From Methyloligellaceae bacterium (GTDB lineage Bacteria; Pseudomonadota; Alphaproteobacteria; Rhizobiales; CBDHHC01): 64,000 bases of DNA. The notes beneath the pieces were generated by a model. It had not been told where the DNA came from and made no database searches. It saw only the letters and a program-made list of their open reading frames with translations. Position 1 is the first letter of the stretch; each line of letters opens with the position of its first letter. Position numbers and translations under genes: made by a program. Below are positions 1-64,000 of the stretch, piece after piece. The stretch spans positions 79,134 to 143,133 of the forward strand of contig CBDHHC010000005.1 in the NCBI GenBank assembly GCA_965263345.1. The letters are read 5' to 3'.

Positions 1-960
1 AGAAGCAACAGGAAACAAAACCGTAAACAGCAACAAAACGACCGCAAACGGAAGAAGCCCAACCATCAATCCATGAGGCAAAACAGGCTGACGCTGAAAA
101 GTTATAATATATGTCACCAAATAAAGTGAAAGCGGAATAATCCAGATAAACGGTCCTGCGGCAATATCTGTCGTAATATTATTCGTCACCGCAATTAATA
201 AAGCAGATGGAACAAACGTCAAACCGATCCAATACAATCGATCTGCCCAACTGACAGACCCAACAACATTGTTTTGAACATCATTCACATTCAACGCTTG
301 AGGCTGAGCCCTAGCACACCATAATAATACTGCAGATCCGATCACACTTCCAATCAAAACCAGATAACCAAATGACCAGAACACACCTTGCGAACTCAAC
401 GCAAAACTTGGTTCAATCAAAAACGGATAAGATAAAAGGGCCAACAAGCTACCAAAATTACTTGCCCCATAAAGGAAATACGGATCGCTAGCATGGGCAT
501 GATCAGTTTTTGAAAACCAGGCTTGTAAGAGAGGACCGTTACCAGAGAGTGCAAAAAATGGTAATCCAATAGATAAAACAAATAAACCAATAACCCAGAA
601 TTGCACTCCCTCTTCAGGCGGTATATCCCACCCCTGGACCACCTGAATCGGGAGCACAACACATGCCATAAACAATACGATACAGTGAACCAATATCCCC
701 TGTTTTAGGCTAACCAGACGAATGAGACCATGAGCATAAGTGTAACCTGCAAGTAGCATCGCCTGAAAAAAACACATGGCAACTGACCAAACAGCTGGAG
801 AGCCACCAAGTTTTGGTAAAACCATTTTAGCAAACATCGGTTGGATGGCAAAAAGCAGGAAAGCACTGATAAACAGTGAACTCATAAAGCTTATGAGCAA
901 TATAATGTCTTTCCCCTTGAGAGCTGACCCGGCTCTAGAGGTAAGATAATAGTCTGTCAT
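1..960 (-). CDS. Polytopic membrane protein, first 320 codons (gene runs off the left edge); resembles the membrane domain of spermidine-synthase-like fusion proteins
   Basis: Absent from the ORF track because it has no stop in the window. Reverse complement of 958-960 is ATG and the frame stays open to base 1 (MTDYYLTSRAGSALKGKDIILLISFMSSLFISAFLLFAIQPMFAKMVLPKLGGSPAVWSVAMCFFQAMLLAGYTYAH...). Hydrophobic helices run throughout. The family name rests only on recall of this motif. Confidence 0.6.
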   Translation of the reverse strand, partial: MTDYYLTSRAGSALKGKDIILLISFMSSLFISAFLLFAIQPMFAKMVLPKLGGSPAVWSVAMCFFQAMLLAGYTYAHGLIRLVSLKQGILVHCIVLFMACVVLPIQVVQGWDIPPEEGVQFWVIGLFVLSIGLPFFALSGNGPLLQAWFSKTDHAHASDPYFLYGASNFGSLLALLSYPFLIEPSFALSSQGVFWSFGYLVLIGSVIGSAVLLWCARAQPQALNVNDVQNNVVGSVSWADRLYWIGLTFVPSALLIAVTNNITTDIAAGPFIWIIPLSLYLVTYIITFQRQPVLPHGLMVGLLPFAVVLLLFTVLFPVAS

Positions 961-1163
961 GTCAGTACTCACCTAAGGATTTCTCAAGCCCCCAATCCTT
1001 GGAGATGAGATGTCATCCACCCGATAAAAAGCACGATAACACGCTATGCTTAAGATATTCCTTACGCGGTGATTTTTTTATGGAAAATAAGATTTAACTT
1101 GCTTAACTGTTAGAAAACCACTTATAAAACCCTGATTTTATCCCTTAGCAATTGGAGTTTATC

Positions 1164-2738
1164 GTGCCGGAATATTCGCACCGTCGCACTTTTGCAATTA
1201 TTTCTCACCCTGATGCGGGCAAAACAACACTTACGGAAAAGCTGTTGCTTGCTGGTGGTGCCATTCATACGGCTGGTGAAGTGAAGGCAAGGGGTGATAA
1301 TCGTCGTGCCAGATCTGACTGGATGAAGATTGAACAGGACCGTGGAATTTCTGTTACATCTTCTGTTATGACATTTGTTCATAATGATCTAACATTTAAC
1401 CTTTTGGATACTCCTGGCCACGAAGACTTCTCAGAAGATACTTACCGCACCCTTACTGCAGTTGATTCAGCAATCATGGTCATTGATGTTGCTAAGGGCA
1501 TTGAGAGCCAAACCTTGAAACTTTTTGAAGTTTGTCGCCTGCGCGATATTCCAATTATGACATTCATCAATAAAACAGATCGTGAAGGCCAAGAGATCTT
1601 TGACTTGATGGATGAGATCCAGGAAAAACTAGCTCTTGATATTGCTCCTCTTGTTTTACCAGTCGGTATGGGAACAGATTTTCATGGACTTTATGATATT
1701 TCTAAAAACCAGTTCCATACTACATCAGATCCAAGCTCAGGCATGTTTGATAAACTGATTGAGTGTGATGGTCTTGAAGATAAAAAACTTGACGACCTTG
1801 TACCTGATTTCGTTCTTGATACGGCACGTGAAAACATAGAACTCTCCCAAGCTGGCTATTGTGAGTTTGACCAAGAGGCTTATCGTGATGGCACTATGAC
1901 CCCTGTCGTCTTTGGTAGTGCTTTAAAAAATTATGGAGTTAGCAAACTAGTAGAGCTGATTGCGGCCCATGCCCCTGAGCCACGACCAAGTACAGCTGAT
2001 GCCAGAGACGTTACACCTGACGAAAAGAACGTTACTGGCTTTATTTTCAAAGTTCAGGCGAACATGGACAAAAATCACCGCGACCGCGTCGCCTTTATGC
2101 GCATGTGCTCTGGTAATTTTAAACGCGGCATGAAACTCAAACAAACACGCACAGGAAAAGATATCATGGTTCACAGCCCTATCTTTTTCCTTGCTCAGGA
2201 TAGAGAGATTGCCGAAGAAGCAGGCCCTGGAGATATTATTGGCATCCCTAATCATGGTACGGTTCGGGTTGGTGATACTTTTACACAGGGGGAACAGATC
2301 CGCTTTACAGGTTTGCCAGCATTTGCTCCGGAAATTTTACGACGTGTGAGGCTCGGTGATACGTCGAAAATTAAACAACTTAGAAGCGCTTTAGAAGATT
2401 TGTCTGAAGAAGGGCTTATACAGGTCTTTAAGCCTTCAATTGGCTCTAATTGGATTGTTGGCGTTGTTGGGGTCCTACAATTAGATGTGCTAGCGTCCCG
2501 GGCCAAGCAGGAATATCGTATTGATATCAGTTTTGAGCCTGTTCCTTATGATACCGCGCGCTGGATCCGGGCAAAAGATGAAAAAGCACTTAAAACATTT
2601 CTTGAACAACATCGCTTAAATATTGTGATGGATCGTGATGATCAGCCCGTCTTTATGGCTAAAAATGCCTGGGAAATGAACTATGTGGTGGAAAAACACA
2701 CTGATCTAGAGTTTTTAAAGACAAAAGAGTTGGAATAA
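1164..2738 (+). CDS. prfC: Peptide chain release factor 3 (translational GTPase)
   Basis: ORF 1152..2738. RRTFAIISHPDAGKTTLTEKLLL (P-loop), DTPGHEDF and INKTDR GTPase motifs occur in RF3 spacing and length. GTG at 1164 lies 7 nt after GGAG and is preferred to the TTG at 1152. Confidence 0.93.
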   Translation: MPEYSHRRTFAIISHPDAGKTTLTEKLLLAGGAIHTAGEVKARGDNRRARSDWMKIEQDRGISVTSSVMTFVHNDLTFNLLDTPGHEDFSEDTYRTLTAVDSAIMVIDVAKGIESQTLKLFEVCRLRDIPIMTFINKTDREGQEIFDLMDEIQEKLALDIAPLVLPVGMGTDFHGLYDISKNQFHTTSDPSSGMFDKLIECDGLEDKKLDDLVPDFVLDTARENIELSQAGYCEFDQEAYRDGTMTPVVFGSALKNYGVSKLVELIAAHAPEPRPSTADARDVTPDEKNVTGFIFKVQANMDKNHRDRVAFMRMCSGNFKRGMKLKQTRTGKDIMVHSPIFFLAQDREIAEEAGPGDIIGIPNHGTVRVGDTFTQGEQIRFTGLPAFAPEILRRVRLGDTSKIKQLRSALEDLSEEGLIQVFKPSIGSNWIVGVVGVLQLDVLASRAKQEYRIDISFEPVPYDTARWIRAKDEKALKTFLEQHRLNIVMDRDDQPVFMAKNAWEMNYVVEKHTDLEFLKTKELE

Positions 2739-2898
2739 AGTGACTAAAAAACAAAAACTTATAAAAAAATAGCAGATATTTGCGTTCAAATTGCAAACAG
2801 CTCTTGCCAATCAGTAATGAAATCATTATTTTGCCGTTCATTATCTCTTGTGCAGAGGCAATTCTTAGTCATTTTACCCATCAAATGACACATAATAC

Positions 2899-2988
2899 GG
2901 AGAGGTGGCCGAGTGGTTGAAGGCACCGGTCTTGAAAACCGGCAGGCGTGCAAGCGTCTCGAGGGTTCGAATCCCTCTCTCTCCGCCA
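2899..2988 (+). tRNA. tRNA-Ser (anticodon UGA), CCA encoded
   Basis: ggagaggtggccgagtggttgaaggcaccggtcttgaaaaccggc...gagggttcgaatccctctctctccgcca. It has a 7-bp acceptor stem, anticodon loop cTTGAaa, a long variable arm and a GTTCGAATC T-loop. Confidence 0.93.
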
Positions 2989-3399
2989 TTAAATTTTTCA
3001 CATCATTATATAGACTGAAATTAATCCATTATTCCACTCTGACTGAAATGCCTTTATAAGTCATTCTTTACTTTAGATTACTTTCTGGATCCCTTTTGTG
3101 TCACCAAAATTATCTACTTATCCCAGCGTATCCAGGTTGAAGTTGGCAATGAAGAAGAAATAATCAGAACCACCTGCAAACAAGGCCTGCCGGACTGTTA
3201 AAAATAAAAAATTTTATGTCATGAAAAATGTGATTTATGTGAGTTTTCTCTCGATTATGCCATAACACTAGCATAGTACCGTTGCGGTGTCAAGGACTTT
3301 TTTCCTGGGTATTTATTCTTTTTTTTATTATGGTTGATGAAGGGTTAAAGCCACCACAACTCGCCTCACCTGCAAACACACTCCCTTCAAAAGTAGGGT

Positions 3400-3725
3400 G
3401 CTTTAGACGAAGCTGAAACGCACCGTTGGCGGGGATGTGCTTGGTGTGTTACGCTTGCGCTAACGCACTCTTGTAAGTTTATTCTTAACCGAATCTGGAG
3501 ATGTTCAGAACGCTATTTGAGAGACATGTTCCTCAAATAGCGGGAAGGAAAGTTCTTTGGTGCTCTTCGACAGCCCGCCAAGACGGACAGGATTGATGTC
3601 TGTATGCTTGCACTTATGGCAGAAGCAATCAGACCGATCCGTTTACCACCAAGATTCAAACTGAATTCCAGGAGATAGAAACTTTAGAAAAACAGAAACA
3701 AACTATTGAGCTGGTGAGAATATCC
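3400..3725 (+). pseudogene. Decayed IS110-family transposase fragment (N-terminal/middle part only, several frameshifts); borders approximate
   Basis: Frame from 3541 reads REGKFFGALRQPAKTDRIDVCMLALMAEAIRPIRLPP, matching the AKTDxIDAxxLA block typical of IS110/DEDD transposases. After a frameshift near 3645 it reads TTKIQTEFQEIETLEKQKQTIELV, like the coiled segment that follows that block. There is no start, no C-terminal domain, and stops interrupt it. Confidence 0.4.
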
Positions 3726-3735
3726 TTATTTCAGC

Positions 3736-4341
3736 TTAAGTTCTTGCTAAATGTGCCTCAACGAAATTCAACCTATCCTGGCCAAAATAAAGTTCACCTT
3801 CAATAATAAATGTAGGAGAGCCGAAGACGCCTTTTTCGATTGCACGTTTTGTATAATTTTCTTGCGTTTGTTCTATATCTGATGCTGAGGCATGGTCTAG
3901 GATTTCTGTGGCAGCGAGTCCTGCATCACTTAATAGTGTGTTAACATCATTAAGATCTGCAATGTTTTTATCCTTTGCCCATACACCACTCATTAATGCT
4001 TGTGCCACAACTGCCTGGCTCATTCCTAATTTACCAGCTGCTATAATACATTTTCCAGCCAGCAGATCCGGTGTTGGCCAGAATTTAGGTTTCAAATTGA
4101 GAGGAAGGTCCAAATGTTCCCCCCAACGTTTCATATCGGCCTGGCGATATGCTAATCGTGATGGAGATTGTTTTGCAGGTGCCACTGATTGATTGGCTTC
4201 GAACACACTTGCGATCTTAACAGGATAGAACGCCACTTTGGCTGAATAGTTTTCCGCCAGTTTGATGAACCTCTGATGTCCAAGATAGGCAAATCCCGAT
4301 AGTGGTGTAAAAAAATATTCAATCTCTAATGACATCTGCAA
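3736..4341 (-). CDS. 2-hydroxychromene-2-carboxylate isomerase family protein (DsbA-like thioredoxin fold)
   Basis: 201 aa. N-terminal IEYFFTPLSGFAYLG and C-terminal GVFGSPTFIIEGELYFGQDRLNFVE are characteristic of the HCCA isomerase/DsbA-like family. Confidence 0.75.
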   Translation of the reverse strand: MQMSLEIEYFFTPLSGFAYLGHQRFIKLAENYSAKVAFYPVKIASVFEANQSVAPAKQSPSRLAYRQADMKRWGEHLDLPLNLKPKFWPTPDLLAGKCIIAAGKLGMSQAVVAQALMSGVWAKDKNIADLNDVNTLLSDAGLAATEILDHASASDIEQTQENYTKRAIEKGVFGSPTFIIEGELYFGQDRLNFVEAHLART

Positions 4342-4359
4342 ACAACCTCTTTCTTAATT

Positions 4360-5217
4360 TTATGCGGCGTAAGGGTAACCAGCTTCGATAGGAAGCTCTG
4401 GATCACGAGACCATTCATTCCAGGAACCAAAATAGATTGATACATTTTCTATTCCAGCTTCTTTTAAGGCTACAAATGTATTTGATGCCCGGGCCCCTTT
4501 AAAGCAATATATTATGACATTCATGCCAGGTTTAATTCCAACGGAAGAACATTCTGCAAGTAATTCTTCTTTGGTTTTCATCATTGGTCCGCTTGTACCT
4601 GGTTTCATCATACGGTACCATTCAATCCAGACTGCACCAGGAATACGCCCTTTTCGAGGACAAAAGTCTTTGCCATAAGGAGATGAACTCTCTCCAATCC
4701 ATTCATCGACATCTCTTACATCTAAAAGGACCGTATTAGGATCTTTAATTGCTTCTAACATTGTAGAAACATCAACCATAATAGATGCCGCTTCAGGTTT
4801 AACCGTAAATTCTTTTGCAGTGATTTCTGGAGCTGACTGGCTAATTTCGCCACCAGCTGCGGACCATGCTTGATATCCTCCATGAAGAATTGTTGCTTTT
4901 GGATATCCAAGATATTGAAGAAGATAATACCCACGGCATGATTGCCCAAATCCAGTATTCATTGACGCTTCATAAATAACTGCAGTTTCTTCACCAGACA
5001 GACCAGCCTTACCAAATTCTTCCGCAAATTTATCCGTTAACTCTTTGAAACCTTCAACCGTTGACGTTGCAAGATAAGTGAATATGTCGTGCATATTAAC
5101 GGCACCTGGGATATGACCTGCTGCATAACTCTCCGGGTCTCTTGTATCAATAATCACGATCTTATCTGTTGACTGTAATGTTTTGAGTTCTTCAGGTGTA
5201 ATCAATGCGCTGACCAT
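4360..5217 (-). CDS. Two-domain rhodanese sulfurtransferase (thiosulfate/3-mercaptopyruvate type)
   Basis: 285 aa with tandem rhodanese domains. The inactive N-domain has IIDTRDPESYAAGHIPGAVNM. The C-domain active-site loop is IIYCFKGARAS. Confidence 0.85.
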   Translation of the reverse strand: MVSALITPEELKTLQSTDKIVIIDTRDPESYAAGHIPGAVNMHDIFTYLATSTVEGFKELTDKFAEEFGKAGLSGEETAVIYEASMNTGFGQSCRGYYLLQYLGYPKATILHGGYQAWSAAGGEISQSAPEITAKEFTVKPEAASIMVDVSTMLEAIKDPNTVLLDVRDVDEWIGESSSPYGKDFCPRKGRIPGAVWIEWYRMMKPGTSGPMMKTKEELLAECSSVGIKPGMNVIIYCFKGARASNTFVALKEAGIENVSIYFGSWNEWSRDPELPIEAGYPYAA

Positions 5218-5248
5218 TATATTCTCCTTTTCGATTGTAATCTACTAA

Positions 5249-5740
5249 CTAATACTGCCGATGAAATATTTTTGATTTTTGATAGCTTTTTATTGCTGAA
5301 TTGAGTTCATCTAACTCTGGACAGCCATATCTGCAAATCTCTTGAAGGCGTTTCTTTAAATTTTCAGTTTTTTTGATTTTTCCTATACGAAGATAAAGTT
5401 GACCAAGATAAGCATGAGCGCCACGATGTTTGGGGGCATATTGCAGAGCTTTTAAATATGCCTCTTCAGAGGCTTTAAACAAACTCAAATGACGCAAACT
5501 ATAACCTAGATAGTTCCAGGCATCTGCAAAGTCTGGTTTATCTGAAACTATTTCTTTTAAGATCCGAATGGCTTTCTTATACTCTTTTTTACGAATAGCC
5601 CCTAAAGCCCCAAGCATGCGTGGCTCTGACATCCAGTTCGATGACGTGGTTCCATCTCCAATACCTCCGGCACAATATGCTTGAGAATGTATTAAGGTGA
5701 GTAAGGCCATCGCAAAGAGGATATTTATTGTGAGCAGCAT
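5249..5740 (-). CDS. Exported TPR-repeat protein
   Basis: 163 aa with an N-terminal signal-like helix. TPR-like repeats (ADAWNYLGYSLRHLSLFKASEEAYLKALQYAPKHRGAHAYLGQLYL) are followed by a C-terminal CRYGCPE motif. The start overlaps the upstream stop (5740). Confidence 0.6.
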   Translation of the reverse strand: MLLTINILFAMALLTLIHSQAYCAGGIGDGTTSSNWMSEPRMLGALGAIRKKEYKKAIRILKEIVSDKPDFADAWNYLGYSLRHLSLFKASEEAYLKALQYAPKHRGAHAYLGQLYLRIGKIKKTENLKKRLQEICRYGCPELDELNSAIKSYQKSKIFHRQY

Positions 5741-6867
5741 TAATGAACCATCTCAGCAAGCATTTTTCTTAACTGTTTGGTTGCAGGTGTAACAATTGCT
5801 ACAAAATAGGCTTCACGCAAACGTCTCTGGGCTGCTGCATTTTGGACATATCCACGAGCTCCACAATGCAGCATTGCGGCATGAGCTGCTTTAACGGAAT
5901 CTTCCCCTGCCGCAAGGCGTGTTTGAAGGACTTTTCTCCAATATCCCATATCTGTTTCATATGGTGTCTTACTCAATGCCCAGGCTTTTTCTTTTAGTTC
6001 GGATAGACGTTCTTCAAATTCTTCTGGTTGTTCTTCCAGGTATTTATTGACATGGCCTAATGAACTACGCATTTGTTTCATGAGATCAATGGAAGATTGA
6101 ATCACACCGAAACCCATACCCAATTGCAACATAACAAAACCTGCTCTGATTTTTGGCAGATAGTCGGATATCGGATCTGCGAGGATCATACTTTCAGGGA
6201 TAAATAGATCCTTTATTTGAACGGCAAATGTTCGGGTCCCATCAAGTGCAGCAAATTGATTACCTTCTTTTAAGGCTACTGAAGCATTTGAACAATCAAT
6301 TATAGCCATTACATAATGACCTGGATTATTTTTCAATTCAAAAATACCACCAAAATAATGACCTTTTCCTAGGTTGGAGACCCAAGGCAAAGAGCCATGA
6401 ACTTTATAACCTCCAGAAACTTTTTCTCCACTTAAACGCAGTGTTTCTATACCATAGAAAGTTTTCATGGGGTTTGATAATCCAGTGCCTCCGAGTGTTT
6501 TCCCAGAAGCAATAGCTGGGCCAAGTTTTTTCTTAAGGTCTGTATTTTCAGAGTTATAAATATACCAAGCTAATGCGTCCTGACACCACATGCAAAATGC
6601 CGTTGATAGGCAATGTTCGCCAATCGTTGACATCGCTTCTATAGCTTTTTGTATAGAGGGAGTTTGTTTTGTGTAACCAGGCAGATGCTGTGAATATGCC
6701 CCAGCTTTGCCAAGTTCTCTTAAAACCTTTTCTGGATAAATTGCTTTTAAGTCAATGTCTGTAACCATTCTGGAGAGTTGTTTCTCTGCAATGATTTTAA
6801 CCTGCTCTTGCATGTCTATATTTGATGCAGGAGTTGGGGTCGTAAATTGTTTAACAAGTTCTAGCAT
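5740..6867 (-). CDS. Acyl-CoA dehydrogenase-fold flavoprotein (possibly an SfnB/DszC-type sulfur-acquisition oxidoreductase)
   Basis: 375 aa with ACAD-like length and layout. The C-terminal helical domain includes ARGYVQNAAAQRRLREAYFVAIVTPA. The subfamily suggestion comes from operon context only. Confidence 0.6.
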   Translation of the reverse strand: MLELVKQFTTPTPASNIDMQEQVKIIAEKQLSRMVTDIDLKAIYPEKVLRELGKAGAYSQHLPGYTKQTPSIQKAIEAMSTIGEHCLSTAFCMWCQDALAWYIYNSENTDLKKKLGPAIASGKTLGGTGLSNPMKTFYGIETLRLSGEKVSGGYKVHGSLPWVSNLGKGHYFGGIFELKNNPGHYVMAIIDCSNASVALKEGNQFAALDGTRTFAVQIKDLFIPESMILADPISDYLPKIRAGFVMLQLGMGFGVIQSSIDLMKQMRSSLGHVNKYLEEQPEEFEERLSELKEKAWALSKTPYETDMGYWRKVLQTRLAAGEDSVKAAHAAMLHCGARGYVQNAAAQRRLREAYFVAIVTPATKQLRKMLAEMVH

Positions 6868-6911
6868 AGAGCAACTCTCCTTTTGGTAATTGAACGGTGA
6901 AATGATGGCAG

Positions 6912-7475
6912 TTACATAAGATCCAGTTCAAGGTTTACAGGGCGTGTATATGTATTTGCGACTGGAGACCAATTTTTCACATGATCTAATAGGGCAGCAA
7001 CCTCTTCATCTGGAGCATCAGATTCCATATCAAGTTTGACGCGCACATCCGTAAAACCAACAGGTTTTTCTGAAACGTCGCCAGTTCCCCAAACCGCTGT
7101 AATGTTCAGGTCACCTTCAAGTTCGAGTTCAAGTTTTTTAATTTTAATGCCTCGTGCAATTGCATTTGCATGAATACCAACGGCAAGACATGATCCGAGA
7201 GCTGCTAAAGACGCTTCTGAAGGGTTTGGAGCTGTGTCATCACCAAGAAGCGCTGGCGGTTCATCCACAATATAAGGGGGAAGATCACGAATATAATTTA
7301 GATGTCTGAATTTTCCCTCAGCTACAGTTTTACATTTTAATGTTTTTATAGCCTGAGGGTTCTCTTTACCTTTCGTAATCAACGCATCAAGACCTGACTT
7401 ATCAATCGGGGCTAAGCCGTCTTCATCTGGTGCGAGACATGGAGTCATTGCAGTTGCTTCGTTCATCGAACTCAT
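6912..7475 (-). CDS. OsmC family protein
   Basis: 187 aa. APNPSEASLAALGSCLAVGIHANAIARGI and the C-terminal SPVANTY are typical OsmC/Ohr-fold motifs. Confidence 0.75.
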   Translation of the reverse strand: MSSMNEATAMTPCLAPDEDGLAPIDKSGLDALITKGKENPQAIKTLKCKTVAEGKFRHLNYIRDLPPYIVDEPPALLGDDTAPNPSEASLAALGSCLAVGIHANAIARGIKIKKLELELEGDLNITAVWGTGDVSEKPVGFTDVRVKLDMESDAPDEEVAALLDHVKNWSPVANTYTRPVNLELDLM

Positions 7476-7527
7476 TGATTTTCTCCTTTAGAGTTTACAT
7501 TTTTATGAAAGTTAATAATTCCCATAT

Positions 7528-8364
7528 TTATTCCTCCCGAACCCAACCAGTGACTTCGATTAATCTTTGCAGGCAAAAGTCGAGACCAAATCCTATTGCG
7601 CCGATAATGAGTACGGTTGCTGCAAGTCGATCATATTCCAGTGTGTCTCTAGCGTCGTTAATCGCATAACCGAGACCAGATGTGACCCCAAGGTATTCTG
7701 CTGGAACGAGAACAATCCAGGCCACTCCTAGTGCAAGGCGAATACCTGTTAAAATATCTTGAGAAATCGCTGGAAGAATAATGACAAACAACATATGCCA
7801 TGCCCTTGCACCAAGATTACGTGCAACTTTGAACCATGAGGGGTCCACCTTACGAAGTCCACTTGCAGTGGAAAAAATGATTGGCCATATTGCTGCTATT
7901 GCTACCAGGAAAATAATAGCGTCATCCCAACTTGCAAATGCCAGAACTGATATTGGCATCCAAGCTAATGGAGAAATCATTCGAAGAAATTGAAAGGGAA
8001 TATTCGTTGCGGTGCGTAACCAGCTATTTCGTCCTATAAGAATACCTACTGGAATTCCGATTGCGCAGGCCCACAATAATCCCATACCAACACGGTACAA
8101 ACTTGGCAGAGCAGCATTTGTTGCCTCACCAGTGGAAATCATATCAATAAGACGTGCGAATGTTGGCCCTGGAGCGAAATCTGAAAAAGATGACGTGTCT
8201 GGATTATTGGCAACAAGCCAGCCCCCAAACCACCATAAAACATAAAGAATACTTATACCAACGACGATGGGAAGTAACGACTGTAGAACAGCCGTTACCT
8301 TTGTTAAGAGGTGTATCTTTTGAGTATTTTGAATAGTCGTTTCTACAACTCCATCTACACTCAT
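7528..8364 (-). CDS. ABC transporter permease, NitT/TauT (nitrate/sulfonate/taurine/bicarbonate) family
   Basis: 278 aa with about 6 TM helices. EAA-type loop: KVDPSWFKVARNLGARAWHMLFVIILPA. Confidence 0.85.
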   Translation of the reverse strand: MSVDGVVETTIQNTQKIHLLTKVTAVLQSLLPIVVGISILYVLWWFGGWLVANNPDTSSFSDFAPGPTFARLIDMISTGEATNAALPSLYRVGMGLLWACAIGIPVGILIGRNSWLRTATNIPFQFLRMISPLAWMPISVLAFASWDDAIIFLVAIAAIWPIIFSTASGLRKVDPSWFKVARNLGARAWHMLFVIILPAISQDILTGIRLALGVAWIVLVPAEYLGVTSGLGYAINDARDTLEYDRLAATVLIIGAIGFGLDFCLQRLIEVTGWVREE

Positions 8365-9626
8365 ATTGCGACAATCTCTTCTCTATTGAAAGGGTCGCTC
8401 GGGTTGACACTTGGATCTTTTGTCCATTCTGGATATTTATTAAGCGCGTTTCTCACATATTCATAATCAACAAGATCTTTGGCAACAAATTCTGGATCAA
8501 GACCTTTTAAGAAGGTTTTGTCACCGCCAACGACTGTTTCATTCATTGACTTAACTATCAATTTGGTTGCTGAAGGATATGGCCAAGGTTGGAAATCCAC
8601 CCTACCGTTGCCCCACTCAGAATGTTTAATAGCTTCTGGATCTTTATATGTTTCTGTGTCATAGAGCGTCATGGCGCGTTCCACGACTTTCGCAGGCATT
8701 GGCAAATATTTCTTGCCATCTCTTGAGAGCATATGTGCTACTTCTTTTTTATTTTGCGACGCAAACACTTGAGCGCGGACAACTGCATTAATAACCTTTT
8801 GTGTCCATTCCTTCTTTTTCTTCGTGACATCTTCATGCATACAGACAACGCAGCATGGATGGTTCTTCCATATGTCCCCTGTAAAGCGCAGCATTTTTGC
8901 ACCAGCTTTCAATTCGCCCATGGCATTGAATGGTTCGGCAACTATGAAGGCGTCAATTTTTTTAGCAGCCAAAGCTGGAGGCATGTCTGGTGGTGGCATA
9001 ACCTGTAAGTTAACTTCATTCGGCGCAAGTTTTGCGTTTTGTGGCTTGATGACAGCTTTCAGCCCAGCACTGCGCAAGGCGATCTGAAGTACGATATTAT
9101 GCATTGAATACCAGTAAGGCACGGCAATCTGTTTACCGCCAAGTTCTGCAAATGAACCAACACCAGTATGTTTTCCTACGACTAGGCCAGAGCCATTTGT
9201 ATGTGCCCAACACATAATTTTAACAGGGAACTTGTTATTATATCTCATCCAAACCGGAATAGGTTTTAGAAAGTGAACAAGATTAAATTTACCCGCAGCA
9301 AATCCTTCAACAAGTGGTGACCAGCCACGAATAAGAGTGGGGCGTACGGCATCTAGGCCCTCATCCTTAAAGAATCCCATTCCATGTGCAACCAGTAATG
9401 CCGTTGCATCTGTGATGGGAAGATAACCAATACGAACAACATCATCATCTGCTGCGTTAGCAATCCCTCCCAGACCGGGCAGAATAGATGGCATTGCTGT
9501 CATCAAAGCGCCTGCTGCAAGCATATCTAATGTCTGACGACGAGAAAAATCTGAGTTAAAATACTCTTCATCCGGATCAGCAGAATCCGGCAAACTATTT
9601 TCTTTTACTTGGTCTTTTTCCGTCAT
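8361..9626 (-). CDS. Tat-exported ABC substrate-binding protein, NrtA/CmpA-like (NMT1 fold)
   Basis: 421 aa. Twin-arginine signal SRRQTLDMLAAGALMTAMP. VRIGYLPITDATALLVAHGMGFFKDEGLD resembles the NrtA/CmpA/SsuA N-terminal lobe. A 4-nt overlap links it to the permease gene. Confidence 0.8.
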   Translation of the reverse strand: MTEKDQVKENSLPDSADPDEEYFNSDFSRRQTLDMLAAGALMTAMPSILPGLGGIANAADDDVVRIGYLPITDATALLVAHGMGFFKDEGLDAVRPTLIRGWSPLVEGFAAGKFNLVHFLKPIPVWMRYNNKFPVKIMCWAHTNGSGLVVGKHTGVGSFAELGGKQIAVPYWYSMHNIVLQIALRSAGLKAVIKPQNAKLAPNEVNLQVMPPPDMPPALAAKKIDAFIVAEPFNAMGELKAGAKMLRFTGDIWKNHPCCVVCMHEDVTKKKKEWTQKVINAVVRAQVFASQNKKEVAHMLSRDGKKYLPMPAKVVERAMTLYDTETYKDPEAIKHSEWGNGRVDFQPWPYPSATKLIVKSMNETVVGGDKTFLKGLDPEFVAKDLVDYEYVRNALNKYPEWTKDPSVNPSDPFNREEIVAI

Positions 9627-9655
9627 ATTTCTGATCTCCTATAAGGCAAAACCTC

Positions 9656-10525
9656 TCATACAGCGAGGGCTTCTTGTGATAAACTTTGCTTTGCGTTCTG
9701 CTTATTGTTAGAATTTTCTGGAGTATTGTATTTGTTTTGTCCGTGATTTGTTGACCTCAAGCTATGTCCTACACTCTCTTCAAATCGCTTATGCAAATCG
9801 GAACGCACTGCATTAAATTGTGTTGTTGGATTTTGTCTGTCAGTCTCATTTAGAGGTATTAAGACATCATCACAAATCCTGCCTGGATTAGCGGACATAA
9901 CAAGGGCTCTATCTGCCATGATGACGGCTTCGGTAATGTCATGTGTGACAAGGACAAGAGTAATACCAAGTTCCTTTGTAATACGCCTGACATCACGTTG
10001 AAGGGCAGATCTTGTAAAGGTATCCAAAGCAGAGAATGGTTCATCAAGGAACAATATTTCAGGGTGAACAGCTAATGATCTGGCTAATGCAACGCGTTGT
10101 TGCTGACCTCCAGACAAATCTTGTACATTATGATCTGCATATTCGCTTAACTCAACTAAGTCTAAAAGTTTTGGAATACGTTTTTTGGCTTCTTTCATTC
10201 TCCCTGTAAACCGAAGGCCTAATGAGATATTTTGTTTTACCGTCATCCAGGGATACAAAGACGCTTGTTGAAACATCATGATCCTGCTTGGACAAGGGCC
10301 ATCAACGTATTTTCCATCAATATAAACTTTGCCATTGGAAGGCTTTGTCAGACCTGACATGATATGAAGTAAAGTAGATTTTCCACATCCTGAACGTCCA
10401 ATCAAAGCTGTTGCGGAACCAGGTTCCAAATCCACTGATATCTTTTCTACAGCACTTTTTTTGCTGTTACGGTACGTATGACTAATCTCAACAAGACTGA
10501 TATGTGCACCGGGCATTATCGTCAT
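9656..10525 (-). CDS. ABC transporter ATP-binding protein (NitT/TauT family)
   Basis: 289 aa. Walker A GRSGCGKST, signature LSGGQQQR, Walker B ILFLDEP and H-loop VTHD are all canonical. Confidence 0.9.
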   Translation of the reverse strand: MTIMPGAHISLVEISHTYRNSKKSAVEKISVDLEPGSATALIGRSGCGKSTLLHIMSGLTKPSNGKVYIDGKYVDGPCPSRIMMFQQASLYPWMTVKQNISLGLRFTGRMKEAKKRIPKLLDLVELSEYADHNVQDLSGGQQQRVALARSLAVHPEILFLDEPFSALDTFTRSALQRDVRRITKELGITLVLVTHDITEAVIMADRALVMSANPGRICDDVLIPLNETDRQNPTTQFNAVRSDLHKRFEESVGHSLRSTNHGQNKYNTPENSNNKQNAKQSLSQEALAV

Positions 10526-10858
10526 TCTAAAACCTCCGTATATGTAGGTTTCTTTTTTAGGAAAATAGAATTTTCATAAAAAAGAAACAGAACGGTATGT
10601 TTTCTTTTGCAATGATGATGCCAGTTTGCTATATTTATTTAAGGCACTGTTTTATATCGACTTATTTATAATTCTTATAATGCAACTTAAATGAAAGAGA
10701 TTAAATATCCCCCAATGCATAATATTCATGCGTAGAATTTGATCATGAAAGAGAAGAAAAATAGCGTCTGGAATTTGCTCATAACACCAGTTTGATATAT
10801 TGATACACGGACAATAAGAGCACGTCTGAGAAATGATAAGACTATTCGGAAAAACGTT

Positions 10859-11497
10859 ATGTTAGATGCGAAAAATGATCTACAAAATAAAAACCTTGGA
10901 CGTCCCAAAGCAAATTTCAATGGTCCAACAGCTAAAGAACGCATTCTGATTGCAGCTTCAGAACTTTTTTGTAGATATGGCATCAATGCAATTGGAGTTG
11001 ATGCCATTATTAATAAGGCCGGGACAGCAAAAACAACACTCTATAAAATATTTGGTTCGAAAGAGGTATTGGTAAAAGAGGTACTCATTCGTGAAGGACT
11101 ACAATGGCGGCAAAGACTTTTTAATGCTCTTGATGCCTTAGAAAAACCAGCAGATTATAAATTACTGGCAATCTTTGACGAGCTTGAAAAATGGTTTTCT
11201 GAAGAGCAATATTATGGTTGTCCCTTCATTAATGCTGTTGGCGAACATGACAAACTTGATGATTTAATACGAACAATAACACTTGATCATAAAAAGCAGG
11301 TTTTGCAAAAAATTGAAACCCTCCTCAATGAGTCAGGAGTACAAGACGCTGAATCCGTTGGCCATGAGTTTGCTGTATTAATTGATGGCGCAATTGTAGC
11401 TTCACTTATAACTAAAGACCCCCAAGTCGCTCAAACAGCAAAACGTACCGCTCAGGCAATAATGTCCCGTGAATTGAACAAAAGAAAAACTAAATAG
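10859..11497 (+). CDS. TetR/AcrR family transcriptional regulator
   Basis: 212 aa. N-terminal HTH: RILIAASELFCRYGINAIGVDAIINKAGTAKTTLYKIFGSKE. Divergent from the ABC operon. Confidence 0.85.
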   Translation: MLDAKNDLQNKNLGRPKANFNGPTAKERILIAASELFCRYGINAIGVDAIINKAGTAKTTLYKIFGSKEVLVKEVLIREGLQWRQRLFNALDALEKPADYKLLAIFDELEKWFSEEQYYGCPFINAVGEHDKLDDLIRTITLDHKKQVLQKIETLLNESGVQDAESVGHEFAVLIDGAIVASLITKDPQVAQTAKRTAQAIMSRELNKRKTK

Positions 11498-11661
11498 ACC
11501 TTTTATACTGAATTTATATCATGTGCTAGAATGATATAAATTGGGTTATATTCTCTTTAAAAATCAACGCCTCTGTAAACCCTAAAATGATCAAATTAGA
11601 GGTTGACAACAAGATTTACGCTCTGGCAATTTGGATAGTCGGTAATTTAATATTATTCCTT

Positions 11662-11697
11662 AAATATAAAAAGACCCAACAGTAAACTGTTGGGTCT
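11662..11697 (-). terminator. Rho-independent terminator downstream of phoX
   Basis: Perfect 11-bp stem agacccaacag / ctgttgggtct (11672-11682 / 11687-11697) with a 4-nt loop. On the minus strand it is followed by a T-run (A-run 11662-11671 on plus). Confidence 0.7.
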
Positions 11698-11732
11698 AGT
11701 TAGTTTTGAGGAAATATTATTTTTATTAGGAC

Positions 11733-13706
11733 TTATGATCCAATAATACCACCATCTTTTTTCGTAATTACGATTGTACAGTCGCGAGGAATTGTTACAC
11801 CATCAAACTCAGCTGGGAAGTTGGTGCTTGTTGGTGAACCATTACCTGGGTGCTGCATGTTGATGAACATTGTGCGACGGTCTGGTGTTACTGTGATACC
11901 AGTGATCTCATCACTGCTCACACCAACGAATAAACGACGCAGTTCACCAGTTTTTGTATCAGCAACAATCATTTGGTCTTGAAGGCCATCTGGCTGGCTA
12001 CCATCAGTCTGAATAAACAGGCGCCCATCTGGATCAGCCCATAGGCCATCTGGATCTGTAAATACATCTTCAGTACCTTGAGTAGAAGATGCTACGATAA
12101 ACAAATCCCACTTGAATGTTGTTCCAGTGTGTCTTTTGCTGTCACGCCATCTAATGATATGACCATCATTGTTAGGAGCTTCAGGATTTGACGCAGTCGC
12201 TTCTGTACGCTGAGAGTTGTTCGTCAATGTGCAATAAACGTCACCATTTGGAGCAACAGTAGCCCACTCAGGACGATCCATTGGTGTTGCACCGAGTAAG
12301 TCTCCTGCGATACGTGCATACGTTAGAAGCTCAGCCTGGTCTTTGAAACGAGCAGCAAGAACAGGATTGTCAATTGTTAACTCAAGCCACTCACCTGTGC
12401 CATCATCATTGAACTTAGCAACATAAAGCGTACCTTCATCTAAAGGACTCTTACCTTTTTTGATCATACGCTTCCAATTATCTGCAGATACGAATTTGTA
12501 GATATAGTCAAAGCGCTGGTCATCACCCATGTAACATACTGCACGTCCACCTTTACCAACAGTAACGGCAACACCTTCGTGCTTAACACGTCCTAGTGCA
12601 GTACGTTTTACAGGTTTCTTTTTACCATTCATTGGATCAATTTCTACAACCCAACCAAAACGGTTTCTCTCATTTGTATAAGCAGAGTTTGACAAATCAA
12701 AGCGTTCGTCAAAGTTTTCCCAACCATATCCAAAACCAGTCGTTGAGAAACCATAACGCTCATCTTCAGGTGTTGGTGTCCAGTCGCCAGTCGCACCAAA
12801 GTAACCGTTGAAGTTTTCTTCGCAAGTTAGATATGTGCCCCATGGAGTATACCCATTCGCACAGTTGTTTACAGTCCCTTGGAATGTATTGTCTGCACCA
12901 TTCTCAAGAAGTGGATGATCTGCAACTGGACCAGAAAATTCAACTTCTGTATTCACATGAATACGACGGGCATTTTTACTTTTGACTTGCTGCCATTTTC
13001 CATCAATTTTTTTAATCTTGACGATTGATACACCATGAGCATGTTGAGATAAACGCACATCATCTAAACTTTCTGGTGCTGATTTTCCAAGTACGTGTGA
13101 ATTTCTGCCAAATTCATGGTTTATCGCAAGCATGCCAACTTTATTGCGGCGTCTTAAGAACCTTCTGAATCTTCTGAAATAATTGTGCATATCGCCATGC
13201 TTACGATATGAGAATTCATTAGGGAAGAACCACATGCCGTCATGGCCAATACCGATCATCTCTTTTTGCTCTTCAGCAGTTGGACGACTGTTTGGGTCAC
13301 CTTCGTAAAGCGGTCCACCTGGTTGTAGTGGCTCACCCCAAGGGATCAGAACTTGATATTCATAATCATCAGATATTATAGGAAGTTTACCTTCAGCAGC
13401 CACAGCTTGTTCGATTGTAACTGGTGAAAAATTCATCAAGTTCTTGCGTTTCCATGGCTTATACCATCCGCCGGCATGCGCAGGTTTATTTCCTTGATAG
13501 ATTGTTAGAGCCGCTAAGCTGAGACCGCCAGCAACTAATGCTCTACGTGAAACACGCGCTGCTAAAATGTCTTCAAAAGGTCTATTACCAGATTTGTTAC
13601 AAATCTCATCACAACTTGCTTCGATAACTTCGTCTAAAGCTTCGGATTGAGCTTTCACATCATTATCAAATGGCGCTTGAACATGTTTGTCCATTATTTT
13701 CCTCAC
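11733..13706 (-). CDS. phoX: PhoX-family alkaline phosphatase, Tat-exported
   Basis: 657 aa. Tat signal VSRRALVAGGLSLAAL. PhoX/DUF839 signatures: GATPMDRPEWATVAPNGDVYCTLTNN and FINMQHPG. Confidence 0.85.
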   Translation of the reverse strand: MRKIMDKHVQAPFDNDVKAQSEALDEVIEASCDEICNKSGNRPFEDILAARVSRRALVAGGLSLAALTIYQGNKPAHAGGWYKPWKRKNLMNFSPVTIEQAVAAEGKLPIISDDYEYQVLIPWGEPLQPGGPLYEGDPNSRPTAEEQKEMIGIGHDGMWFFPNEFSYRKHGDMHNYFRRFRRFLRRRNKVGMLAINHEFGRNSHVLGKSAPESLDDVRLSQHAHGVSIVKIKKIDGKWQQVKSKNARRIHVNTEVEFSGPVADHPLLENGADNTFQGTVNNCANGYTPWGTYLTCEENFNGYFGATGDWTPTPEDERYGFSTTGFGYGWENFDERFDLSNSAYTNERNRFGWVVEIDPMNGKKKPVKRTALGRVKHEGVAVTVGKGGRAVCYMGDDQRFDYIYKFVSADNWKRMIKKGKSPLDEGTLYVAKFNDDGTGEWLELTIDNPVLAARFKDQAELLTYARIAGDLLGATPMDRPEWATVAPNGDVYCTLTNNSQRTEATASNPEAPNNDGHIIRWRDSKRHTGTTFKWDLFIVASSTQGTEDVFTDPDGLWADPDGRLFIQTDGSQPDGLQDQMIVADTKTGELRRLFVGVSSDEITGITVTPDRRTMFINMQHPGNGSPTSTNFPAEFDGVTIPRDCTIVITKKDGGIIGS

Positions 13707-13812
13707 AATTAAACATCTTCTCCCTTAATGCTGAAGGTGTGTTTTACCTCCTAGCAAAAGCCGCTGATAGTTTTGCGGAAGTACCAAATTATGAGGCTTT
13801 TCTTAAGCTGGT

Positions 13813-13830
13813 GCGACAGTTTGATGACAT
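13813..13830 (-). promoter_or_regulatory. Candidate Pho box upstream of phoX
   Basis: The minus strand reads ATGTCAT-CAAA-CTGTCGC, two 7-bp direct repeats spaced by 4 nt. This is close to the CTGTCAT-N4-CTGTCAT PhoB consensus. It lies 107-124 nt upstream of the phoX ATG. Confidence 0.4.
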
Positions 13831-13957
13831 ATTTATGAAGCAAATAAAAAGACAAATGTGCATTTTATTAAAACCTCTGCATTAACAGAGACTTAGTTTA
13901 ATTGATAGATTTAAACATTTTATTGATAGAAAATTTCTATAAATTTCTGTAAGGCAA

Positions 13958-14707
13958 TCAAAGATTGCGAGCCTGTTTTGCTAACTCAACCAGTCTCTGT
14001 CTCAGATCATTCAAAGTTTGTAATGGCTTATCAAACCAATAGCGTTGAACATAATCCCCATTTACCAAGTCCATGCCTTCAGGATCTATACTTGCGAGTT
14101 TCCATGTCCCATCAGCCTGATTCATAAGTTTGGTCGCATATAGATGAATTGCATCCAAATGATCTTCATTCATATGTTCCACTGCTCCAGCTTCGTATGC
14201 TTTAAGCTCATTATAATTTGACATATCAATCAGTAAATCTGATTTTGTAAGCTTACAAGTTTTACCAAATCCTCCATTTAGAGAGGCTCGTTCAACATCT
14301 AAATACCAAAAGGCAAAATCCCCAAAATCAGCATATAATGCAGCTTTGGGATGTTTATTCAAAAAACGTTTTTTTATTTGAGTTCGCCGTGCGTCCTGAG
14401 TTACTTTAATTGCTTTACCAATGACTGTAATACGCGGGTGAACAAGAGGATCTCCTTTACCTGGTTCTCCAAGTAGTATAGAGCATTTTTCATTGACTTC
14501 TAAAGCGGAAAAATGAGAGGCAAGACTAGATATAAGAAAAATTGGAGAGCCGTCCATATCGGTAGAACAACTGATACGGCTTGCAAGTGGAACTCCAGTG
14601 CCTGGCTCGATAGAGGCAAGTGCACCAAAACGTGTTGTCCGAAGGATTGTTTTTGCCAATCTTTTAAGGTCTTCATCAACAGGTTGTAAGATACCTTCTT
14701 TATTCAT
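13958..14707 (-). CDS. HugZ-like protein (pyridoxamine 5'-phosphate oxidase-related FMN-binding fold plus DUF2470)
   Basis: 249 aa. N-terminal split-barrel region (ARTILRTTRFGALASI...SPIFLISSLASH) and C-terminal HMNEDHLDAI region are typical of heme-utilisation HugZ/DUF2470 proteins. Confidence 0.65.
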   Translation of the reverse strand: MNKEGILQPVDEDLKRLAKTILRTTRFGALASIEPGTGVPLASRISCSTDMDGSPIFLISSLASHFSALEVNEKCSILLGEPGKGDPLVHPRITVIGKAIKVTQDARRTQIKKRFLNKHPKAALYADFGDFAFWYLDVERASLNGGFGKTCKLTKSDLLIDMSNYNELKAYEAGAVEHMNEDHLDAIHLYATKLMNQADGTWKLASIDPEGMDLVNGDYVQRYWFDKPLQTLNDLRQRLVELAKQARNL

Positions 14708-14763
14708 TTTGGTCTCTTTTATATCTAAAAGATCTGGAAAGATAATTCAGTATGAAGCAGAAC

Positions 14764-14791
14764 ATAAAAGGGCGGCATAAATATGCCGCCC
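14764..14791 (-). terminator. Rho-independent terminator downstream of the 5'-nucleotidase gene
   Basis: GC-rich perfect 10-bp stem gggcggcata / tatgccgccc (14770-14779 / 14782-14791). It is followed by TTTT on the minus strand. Confidence 0.75.
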
Positions 14792-14815
14792 TTCCGTAAT
14801 TTATTATATGAGAAT

Positions 14816-16807
14816 TTATGATCCTGAAGTATCAGTTCTTACAACTCGTGGATTTGCAGGAGGATCCTGCAGATTAACAGTTCCACCTAGAGATTGTGTG
14901 ATGTAATCTTCCAGGATCTGCTGCTCGCCGATTGCTGTTGTTTGCAATGAGTTTGCTGCACTAAAGGCTGCGTATCCATCGCCACCTGTTGCCAGGAAAC
15001 TATTTGTAGCTAGAACAAATGTTTGGCTTAAGATTGCAGGATCAGTTACAGCACCGTTTTGAATGAATGTAACAACTGTGCCATCAGCTCTTGTAATAAC
15101 AAGGTCCTGAACGCGTGAAGGTGTTGTTAAGCTTGCTAAACCTTGAATACCTGGCTGACTTGCATCATAACGAAGTGTCATGCCAGCAATTTGTGGGAAA
15201 CGGCCGTCAGCCGCAGGAACTCTTGAAACAGAGTTTTCCATAGCTGCAAGTAGCTGAGCACCAGTCATTTCAAGAATAGCTAATTGGTTATTAAATGCTA
15301 GAGCTGCTTGAATAGTCAAACGAATGATGTTTGGTCCTTGAATTGTATCACGGATACCACCACCGTTTTTCAGTGCAACATCAACATTTAATGTTGGGAA
15401 TGACTGTTGAACAAACCATAGAGTTGAATCAGCTGCTAAGCGCCCTAAATTTGTTTCACGACCACGAACATCTGCACGCAAGCCATTTAGTGCCGTTGTT
15501 GTTGTTCCAACTTGTGTGAACGCATTTTGGATAGTTGGTGTTTGCTGTAAGCTCACAAGAACGTCTTTAACCCGCTCTTCTGCACTTTCTTGATAACCTA
15601 TCACTTCACTAAGAAGATCAACAGCTTCTGTTGTTGTCGCAATAGGACCACTGCGTTCTGTATCAACACTTTTGATGATACCTTTCGGGGTGAACGTAAC
15701 GATCAAATGGCCAACATAACGGTAAAGTTGCTCTGTATTCACAACAAGAACTGGGTTTCCTTCACTGTCTTCTTGGAATACTGGATAGTTTGGATCTGTT
15801 TCTGATCTTGTATCTTCTGGGCGCAAGAAATTGAAAGGTCCATTTGCAGTTTGGTTAGCAAAGAAACCCGTACTTCCAGCAGATGCAATAATATCGATAC
15901 CTCTTAAAGATTGAGCCTGAAGTGGATCACCTGTGAAATCTTGGGCGTGATCTAGAAGAATGATACGCTTAATTCCTTTTTGCTCAAGCTTTTCAACTTG
16001 CTCAAGTACTTGACCTAAAGCTGAAACTAATGGTTGGTTTGTTTGAGGGTCACGTCCACCAACAAAGTCCAGACCTGGTATTGTTACTGTTGGGTTTTCA
16101 ATGACATTAAAGAAATCAGCAGGAGCGCGGCCAATTAGACCAACTTTTGAACCACCAACTCTTAACCAACAACTTTTTACAACTTTACCTTTGTTGCGAC
16201 CACATTTGCTTGCATCTTTACCAATACGAATTTTAGGTGTTCCATCAGCAAGCACAACCTTAGTGAAATCTAGGTTTGCCGCAAGAAATGGGTATTTTGC
16301 CGTATTCAACATGTGAGCGAATTCATCAATGCCGCCGTCAAACTCATGATTGCCCATACCATTTGCTTTAAGCTTCATCGCATTATACATTGCGATATCC
16401 CCAAGACCTGGCTGACCAAATTCTGCAACTTCTGAAGAGGCTTGATAGAATGGACCAGGAATTGTGTGGTCACCTGCTGTCACATGAAGTGAAGGAATAC
16501 AGTCACGCTTCGCAATTGCTTGAAGGCCGTTTACAATTGCAGAATATCCAAGGATTTTTTCTTCAAGAGTATTTGGATCTTGGAATGAAGACTCATTATC
16601 TGAACTATGAATCAACTGCAGGCTTCTATTCCAGTTTCTTGCACAAGAAAGACGACGTTTCCATTTATTACGGAAGTGCCTTTTCCACTTGTAGTGAGTT
16701 GTTTTTTTATAATGTTTTTTGTGACCATGCTCTGCTTTAGCTTGAAACTGCATAGATGCAACAAACATAAAACAGATAGCCAGAATCCCAACGAGGATAC
16801 GTGACAT
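14816..16807 (-). CDS. Secreted bifunctional metallophosphatase / 5'-nucleotidase (UshA-like)
   Basis: GNHEFD metallophosphoesterase motif (NGMGNHEFDGG) plus a 5'-nucleotidase C-terminal domain. The preferred start is ATG 16807 (GGGAGAAA RBS; MSRILVGILAICFMFVASMQFQAKA signal), not the ORF-track start at 16912. The mature N-terminus is strikingly His/Lys/Arg-rich. Confidence 0.85.
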   Translation of the reverse strand: MSRILVGILAICFMFVASMQFQAKAEHGHKKHYKKTTHYKWKRHFRNKWKRRLSCARNWNRSLQLIHSSDNESSFQDPNTLEEKILGYSAIVNGLQAIAKRDCIPSLHVTAGDHTIPGPFYQASSEVAEFGQPGLGDIAMYNAMKLKANGMGNHEFDGGIDEFAHMLNTAKYPFLAANLDFTKVVLADGTPKIRIGKDASKCGRNKGKVVKSCWLRVGGSKVGLIGRAPADFFNVIENPTVTIPGLDFVGGRDPQTNQPLVSALGQVLEQVEKLEQKGIKRIILLDHAQDFTGDPLQAQSLRGIDIIASAGSTGFFANQTANGPFNFLRPEDTRSETDPNYPVFQEDSEGNPVLVVNTEQLYRYVGHLIVTFTPKGIIKSVDTERSGPIATTTEAVDLLSEVIGYQESAEERVKDVLVSLQQTPTIQNAFTQVGTTTTALNGLRADVRGRETNLGRLAADSTLWFVQQSFPTLNVDVALKNGGGIRDTIQGPNIIRLTIQAALAFNNQLAILEMTGAQLLAAMENSVSRVPAADGRFPQIAGMTLRYDASQPGIQGLASLTTPSRVQDLVITRADGTVVTFIQNGAVTDPAILSQTFVLATNSFLATGGDGYAAFSAANSLQTTAIGEQQILEDYITQSLGGTVNLQDPPANPRVVRTDTSGS

Positions 16808-17223
16808 AATATTTCTCCCTATTATCTCAGCTTTGTTTTGTGAAGTCTGAGAAATACAAATGTCATATTTCAGTTTTGTGAAAGTAATTGCCTTTGAGGT
16901 AGTAACAAACAAAAATAACTAAAAAAAACACATAACTTTAATGCGTAAATTTCAATTATCCTATTGATAATATTTGCAAATAAATTGTTATGAGATAGAA
17001 TGAACTGTCAGATTGTAAATCAAAAAATATAGTTACAAAACATTTCTAAGTTGATTATATCAAGTCAAAACTTACGATTTTCTCTTGTTTACAAGATCTC
17101 AACAATAGACACAAAATTAGGTAAAAAATCCATTCTTAAACATTTTATCTAGGTTGTTTATGAATATGCCCGTAGAGAAAAATTTCTGATGAGTGGTATT
17201 ATTCAAGCGAATGTTGGGTTTGA

Positions 17224-17448
17224 AGAAAAACATCATCCGAAGCAATAAAAGATATTGTCAATCTGGAACTTGTCTCCAACAAAGAAACGGAAGAAGTCTG
17301 CAGCAATATTACTCTCGTCACACAAGCAACGGCCAAAACAGAAGACTCTGCTTCTGAAATGATGGCATCATCTGTTGAACTCTCCGATCAATCAAGTCTC
17401 CTAAATACTGAAGTTGGAAAATTCCTTAAGTCAGTACAGCAAATGTAA
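17224..17448 (+). pseudogene. C-terminal remnant of a methyl-accepting chemotaxis protein
   Basis: A 75-codon startless frame bounded by TGA 17221-17223 and TAA 17446-17448. It reads SEAIKDIVNLELVSNKETEEVCSNITLVTQATAKTEDSASEMMASSVELSDQSSLLNTEVGKFLKSVQQM. This matches the heptad pattern of the extreme C-terminus of MCP signalling domains. No upstream remainder is present. Confidence 0.55.
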
Positions 17449-17686
17449 CCTAAATACATAAGAGACTTCTATACTACAAACAGTGCTTCTTATATCAAAA
17501 TAAATTTTAGAGTTACATATGCCTATAGCACATTTATTCTCCAATAATTGATCAATACAAATTCTGATTTGATCCTACTTCAAGATCTATGCCTTGCATC
17601 CATGAACTGATATATATAAAGTTATATGCAAAACAAAAAGATCAAACTCACCTACTTAAACAAAATAATCATTCCTGGACCTAAAA

Positions 17687-18625
17687 ATGCTCTCAATTAC
17701 GCTTTTGGCCCTATGCCCAGTAGCTCTATTAATCGGTTTTGGCCTTTACTTGCGCTCGACAAATTTTGTAGATGAAACTTTCTGGACCGGCGCAGAGAAA
17801 ATGGCCTACTTTATCCTCTTACCCTCTTTATTTTTTGTGAGTTTGGCGACAGCTAATTTGGGTGAAATTTCAGTTGTTAATTTTGCACTTGCAATATTTT
17901 TAGCTACATGTACAGGCGCTGTAATTTTATGGATATTGAGGTATTTCTTTAACTTTGGTGGTGATGGTGCAACATTCACATCTCTGTTCCAAGGCGCTAT
18001 TCGGTTTAATAATTATGTTGGTCTGACAGTCGCTGCTTCAATATTCGGAGATATAGGAATCGTTCTTGCTGCTGTAGCAAATGCTATATTGGTCCCAACA
18101 GTAAATATCTTATGTATCCTTGTCTTTGCACAATATGGAAAGATGAAACCAACCTTTTTAAGTATCCTGAGGCAGATCCTAATCAACCCTTTGGTTTTAG
18201 CGTGCGTGTTGGGTTCATTTGTTAAATTTATTGATTTTCAAGTTCCTGACATTTTAACTGCAACTTTATTTTCTCTCGGCAAAGCCGCCCTGCCCTTAGG
18301 CCTACTATGTGTAGGAGCAGCACTTAAATTAGATGCCATCAATGGTGAACTTAAACGTATCGTACTTGCCTCAATTGCAAAATTTATCATATTACCTTTC
18401 TCCTATATTGTTATCATGGTCTTACTGAATGTAACAGGTCCAGCCATTACTGTTGGATTACTTTTTATGACACTCCCAACGGCATCTTCGTCTTATATCC
18501 TTGCAAGACAATTAGGAGGCAACGCCCCACTTATGGCAGGTATAATCAGCTTGCAAACTGTTGCTGGAATGGCAATTGTTCCTCTGGTTTTGTCTTATGG
18601 AAGTAAATTAGCGAATGTTCAATAA
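17687..18625 (+). CDS. AEC (auxin efflux carrier) family transporter
   Basis: 312 aa with about 10 TM helices. The two-repeat layout and the LPTASSSYILARQLGGN motif are typical of AEC/MdcF-like permeases. Confidence 0.75.
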   Translation: MLSITLLALCPVALLIGFGLYLRSTNFVDETFWTGAEKMAYFILLPSLFFVSLATANLGEISVVNFALAIFLATCTGAVILWILRYFFNFGGDGATFTSLFQGAIRFNNYVGLTVAASIFGDIGIVLAAVANAILVPTVNILCILVFAQYGKMKPTFLSILRQILINPLVLACVLGSFVKFIDFQVPDILTATLFSLGKAALPLGLLCVGAALKLDAINGELKRIVLASIAKFIILPFSYIVIMVLLNVTGPAITVGLLFMTLPTASSSYILARQLGGNAPLMAGIISLQTVAGMAIVPLVLSYGSKLANVQ

Positions 18626-18887
18626 GGCTTTGAAAATAATTGCGAAGAGGTTTCTGGTCCAATAACATAATCCTTTCCAGCGAGATTATGCCACCAAAAC
18701 GACACTTTTTTTTATTACGTCTACAGCCCATACTAAGTAACAATAATAACGTTACATGTTGGACGAGACATAGCGGTTTTTGAATAATATTATGGTCAAC
18801 ATTGTTTTAGAGATTGTGGCACTAGAACTACGTCTCGGAAAAAAATATAGCTCGGCTTCTTTCTAAATATTTTGAGAAGGAATTATA

Positions 18888-19559
18888 ATGATAATATTTA
18901 AAAAGTCTTTTCTTATAGCTAGTCTTGCACTCATGATGATTAACCATCCTCTCGTAAACGCACAAGACTCAAATGCTCTTTCTGATCAGGAACTTAAGCA
19001 AGCAATTGATATAGAAAAACAACATCTCCAAAATCAATTAGCCGCCCCTGCTACAACACGTAAGACAGGTATTACAGGCCTGGCGGCAACAGCAGCTGGA
19101 CGCAAAGGCAAAACAGTCGTCACATCAATTGTCCCTGTTGGCTCTACCTCTACAATTGAACGTAGTAAAGTTATAGCCCCTGCCTCTTCAGTTGGAAAAA
19201 AGCGAGCTGTTGTAACACGCTATGATTATTCAACAGGTATCACGACACGAACAACTATTGATTTGGGTAGTGGTAAGGTACTGGCTGTTCGCAGTAAATT
19301 AAATTATCCGACAGCTCTAGCTGCAGAAGAACTTGAAGAAGCAAAAACTCTCTTAATTAAAGAGGAGCCAGCAATTGACAAAATTGTGAAAGAATATGGT
19401 TCAGACAAGGTTAAATTTTTTCATCTGACTTTGAACTCAAAAAATCCTTCAGACAAACGATACGGACACCGTCTGTTATGGCTCTGGATTGCCAAACCAG
19501 TTCAAACAAACAAATATCTGGTAGACTTAAGCACAAACGAAATTGAGAAGATCAAATAA
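18888..19559 (+). CDS. Secreted protein corresponding to the N-terminal (D2/D3-like) domains of copper amine oxidase
   Basis: 223 aa with a Sec signal (MIIFKKSFLIASLALMMINHPLVNA). NALSDQELKQAIDIEKQ resembles the start of the amine-oxidase N2 domain. The C-terminus HRLLWLWIAKPVQTNKYLVDLSTNEIEKIK resembles the end of N3. Comparison is to remembered E. coli/Arthrobacter sequences. Confidence 0.55.
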   Translation: MIIFKKSFLIASLALMMINHPLVNAQDSNALSDQELKQAIDIEKQHLQNQLAAPATTRKTGITGLAATAAGRKGKTVVTSIVPVGSTSTIERSKVIAPASSVGKKRAVVTRYDYSTGITTRTTIDLGSGKVLAVRSKLNYPTALAAEELEEAKTLLIKEEPAIDKIVKEYGSDKVKFFHLTLNSKNPSDKRYGHRLLWLWIAKPVQTNKYLVDLSTNEIEKIK

Positions 19560-19665
19560 TTTACTCTGATAAGATAATATATCAGTAGCGCATATCAAAC
19601 ACATATATTTTAATAAACTAATTACGATAAACTTTCAAAATTTATAACATATGTTGGAGGGTAGT

Positions 19666-20934
19666 ATGTCAAAAGGCTCTATGAAATTCCTGAGGTATGT
19701 TTGTGTTTTTATAACTTTCTTCATGATCCCAATTATCACAAGTCATCATTCGATTGCAGCAGAATTAACACAATATTTTCCAGCCGTGCCTGAAGGACAA
19801 ACATCCCCAGCGAAAGAGAGCGGCTGGCGCATTAAATGGCAAGTTCTTGAACCTGGCACACACGATTATGGAGGCTCTGCGATTCTTGAATTTCAAAGCA
19901 TTGAATTTATGAAAGGTCTCAAGGAGGACGGGACTGAAGACTGGGTTAAAATTTTAAATAACCTAGCCTTAGCGGAAATGTATGTTCCCTATAACAGTGG
20001 CACAGCTTTTCTAGATGTAAGCCAGTTTAATTTTAGCCTTTTGCCTGCCAAAGAATCTTATTTGCCAAAACACGGTGTTGTCAGTGCTAAAATTGAAGAT
20101 CGTTACGTTATCAGTGAAGTCATTGATGATGGTGTTAGGTGGCTTGACAATAATGATGATTTTAAAGTCCAACGAGGGCAGGCCATTCGCCTTTGGACCA
20201 CATTACATGCTGCAAACTACACTTATACTATTGTTTATACGTTTGCAGATGACGGACGGATAAGTGTACGTGTTGGTGGTACCGCACAAAATTTACGGGA
20301 CCTAGTAAATGAAGATAGTCTGAATAATGCAACCCATGTTCATATGGGAGCCTGGCGCATGGAGTTTGACTTAGGAGATGCAAACGCTAATAAAGTAGAA
20401 GTTGCAGAACGTGTTCTTGACCCAAATACAAATCGATACCGCGTCCAATTTCGTCCCTTTAATGGTGGTAATGAAGGGGGTGAAGATTGGAACCCAGAAA
20501 AATATACTGTGATTAAAGTAACAAATAATGTCACGATGAACCGTCATAATCCGCCCCGCAATATCTCTTATGTCTTAAAAACCAAAAAAACAGGAAAACT
20601 CAAAGACAGAGAAGATATTACCTCACATGATTATTGGGTCAGCAGGTTGGTCCCTGAAAACGAGGAACGTCGTGCTCAATCTCCGGAGCTTCGTTACATT
20701 GATTTACCAGATAATGTTTCCCAACCAGAAACACTAGATAATCAGGCTGTCGTGCTATGGCATAATGCCGGCTTACAGCATATTCCAAGGGGCGAAGATT
20801 TTGGGGCAAATGGTTTTTTTGCGGCAGATGGAGCGGCCATTAACTCATATGCTGGATTTGATCTTGTGCCAGTTAACCTCTGGCATCAAACACCTTTCTT
20901 AAAACGCCCGTCTACTCGCGTGAATAGAAATTAG
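19666..20934 (+). CDS. Secreted copper amine oxidase catalytic-domain (D4) protein
   Basis: Start is ATG 19666, 5 nt after GGAGG. It has its own signal peptide. Motifs: YVPYNSGTAFLD (catalytic Asp region), ANYTYTIVYTFADDGRI (TPQ Tyr motif), THVHMGAWRMEFDLGD (HxH Cu ligands), LWHNAGLQHIPRGEDF (third His). Confidence 0.75.
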   Translation: MSKGSMKFLRYVCVFITFFMIPIITSHHSIAAELTQYFPAVPEGQTSPAKESGWRIKWQVLEPGTHDYGGSAILEFQSIEFMKGLKEDGTEDWVKILNNLALAEMYVPYNSGTAFLDVSQFNFSLLPAKESYLPKHGVVSAKIEDRYVISEVIDDGVRWLDNNDDFKVQRGQAIRLWTTLHAANYTYTIVYTFADDGRISVRVGGTAQNLRDLVNEDSLNNATHVHMGAWRMEFDLGDANANKVEVAERVLDPNTNRYRVQFRPFNGGNEGGEDWNPEKYTVIKVTNNVTMNRHNPPRNISYVLKTKKTGKLKDREDITSHDYWVSRLVPENEERRAQSPELRYIDLPDNVSQPETLDNQAVVLWHNAGLQHIPRGEDFGANGFFAADGAAINSYAGFDLVPVNLWHQTPFLKRPSTRVNRN

Positions 20935-20983
20935 CCTGCGTTATAAAAAACTATCATTGACCTAAATATAAAGGACGTTAATC

Positions 20984-22849
20984 ATGAAATTGTATCAACC
21001 ATCTGAAGTAACTTTATGGTTTACAAAAATAAGCGTCCTTTCTTTCTTCACCATAAGCCTGCTTTCTATAGACATATCTGGCTCTTTTTTAGATAAACGG
21101 GTAATTTCTTCTCAAGGCCTGCCTTTTTTATCATTAATTACCATCGCACCTGTTCATGCTCAACAAACGACTCGTGACAAACTTGTTCAAAAAAATAAGA
21201 AACTAAAGGCTTTTTTGAGGAAGATTACTAAGACGGACGATATCATTAAAAAATTTGGACGCGCTAGAATTGTTGTTAAATATAAAGATAAAACTCCTAA
21301 AATTACACCTCCTGGAATCGGGACACGGGCTTGGTATCAAACTTGGAAATTTGTAGGGTTTCCAGCTGCTGCGCCTAGTAAACTATTAGGTAAATCAAAG
21401 TTTGTCAGAAAAGATGTAACGCAATCTGAGTTGGACGCTTTACGGAAGAATCCAGAGATTGATTTAATCATAACTGATATCCCACTTCCCCCAGCCTTGT
21501 TTCAGAGTGGTCCGTTTGTTCGACCTAAGCTTAAGCAATTTCCGTTAGCTAACCGTCCGAAGCGCCAGAGTCATGCTGCTATAGTCCTTGATACAGGTAT
21601 AGAATCTGACCATCCCTTTTTATCTGATGCTCTTTTAAATGATTTTGCAGCCTGTTTCTCAACGGAGCAACTAACTCCCCCCTTTACTGCAGAAACGTTA
21701 TGTCCAAATGGTGAACTGGTTGCAAAAGGTATTGGAGCAGCTGAGCCTTGTGATCCCAAAATTGTTTCTTGCGACCATGGTACACATGTGGCTGGAATTA
21801 TATCTGGATGGAATGGGAATTTTGATAATAAGGTCTTCCATGGCATAGCACCAGAAGTCCCACTTATTCCCGTGCAGATCTATTCAAAAATTACAGCAAA
21901 AGATGTTTGCGAAGCTTATGGTTTTGAGTCACCTTGTATCCTCTCATTTATCTCTGATCAACTCGAGGCTTTGGCCTATGCTCAAGAATTAAATGATAAG
22001 GGCGTTCCAATTGGTTCTGTTAATTTAAGTCTTTCTTTTGGTGCTCTTGTTGGTGCATGCGATGAGGATGAAACTGCAAAACCTCTTGCTCAGGCAATAC
22101 AAAGGCTATCTACACAAAATATTCCAGTTGTTGTCGCTGCAGGCAATGAAGCTGATTTAACCGGTGTGGGTATTCCAGGATGTGTAGATGCAGCTGTCAC
22201 AGTTGCTGCATCTGATAATGATGGCAAACTGGCACTTATTTTTCCTGGTACAGATGGCGGCTCAAACTTTTCAGATATGGCTGACCTAGGAGCGCCCGGT
22301 TTAGAAATTATTTCTTCAGTCCCAGGCAAGGGGTTTCAAAAGAAAAGCGGAACTTCCATGTCTGCTCCTCATGTTGCAGCATTATTAGCAAAAGCTCGAT
22401 CTTTAAAGCCTGAGATTACCGTCAAACAACTTATAGGGATTATATCAAACCTTTCAGAAAAAAATATTGAACACCCTCTATCGCAACTTAAAAGGCCTGT
22501 CGTTAAATTTGACGGAGAAAAGTTTTTAGCAGCTTTATCTCCAACGGGAGCTAATCTTTTGGCAGGGCCCGCTTCGGCAGGAAAGACAAGAAAGTTTTTG
22601 CAAACTTTTAAGAAAAAAAGCAACCGATTGATAATTGATTATGGAGATGATAACCCAGAGGAGTTACAACAGAAGATTTTCAAACTTCTTGAAAAAATGG
22701 GTATCAAGGTCGTTAAGACAGAAAATAAAACAAGTAAACTCAGTGTTATTGTAACGGAAAAACCTATTAATCCTGAAGAGCTAGAATCGTTAAAAGAAGA
22801 AAGCAAAATAAAAGGCCTTTATCAGGACGTACCTTTTCCTCTGCCTTAA
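20984..22849 (+). CDS. Secreted subtilisin-like serine protease (peptidase S8) with a ~130-aa C-terminal extension
   Basis: 621 aa. Catalytic triad motifs are in order: VLDTGIESDHP (Asp), CDHGTHVAGII (His), SGTSMSAPHVAALLA (Ser). N-terminal hydrophobic signal/anchor. Confidence 0.88.
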   Translation: MKLYQPSEVTLWFTKISVLSFFTISLLSIDISGSFLDKRVISSQGLPFLSLITIAPVHAQQTTRDKLVQKNKKLKAFLRKITKTDDIIKKFGRARIVVKYKDKTPKITPPGIGTRAWYQTWKFVGFPAAAPSKLLGKSKFVRKDVTQSELDALRKNPEIDLIITDIPLPPALFQSGPFVRPKLKQFPLANRPKRQSHAAIVLDTGIESDHPFLSDALLNDFAACFSTEQLTPPFTAETLCPNGELVAKGIGAAEPCDPKIVSCDHGTHVAGIISGWNGNFDNKVFHGIAPEVPLIPVQIYSKITAKDVCEAYGFESPCILSFISDQLEALAYAQELNDKGVPIGSVNLSLSFGALVGACDEDETAKPLAQAIQRLSTQNIPVVVAAGNEADLTGVGIPGCVDAAVTVAASDNDGKLALIFPGTDGGSNFSDMADLGAPGLEIISSVPGKGFQKKSGTSMSAPHVAALLAKARSLKPEITVKQLIGIISNLSEKNIEHPLSQLKRPVVKFDGEKFLAALSPTGANLLAGPASAGKTRKFLQTFKKKSNRLIIDYGDDNPEELQQKIFKLLEKMGIKVVKTENKTSKLSVIVTEKPINPEELESLKEESKIKGLYQDVPFPLP

Positions 22850-22871
22850 ATCGCTTCTTTGTTATTTCTTT

Positions 22872-23795
22872 TTAATCAACCTGAAGATATTCAGTAAAAA
22901 ATGTCGTGACTGCGCGTACAACTGGTGGGGCGTAAAGAATTGCCCGGTGACCTAAGTTGTTAAATGGTATTAATTTTGCCTGCGGCACTTCTGAAACTAT
23001 ATTTTCAGCACAACTAAATGGGATTTCACTATCATCTTGTGAGTGAACTAATAAAGCAGGACGTCCTGTGTTTGTTAGTAGGTTTGCTCCGGTGAAATCA
23101 TTAATTGATCTACCAGCCAGAACTTCAAGTTGTGCTTCAAAAACTTTCTGAGCTTGAGAATCAAGGCCATGATCCTCTCCAAATTCACGAGTTATATCTA
23201 CAAATTGGTTTGGCATTGAAATTAAAGTGTAGGCTTCAAATGGGTATGTTCTTGATAAGGGATAATGTCCTTCACCAGCTGTCAGCACAGCTAAAGCCCC
23301 TATTGAATGCCCCAATGCAAATTGGATAGGTCCCAATTTCTCAGCAACTTCTAATACAGAAATAGCACAATCAAAAAGACTTACCATTCCTCCTTCGCTC
23401 TTACCGTGTGCAGGCAAATCCATCAAAATTGCCCTATACCCTCTTCGCTTTAAAAAATCTCCAAAGGTACTCATAAAAGCAGATTCTGCTGTCCAACCAT
23501 GTATCACTAGAACATTTGCAATTGGTGTCTTTTCAGGCTGAAAAATATATGCCTGTACTTCACCTACACTTGTAGGAATACGTATTTCTTCTGATTGCCT
23601 TAAATGGTATCGGGCACGTTTAACGAGCTCTGCATGGTCATCTGTTCTTCGTGCGGAGAGTTCAGGTGTACAAAATTGCTCAAATGCACGAACTCCTGCA
23701 ATCTCAGCTGTGGTATTACTGGTCTCGCACAGGGTTTTTGAATATTTTTGTTTAATATTTTTTTGGTGAGAGGTCATAATGTGTATATAATGCAA
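22872..23795 (-). CDS. Alpha/beta-fold hydrolase
   Basis: 307 aa. Nucleophile elbow GHSIGA. VLVIHGW precedes it, and C-terminal HSQDD...GHRA is consistent with an Asp/His triad. Confidence 0.75.
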   Translation of the reverse strand: MHYIHIMTSHQKNIKQKYSKTLCETSNTTAEIAGVRAFEQFCTPELSARRTDDHAELVKRARYHLRQSEEIRIPTSVGEVQAYIFQPEKTPIANVLVIHGWTAESAFMSTFGDFLKRRGYRAILMDLPAHGKSEGGMVSLFDCAISVLEVAEKLGPIQFALGHSIGALAVLTAGEGHYPLSRTYPFEAYTLISMPNQFVDITREFGEDHGLDSQAQKVFEAQLEVLAGRSINDFTGANLLTNTGRPALLVHSQDDSEIPFSCAENIVSEVPQAKLIPFNNLGHRAILYAPPVVRAVTTFFTEYLQVD

Positions 23796-23985
23796 TCAAT
23801 TATAAATGAAAAAATCCATTTGATTAGGTGTGATATCCACCTAATCTAATGAGATATTAAGTGCTTAGTAAGTCAGAATCATGACACGTTAGTCTCTTAT
23901 ATTTAGATGAGAAATTGATATTTCTTAGAAGAAATATAGCGTCTTATTGTCGTTTAATCATGAAATATATGTGGAATGAATTAAT

Positions 23986-24435
23986 ATGAAAACTTTAATA
24001 GCCTGCAGCTTGCTTATTATTTCTATGGCGATTTCCTTGCCAACTTTTTCTCATCAAGGCGCTACCGGTGTGGTCAAGGAACGAATGGATGCCATGAAAG
24101 CTCTCGCAAATTCAATGAAACGACTCAAATCATTTCTTTTTCATTTAGATACTTATGATCCCAAAAAAGTGAAAGAAGTTGCCAAATTAATTAAAATGCA
24201 TGCAGACAAAATGCCTAGCCTATTTCCACGAAATAGTAATAAGCACCCCAGTGAAGCAACAGATAATATTTGGCAAGATTGGGATACTTTCATGAAACAG
24301 GCAAAGGAACTATCTTCTTATACAAATAAGTTAATAGATTTAGAGCAAATAGATAAAAATGATTTGAATATCACTTTTAATAAAATGGCTCAAACTTGCC
24401 AGGATTGCCACCAAATTTTCAGACAAAAAAGATAA
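23986..24435 (+). CDS. Class II cytochrome c (cytochrome c'/c556-like)
   Basis: 149 aa with a signal peptide. The single CQDCH heme motif near the C-terminus is the class II four-helix-bundle arrangement. Confidence 0.75.
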   Translation: MKTLIACSLLIISMAISLPTFSHQGATGVVKERMDAMKALANSMKRLKSFLFHLDTYDPKKVKEVAKLIKMHADKMPSLFPRNSNKHPSEATDNIWQDWDTFMKQAKELSSYTNKLIDLEQIDKNDLNITFNKMAQTCQDCHQIFRQKR

Positions 24436-24518
24436 GGATAAATCAGGTAATTTTTACTGACAGCACCGATCATTTTATCGTTATGGCAGGAATAATGTAT
24501 CGCTTACCTTTATAAATT

Positions 24519-25841
24519 TTATCTCTCTGAAAATGCCACATCAATTGATCTATATATTGGCTTTAATAAGTACTTTAATACTGACTTTGACCCTGTGATA
24601 ATCCGTGCATCAACCTGCATTCCAGGGAGTAAATGTAATGAAGATATTTTATTAGAATTCGTATTATCCCGGTCTATGGCAATATACCCTCTAAAATATG
24701 ATTTCCCATCATCATCCTTAAAACTTGATGCTGATATATCTGTTAACTTACCTAACAGTTTTCCATATACATTAAAATCGTATGTTGTAATGACGAGCTC
24801 TGCCGTATCACCTAATTTAACATGTCCGATATCTTTTGTTTGAATCCTTACCTCTGCAACCAATTCTTGGGTTGTTGGCACAACCTCAATAATATCTTTA
24901 CCTGGTGCTATAACAGCTCCTGTATTTTTAGGTACAACTTCTTTTATTAAACCATCAATAGGAGATCTAATACTCAATCGGTTAAACTGATCTTTAAAGC
25001 TACGCAATCTATGTTGTAGACTTATTTTTTCTTCAACGACCTTTGCTAATTCCTGGATTGTGGACTTTTTCACTTCAGATTGCTTCTGATGTAATCTTCT
25101 TGTTGCATCCGAGAGTTTCTCTTTAGCTTGCTCTAGCCTAACAATTGCAGAGAAAACTGCTGTTTGAGCTTTTTGATAAGACGCTTTTCGATCTAGTAAA
25201 TCTATACGTGATGTGTATCCCTGATCGCTCAGTTTATTTTGTATGTTGAATACTTCAGTCTTAATAGCAAGTTCTTTTTTAAATTCACTTACTTCTTTTT
25301 CATGAGCTTTAATTTCAAGCTTTGTATGCTCTATTTGATCTTCGATTGCAGCTATAATTTTATTTTGATCATTCACATTCGCTTCATATGTTGCTTGCTG
25401 TAATAGAATAAGGCTTTTATTGGTTTGCTTCAATTTCGAAAAATCAGGGCGTTCCCCTGATATCTCTGCACGCAATCGAATTTCTTCCAGCTTCAACCAA
25501 TTTAGACGAGACTTAACACGATTCAATTCACTAGAAACTTGTATTCCACTTAAGGTCGCTAAAGTTTGCCCAACCTTTACTTGGTCCCCTGGCCTGACAA
25601 GAATTTTTTCAATAATCCCACCTTCAAGATGCGAGATTGTTTTTATTTTACCTTGAGGAGTCAGCTCACCTTTAGTTGAGGCAACTTCTTTAATTTCTGA
25701 AAAACTTGCCCATACAAATAATAGTGATACACACGCAAATACAATATATAAAATGACAGATAGCATTCTTGGAGGATGACCATCTTCTAATTCTATTGGT
25801 CTGCTAATAAATTGACCGAAATTTCTTGAAAATAAACTCAT
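24519..25841 (-). CDS. HlyD-family type I secretion membrane fusion protein
   Basis: 440 aa. One N-terminal TM helix, a GGIIEKILVRPGDQVKVGQTL lipoyl-like hairpin, a long coiled coil, and C-terminal LLPGMQVDARIITGSKSVLKYLLKP. It lies directly downstream of the ABC gene. Confidence 0.88.
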   Translation of the reverse strand: MSLFSRNFGQFISRPIELEDGHPPRMLSVILYIVFACVSLLFVWASFSEIKEVASTKGELTPQGKIKTISHLEGGIIEKILVRPGDQVKVGQTLATLSGIQVSSELNRVKSRLNWLKLEEIRLRAEISGERPDFSKLKQTNKSLILLQQATYEANVNDQNKIIAAIEDQIEHTKLEIKAHEKEVSEFKKELAIKTEVFNIQNKLSDQGYTSRIDLLDRKASYQKAQTAVFSAIVRLEQAKEKLSDATRRLHQKQSEVKKSTIQELAKVVEEKISLQHRLRSFKDQFNRLSIRSPIDGLIKEVVPKNTGAVIAPGKDIIEVVPTTQELVAEVRIQTKDIGHVKLGDTAELVITTYDFNVYGKLLGKLTDISASSFKDDDGKSYFRGYIAIDRDNTNSNKISSLHLLPGMQVDARIITGSKSVLKYLLKPIYRSIDVAFSER

Positions 25842-25874
25842 TATTCAAACTCTTTAAAAATTATCTGATCTTTG

Positions 25875-28800
25875 TTATGCAGCGCTCGATAATCTATTGA
25901 GCATATCTTCTGGGTTTCCATCAAAAACTATTTGTCCTGTTTTTAAATATAGTGCTCTATCTGCCATCTCTATCAGAGATTCATTTTGTGTAACCATAAT
26001 AATCGTTGTGTTATCCTTTTGTGAGAGTAATATTTTTTTGAGCAACTCTAGCCCTTCTGGGTTTAACTTCTGATCAGGGTTGTCATAGAAGAATATTTTT
26101 GATGGTTTCACTAAGGTTCTTGCTAATAGTATTCTTTGTTTCAAATCATTTGGCATTTCTGCTATGCGTTTACTTGTTAGACGTGTGTCTAACCCTTCTG
26201 GTAGAAACTCTCCATATTCTCCAACAGTGAGCCCTAATTCCTCAGAAATTGTAGCAAGGTCTATTTCTGAAACTGTTGGGTTCGCAAGTTTTAGGTTTTG
26301 TTGTACGGTTCCATAGAAGAGATCTAAATTCTTTGGCACATAACTTATTGCGTGTCTCCATTCACCTGGATCTAATTGCCTAATGTCAATATCATCTGCC
26401 AATACAGCTCCACCACGAATGGGGTATAGACCAAGAAGGACTTTTAGTATTGTTGATTTTCCAGAACCACTGTTGCCAGTAATAGCAACAAACTGTCCTG
26501 GTTTTACTGAAAAGCTTAAACCTCGTAAAACAAAATCGTTTGTTGAAGGATAACCAAAAACAAGTTTTTTAGCTTCTATTTTTCCATTAAAACTACGATA
26601 TATTGAAGGCAGTTTATTAGGTGTTTTTTCTAGAGTAATCCTCATTAACTTATTAACTTGATCTAGACTCTGCAATGTATTTCCGAGTTGGGTTAAATTC
26701 ACAAATGCTTGATGTAATGGATTTAATACTCTCCACAATAATGCCATAACTGCGATTAACGCTCCTGCAGTTAGTACACCTTCCATGGCGAATAATGCTC
26801 CTAATCCAAGAGTAGCAATTCCAGCAATTTGTATGGCAGCTTGTGAAATTGTTTGTAGATTAAAGTTTAGAGCTTTGACATTAATATTTTTTATTTCATG
26901 AAAGTTTGAAAGATTCTGGAAACGTTTTATCCATAGCCCTTCAGCTGAAACACCTCTAATCGCATTATGGTTGTCCAACGCTTCTATAATGAGATTCTGT
27001 ACGTCTGCCTTGCTTGTACTCGCATCACTTGAGTATTTCTTTATCATAGGAATACATAACATAAGAGTAACTATATATAGACCTACAAGAGTTATAGGAA
27101 TTGCTACAATAGAACCACCAATAGCAAAAATTGCTATTAAGAAAATAAAGATAAATGGAATATCTACAATAGCATTCACTAGCGGCCCAGTGAAAGCTTC
27201 ACGGACACTTTCAAGAAGTCTCAATCTTGTAATTTGACTTCCAATAGATGCTGTTTCAGTTAAACCAATAGGCATATGTAGTAGGTGTGAAAAAGCCTGT
27301 GTACTTATCAATTCTTCTAGTCTGGCCCCTAAATAGGCTTGTGCTTTCCCACGGACAGTTCTTATGAGTATATCAGTACAAACAATAATGCTTATGCCTA
27401 CCATGAACGATAGAAGCACATAATTAGAACCAGCACCAATGGCTTTATCATAAACATTCATAACAAAAATTGGTAGAGCTAATGCAAACATATTACTAAG
27501 TAACCCAAGGCCTAAAATAATATACATCAAGCTCTTGAATTTCTTAAAAAGATCCCCTAGCCAATTGTGAGTTTTAACTTTTTCAGGACTCTCTCTATGA
27601 ATAGGAGACATTATATAGGCGACGCCTTTAAGCTCTTTATTGACATCAATATCTATAAACTCTTGTGTCTCACCATTAAAAATACTAAGTGTGTCTTCAC
27701 CCTCAAAACCTAATAAAACGTATGTTTTGTTTTTTGTCTCAAAGATACAAGGTAACTCTTCTTGTGTTAGTTTCGTGACGCATGTTCTTTTTGGCTTGGT
27801 CATGTAATTTAACCGGACAAGAACAGACCTCAAGTCCTCAACCGTTTCAATTTTATCAAAATGCGGCAAAGACTCAAAAAGGTGCCTTTCTATTCCGTTC
27901 CATCCCATAGCCATAAGCAGAGGATCTAAGCAATGTTGTGCAGCTGGTATTTTTTGTAGTTCTTCATTGTGTTCTGAGTTTGCTAGTTGATTTTCTAAAA
28001 GTTCTAAACTTTCGTGAACAGAATTTGATTTCTCAGGTCTGATCGTAATTTTCTCATCTATTTTCTGCAATGCGCCAGTATCTTTTGAATCATCAAAAAA
28101 ATCAATTTCTTGGTTAGCGCTTGCTGCAATGCCTTCATCTAGAAGTTGCCCGCCCCAAATTTCAAACCTCTGCTCTGCAATATTTAGAATATTATTATCC
28201 TGGCTGATTATTATAATCACCATGTTCTTTTTTAATTCATTAAGTGCGCTCTTAAGCATCTCAAAAGCGGAAGCATCTAAAATATTAGAAATATCATCAA
28301 GTATTAGTATTTTTGGGGAAAGAGAAATTGCTCTTGCAATTGAAATCATTTGTAGAAATGATTTTGGAAGGTCTTCATTGATACCATCACCAAGCTGAGT
28401 ATCGTAACCGTTAGGAAGCAAGTGGATATCATTTTCTAATCCCAGCAAAGCCGCTATACGCCTTGCCGCATGTGTATCCGAGGTTTCTCCAAACATTGTA
28501 AGGTTACTGATAATACTACCCTTAAATGACGATGGCTTACTACTGACATACGCTATGGATTTTTGCAGATATTTATTTTCATCGTCGGTAGCATATTCTG
28601 TCCCTATTTTAATAGTTCCTTGCGATGGTGCTTGATACAAACAGAGCAAATCAATGAATGTTGACCGCTCAACAGCATCACTAATTTTAAACCCTGTTAT
28701 TTTGCCTTTATCACAAGAAAATGAAACAGATTCGATAATTGTTCTTTCTAATTGCTTATTGTGATATGTAAGGTCTGTGACTTCCAACTTAGCTTCTATC

Positions 28801-38700: not shown

Positions 38701-39363
38701 GGCTTTATGATAGACTTCAGCATCTGCTTTTGTACGGGCTGCTTCTCCAAGCATATCATAGGAATAAGTATATCCTACCTTTTCCTTGGATTTAGCTCTT
38801 TTTAGTGCCTTTTCTATATTTGAGCCAAGAACAAACTGACGTCCAAGTTCTTTCATTGCTTGGCCAACGGCAACACGAATTACAGGTTCTCCAAGTCTTT
38901 TCACAACAGATTTCAGGGCACCAACCAGACCTGTTTCATCTTCAGCCAAGACTTTCCCTGTGAGCATTAACCCCCATGTAGACGCATTAACAAGAGAGGA
39001 ACTTGATTGACCAAGATGTTTGCCCCAATCAGACGGAGCAATCTTATCTTCAATAAGTGCATCAATTGTTTCAGCATCGGGAACACGCAATAAGGCCTCT
39101 GCAAGACACATGAGTGCAATGCCTTCTTGTGTCGATAGTCCATACTCATTGAGAAAATTCTCCATTAGTCCTTGATGTGGACTATTCCTTACATCTTCAA
39201 CGAGTTCGGCCGCCTTAGTAGATATATCTATACGCTCAGAGTCTTTGAGTTTTAGGCCTTGAACTAGTTCTTCAACAATTTTTTCCTCGTTAGCTAAATA
39301 GGCTGAGCGTAAAGAAGCGCGAATGTCATTCAGAATATTGGGAATATATTTTTGTGTTTGCAT
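35725..39363 (-). CDS. putA: Bifunctional proline dehydrogenase / 1-pyrroline-5-carboxylate dehydrogenase
   Basis: 1212 aa. Proline dehydrogenase barrel (VRLVKGAYWDSE, YAPVG...LLAYLVRRLLENGANSSF) is followed by an aldehyde dehydrogenase domain (PWNFPLAIF, ETGGLNAMIVD, AGQRCSA, GGEGLSGTGPKAGGP). Confidence 0.95.
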   Translation of the reverse strand: MQTQKYIPNILNDIRASLRSAYLANEEKIVEELVQGLKLKDSERIDISTKAAELVEDVRNSPHQGLMENFLNEYGLSTQEGIALMCLAEALLRVPDAETIDALIEDKIAPSDWGKHLGQSSSSLVNASTWGLMLTGKVLAEDETGLVGALKSVVKRLGEPVIRVAVGQAMKELGRQFVLGSNIEKALKRAKSKEKVGYTYSYDMLGEAARTKADAEVYHKAYSDAIFALAEYCTSGNVRENPGISVKLSALHPRYEFIQRDLVMSELVETTRDLAYKAKSANMGLNIDAEEADRLDLSLDVIEAVLSDTKLEGWDGFGVVVQAYGQRASYVIDWLYSLASKLNRRIMVRLVKGAYWDSEIKRAQVLGLKGFPVFTRKVNTDISYMLCAQKLFQYADRIYPQFATHNAHTVASILHMAKGRDDFEFQRLHGMGKTLHDIIINKHKSRCRIYAPVGAHEDLLAYLVRRLLENGANSSFVNQIVDNNVAPEEIVSDPVTALKDYETISNPLIKKAVDLFGENRINSKGWDITDPIIFEELDKERLPYLNSQWNIENNYIGPKRTVINPANPSDIVGTINDALPSDVTKAFRTAKLLQPTWAALTISERAQRLKRAADLFETHAPELIALACREAGKNLFDAIGEIREAVDFLRYYAVQGQVLFGDSRGIFACISPWNFPLAIFTGQIAAALMAGNAVLAKPAEQTPLIAARAVELLHLAGIPEEILQLLPGEGESVGTALTSSSDVSGVCFTGSTETAQIINKSLAQSAPLAPLIAETGGLNAMIVDSTSLPEQTVMDVVTSAFQSAGQRCSALRVLYIQKDIKDRILQMLFGAMDALKVGDPWCLSTDIGPVIDEEAYDSISSYCSKMEQAGRLLKKINVPEKGRFIPPSVFEIDGIYELEREIFGPVLHIATYESNEIDKVIQDINSTGYGLTFGLHTRIDDRVQQVVDAISAGNLYINRNQIGAIVGSQPFGGEGLSGTGPKAGGPLYMRRFTKNDEVNDHEVSLNKTFLSFDDLQEAIRSVDNTGWSNNPERIKYLENIISSSFSKNAPTLIEDLFKAVESIPIEGLDLPGPTGESNRLSLHAKGIFICLGPSSEALIAQTLQALYLGCGVVMPDCSVSEVLLKAGLPVAIFEGNLDAEHLKTIQRISGVCFASKSSARTKEFRSMLAQRTGPILPLVTDMISPELFINERTICIDTTAAGGNAALLAEIV

Positions 39364-39384
39364 GTTCTAATTAACCTAAATTTC

Positions 39385-40116
39385 TCAACGAACTTTGCTT
39401 AAGAATCTTTGTAGATGTTCACTTTCGGGAGAATTCATAATCTTCTTTGAATTGCCAATTTCGTCGATAACGCCCTCGTGAAAAAATGCAACACGGTCAG
39501 ACACATCGCGTGCAAACCCCATTTCATGTGTGACACAAATCATTGTCATTCCCTCTTCAGCAAGTAGACGCATTGTATCAAGCACTTCACCTACAAGTTC
39601 TGGATCAAGCGCTGAGGTGGCTTCATCAAACAACATATAATTTGGCTCCATTGCCAAAGCTCGTGCTATTGCAAGTCTCTGCTGTTGCCCACCGGATAAA
39701 GCGCTAGGATACACATCGAGCTTATCGCCAAGGCCAACATGTTCTAACTGTTGAACAGCTATCTCTCGCGCCTCTTTCTTAGATTTTCCTTTTACAATGT
39801 GAGGGGATAAAGCAACATTCTCTATTACCTTCATGTGCGGGAAAGAGTTCCATTGTTGGAAGACCATTCCCAGGTTCTGACGTAATTTATTTATATTGGT
39901 TTTTTTTGCGTGGACATCTGTTCCATCAACAATAATATCGCCTTTTTGTATTGGTTCTAAACCATTGATACAATAAAGTAGTGTGGATTTTCCAGAACCG
40001 GAAGCACCAATGATACTAAGAACTTCACCTTTTTCCACGGTCAGATTAATGCCTTTCAAAACATGCAAGGCACCAAAATATTTATGAACATCTTTGATTT
40101 CGATCATGACTTCCAC
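39385..40116 (-). CDS. Polar amino-acid ABC transporter ATP-binding protein
   Basis: 243 aa. GASGSGKST, LSGGQQQR and MLFDEATSALD, GlnQ/HisP-like. Confidence 0.9.
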   Translation of the reverse strand: MEVMIEIKDVHKYFGALHVLKGINLTVEKGEVLSIIGASGSGKSTLLYCINGLEPIQKGDIIVDGTDVHAKKTNINKLRQNLGMVFQQWNSFPHMKVIENVALSPHIVKGKSKKEAREIAVQQLEHVGLGDKLDVYPSALSGGQQQRLAIARALAMEPNYMLFDEATSALDPELVGEVLDTMRLLAEEGMTMICVTHEMGFARDVSDRVAFFHEGVIDEIGNSKKIMNSPESEHLQRFLSKVR

Positions 40117-40766
40117 CTCTTTTCAATGTGGGTGCTGTATAAAGAAATAGGATATGAAAGGGCGAAGTAGAATGCGCCAACTATTGTCAAAAGAAGGAAC
40201 GTTTCTTGTGTTTTAGTATTCAATGTGTAAAAAGCCCGTGTCAGTTCGGTATAGTTAATAACTGAAACAAGTGCAGAGTCTTTCATCACACTCAACGCTA
40301 TACCAATCCAGGCAGGGAATACAGCTCTCAAACCCAAGGGCCATACGATATGCATCATTTTTTGCAAGTACGTCATTCCAAGTGAACGAGCAGCAATTTG
40401 TATTTCTTTGGGTACTGATGCAATGGCACCACGTACAATCATGGTAACTTGCGCTGCGGTATAAAACGTCAAAACTATTGTTCCTGCAACAAAAGCTGTC
40501 TGCGGATATCCTATGATCGCAATCCATGTGTTGAACAGAAGTAATTGAATGATAAGAGGAACAGATCTAAACACATCTAGAACTGCGTCAACTATTATCA
40601 CAAAAAATAGATGAACTGATGATAATAGCCACCCCAGACCTATTCCAATTAATGTGCCGAGAGCGATTGATAGACCAGATATTACAATAGTACCCATGGC
40701 AGCTGAAGCTAGGTACCAAAAGTCATTCCATTGCAAATTACTGAAAACTTGTACTTGTTCAACCAT
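40104..40766 (-). CDS. Amino-acid ABC transporter permease (His/Glu/Gln/Arg/opine family)
   Basis: 220 aa with 5 TM helices. EAA loop: IQIAARSLGMTYLQKMMHIVWP. Confidence 0.88.
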   Translation of the reverse strand: MVEQVQVFSNLQWNDFWYLASAAMGTIVISGLSIALGTLIGIGLGWLLSSVHLFFVIIVDAVLDVFRSVPLIIQLLLFNTWIAIIGYPQTAFVAGTIVLTFYTAAQVTMIVRGAIASVPKEIQIAARSLGMTYLQKMMHIVWPLGLRAVFPAWIGIALSVMKDSALVSVINYTELTRAFYTLNTKTQETFLLLTIVGAFYFALSYPISLYSTHIEKRWKS

Positions 40767-40769
40767 GGT

Positions 40770-41507
40770 CTATACCTCCTTTAAGAAGGCCCATTTAATC
40801 AAATAAGCACATCCCAAAACGAATTTCGTTATCAAATAGTATATAACAGCTGCGGCTAGGAAAAATTCAAATGTTCTAAAGGTTCTTGATTGTAAAAAAT
40901 CTGTTTCACCAGTTAGCTCTCTAAATCCAACTAATGTTCCCAGTGAACTTAAGAGAATCACCCAAATGAATTGGTTTGTCATAGGTAAATAAACTATTCT
41001 TAAAACTTGAGGAATGACAATTCTACTGTAAGCTTGAAATGATGACATTCCCAGACTTCTAGCAGACTTCATCTGATTAGCAGGTATCGCTTCAAAGCCA
41101 CCTCTGAATGTTTCTGCCATATAGCCTGCAGTAAGAAAAGTTAAGGCTGTAAAAACTGACCATTTTGACCCTAGAAAAATTCCAAATGCACCTAAGCCAA
41201 AGTAGAAGAAGTATAATTGGAAAACTGAAGGCGTATTGCGAGCAAGTTCAATCCACACAGTTGAAAAAAAGTATATGATTGCATTTAAGGGCTTCCAAGA
41301 AGAGTAAGCTGACATTCGCCCTAATGCTAAAAATAGAGCAACAATCATCCCCGCAACCATAGCATAAACAGAAATTTCAAGTGTTATTCCCGCAGCATAA
41401 AAAAGCTGACCTTCTCCATTTAATCCCTCAGGACATAAAGGTTCAAACTCTGCCCAAGAGGGACAGATTGCTTTCTGCACAGGACGCCATAAAAAAACAT
41501 AATCCAA
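40770..41507 (-). CDS. Amino-acid ABC transporter permease (His/Glu/Gln/Arg/opine family)
   Basis: 245 aa. EAA loop: QMKSARSLGMSSFQAYSRIVIPQ. Confidence 0.88.
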   Translation of the reverse strand: MDYVFLWRPVQKAICPSWAEFEPLCPEGLNGEGQLFYAAGITLEISVYAMVAGMIVALFLALGRMSAYSSWKPLNAIIYFFSTVWIELARNTPSVFQLYFFYFGLGAFGIFLGSKWSVFTALTFLTAGYMAETFRGGFEAIPANQMKSARSLGMSSFQAYSRIVIPQVLRIVYLPMTNQFIWVILLSSLGTLVGFRELTGETDFLQSRTFRTFEFFLAAAVIYYLITKFVLGCAYLIKWAFLKEV

Positions 41508-41594
41508 AGATGTATCTCCTCTTTAAGTACAGGCCCATAATTTTTACATTATGAGCCTGCAGCAGATTTTTATTATTTCGAATGAGGAGTTAAC

Positions 41595-42422
41595 TTAATA
41601 ATAAACGCCTTTTACAGTCAAATCTGGTGCATCTGTACCTAGGTATTTGTTATGCAGCTCATTAAAGCGACCAGAACGAACCTGTCGGTTAATGAATAGG
41701 TTTAGGTATTTTTGCCATCCATATTCTTTTCTGAGTGTCATCATACCTGTAATATCCTGGCCAACCGGAGCCAAAGGACCCATTTTGATATTAGGGTGTT
41801 TACCTGAATTTATTGCTGCTTTTGCTGATACATTGGTTACAATGATTGCATCAACTTGCCCCTGCCCTACAGCGATAACAGATTCACTCTCACTTTTGTA
41901 AGAAGTATATGTACCTTTGCTGTCAGGCCAATTCTCTTTCTTATATTTTAGAAACTCACTTTCATAAGTTGTACCTACTGCAGCACCAACTTTAGCATTT
42001 TTTAGGTCTTCCCATTTGTTAATCTTAGCATTTTTGTTAACTACAGCTACGAACTGGTAAACCATATATGGGATTGTAAAGCCAGCAGTCTTAGCACGCT
42101 CTAATGTATCAGATGCAGAAGCAACTGCCACGTCAGCTTTACCTGATACCAATGCAGGAATACGCTCAGCCCAAGTTACCCCAACAATTTCAGGTTTAAC
42201 ATCAAGAGCCTTTGCTAGATCTTTACACATCTCAACATCTAAACCTGCTGGTTTATTATCTTTATCGCGAAAACCAATAGGTGGGAAGTCAAGGACAATA
42301 GCGCAGCGAACTTTGCCAGCTTGCAAAACTTTATCTAGCTTATCAGCAATTGCCGATTGAGAAAAAAGCGATACAGATAATGCTGCTGTCGCAGCAAGTG
42401 ATAAAAATGATTTGATTTTCAT
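41595..42422 (-). CDS. Amino-acid ABC transporter substrate-binding protein (family 3)
   Basis: 275 aa with a signal peptide. Type II SBP layout (GKVRCAIVLDFPPIGFRD...DVEMCKDLAKAL). Confidence 0.85.
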   Translation of the reverse strand: MKIKSFLSLAATAALSVSLFSQSAIADKLDKVLQAGKVRCAIVLDFPPIGFRDKDNKPAGLDVEMCKDLAKALDVKPEIVGVTWAERIPALVSGKADVAVASASDTLERAKTAGFTIPYMVYQFVAVVNKNAKINKWEDLKNAKVGAAVGTTYESEFLKYKKENWPDSKGTYTSYKSESESVIAVGQGQVDAIIVTNVSAKAAINSGKHPNIKMGPLAPVGQDITGMMTLRKEYGWQKYLNLFINRQVRSGRFNELHNKYLGTDAPDLTVKGVYY

Positions 42423-42644
42423 AGTTTCTCCCTAATATTGTGAGTTGGCTGATAAGTTTTTAGTTTTTTAACTTTAATTATAAAAATTCGGATTTACAAT
42501 TGTGATTTTGTTGATTTATTACCAACTTCACATTTTCATAATAATAGAAAAACAAAAGTCTTTTAGTCTTTTTTTAAAGATTTTTTTAGTCTTTTTGATT
42601 TTATTATAGCGCTAATAGGGTCTTTTTATGAAAGGAATTATTTA

Positions 42645-43109
42645 ATGATCAGTACAATCGATCAGTTCGATAAAAAAATCCTTCAGATACTCCAGGTAAA
42701 TGGTCGGATAACTGTTACAGAGCTTGCTAAACAGGTTGGCTTATCTAAGACACCATGCCTGGTCCGCATGAAACGTCTAGAAGATGAGGGTTATATAAAG
42801 GGTTATCAAGCTGTTCTCGACCCGCAGAAGCTAGATTTATCACATGTTGCTTTTGTCGAAGTAAAATTACTAGATACGAAAGCTTCAGCATTAAACGCCT
42901 TTAATAAAGCTGTATTAGATCACCCTGAAATTGAACAGGTCCACCTTATAGCTGGAGGATTTGATTATCTTTTGAAGGTTCGAAGTCAGGATATATCCAA
43001 TTATCGTAGCATATTAGGGGGGAAGATTTCTACATTACCAAATTTATCTAACACGAGTACTTACGTATCAATGGAGACTGTTAAAGATTTAAATTTCATT
43101 TCTCTATAA
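42645..43109 (+). CDS. Lrp/AsnC family transcriptional regulator (PutR-like by context)
   Basis: 154 aa. HTH: LDKKILQILQVNGRITVTELAKQVGLSKTPCLVRMKRLEDEGYI, plus an RAM domain. Divergent from the ABC-putA operon. Confidence 0.85.
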   Translation: MISTIDQFDKKILQILQVNGRITVTELAKQVGLSKTPCLVRMKRLEDEGYIKGYQAVLDPQKLDLSHVAFVEVKLLDTKASALNAFNKAVLDHPEIEQVHLIAGGFDYLLKVRSQDISNYRSILGGKISTLPNLSNTSTYVSMETVKDLNFISL

Positions 43110-43762
43110 GGTGTGCAAATTAGCGCTGAGGTATTATAGGAGGTCAGGGATTACTTCTTACATCGCAGAAACAACCAACCTATATGGGAAAACTATGATA
43201 AATCTAAAAAGTCATATAATCTACTTACACATCCTAAATTAGACGTTTTAACTTTTTAAGGGGCATAGAATGGAAATAAAACTGGATGATTAAACATTCT
43301 TTCTTTGGGAAGCTCTAACCACCAGGACGTTATCAAGTCAGCTAACGTCTGTTGTATTTTCTTGTATTTTAAAGTGCCAAAGGGATCGTATGTGAGATGT
43401 CTTTAAGTTTGAACATAACGTTAATTTCTTTATAATTACTTTTCCTATTTTTTCAGTTTCATTAGGTGCTTAGTTTAACTACATACTAATTTCTTTCATC
43501 ATAATCAAAAGCTAGACAGTAACTTAACCCGCAGTGAAATAGTAATTTTATTAAGATAATTTTATATTTAACAATGCCTTAATAGAAAAATAAAAAAATA
43601 TTTTAGTCATATAAATAAAGGGTTGAAGGCCTTTAGGTTTATATAACAATCGAATTTTGACTTCAGAAATTCTTGCAAAAAAACGCTTTTCTCCGAATAA
43701 GATCACTTGAATAAGGCAAGATTTATCACGTAGCTGACAATAGCTAATATATCGGGATGTGA

Positions 43763-44473
43763 GCATCAGGTTATGCAATTGAGTTAGGATTGGGTGCTGG
43801 TGGTGATGATATCTTTACATCACTTCGTAAAAACGAGATGTATCTGGGATCAAAAACTCTCGGTAAGCTATCTATTGGTCAGGGCTTGACTGCTACTGAT
43901 GGTATCGCAGAAGTAGATCTCTCCGGTACAACGAATGCTGAATACAGTGGCAACAATGCCGGTTTTGGCAACATCGATGGTTTTTCACGTCAAGAGCGTA
44001 TCCGTTACGACTCACCTTCTTTAGCTGGTTTCAAAGTATCTGCTTCTTGGCAGGATAATGATGATACTGACATTGCTCTACGTTTTGCTAGTACTTTAGG
44101 TGATTTTAAGCTTGCTGCTGCAATTGGGGCATTCAATGACGACTCTGCAGATACAACAGGTGTCACAGGTTCAGTTTCAGCACTACATATACCAACTGGC
44201 TTAAATGTCACTTTCGCTTCTGGTGACGATGACGTGGACCATGAATACTGGTACGTTAAAGCAGGGGTCAGACAAAAAATATTCTCCGCCGGTGAAACTG
44301 CAGTATCTGTTTCTTACCATGAACAAGAAATCGCAGGGATTACTGATGAGAAAATTAGTTTCCAGTTCGTTCAAAATATCGATGCTGCTGCGACTTCTCT
44401 TTACGCAAATGTTCACGCTGTAGAGTCAGAAGATGAAGCTGTATTTATCATTGGTTCACGCATCAATTTCTAA
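43763..44473 (+). pseudogene. 5'-truncated outer-membrane porin gene (C-terminal ~236 codons only)
   Basis: The frame opens right after TGA 43760-43762 with no signal peptide. Alternating beta-strand pattern, IRYDSPSLAGFKVSASW, and the terminal IGSRINF (C-terminal Phe) are typical of alphaproteobacterial porins. About 650 bp of AT-rich non-coding DNA lies upstream. Confidence 0.6.
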
Positions 44474-44535
44474 TGTGAACTCAATACGCAATTACTGAAG
44501 TCAGCAAAAATCTCTTTCACTCTGCTCTTCAGTTC

Positions 44536-44575
44536 GCAAAACCGCTTATTAGCCTAGGCGGTTTTGCACTTTTTC
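44536..44575 (+). terminator. Rho-independent terminator after the porin remnant
   Basis: Perfect 10-bp stem gcaaaaccgc / gcggttttgc (44536-44545 / 44558-44567) followed by acttttt. Confidence 0.7.
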
Positions 44576-44732
44576 TTTCAATTATTAGCTCTCTCAGATC
44601 TTAAACTTTATCTATTTTGTTTCATGACAACATAGTCTAAACCATTACCTAATATATTTTTGTCTTCCCCCCACTTACTTGCTATTTCTCAAGCATTTTA
44701 GGCAATATCAAGGTTAATTTAAATCATAGGAT

Positions 44733-45104
44733 TTGTATTTGCCACAGCATAAGGACAAACAGACTACTAAGCCATATTGTATACGCCTAACAGAGCAGGA
44801 ACGCACAGAGCTAGAAAACCGAGCTGGCCAATTAGCGTTAGGCACTTATATCAAGTCATGCCTTTTCAATAAAACTATACCTCGAGTAAGATCTTCCAGA
44901 AAACCCAACAAAGCACTCGCCCAATTGCTCGCCTGGCTCGGCAGGAGCAACATCACATCGAACTTACAAACCCTCACCGATGCTGCAAAAAGCGGTTCAC
45001 TCCCCTTGTCACCAGAAACAATAACTGCCCTAAATCAAGCCTGTAAGGACATCGCCGACATCAAATCCATGCTGATGAAGGCTCTTGGTATTCAGGAGCG
45101 TTAG
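44733..45104 (+). CDS. MobC-like ribbon-helix-helix relaxosome accessory protein
   Basis: 123 aa. KPYCIRLTEQERTELENRAGQLALGTYIKSCLF is the MobC-family N-terminal motif. The start codon is uncertain (TTG in the track). Confidence 0.65.
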   Translation: MYLPQHKDKQTTKPYCIRLTEQERTELENRAGQLALGTYIKSCLFNKTIPRVRSSRKPNKALAQLLAWLGRSNITSNLQTLTDAAKSGSLPLSPETITALNQACKDIADIKSMLMKALGIQER

Positions 45105-45106
45105 GT

Positions 45107-45802
45107 ATGATTATACAAGCTTCAGAGCGTGGTGGAGCCAAACAGCTCGGCCTTCATATTACCCGCACAGATGACAATGAACATGTTGAAGTCCACCAAA
45201 TCAAAGGCTTTGTCTCCAATGATGTGATTGAAGCGTTAAAAGAAGCCTATGCTGTGAGCAAAGGCACCAAGTGTAAGAATTTTCTGTTCTCAGTGTCCCT
45301 CAATCCCCCAGAAACAGAAAACGTTCCTGTCTCAGTGTTTGAGGATACCATCAATCGGATCGAACAAAAAAACAATCTGGTCGACCACCCCCGTGTTGTG
45401 GTCTTCCACGAAAAGGAAGGCCGCAGACATGCTCATGCGGTCTGGTCACGAATTGATGATGAAACAATGACAGCAAAGAACCTGTCTCATTTCAAATTAA
45501 AGCTCAGAGATATTTCCAGGGAGGTTTATATGGAACAGGGCTGGAAAATGCCAAAGGGTTTGATGAACTCCCAGGACAAAGACCCGTGTAATTTCAATTT
45601 GGCTGAATGGCAACAAGCCAAACGCATGGGGCATCATGCCAGAGACTTAAAACAGATGTTCCAGGAATGCTGGGCTGTTTCAGATTCGCGTAAAGCTTTT
45701 GAGCATGTGCTGCGCGAACGGGGCTTCTCACTAGCCAAAGGAGACAGACGCGGTTTAAAAGCATTGAAACCCTTAAACCGCAAACACACAAGAAAGATAT
45801 GA
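45107..45802 (+). CDS. Relaxase/mobilisation nuclease N-terminal domain, apparently 3'-truncated
   Basis: 231 aa. MIIQASERGGAKQLGLHITRTDDNEHVEVHQIKGF and the histidine triad FHEKEGRRHAHAVWSRID are present. Similarity to this relaxase family ends around GDRRG. The ORF stops inside the recombinase start (4-nt overlap). Confidence 0.65.
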   Translation: MIIQASERGGAKQLGLHITRTDDNEHVEVHQIKGFVSNDVIEALKEAYAVSKGTKCKNFLFSVSLNPPETENVPVSVFEDTINRIEQKNNLVDHPRVVVFHEKEGRRHAHAVWSRIDDETMTAKNLSHFKLKLRDISREVYMEQGWKMPKGLMNSQDKDPCNFNLAEWQQAKRMGHHARDLKQMFQECWAVSDSRKAFEHVLRERGFSLAKGDRRGLKALKPLNRKHTRKI

Positions 45803-47460
45803 ATAAGCCCGCACTGACCACAGAACCTATTCAAAAAGCCGTCATTTATGCCCGTGTTTCCGGCGTGAAACAGGTCCGTGAAGGTGATGGGTTGGCCTCA
45901 CAGGAAACCAGGTGCCGGGAATACGCCAAATATAAAAACTACGAAATCGTTGAGGTCTTCCAGGACCAAGGGGTTTCCGGTGGCATGATAGAGCGTCCTG
46001 GAATGAAGGATATGCTCTCATATCTCACAAAGAACCGGAAAGACAATCTTATTGTCATCATTGATGATATCAGCCGTCTAGCTAGAGGCTTAAAGGCTCA
46101 CATTGAATTAAGAACGGCAATAGATGTTGCTGGAGGTATACTGGAAAGCCCTTCAATCGAATTTGGCAATGATTCCGACAGTCTTTTGGTCGAAAACTTA
46201 CTGGCCAGCGTTTCGCAGCATCAACGGGAAAAAAATACAGAGCAAACGAAAAGCCGTATGCGAGGCCGTATGATGAATGGCTATTATGTCCACTGTGCGC
46301 CCGCAGGTTATAAATATGAGAAAGCGCAAAGTGGAGGAAAAATCCTTGTTCCTGAAGAGCCGGATGCTTCAATTATCAGAGAATGTTTAGAGAGGTTTGC
46401 CGATGGCCGCTTTGAAAGCCAGATGGAGATTAAAAAATATCTGGAGAACTGCCCGAACTTTTCTCTGAACAAAAAGGGCAAAGTTAATCTGCAACGCATT
46501 CGGGAGATGTTGGAACGGGTTCTTTATGCGGGATATATTGATTCCCCCAAATGGAACATTATCATGCAACCAGGCAAGCATGAGGCTCTTATCAGCTTTG
46601 AAACCTACCAACGCATTCAGGCACGCTTAAAAGGCCAGGATAAAACGCCAGCCCGCAGAGCGATCAACAATGATTTTCCATTACGAGGATTTGTCACTTG
46701 CGGAAAATGCAATCATCCGATGACATCCGGCTGGTCTAAAGGACGCCATAAAAAATATCCTTATTATTTCTGCCAGCAGAAACCATGCAGCGAATATAAA
46801 AAATCTATCCGCAGAGAAAAACTAGAAACAGATTTTGAGCATCTGCTGGCGCGTTTATCTCCAAAGCCACAAGTCTTTATGATGGCTAGAGAGATGCTAA
46901 AAGAAGCATGGGATGAGCTACAAAACGCGGGCCAGGACCAAGGCCGGGCTATAGAAACAGACTTAATCAAAGTTGAGAACAAAGTCGAACAGCTTATGGG
47001 ACGTATTATTGAATGCGATAGTTCTGCGTTGATTGAAGCTTACGAAGCCCAAATCAAAAAGCTGCATGAAGAAAAGATCATTTTGCAGGAAAAACTGATC
47101 CAAACTGACCAACCTTACAGAGACTTTGAGGAAACTTACCGAACCGCTCTTGAATTTCTCTCAAATCCGCAGAAACTCTGGGCTTCTGGAGACCCCAGTA
47201 ACCAGAATTTGGTCCTCAAACTGGTCTTTGAAGAGAAACTGGCCTACCACAGAAATGGAGGTTACCGAACCGCAAAAACCACCTTACCTTTCAAGGTCTT
47301 AGAGGCAATTAATGACAATAAGTTCGGTATGGTGCGGTCGAGAGGACTTGAACCTCCACCCGTGTTACCGGACAGCGACCTCAACGCTGCGCGTCTACCA
47401 GTTCCGCCACGACCGCATGAGAAAAGACAAAATATTATGATAAGACTATTTGTCTGGTAG
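45799..47460 (+). CDS. Large serine recombinase (resolvase domain, recombinase domain, zinc ribbon, coiled coil)
   Basis: 553-aa ORF. Catalytic-Ser region AVIYARVSGVKQ, then VFQDQGVSGG..ERPGMKDML, zinc ribbon CGKCNHPMTS...YYFCQQKPC, and a coiled coil near residues 380-440. The last ~45 codons (MVRSRGLEPPPV...) are the antisense of tRNA-Leu, so the true functional C-terminus is uncertain. Confidence 0.8.
   Translation: MNKPALTTEPIQKAVIYARVSGVKQVREGDGLASQETRCREYAKYKNYEIVEVFQDQGVSGGMIERPGMKDMLSYLTKNRKDNLIVIIDDISRLARGLKAHIELRTAIDVAGGILESPSIEFGNDSDSLLVENLLASVSQHQREKNTEQTKSRMRGRMMNGYYVHCAPAGYKYEKAQSGGKILVPEEPDASIIRECLERFADGRFESQMEIKKYLENCPNFSLNKKGKVNLQRIREMLERVLYAGYIDSPKWNIIMQPGKHEALISFETYQRIQARLKGQDKTPARRAINNDFPLRGFVTCGKCNHPMTSGWSKGRHKKYPYYFCQQKPCSEYKKSIRREKLETDFEHLLARLSPKPQVFMMAREMLKEAWDELQNAGQDQGRAIETDLIKVENKVEQLMGRIIECDSSALIEAYEAQIKKLHEEKIILQEKLIQTDQPYRDFEETYRTALEFLSNPQKLWASGDPSNQNLVLKLVFEEKLAYHRNGGYRTAKTTLPFKVLEAINDNKFGMVRSRGLEPPPVLPDSDLNAARLPVPPRPHEKRQNIMIRLFVW
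47330..47416 (-). tRNA. tRNA-Leu (anticodon GAG), CCA encoded
   Basis: Reverse complement: gcggtcgtggcggaactggtagacgcgcagcgttgaggtcgctgtccggtaacacgggtggaggttcaagtcctctcgaccgcacca. Acceptor pairing gcggtcg/cgaccgc, anticodon loop tTGAGgt, long variable arm and a GTTCAAGTC T-loop. Confidence 0.92.
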
Positions 47461-47569
47461 ATGTTAAGATGGTTGGATTAGCAAAAAGCTTAATTAAAAG
47501 CAAGCTTATATCCTTGTTTTTCACATTTTAGATGTCTGGAAAGCTTTTGTATCTCTGACTTTATAGAAA

Positions 47570-47812
47570 TTAGTCATATTTGCTGGCTTTGAGTTTTTCT
47601 GTGATCTGAATACCAATTCGTTCCCCTTGTACTATGACATCTGCCCTAGCAATTGGTACATTATTTGCTAATATTTCGACTTCGTCATTTTCCAGGGTAT
47701 CCAGTTCGATGACAGCTCCACGGCCCATACGCAAAAGTTGATTGACTGGCATTGAGGTTTTCCCAAGAATAACAGAGAGTTCTATTTCTACTGTATTCAC
47801 AGATGTATCCAT
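47570..47812 (-). CDS. fliN: FliN-family flagellar motor switch protein (SpoA domain)
   Basis: 80 aa. LSVILGKTSMPVNQLLRMGRGAVIELDTLENDEVEILANNVPIARADVIVQGERIGIQI is a typical FliN/SpoA domain. No other flagellar gene is in the window. Confidence 0.75.
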   Translation of the reverse strand: MDTSVNTVEIELSVILGKTSMPVNQLLRMGRGAVIELDTLENDEVEILANNVPIARADVIVQGERIGIQITEKLKASKYD

Positions 47813-47934
47813 AGAAAAGTTCCTATATTGAATTTCATTTCCAGATCAATTATTTAAATACGCGGCGGCAACGCTAAACCTTATGCCTAACCGCGAAACT
47901 CAATAATGATAGAATCGCTTATATAAGTTACTGC

Positions 47935-48627
47935 TTGGTAAAAAAGTTTATGAAAATCGACAAATCTCATAATAATCTGCTCCCCGAGTTAGAATGGAAG
48001 ATAAGCGACCAATTGGTTCCTTATGATCTTGCACTTCAAGATATGGAAAAACGTGTGGAGTCTATTGCCCAAGGTACTGAAAGTGAATGTATTTGGTTAT
48101 TAGAACATCCACCAATCTATACAGCTGGAACAAGCGCAAACCCACAGGATCTTATCCATCCAGATCGTTTTCCAATCCACAAAACTGGTCGTGGCGGACA
48201 ATATACTTACCATGGACCAGGACAACGGATAGCATATGTTATGCTAAACCTTAAGAAAAGAAATCCAGATATTAAGGCTTTTATTTTTAAGTTAGAAGAG
48301 TGGATAATTAATACTTTACAAGACTTTAATATTAAAGGGGAACGCCGTGAAGGACGGGTTGGTGTATGGGTTGCGAGGCCTGAACTTGGAATTGAACGCG
48401 AGGATAAGATTGCTGCAATAGGCATCCGTATCCGAAAATGGGTTACGTTTCACGGAATCGCAATAAATATTGACCCTGAACTTGATCATTACAAAGGTAT
48501 TGTACCATGTGGAATAAATACTCATGGTGTCACTAGTCTTGTGGATTTAGGACAGCTTATTTCTATGGAAGAGTTTGATATTAGCCTTAAACGTAACTTT
48601 GGACTTATTTTTAATCCAGAGAATTAA
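47935..48627 (+). CDS. lipB: Lipoyl(octanoyl) transferase
   Basis: [44 protein letters not shown] and PCGI motifs. The start could be TTG 47935 or ATG 47950. Confidence 0.92.
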
Positions 48628-48650
48628 AATAATTCAAATGGATATAGTTA

Positions 48651-49295
48651 TTAGGGGTATTCCTCTGCTATTTCTTTTGCTGCTTCAATCTCCTTCAGCT
48701 CTCCAACAGCTTGTTCTAGAATTTGCATAGAAGAGCTTAAGAATAACCATGCCATGATGCCTGCTACGAGTAAATCTGGTGAGCCAGATTGAGTCAACCA
48801 AACAGCAATTGCCGCGATCATGACCGCAATATTTCCTATGGCATCATTACGAGAACATAACCAAACGGATCGTACATTGGAATCTCCATTCTTATATTTC
48901 ATGAGGAGCAAAACACTCAAAAGATTTGTAAGTAATGCAAGAATACTTACGACTCCCATAATATTTGCTTGTGGGACATCTAGTATTAATAATTGATATG
49001 CCGTGGAACCACATACCCAAAGCCCCATTAAAAACAGGCTTAGGCTTTTTAGTAATGCTGTATACACCCTTGTTTTTACTGATGCGCCGATGACTGCTAA
49101 TGAAAGTCCGTATGTTATCGCATCTGCAAAAAAATCTAGGGCATCAGCTTGTAATGCCTGGGACTTTGCGATGTGTCCTGCACTCATTTCAATGCAAAAC
49201 ATGCTTGCATTTAAGACTATAATAACCCAGAGACGACGTTTGTAATCAGCTGAAATACCATCAAATTTTATTTTCTGGCCACAACAAGATCCCAT
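48651..49295 (-). CDS. Cation diffusion facilitator family transporter (membrane domain only)
   Basis: 214 aa with 6 TM helices. CDF motifs: SQALQADALDFFADAITY and RNDAIGNIAVMIAA. Confidence 0.8.
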   Translation of the reverse strand: MGSCCGQKIKFDGISADYKRRLWVIIVLNASMFCIEMSAGHIAKSQALQADALDFFADAITYGLSLAVIGASVKTRVYTALLKSLSLFLMGLWVCGSTAYQLLILDVPQANIMGVVSILALLTNLLSVLLLMKYKNGDSNVRSVWLCSRNDAIGNIAVMIAAIAVWLTQSGSPDLLVAGIMAWLFLSSSMQILEQAVGELKEIEAAKEIAEEYP

Positions 49296-49600
49296 AAGTT
49301 ACTCCGGATCGCAATAAAATAAGTTAAATATATAAAACTATACATGTATAGATAAATAAATTACAAGATAAATCAATATTATATTACATATATGCACATA
49401 TTGATTTTAAAGACATTAGTTGTTTTGGATTTAATAAAAAAATCTTTACAATATACAACTGAAAAATCTATTACCTATCTTAAGAACCAAAGTTCTTAAG
49501 ATAAAAGATACTATTTTTTCAAGGATATTTACTTGTTGCAAACTATTATTATTTGCACACCTAAATCAGAGTATTGGAATGCAGTAATTTGTATCTATAT

Positions 49601-50602
49601 TTAAGCCGCCAAATCAATTAAAGGCTTTAATGACTTATCAATGTTATTTGATTTTGATTTTAGAAATTGGACCAATGTGCGTTCATTATGGTTTAATTCT
49701 CCATTAACACCTATACGTCCAACTAACCAAGACGCGCTTTCTTTGTGACTTTGTTCTCCAACAATGAGAGACCTTTTTTCGCGTTCCAGATTTTCAAGCT
49801 CAATTTCTGCTTCTGATGGTCTGTAATAAGATTGGCTCAATGCCTCAAATCCATATGAAATCATCTGCTGCATAAAACCGACTATTCCCAGGGACTCATG
49901 CAACCATATTTCCTTGCAAAGAGCCTCTGCGCGGTGAGGAACTTGATAGTCAGAGCCTGCCATCACATGGTTTGCCATTGCTTTTACAAATAGTTCGGAC
50001 CAACCCACATGGTTTTGGACATGTTCTGCAGAATCATTGATATCAATAAGAATTTCTGCTTCAGTGCGAGAGATTGGAACATTACCTTCTCCCCCATATG
50101 CCATAAGCATTCTGCGCATCATTTGAACTTCTGTATCGAGTAGGACACCTTTACCTATTGTTGTACCTTCTCTTAACGTTCCCGATGCATTCACAACGGC
50201 ATTGCGAATTTGGCCTAGAGCAAAGTGAATTAGAGTTTCTGGGCTCCAGGTTGCTTCTTCTAAGACATTGATGACTACTTCAAGTTCAGAGATTGTTTCA
50301 ATGCGACCATTATATGAAATATTGTCTATAAGCCAGTTTGCATTATCTACAGTCACATAGCCTTCTGGCATCATATCGTAAACGACATAATCAGTCAGTG
50401 TATTTACAAGAAGTGTATGCCATGATGTATCAGCAAAAATAATTGAATGATGCAGATCCAACAATAGATCTACATTAATCTCGCTTACGATACTTTCTTT
50501 GAAAAACGTTTCTTCTAGATATTCAACTACATTTGATGTGATACAGCCTGATTGTTTTACTTTTTCAAGTACATCAAGTGTCTGCTGCGATATCATACTC
50601 AT
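49601..50602 (-). CDS. Hypothetical cytoplasmic protein with three TerB-like (I..EA.WL...I..DG) segments
   Basis: 333 aa with no TM helix or signal. Repeated segments: VTVDNANWLIDNISYNGRIETISELEVV, ISRTEAEILIDINDS and ESASWLVGRIGVNGELNHNERTLV. The family assignment is tentative. Confidence 0.35.
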   Translation of the reverse strand: MSMISQQTLDVLEKVKQSGCITSNVVEYLEETFFKESIVSEINVDLLLDLHHSIIFADTSWHTLLVNTLTDYVVYDMMPEGYVTVDNANWLIDNISYNGRIETISELEVVINVLEEATWSPETLIHFALGQIRNAVVNASGTLREGTTIGKGVLLDTEVQMMRRMLMAYGGEGNVPISRTEAEILIDINDSAEHVQNHVGWSELFVKAMANHVMAGSDYQVPHRAEALCKEIWLHESLGIVGFMQQMISYGFEALSQSYYRPSEAEIELENLEREKRSLIVGEQSHKESASWLVGRIGVNGELNHNERTLVQFLKSKSNNIDKSLKPLIDLAA

Positions 50603-50805
50603 ACTCCCACACTCAAAACGCCTTACAAAAGTGGGAAACTTATATTACTCGCCCCTACTTTTAGAATACTCAATATACCATGCGCTGGTTTAGATTTAAC
50701 TAAACCGTCGTCAATATATTATTCACAAATAGTGCGAGAAAGTTAACACAGTGTTTCCAATTGTGTTGTTACAGGTTAAATTCTCGGCTTCTTGGTAAAA
50801 AAAGT

Positions 50806-52698
50806 TTAAGGTGTGCCGTTTTCTCCAATCAGCACCCAAATTCTCATATTATAATTTAGCACTTTATTTTCTTGCATTTTCCCGCTGAGCTGCTCAACGA
50901 GAAGTGATACGGGATATTTTGATCCATTAGCTGGGAATAATATAGGTTTTTTCTTTTTTTCTTTTGTTTTTTCTTGCTTTTTCGTCAAGCTTGAAACCTT
51001 ATTTAGCATTTCTTGGATATTATATTGAGAAATTACTTCTTTATTCTCTTTCAATTTTAGAGAGGTCGGAGACCATTCCAAGGACAAATTCTGATTATTG
51101 ATTGTTCCAATTTGATCTATATATGGACACGTATTTTTCTTCTTTTTTTCTGTTTTATTATTGTTGCACCCTCTGAGACTAACATATTTAGTAAATGGTC
51201 CAGAAATATAGGCATACTCGTTTAAATCTATAGGCTCTGCCCTGTAGTTTTGCGAATAATAAATGTCCAGCTTGTTCTCTTTGGTTTTTAACTTATTCAA
51301 CCCAATAAATTTTATGATCTTGTTACCATTATGGTATGTTTTACTGTTATCCTTTATCGGAAATGGCGTATTGTTAAGATGAGTAAATAAAGAAGCTAAA
51401 CGATCTAACTGACCTTCTCGACTCAGATAAAATAATATTGACCTAATACGTTTTAAATCCTTTGCAGAGATTTTTTTGTCTTCATGTTCTATAAGCTGAA
51501 TTTTCTCATTTTTTAGAATGCCGTTACTCTCTAATAGAATTTTCAGTTTTGAAACCTGGCTTATTGCTCCGATATTTCGTGCACTCCAAGGCCCAAGAGA
51601 TGAAAACACAAGCATAATGCATAGTAGCCCAACTATTATTCTGAAATCACGCCTTTCACGTTTGATACTATAAAGAAGTGCTAATATTGATAACCACACC
51701 CCAGCCATGACGACGAGATAACGCGATGTTGTCCAGCCATATTGATCAATACGTTGATACACAGCTAACACTAACAGAATAATTGGAACGATTGTGAGTA
51801 AGAACCAATAACGCCAGAAGAATGTGATGATAGGACCACCAGAGAAACGTGTTGGAAACGCAAATAGTACAGTTATTGTCCCAATAGCGCCATATGCTAG
51901 TACCATAGAACCTAATATACCTTTTGGTAAAACACCATCTATTAGTATTTTTATAGTGTAGGCATATAGAATAGCGGTATAAGCTAGCAGTAAAGGAACA
52001 AGAATAAATTTAACAATCATTGCAATTGCAGCTGAGGTAAACTCAGTTTGTTTTCCTTCAACGACGGCTTCATCAAATTTTTTGGGTATAAAAGATAACC
52101 AGGCTAATGGGAAAATGTACCCTAACCCAATAATCCATATATCAGTGAATAAATCTCGAGGAACTTTAATTCCAAAAAGCTGGTTAATTGTCTCTAGAAT
52201 CAAACTAAACCCACCAGCAAATAATATTCCTGCTAATACAGCGAGTGCATAACCTAACCATAGGTGATGATTATATAACCAAAATTCTGCTTCTTTTGAT
52301 TGATGATCAGTATATGGTGCTAAACTTAACAATATTATTAAAGCGGGTAGGAAGAGAACATAGTTAAACCCTAAATTGTCTGGGAATGTATGAAGTAAAG
52401 CTACACTTATCAACCCTGTTATGACAATTCCAATCCGGGCAATTTTATTCAGCCCACTTTTTTGAGAAAACAGGCTGACAGATAATGTCCAAAAGAAGCC
52501 CGATATCAATGCTAAAGATACACGGATTGTTTCATCACCCTGCAATCCTAAGTCTTTATCTAATTCAAATACATGAAAAAGGGTGAAAATTCCCGCAATA
52601 AGAGTCTCAAGTGGGAATCTTCGAATAGACCCTGCAATATCAAAGATTATATGGGTTATTGAGCTATGCTGTTTTATTGCTTCTTGTGACATTATCAT
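50806..52698 (-). CDS. Polytopic membrane protein with a soluble C-terminal domain (DUF4153-like)
   Basis: 630 aa. About 11 hydrophobic helices fill the first ~380 aa, ending in LGPWSARNIGAISQVSKLKILL. A Lys-rich soluble tail follows. The DUF4153 label is from recall only. Confidence 0.45.
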   Translation of the reverse strand: MIMSQEAIKQHSSITHIIFDIAGSIRRFPLETLIAGIFTLFHVFELDKDLGLQGDETIRVSLALISGFFWTLSVSLFSQKSGLNKIARIGIVITGLISVALLHTFPDNLGFNYVLFLPALIILLSLAPYTDHQSKEAEFWLYNHHLWLGYALAVLAGILFAGGFSLILETINQLFGIKVPRDLFTDIWIIGLGYIFPLAWLSFIPKKFDEAVVEGKQTEFTSAAIAMIVKFILVPLLLAYTAILYAYTIKILIDGVLPKGILGSMVLAYGAIGTITVLFAFPTRFSGGPIITFFWRYWFLLTIVPIILLVLAVYQRIDQYGWTTSRYLVVMAGVWLSILALLYSIKRERRDFRIIVGLLCIMLVFSSLGPWSARNIGAISQVSKLKILLESNGILKNEKIQLIEHEDKKISAKDLKRIRSILFYLSREGQLDRLASLFTHLNNTPFPIKDNSKTYHNGNKIIKFIGLNKLKTKENKLDIYYSQNYRAEPIDLNEYAYISGPFTKYVSLRGCNNNKTEKKKKNTCPYIDQIGTINNQNLSLEWSPTSLKLKENKEVISQYNIQEMLNKVSSLTKKQEKTKEKKKKPILFPANGSKYPVSLLVEQLSGKMQENKVLNYNMRIWVLIGENGTP

Positions 52699-52732
52699 CT
52701 CATAAGTTTGGTATTAGATGATATATGGGACA

Positions 52733-54604
52733 TTATTTGTATTTTCTAAGTATCCTTCTGGCCTTTTTTAAGATCGCATCTGCAATAACTGCATGGCCTT
52801 CTGCAGTAGGGTGGAACGAACCACCATAAGTGCCTGCGTAAATAAGCTGAAACTGGTTAAGGTTTTTTGTTCTCCAAAACTTTCTTATCAGTTGGCGCTT
52901 AGTATGTTGATGTGTTCCCATATATACATCATTCGGAGTTCTTATCCATCTTTGGCGAGAAGCATATGGACGATAATCAGCTGGATTATATAGTTTCCAT
53001 CCTTCACCATTTTTTTTCGGAATGCCAAATAATTCTTCTAACTTATCTTTATTTTGTTCGTCATAAGCACAAAATCCATGTTTAGCAAAGGCTTCCCTAT
53101 GTTCATCCACAAAGGTCCATTTATTTTGCTTTGCTTTGCTTTTCATAACTTCATTAAGTTTTTTAGCAAATACTTCACCGGCTCGAACTCGCTTTGAGTT
53201 GGTTTTAAAAATAGGATGCAAATCCATGCCTTTTGCACCATCAGGGCAAATTGTTTTTCCATCCTGCATATATCCCATTTTTGGATAAGCCGTTAAAATC
53301 ACACGATCAGCCTGGTTCCATGGTACATGCAAAATAATATGCAAGGCTCTCTTTAAGGCTTTGTAACGTAGCTTGAGTTGTTCTAACCTTCTTTCAGCAT
53401 GTTTGGGTTTATATATTTGCCCCATCCAACCACCAAGTTGTTTTAGAGCACTTGCATCGCTTAAAATCGCGTTGGCCACGAGACGTGAAAAGCCAACATC
53501 ATTCCCACCAATTGAGAGAAGCACTAGATCAATATTTCGATGATGCCTTTTTTTCTTGTTACAATGATAAAGTCCTAAATTCTCCAACTCGGGCAATTTA
53601 TTGCCATATGTAAATGTAGTTGTATAAGTTCTATATTCTGGTGGGTTTGGTCCGCATGCTGCTCTAGCAGCAGCTCCAATTTGGGATGTATCGGGTGTAT
53701 ATTTTACCCACTCATTACCTTTATATCTGTCCAGAAGCCCTATAATCGCTTCGGCTCCTGAACAAGCAAACCCTGCAAAGGTTACAGCTCTTTGTTTACT
53801 TTCAAGAGCCAATTGTAAAGCGACCCTTAGCTGATGGGAATATAGAGAACGGTGACAAGACCGGCTTTGCCAACGAGCCCTTCTTTTATTAAAAAAGCTA
53901 TCACCTACCCATAACCAACGCCCTACTCGTGTGGGATAATGTTTTAATTTCACTTTCTTTTTTGCTCGTCCATAATCTGCAGAGCGTTTTTCTGAGAAGA
54001 CCACCGGCTTGTCTGGGTTGCCCTCACCAGATCCAAAAGAATCTCCCAGCCCTACAATAAATAGGTCTGTCACCTTAATTCTTTTTGAGGTTATGAGTTT
54101 TCCAGATTGTTCTACTTTTAAATTTCCTCCGCTGGGATAGGGAACCTCTATCTTTATCTCATCACTACAATTAGAGGTTTTTTGGGAGTGAATTTTTGTT
54201 TTACCAACATAAAGTTTCCAGGTACATTTTTCATTGGTGACATTTGAATTTTTTAGACTTGCAATAATAATATGGGACTTTGGATGTAAGTAATCTTTCT
54301 TTTTACCTTTACAATTATTGTACCTCTGTTTTTTGTTATCCCAGCACGTTGCCTTATACATCTCTTTTGCCCAACCATAGGGATATTTTTCAGATAGACG
54401 TCGTTCAATATTTAGAATGGGAGCTTCCATTTCCTCTTGAGATAGTTTTTCATATTCCTCCTGATGCACCTTCGTATTTTGAGGATCAAGAAACATCCGA
54501 AAACTATTCTCTAATTTCCATTCAATTGAAGGAGATGCTATTGCAATCTTGTTGAATGTTATGGAAATTAGAGCCAAGATGATTATTATAAATTTTTTAC
54601 TCAT
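52733..54604 (-). CDS. Secreted SGNH/GDSL-family hydrolase with a long N-terminal extension
   Basis: 623 aa with a signal peptide. Block I VGLGDSFGSGEG, CHRSLYS, ACSGAEA, block III LLSIGGNDVGF and block V FHPTAEGHAVIAD. Confidence 0.7.
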   Translation of the reverse strand: MSKKFIIIILALISITFNKIAIASPSIEWKLENSFRMFLDPQNTKVHQEEYEKLSQEEMEAPILNIERRLSEKYPYGWAKEMYKATCWDNKKQRYNNCKGKKKDYLHPKSHIIIASLKNSNVTNEKCTWKLYVGKTKIHSQKTSNCSDEIKIEVPYPSGGNLKVEQSGKLITSKRIKVTDLFIVGLGDSFGSGEGNPDKPVVFSEKRSADYGRAKKKVKLKHYPTRVGRWLWVGDSFFNKRRARWQSRSCHRSLYSHQLRVALQLALESKQRAVTFAGFACSGAEAIIGLLDRYKGNEWVKYTPDTSQIGAAARAACGPNPPEYRTYTTTFTYGNKLPELENLGLYHCNKKKRHHRNIDLVLLSIGGNDVGFSRLVANAILSDASALKQLGGWMGQIYKPKHAERRLEQLKLRYKALKRALHIILHVPWNQADRVILTAYPKMGYMQDGKTICPDGAKGMDLHPIFKTNSKRVRAGEVFAKKLNEVMKSKAKQNKWTFVDEHREAFAKHGFCAYDEQNKDKLEELFGIPKKNGEGWKLYNPADYRPYASRQRWIRTPNDVYMGTHQHTKRQLIRKFWRTKNLNQFQLIYAGTYGGSFHPTAEGHAVIADAILKKARRILRKYK

Positions 54605-54628
54605 ATCACCACCCCATAAGAAAATTAT

Positions 54629-55480
54629 TTAAAATGCACCAAATGCACTCGCTCGCCAATACCTCCATAACCTATAGAGAGGGTTGATTTGAGATACATT
54701 TCTTAACACTTTATGATCTTTAGACTTTAGCTGCTTTATATAAGACGAAATCAATGCTATTGGCAAAAAAGAAGAATGCATTGTATCTGGAATATTGTGC
54801 ATTTCTGTTGATAATTTTTTATATTGATTTTCCGAGACTGTGCAAAATTCTCTAATTAATTCTCTAAGACCCTGTGTTTCTTCACCACTGAAAACTTTCT
54901 CCATGTCAATGTTATATTGTTTTAGTTTATCAGCAGGCAAAAATAGACGTCCTTTTGATAGATGATTGGGTATTGATTTTAGTAACATGGCTAAACCGTA
55001 AGCCTGTCCAGCCTCCAAGGCGAATTCGTTTATATGCTTAGAACCTGATGGGTCTAAAATACATCCTGAGATGTAAAATGATGTTCCAAAAGTCTTATTT
55101 AAATAAATTTGGAGGGCTTTTTCATCTGGCATCAGCTCGCCTGACAAAAGGAAACTTGTTGCATCAATGAATGCAATTAGTCTCATTTTTGGAAGATCAT
55201 ATTCTTCAATAATCTCGAACAAACCATCCGCCAGAGGATTTCCTGACTTTTTGCCATCTCCTTGATTAAGAATATCCCTCCACCATTGGAAACGGATCTC
55301 ACCAAGAATAGGCTCACTTACAAGATCTGGAATTTTTTGGATGTCTTGAAAAAATGTGTAAAGTGTAAGTAAAGCAGCCTGTTTTTCTTTTGGTGCAAAA
55401 TAAGTAGAGATATAACGATCAGGATCATACTCGCGAAGTATATCTATAGAATATGACTGATTGTTTTCCATCGCGATCAT
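54629..55480 (-). CDS. Squalene/phytoene synthase-family protein (NDUFAF6-like)
   Basis: 283 aa with an isoprenoid-synthase-like helical fold (YTFFQDIQKIPD..., RFQWWRD). The position after secDF and an Mth938-like gene matches a widespread alphaproteobacterial arrangement. Confidence 0.7.
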   Translation of the reverse strand: MIAMENNQSYSIDILREYDPDRYISTYFAPKEKQAALLTLYTFFQDIQKIPDLVSEPILGEIRFQWWRDILNQGDGKKSGNPLADGLFEIIEEYDLPKMRLIAFIDATSFLLSGELMPDEKALQIYLNKTFGTSFYISGCILDPSGSKHINEFALEAGQAYGLAMLLKSIPNHLSKGRLFLPADKLKQYNIDMEKVFSGEETQGLRELIREFCTVSENQYKKLSTEMHNIPDTMHSSFLPIALISSYIKQLKSKDHKVLRNVSQINPLYRLWRYWRASAFGAF

Positions 55481-55483
55481 TTA

Positions 55484-55867
55484 TTATTCAACAGGTAGAA
55501 CAGCTACCCCTACTGGTCGCTTTTCTGCGAGCAAAACATTATATGTTCTACAGGCGGCGCCTGTATTCATAACATCAAGACCCAAATTTGCTTCGTTAAA
55601 TGCCTCTTGAATTTCTTTTGATACAAAAGACTGATCTATACCAGTTCCCAGTAATAAAAACTCAAAAGAATCAGCTTCGCTCAAGATTCTGGAAAAATCA
55701 TCCAACATGAGATTCTCGAGGTTTTGCACAGTCCAGGCATAAACTCCACTCGGGAGGCAAATTAAGCCTCCTTTATGACTCATGTCAGCGAAACGAAAAC
55801 CACCATTACCATATGTATCAATTTTCACCTGATAAGGATAGTATGCTTCGCTGATGTTTTTTGTCAT
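55484..55867 (-). CDS. Mth938-like (DUF498, NDUFAF3-like) protein
   Basis: The preferred start is ATG 55867 (MTKNISEAYYPYQVKIDTYGNGGFRFADM...). The longer track ORF (to 55933) would overlap secF. It ends GAACRTYNVLLAEKRPVGVAVLPV. Confidence 0.7.
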   Translation of the reverse strand: MTKNISEAYYPYQVKIDTYGNGGFRFADMSHKGGLICLPSGVYAWTVQNLENLMLDDFSRILSEADSFEFLLLGTGIDQSFVSKEIQEAFNEANLGLDVMNTGAACRTYNVLLAEKRPVGVAVLPVE

Positions 55868-55878
55868 ATGTTTTTGCG

Positions 55879-56835
55879 TTATACACTTGCAGAAAGAGGT
55901 TGTTTTGGCTTTGGTCCACCAACCCCGCTCCAATCTCTCTTAACACCCAGCATTAATAATACAGGTGAGGCGATGAATATTGATGAGTAAGTACCAATAA
56001 CCACTCCCCAGATCATCGCAAAAATAAAGCCACGTAGGACCTCACCACCAAATATGTATAATGAAAACAGAGCAATCAATGTTGTTACTGACGTTAAAAT
56101 TGTTCGCGATAAGGTTTCATTAATTGATAAATTCATTAATTCAACCAAATCCATTTTCTTATACTTGCGAAGATTTTCACGTATTCTGTCAAAAACAACC
56201 ACGGTATCATTGAGCGAGTATCCAATGATCGTTAGGAGGGCGGCAATAATTGAAAGCCCAAATTCAAGACCTAAAAGTGAGAAAATTCCAATTGTCAAAA
56301 CAACATCGTGCACAAGTGCAGCAACAGCACCCAGAGAGAATTGCCATTCAAAGCGGAACCAAATGTATAAAAGGACACATAATATTGCAACAACCACAGC
56401 TATTGTCCCAGACTCTTTTAATTCTTCTGAAACTGTTGGCCCAACGACTTCGGTACGACGATAGTCATAACTATCACCAAGTTTCTCCTGAATAGATTTA
56501 ACAGCATCTTGTTGAGCTTTATCTCCACCGGGCTGACGTTCCACACGGATCAGGGCTTCACTGGGTTGTCCGAAAGTTTGCACCTGAACCTCACCTAAAT
56601 TTAAATTAGATGTTGTTGACCGTACATCACTTAGATCCACAGGCTTTTTATCTTTTGTGCCAATTTCAATCAGAATACCACCACGAAAGTCAATTCCGAA
56701 GTTTAATCCTTTTGAAAAAAACAAAGCTAAAGAAAAGAGAATGAATGCACATGAAGCGACAAGAAACATTTGTCTGTATCCCAAAAAAGGGATGCTTGTG
56801 CCCTCAGGCATTAATTTTATACCTTTCCAAGACAT
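55879..56835 (-). CDS. secF: Protein translocase subunit SecF
   Basis: 318 aa. GIDFRGG motif, 6 TM helices, and a position downstream of secD. Confidence 0.92.
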   Translation of the reverse strand: MSWKGIKLMPEGTSIPFLGYRQMFLVASCAFILFSLALFFSKGLNFGIDFRGGILIEIGTKDKKPVDLSDVRSTTSNLNLGEVQVQTFGQPSEALIRVERQPGGDKAQQDAVKSIQEKLGDSYDYRRTEVVGPTVSEELKESGTIAVVVAILCVLLYIWFRFEWQFSLGAVAALVHDVVLTIGIFSLLGLEFGLSIIAALLTIIGYSLNDTVVVFDRIRENLRKYKKMDLVELMNLSINETLSRTILTSVTTLIALFSLYIFGGEVLRGFIFAMIWGVVIGTYSSIFIASPVLLMLGVKRDWSGVGGPKPKQPLSASV

Positions 56836-56847
56836 CTTTTTATCTCC

Positions 56848-64000: not shown

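Follow-up and report, generated by a model that had tools for sequence, protein, structure and literature searches.

Whether a copper amine oxidase (CuAO) can be encoded in two parts is the question raised by two adjacent genes, here referred to as A and B, in a 64,000-nucleotide stretch of DNA from a Methyloligellaceae bacterium (contig CBDHHC010000005.1, positions 79,134 to 143,133 of the forward strand; hereafter, the window, in which all coordinates are given). According to a 2012 crystallography review, all CuAOs with a characterised structure are homodimers in which each subunit is one chain of 70-80 kDa (PMC3382800), and all solved CuAO chains found in a search of the PDB with a profile of the B family were 620-797 aa long. 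By contrast, the window has in place of a single polypeptide two genes that lie in different frames, 106 nt apart.

A and B are separate genes with predicted signal peptides

Gene A (18888..19559, + strand) is an ORF of 223 aa that is predicted to encode an exported N2+N3 (D2/D3)-like accessory subunit; an AAGGA Shine-Dalgarno sequence, as read from the sequence (18877..18881, +), is located 6 nt 5' of its ATG. Gene B (19666..20934, +) is predicted to encode an exported protein of 422 aa, i.e. a copper amine oxidase catalytic subunit made of a compact D4 domain. The ORF of B is open from a first ATG at 19651, which would give a protein of 427 aa (19651..20934, +). Because a GGAGG Shine-Dalgarno sequence (19656-19660) is located 5 nt upstream of the ATG at 19666, the latter is more likely the start of B. 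Good Shine-Dalgarno sequences are present at both the A and the B start.

With B starting at 19666, the A-B spacer (19560..19665, +) is exactly 106 nt, the gap given in the original prediction, which had also given A as 223 aa and B as 422 aa; the quoted start and end of A (NALSDQELKQAIDIEKQ and ...NKYLVDLSTNEIEKIK) are both present in the translation, and the length of B is that of the version starting at 19666. The spacer, which includes the GGAGG, is AT-rich and noncoding, and no terminator was found in these 106 nt. Synthesis of A and B as one protein by read-through or frameshifting was considered and rejected, based on the different reading frames, the stops in the spacer, and B's own Shine-Dalgarno sequence and signal peptide.

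The N-termini of A and B are alike in that a basic stretch is followed by a hydrophobic core and an A-x-A-like site. By rule-based prediction, the signal peptide of A (18888..18962, +; MIIFKKSFLIASLALMMINHPLVNA) is cleaved after VNA, i.e. between VNA and QD, and has a hydrophobic core with a Kyte-Doolittle value of 2.70 preceded by two K, while the signal peptide of B (19666..19758, +; MSKGSMKFLRYVCVFITFFMIPIITSHHSIA) is cleaved after SIA, i.e. between SIA and AE, and has a core with a value of 2.95. A rule-based scan found a signal-like N-terminus in 12 of 15 A-family members and in all 33 B-family members. A separate signal peptide on each part, as claimed at the outset, is thus predicted for A and B as well as for most of the A relatives and all of the B relatives.

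A is related to the N2 and N3 domains of CuAOs

The Pfam N2/N3 models, PF02727/PF21994 and PF02728, did not match A even at E<=1, and searches of Pfam, NCBIfam and PDB sequences with A alone or with a 15-sequence profile gave nothing significant. Neither DUF6191 (E 0.26) nor PRK11504 (E 0.024) nor unrelated PDB chains were accepted as the identity of A, as these matches were not significant. AGAO-like_N2 was weakly matched by 4 of 44 aligned sequences (family members and natural fusions; best E 0.034).

It took a deeper family profile, a predicted structure and classical CuAOs as targets to reveal the homology of A. The A family comprises proteins of ~200 aa, with 15 close members and 297 representatives. 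Its HMM matched a bona fide CuAO with E 1.5e-11 over residues 27-216, a stretch that corresponds to Pfam N2 (33-116) and N3 (123-221), and another true CuAO with E 3.2e-9. In hhalign, the family aligned with eight classical CuAOs over A residues 27-221 (95.9 % probability, E 5.1e-9). Against E. coli TynA (ECAO; PDB 1OAC, 1DYU) the A-family profile scored 38.2, compared with a mean of 13.5 (sd 2.3, maximum 20.8) for 150 shuffles, i.e. a z of ~10.7. Moreover, the top 50 Foldseek matches of the AlphaFold model of A were all CuAOs (best E 5.8e-6), on which the model superposed moderately (TMq 0.44-0.50). Thus, the relationship to N2/N3 domains that had been proposed to be checked with HMMs was not detected with the Pfam N2/N3 models directly, but was recovered with the reciprocal A-family HMM, hhalign and Foldseek.

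The AF2 model of A has two alpha/beta domains. The first (residues 28-140; 18969..19307, +), which is N2/D2-like in the model and in hhalign, has a helix at 33-51 and strands at 76-84, 106-113, 118-125 and 130-138; it aligns with the Pfam N2 domain of L054, and A 27-139 aligned with residues 125-212 of the ECAO precursor (E 9.2e-5, hhalign). The second (residues 141-223; 19308..19556, +), N3/D3-like in the model and in alignments, has helices at 146-159 and 161-170 and strands at 176-182, 196-203, 209-213 and 218-222, and aligns with ECAO 213-309 and with the Pfam N3 domain of L054. The top-conserved motifs of the A family (NYPTxLAxxE, YGHR and VDLST) are all in this N3-like domain. The tyrosinase P0206 also carries an A-like second domain, at its C-terminus.

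The D2 start of TynA, which the original prediction had given as HPLNALTADEIKQAVEIVK, is real (residues 123-141 of the precursor) and was paired by BLASTP with A residues 20-44 (E 0.016 for a single comparison). As for the claim that A ends like D3, ...YLVDLSTNEIEKIK of A aligned to ...VVDLEQKKIVKIE of ECAO, which is the end of D3. The start of D2 and the end of D3 of ECAO therefore match the start and the end of mature A. In total, profile alignments and the predicted structure identify A as a homologue of the CuAO N2 and N3 (D2/D3) domains.

B is a predicted D4 domain with an altered TPQ motif

B matched Pfam Cu_amine_oxid, PF01179, with E 3.4e-18 and 66.2 bits (cut-off 27) over profile positions 136-399 of 407, and the B-family profile and hhalign stretch the match to nearly the whole D4 domain. 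The B-family profile matched Arthrobacter globiformis amine oxidase (AGAO) in the PDB with E 1.5e-18, and B 27-423 aligned with ECAO 287-756 (98 % probability, E 3.4e-14, hhalign).

We then mapped the catalytic residues of ECAO, which have one-to-one counterparts in B, and scored conservation in 33 aligned sequences with identities down to 33 %. Y114 (19990..19992, +) corresponds in HMMER and hhalign to the Tyr that hydrogen bonds TPQ O4 (ECAO Y369, AGAO Y284). D122 in AFLD (20014..20016, +), the candidate catalytic base, corresponds to ECAO D383 (AYLD) in hhalign; this alignment requires a 6-residue deletion after VPY, and plain HMMER placed D122 differently. The TPQ consensus N189-Y190-T191-Y192 (20215..20226, +), in which Y190 is the candidate precursor Tyr, aligned to NYDY of AGAO and ECAO, and the ECAO equivalents of N189, Y190 and Y192 are N465, TPQ466 and Y468 (hhalign). 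H229-V-H231 (20335..20343, +) contains two predicted copper ligands (ECAO H524 and H526), while the third is H377 in LQHIPRGED (20779..20781, +; ECAO H689, AGAO H592). Y114, D122, Y190, Y192, H229, H231 and H377 were invariant in the 33 sequences, and N189 was conserved in at least 90 %. The D4 hallmarks originally listed for B (AFLD, NYTY, THVHMG and LQHIPRGEDF) are all found in the translation. Based on these alignments, we conclude that B is a CuAO D4 domain that keeps the predicted catalytic-base Asp, the TPQ precursor Tyr and the three copper His.

Mature B, with ~385 residues, is ~100 residues shorter than the ~500-residue D4 described for CuAOs (PMC3382800). B also departs from the published TPQ consensus T-X-X-N-Y-D/E (PMC3382800): the window has H-A-A-N-Y-T, in which the leading Thr/Ser is altered as well, and in the 33 aligned B relatives the residue following the TPQ Tyr is Arg or Thr and never Asp/Glu. 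This altered residue may give rise to a cofactor chemistry that differs from that of classical CuAOs.

The split is conserved in at least three phyla

In hhalign, mature B starts where the D3-D4 linker of ECAO starts; as judged from this alignment, the gene break is exactly at the D3/D4 boundary. A survey of related loci, which included a search with a 14-sequence alignment, identified 34 in which A is the gene immediately 5' of B; at 95 % B identity these fall into 28 non-redundant groups, and at 70 % into 15. In these loci, the two genes have the same orientation, and the spacers are often tiny or the genes overlap. The hosts include Hyphomicrobiaceae, other Alphaproteobacteria, Acidiferrales, Gemmataceae and the cultured Caulobacter sp. 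AP07, and the split is present in bacteria of at least three phyla, with carriers among the Alphaproteobacteria, the Acidobacteriota and the Planctomycetota. Thus, the survey of relatives proposed in the original prediction recovered the same arrangement repeatedly. In one locus (L043), the gene upstream of B encodes another small secreted protein in place of A; therefore, B can occur without an adjacent A.

We also identified four natural fusions in metagenomic sequences (P0135, P0158, P0169 and P0209; 536-621 aa). These single-chain members of the clade consist, as do A and B in the window, of an A-like N-terminal and a B-like C-terminal sequence, but the two are joined by a Pro-rich linker of ~40 residues. 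The fusions have a signal-like hydrophobic stretch at the N-terminus and lack an internal signal peptide, and their B-like part contains NY-R/K/V/I-Y, HxH and H..RDED. A of the window matched P0169 with E 2e-11 (BLASTP). Fused forms are rare and, in an NJ tree, monophyletic and nested among the split forms.

These data bear on the possibility that a frameshift or a nonsense mutation recently disrupted a single-chain CuAO gene, leaving the A and B ORFs as pseudogene fragments. As would be expected from such an event, A and B align collinearly with a single-chain CuAO, and the clade includes single-chain members. However, the identical split is present at 28 non-redundant loci in three phyla, both halves retain invariant motifs down to ~30 % identity, B has its own Shine-Dalgarno sequence as well as a signal peptide that is predicted in 33 of 33 relatives, the 106-nt spacer is noncoding with no shifted frame, and the fused forms group in a small, nested clade. 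We therefore regard a recent disruption as having hardly any likelihood. Fused orthologues, which had been named in advance as a sign that the window carries a recently disrupted copy, turned out to be a nested minority, with the split being the rule; similarly, the claim that the arrangement is not a simple frameshift agrees with the noncoding spacer, the Shine-Dalgarno sequence and signal peptide of B, and the conservation of the split. Because A and B are adjacent in 34 loci and A-B fusions occur rarely in nature, these comparisons of sequence indicate that A-B is an old, selected gene split and not a pseudogene.

S8 peptidase genes adjoin the pair in one sub-lineage

A gene for an S8 (subtilisin-like) peptidase of 621 aa (20984..22849, +; Pfam Peptidase_S8, E 4.6e-28) is located 49 nt 3' of B, and no terminator was found in the 49-nt gap between the two genes. 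An S8 orthologue (53 % identity) is present at the same position in L002. In L001, another S8 gene adjoins the pair, with a tyrosinase gene between B and the S8 gene, and in L015 a fused gene is flanked by S8 and M6 peptidase genes. Searches by phmmer with four queries for peptidases and two for tyrosinases gave no further neighbours of these kinds; since phmmer lacks the sensitivity to recover S8 peptidases, the survey of neighbours was based on Pfam scans instead. In these scans, the remaining loci examined had no S8 gene beside the pair and most had unrelated neighbours, and no conserved wider operon beyond A-B was found. It is probably only in this sub-lineage that the operon includes the S8 gene as a third gene.

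The altered TPQ motif and the peptidase neighbours could mean that A-B is a copper/quinone enzyme with a CuAO fold that does not scavenge small amines. Such an enzyme would act on amino groups of peptides or proteins, similarly to a lysyl oxidase and together with the secreted protease, or the N-Y-T/R-Y sequence would give another cofactor outcome. This explanation would account for the lack of Asp/Glu after the TPQ Tyr in the 33 relatives, which is unlike the published consensus (PMC3382800), and for the S8 genes beside the pair in the window, L002 and L001, the S8 and M6 genes at the fused locus L015, and the tyrosinase gene in L001. Some CuAOs, e.g. Pichia pastoris lysyl oxidase (PPLO), take peptides (PMC3382800), and the PPLO structures 1rky and 1n9e were among the PDB matches of the B-family profile. 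On the other hand, the other catalytic residues typical of amine oxidation vary little or not at all, and the peptidase neighbours are limited to one sub-lineage and the fused locus. Altogether, we consider a different chemistry unlikely.

A and B may assemble into one enzyme

An AF2 model of a linkerless A+B fusion, for which the alignment consisted of the four natural fusions and unpaired rows, had a pLDDT of 90.2 and a pTM of 0.76. In Foldseek, this model matched CuAOs with E 3e-27 over ~690 collinear columns, but its rigid-body superposition on them was poor, with a TM of 0.45-0.48 and an rmsd of ~21 A. Either the model places A on B unlike D2/D3 on D4 in crystals, or it was led astray by the absence of a linker and by an alignment in which most rows were unpaired.

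The lack of classical packing in this model would also fit an alternative, in which B is an independent D4-only homodimeric oxidase and A, while descended from N2/N3 domains, has been re-employed and forms no stable complex with B. For instance, A could act in the periplasm as an escort during copper loading or maturation of the cofactor, or could serve as a module for binding to a substrate or the cell surface. In agreement with this alternative, the active site, the copper ligands and the dimer interface of CuAOs are all in D4 (PMC3382800), L043 carries B without A, and the A-like second domain on tyrosinase P0206 implies that the module can serve other enzymes. By contrast, the strict adjacency and co-orientation in 34 loci with often tiny or overlapping spacers, as well as the natural occurrence of covalent A-B fusions, argue that A and B function together. 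Also, the top-conserved A motif opens the N3-like domain, which in classical CuAOs would face the amine channel. The conserved residues of this channel include positions 155 and 156 of Hansenula polymorpha amine oxidase HPAO-1 (PMC3382800), which from their sequence position would be located in D3. An independently acting B thus appears improbable to us.

The original prediction had read the two genes as encoding a two-subunit, or domain-in-trans, enzyme; homology, synteny and the natural fusions support this reading well. In our view, A and B are likely to be one copper/topaquinone amine oxidase in two halves, which arose by an old gene split at the D3/D4 boundary and have been kept separate since.

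For such an enzyme, we infer the following scheme, which covers assembly, stoichiometry, TPQ formation, activity as an amine oxidase and what A does in the channel. A and B would be cotranscribed, in the sub-lineage of the window also with the S8 peptidase gene, and each half would be exported unfolded via Sec on its own signal peptide, with folding of A and B taking place in the periplasm or extracellularly. B would hold Cu(II) by H229, H231 and H377 and self-process Y190 to TPQ. With D122 as the catalytic base, B would turn a primary amine into an aldehyde, NH3 and H2O2. A would dock noncovalently on B, probably as A2B2, and provide the N3-derived wall of the substrate channel.

Discussion

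AGAO (phenylethylamine oxidase; PDB 1AV4, 3X3X) is the best sequence match to B among the solved structures and is among the Foldseek matches of both A alone and the A+B fusion. Like A+B, it has the domain set D2-D3-D4 with no D1, and the N-Y-x-Y, HxH and H...RxED motifs of AGAO and B align. However, AGAO is one chain of 638 aa, whereas D2-D3 and D4 are here encoded by separate genes with separate signal peptides; moreover, AGAO has NYDY where B of the window has NYTY, and several AGAO loops are deleted in B.

TynA is exported to the periplasm by a signal peptide. Unlike A and B, ECAO is a single precursor of 757 aa with an extra D1 and the canonical NYDY, and where it aligns with A and B only ~25 % of the residues are identical. 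The CuAO fold with TPQ is also found in PPLO (PDB 1N9E, 1W7C), which accepts peptidyl lysine and was matched by the B-family profile with E 3.3e-9 and 1.7e-8. Given the protease neighbours, PPLO may be a functional analogue of A-B; unlike A-B, it is a eukaryotic single chain of 747-787 aa.

A broader reading of the locus is that A is more than a remnant of the gene split, namely a free-standing, exchangeable subunit that pairs in trans with secreted copper oxidases, i.e. D4-only amine oxidases and, because of the tyrosinase fusion P0206, also tyrosinases, and that A would set substrate access. The A-B-S8 cassette, with the additional tyrosinase in L001, would then carry out extracellular oxidation or cross-linking of amino groups of peptides or proteins via the variant N-Y-T/R-Y quinone site, and would be a bacterial lysyl oxidase analogue in separate parts. 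We put this reading forward as speculation and consider it unlikely.

In the literature searched, which was a limited collection, we found no description of a split CuAO. To our knowledge, there has so far been no way to separate the role of D2/D3 from the catalytic domain of a CuAO. A two-gene CuAO would be a natural tool for this purpose, as a comparison of B with and without A would separate the role of D2/D3 in folding, copper loading, TPQ biogenesis, the channel and specificity. Similarly, a clade without an acidic residue next to TPQ would provide a test of whether that position is necessary. Finally, ~300 clusters of 'hypothetical proteins' of ~200 aa can be named CuAO N2/N3-like subunits, and adjacent genes for a 'Cu2+-containing amine oxidase' of ~400 aa should not be taken for truncated.

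Organization of genes A and B

Gene A (18888..19559, + strand) is an ORF of 223 aa, and the ORF of gene B from its first ATG (19651..20934, + strand) comprises 427 aa; both ORFs are present as originally described. A Shine-Dalgarno sequence, GGAGG (19656-19660, + strand), is located 5 nt ahead of the second ATG at 19666 (+ strand) and, therefore, the 422-aa protein starting there is the likelier product of B. This start site gives an A-B gap of 106 nt and favours the protein length and gap of the original prediction. Gene A has the Shine-Dalgarno sequence AAGGA 6 nt before its ATG (+ strand). A gene for an S8 peptidase (20984..22849) begins 49 nt past the end of B, and no terminator-like site was found between A, B and the S8 peptidase gene. 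We also considered that A and B form a single read-through product; this is not plausible, as the reading frame of A differs from that of B and an AT-rich, non-coding spacer separates them.

B and the copper amine oxidase catalytic domain

B matched the Pfam model Cu_amine_oxid with 66 bits (threshold 27; E 3.4e-18) over profile positions 136-399 only. Relatives of B (71 proteins of ~400-450 aa) are nearly all metagenome or MAG sequences, and several carry the source annotation 'Cu2+-containing amine oxidase'. A 33-sequence B-family profile matched the Arthrobacter globiformis amine oxidase (AGAO; E 1.5e-18) as well as E. coli TynA (ECAO; E 3e-15), and hhalign related the B family to ECAO with 98 % probability, a permissive alignment placing B 27-423 against ECAO 287-756.

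As ECAO reference, we used the actual E. coli tynA gene, with residue numbering verified on its sequence. In hhalign, B Y114 aligns with Y369, the Tyr bonded to O4 of topaquinone (TPQ); D122 (AFLD) with the catalytic base D383 (AYLD); N189-Y190-T191-Y192 with the TPQ site N-Y466-D-Y; and H229, H231 and H377 with the copper ligands H524, H526 and H689, respectively. The catalytic positions Y114, D122, N189-Y190-T/R-Y192, H229, H231 and H377 are invariant or nearly so in 33 relatives of at least 33 % identity, and the position following the tyrosine that gives TPQ is occupied in the B clade by Thr or Arg, instead of the Asp or Glu of the published consensus (T-X-X-N-Y-D/E; PMC3382800). The base Asp, TPQ Tyr and three His originally pointed out as hallmarks of the D4 domain are thus borne out by alignment and conservation. 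Mature B, with ~385 residues, is clearly shorter than the D4 of roughly 500 residues described in a review (PMC3382800), and lacks several loops of ECAO and AGAO. By homology, B is thus a catalytic domain of the copper amine oxidase type.

In clustering at 90 % identity, B (427-aa form) groups with four 56-aa proteins (P0260-P0263), one of which is the cluster representative. These proteins occur on up to 9 contigs (longest, 172,682 bp) and may be pieces of closely related B proteins or the result of mis-clustering.

A and the N2 and N3 domains

Searches with A gave no match in Pfam, including to the N2/N3 models expected from the original prediction, only a primary-amine oxidase model at E 0.024 as the best NCBIfam match, and nothing relevant in a PDB sequence search. 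The likenesses to ECAO originally noted are real, but each is marginal alone: in BLASTP of A with ECAO, HPL..NALSDQELKQAIDIEK pairs with HPLNALTADEIKQAVEIVK at E 0.016, whereas E is 1.3 for the VDL...KI strand at the C terminus.

An A-family profile search of 1.84 billion representatives yielded 297 clusters, and the family consists of unannotated proteins of ~200 aa. Its most conserved motif, N139-x-P141-T142-x-L144-A145-x-x-E148, is at the start of the N3-like domain. The AlphaFold model of A (pLDDT 81) has two alpha/beta units, each of a helix and four strands, and the top 50 Foldseek matches in the PDB were all copper amine oxidases (best E 5.8e-6) at moderate TM-scores of 0.44-0.50. A 129-sequence A-family profile matched ECAO from the first residue of D2 (E 9.2e-5) with a score of 38.2, versus 13.5 +/- 2.3 (maximum 20.8) for shuffled ECAO (n=150), and a smaller profile aligned A 29-224 with ECAO 125-309, i.e. 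D2 and D3 exclusively. For comparison, we used seven bona fide single-chain copper amine oxidases from a metagenome scan, annotated by Pfam with N2 and/or N3 and the catalytic domain. The A-family HMM matched the N-terminal part in 5/7, including residues 27-216 of the L054 enzyme (E 1.5e-11), for which the Pfam domains are N2 (33-116) and N3 (123-221); hhalign of the A family with these seven and ECAO gave 95.9 % probability (E 5.1e-9; A 27-221). The break is exact: in the ECAO alignments, A ends at the end of D3 and mature B starts at the start of the D3-D4 linker. In total, the tie of the A family to copper amine oxidase N-terminal domains rests on four independent lines, i.e. structure, the profile match to ECAO, the profile match to true single-chain copper amine oxidases and natural fusions, in support of the N2/N3 assignment made initially.

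Conservation of the split and natural fusions

In 34 loci (genomes, MAGs and metagenomes), the ORF directly upstream of B, in the same orientation, is A-like. Clustered by B identity, these loci fall into 28 groups at 95 %, 15 groups at 70 % and four at 50 %; the split is therefore conserved and not an accidental disruption, in line with the original view. Named hosts are Hyphomicrobiaceae, other Alphaproteobacteria, Candidatus Acidiferrales, Gemmataceae and the cultured Caulobacter sp. AP07. The reverse search from A also recovered B. Signal-peptide-like N termini are present in 33/33 B proteins and 12/15 A proteins, consistent with the separate signal peptides proposed for the two halves; the remaining three A proteins look like mis-called starts. 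Two loci are exceptions: in L011, B lacks its first ~110 residues and A is absent, and in L043 (1-830), a B gene ~34 % identical to that of the window has no A upstream. In L043, the place of A before B is taken by another secreted protein of 150 aa, the C-terminal half of which recurs just upstream (...LEKLNDLNNSDIFANITI.RNGETA...) and which may be an alternative partner of B.

Four proteins of 536-621 aa (P0135, P0158, P0169 and P0209) combine an A-like N terminus with a B-type Pfam Cu_amine_oxid C terminus, with a Pro-rich linker in place of the stop codon, spacer and signal peptide of the window; plain BLASTP of window A against P0169 gave E 2e-11. Relatives of P0135 are mostly B-only. In a rough neighbour-joining tree rooted with ECAO D4, the four fusions form a single clade that sits among the split lineages, which suggests, by this weak method, that the split may be ancestral with occasional later re-fusion, a direction that we infer. 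P0135 closes an apparent operon (L015, 1-5800) after Peptidase_S8 (666 aa) and Peptidase_M6 (923 aa), a second, independent link of this oxidase clade to secreted proteases.

Proposed A-B assembly

We modelled mature A and mature B as a fusion without linker, using an alignment of 4 natural fusions, 27 A-only and 12 B-only rows. The resulting high-confidence model (pLDDT 90.2, pTM 0.76) matched only copper amine oxidases in Foldseek (E 3e-27, ~690 collinear aligned columns), with global TM-scores of 0.45-0.48 and an rmsd of ~21 A. Thus, the modelled domain order and folds match those of copper amine oxidases, whereas the rigid-body arrangement differs; either A would pack in another way, or the model suffers from an inadequate construct and alignment. 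Positions 155 and 156 of Hansenula polymorpha amine oxidase HPAO-1 are among the few conserved amine-channel residues (PMC3382800), and by sequence position would fall in D3. The arguments for A-B assembly are that the two genes are strictly adjacent, that natural fusions exist and that the architecture of copper amine oxidases is known.

Genomic context and possible function

G+C is 39 % across the whole window, and the A-B-S8 operon (18888-22849) does not stand out in composition. The closest cassette, with identities of 75-78 % for B, 56 % for A and 53 % for S8, is in a Hyphomicrobiaceae MAG contig (L002) of 57 % G+C. This suggests that the cassette may have been transferred horizontally between distant lineages long ago, or that amelioration was strong. 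Elsewhere in the window, a very long RTX-type gene (30000-33170, + strand; Pfam HemolysinCabind) contains a 27-nt unit, coding for the nonapeptide GGSGDDRIS, that is repeated ~70 times in tandem; these repeats account for a local jump in G+C (0.49) and GC skew (+0.27). Its frame is interrupted between 30944 and 32618, by a real disruption or repeat mis-assembly, and it adjoins a type I secretion pair (24519-29843, - strand) that comprises HlyD (24519-25841) and, at 25875-29843, an unusual double ABC transporter of 1322 aa.

Across the loci examined, no conserved neighbours were found outside the A-B pair; neighbours include an SbmA/BacA-type ABC transporter, an AraC regulator, methyltransferases and unrelated genes. 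In one sub-lineage (L009, L010 and L024), the SbmA/BacA-type transporter (ABC_membrane_2 and ABC_tran) is downstream of B, followed in L009 and L024 by a methyltransferase. The S8 peptidase following A-B in the window has an orthologue that likewise follows the pair in L002, and in L001 a tyrosinase (7365-8858) and then an S8 gene follow the pair. Moreover, the metagenomic tyrosinase P0206 (675 aa) has a C-terminal domain (residues 552-656) that matches the second domain of A-family proteins, the N3-like one (E 8e-11). Given these two tyrosinases, secreted copper oxidases of more than one type may make use of the N3-like module. Upstream of the operon (11733-16912, - strand) are genes for alkaline phosphatase PhoX, a CREG/DUF2470 protein and a 698-aa 5'-nucleotidase-like protein, so that the surroundings are rich in scavenging enzymes that are probably secreted.

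A search of a limited literature collection found no description of a two-gene copper amine oxidase, a variant of a well-known kind of enzyme. The original prediction of a two-part enzyme is essentially right on the homology of both halves and the conserved split, and we infer the assembly of the subunits. In total, the sequences argue for a conserved two-gene copper amine oxidase of an N2/N3 subunit and a compact D4 subunit, each separately exported, with cofactor formation at the altered N-Y-T/R-Y site and activity predicted. In the sub-lineage linked to proteases, an action on peptides or proteins is conceivable, though unsupported; the simplest reading is that A-B would be an exported oxidase freeing ammonia from primary amines.
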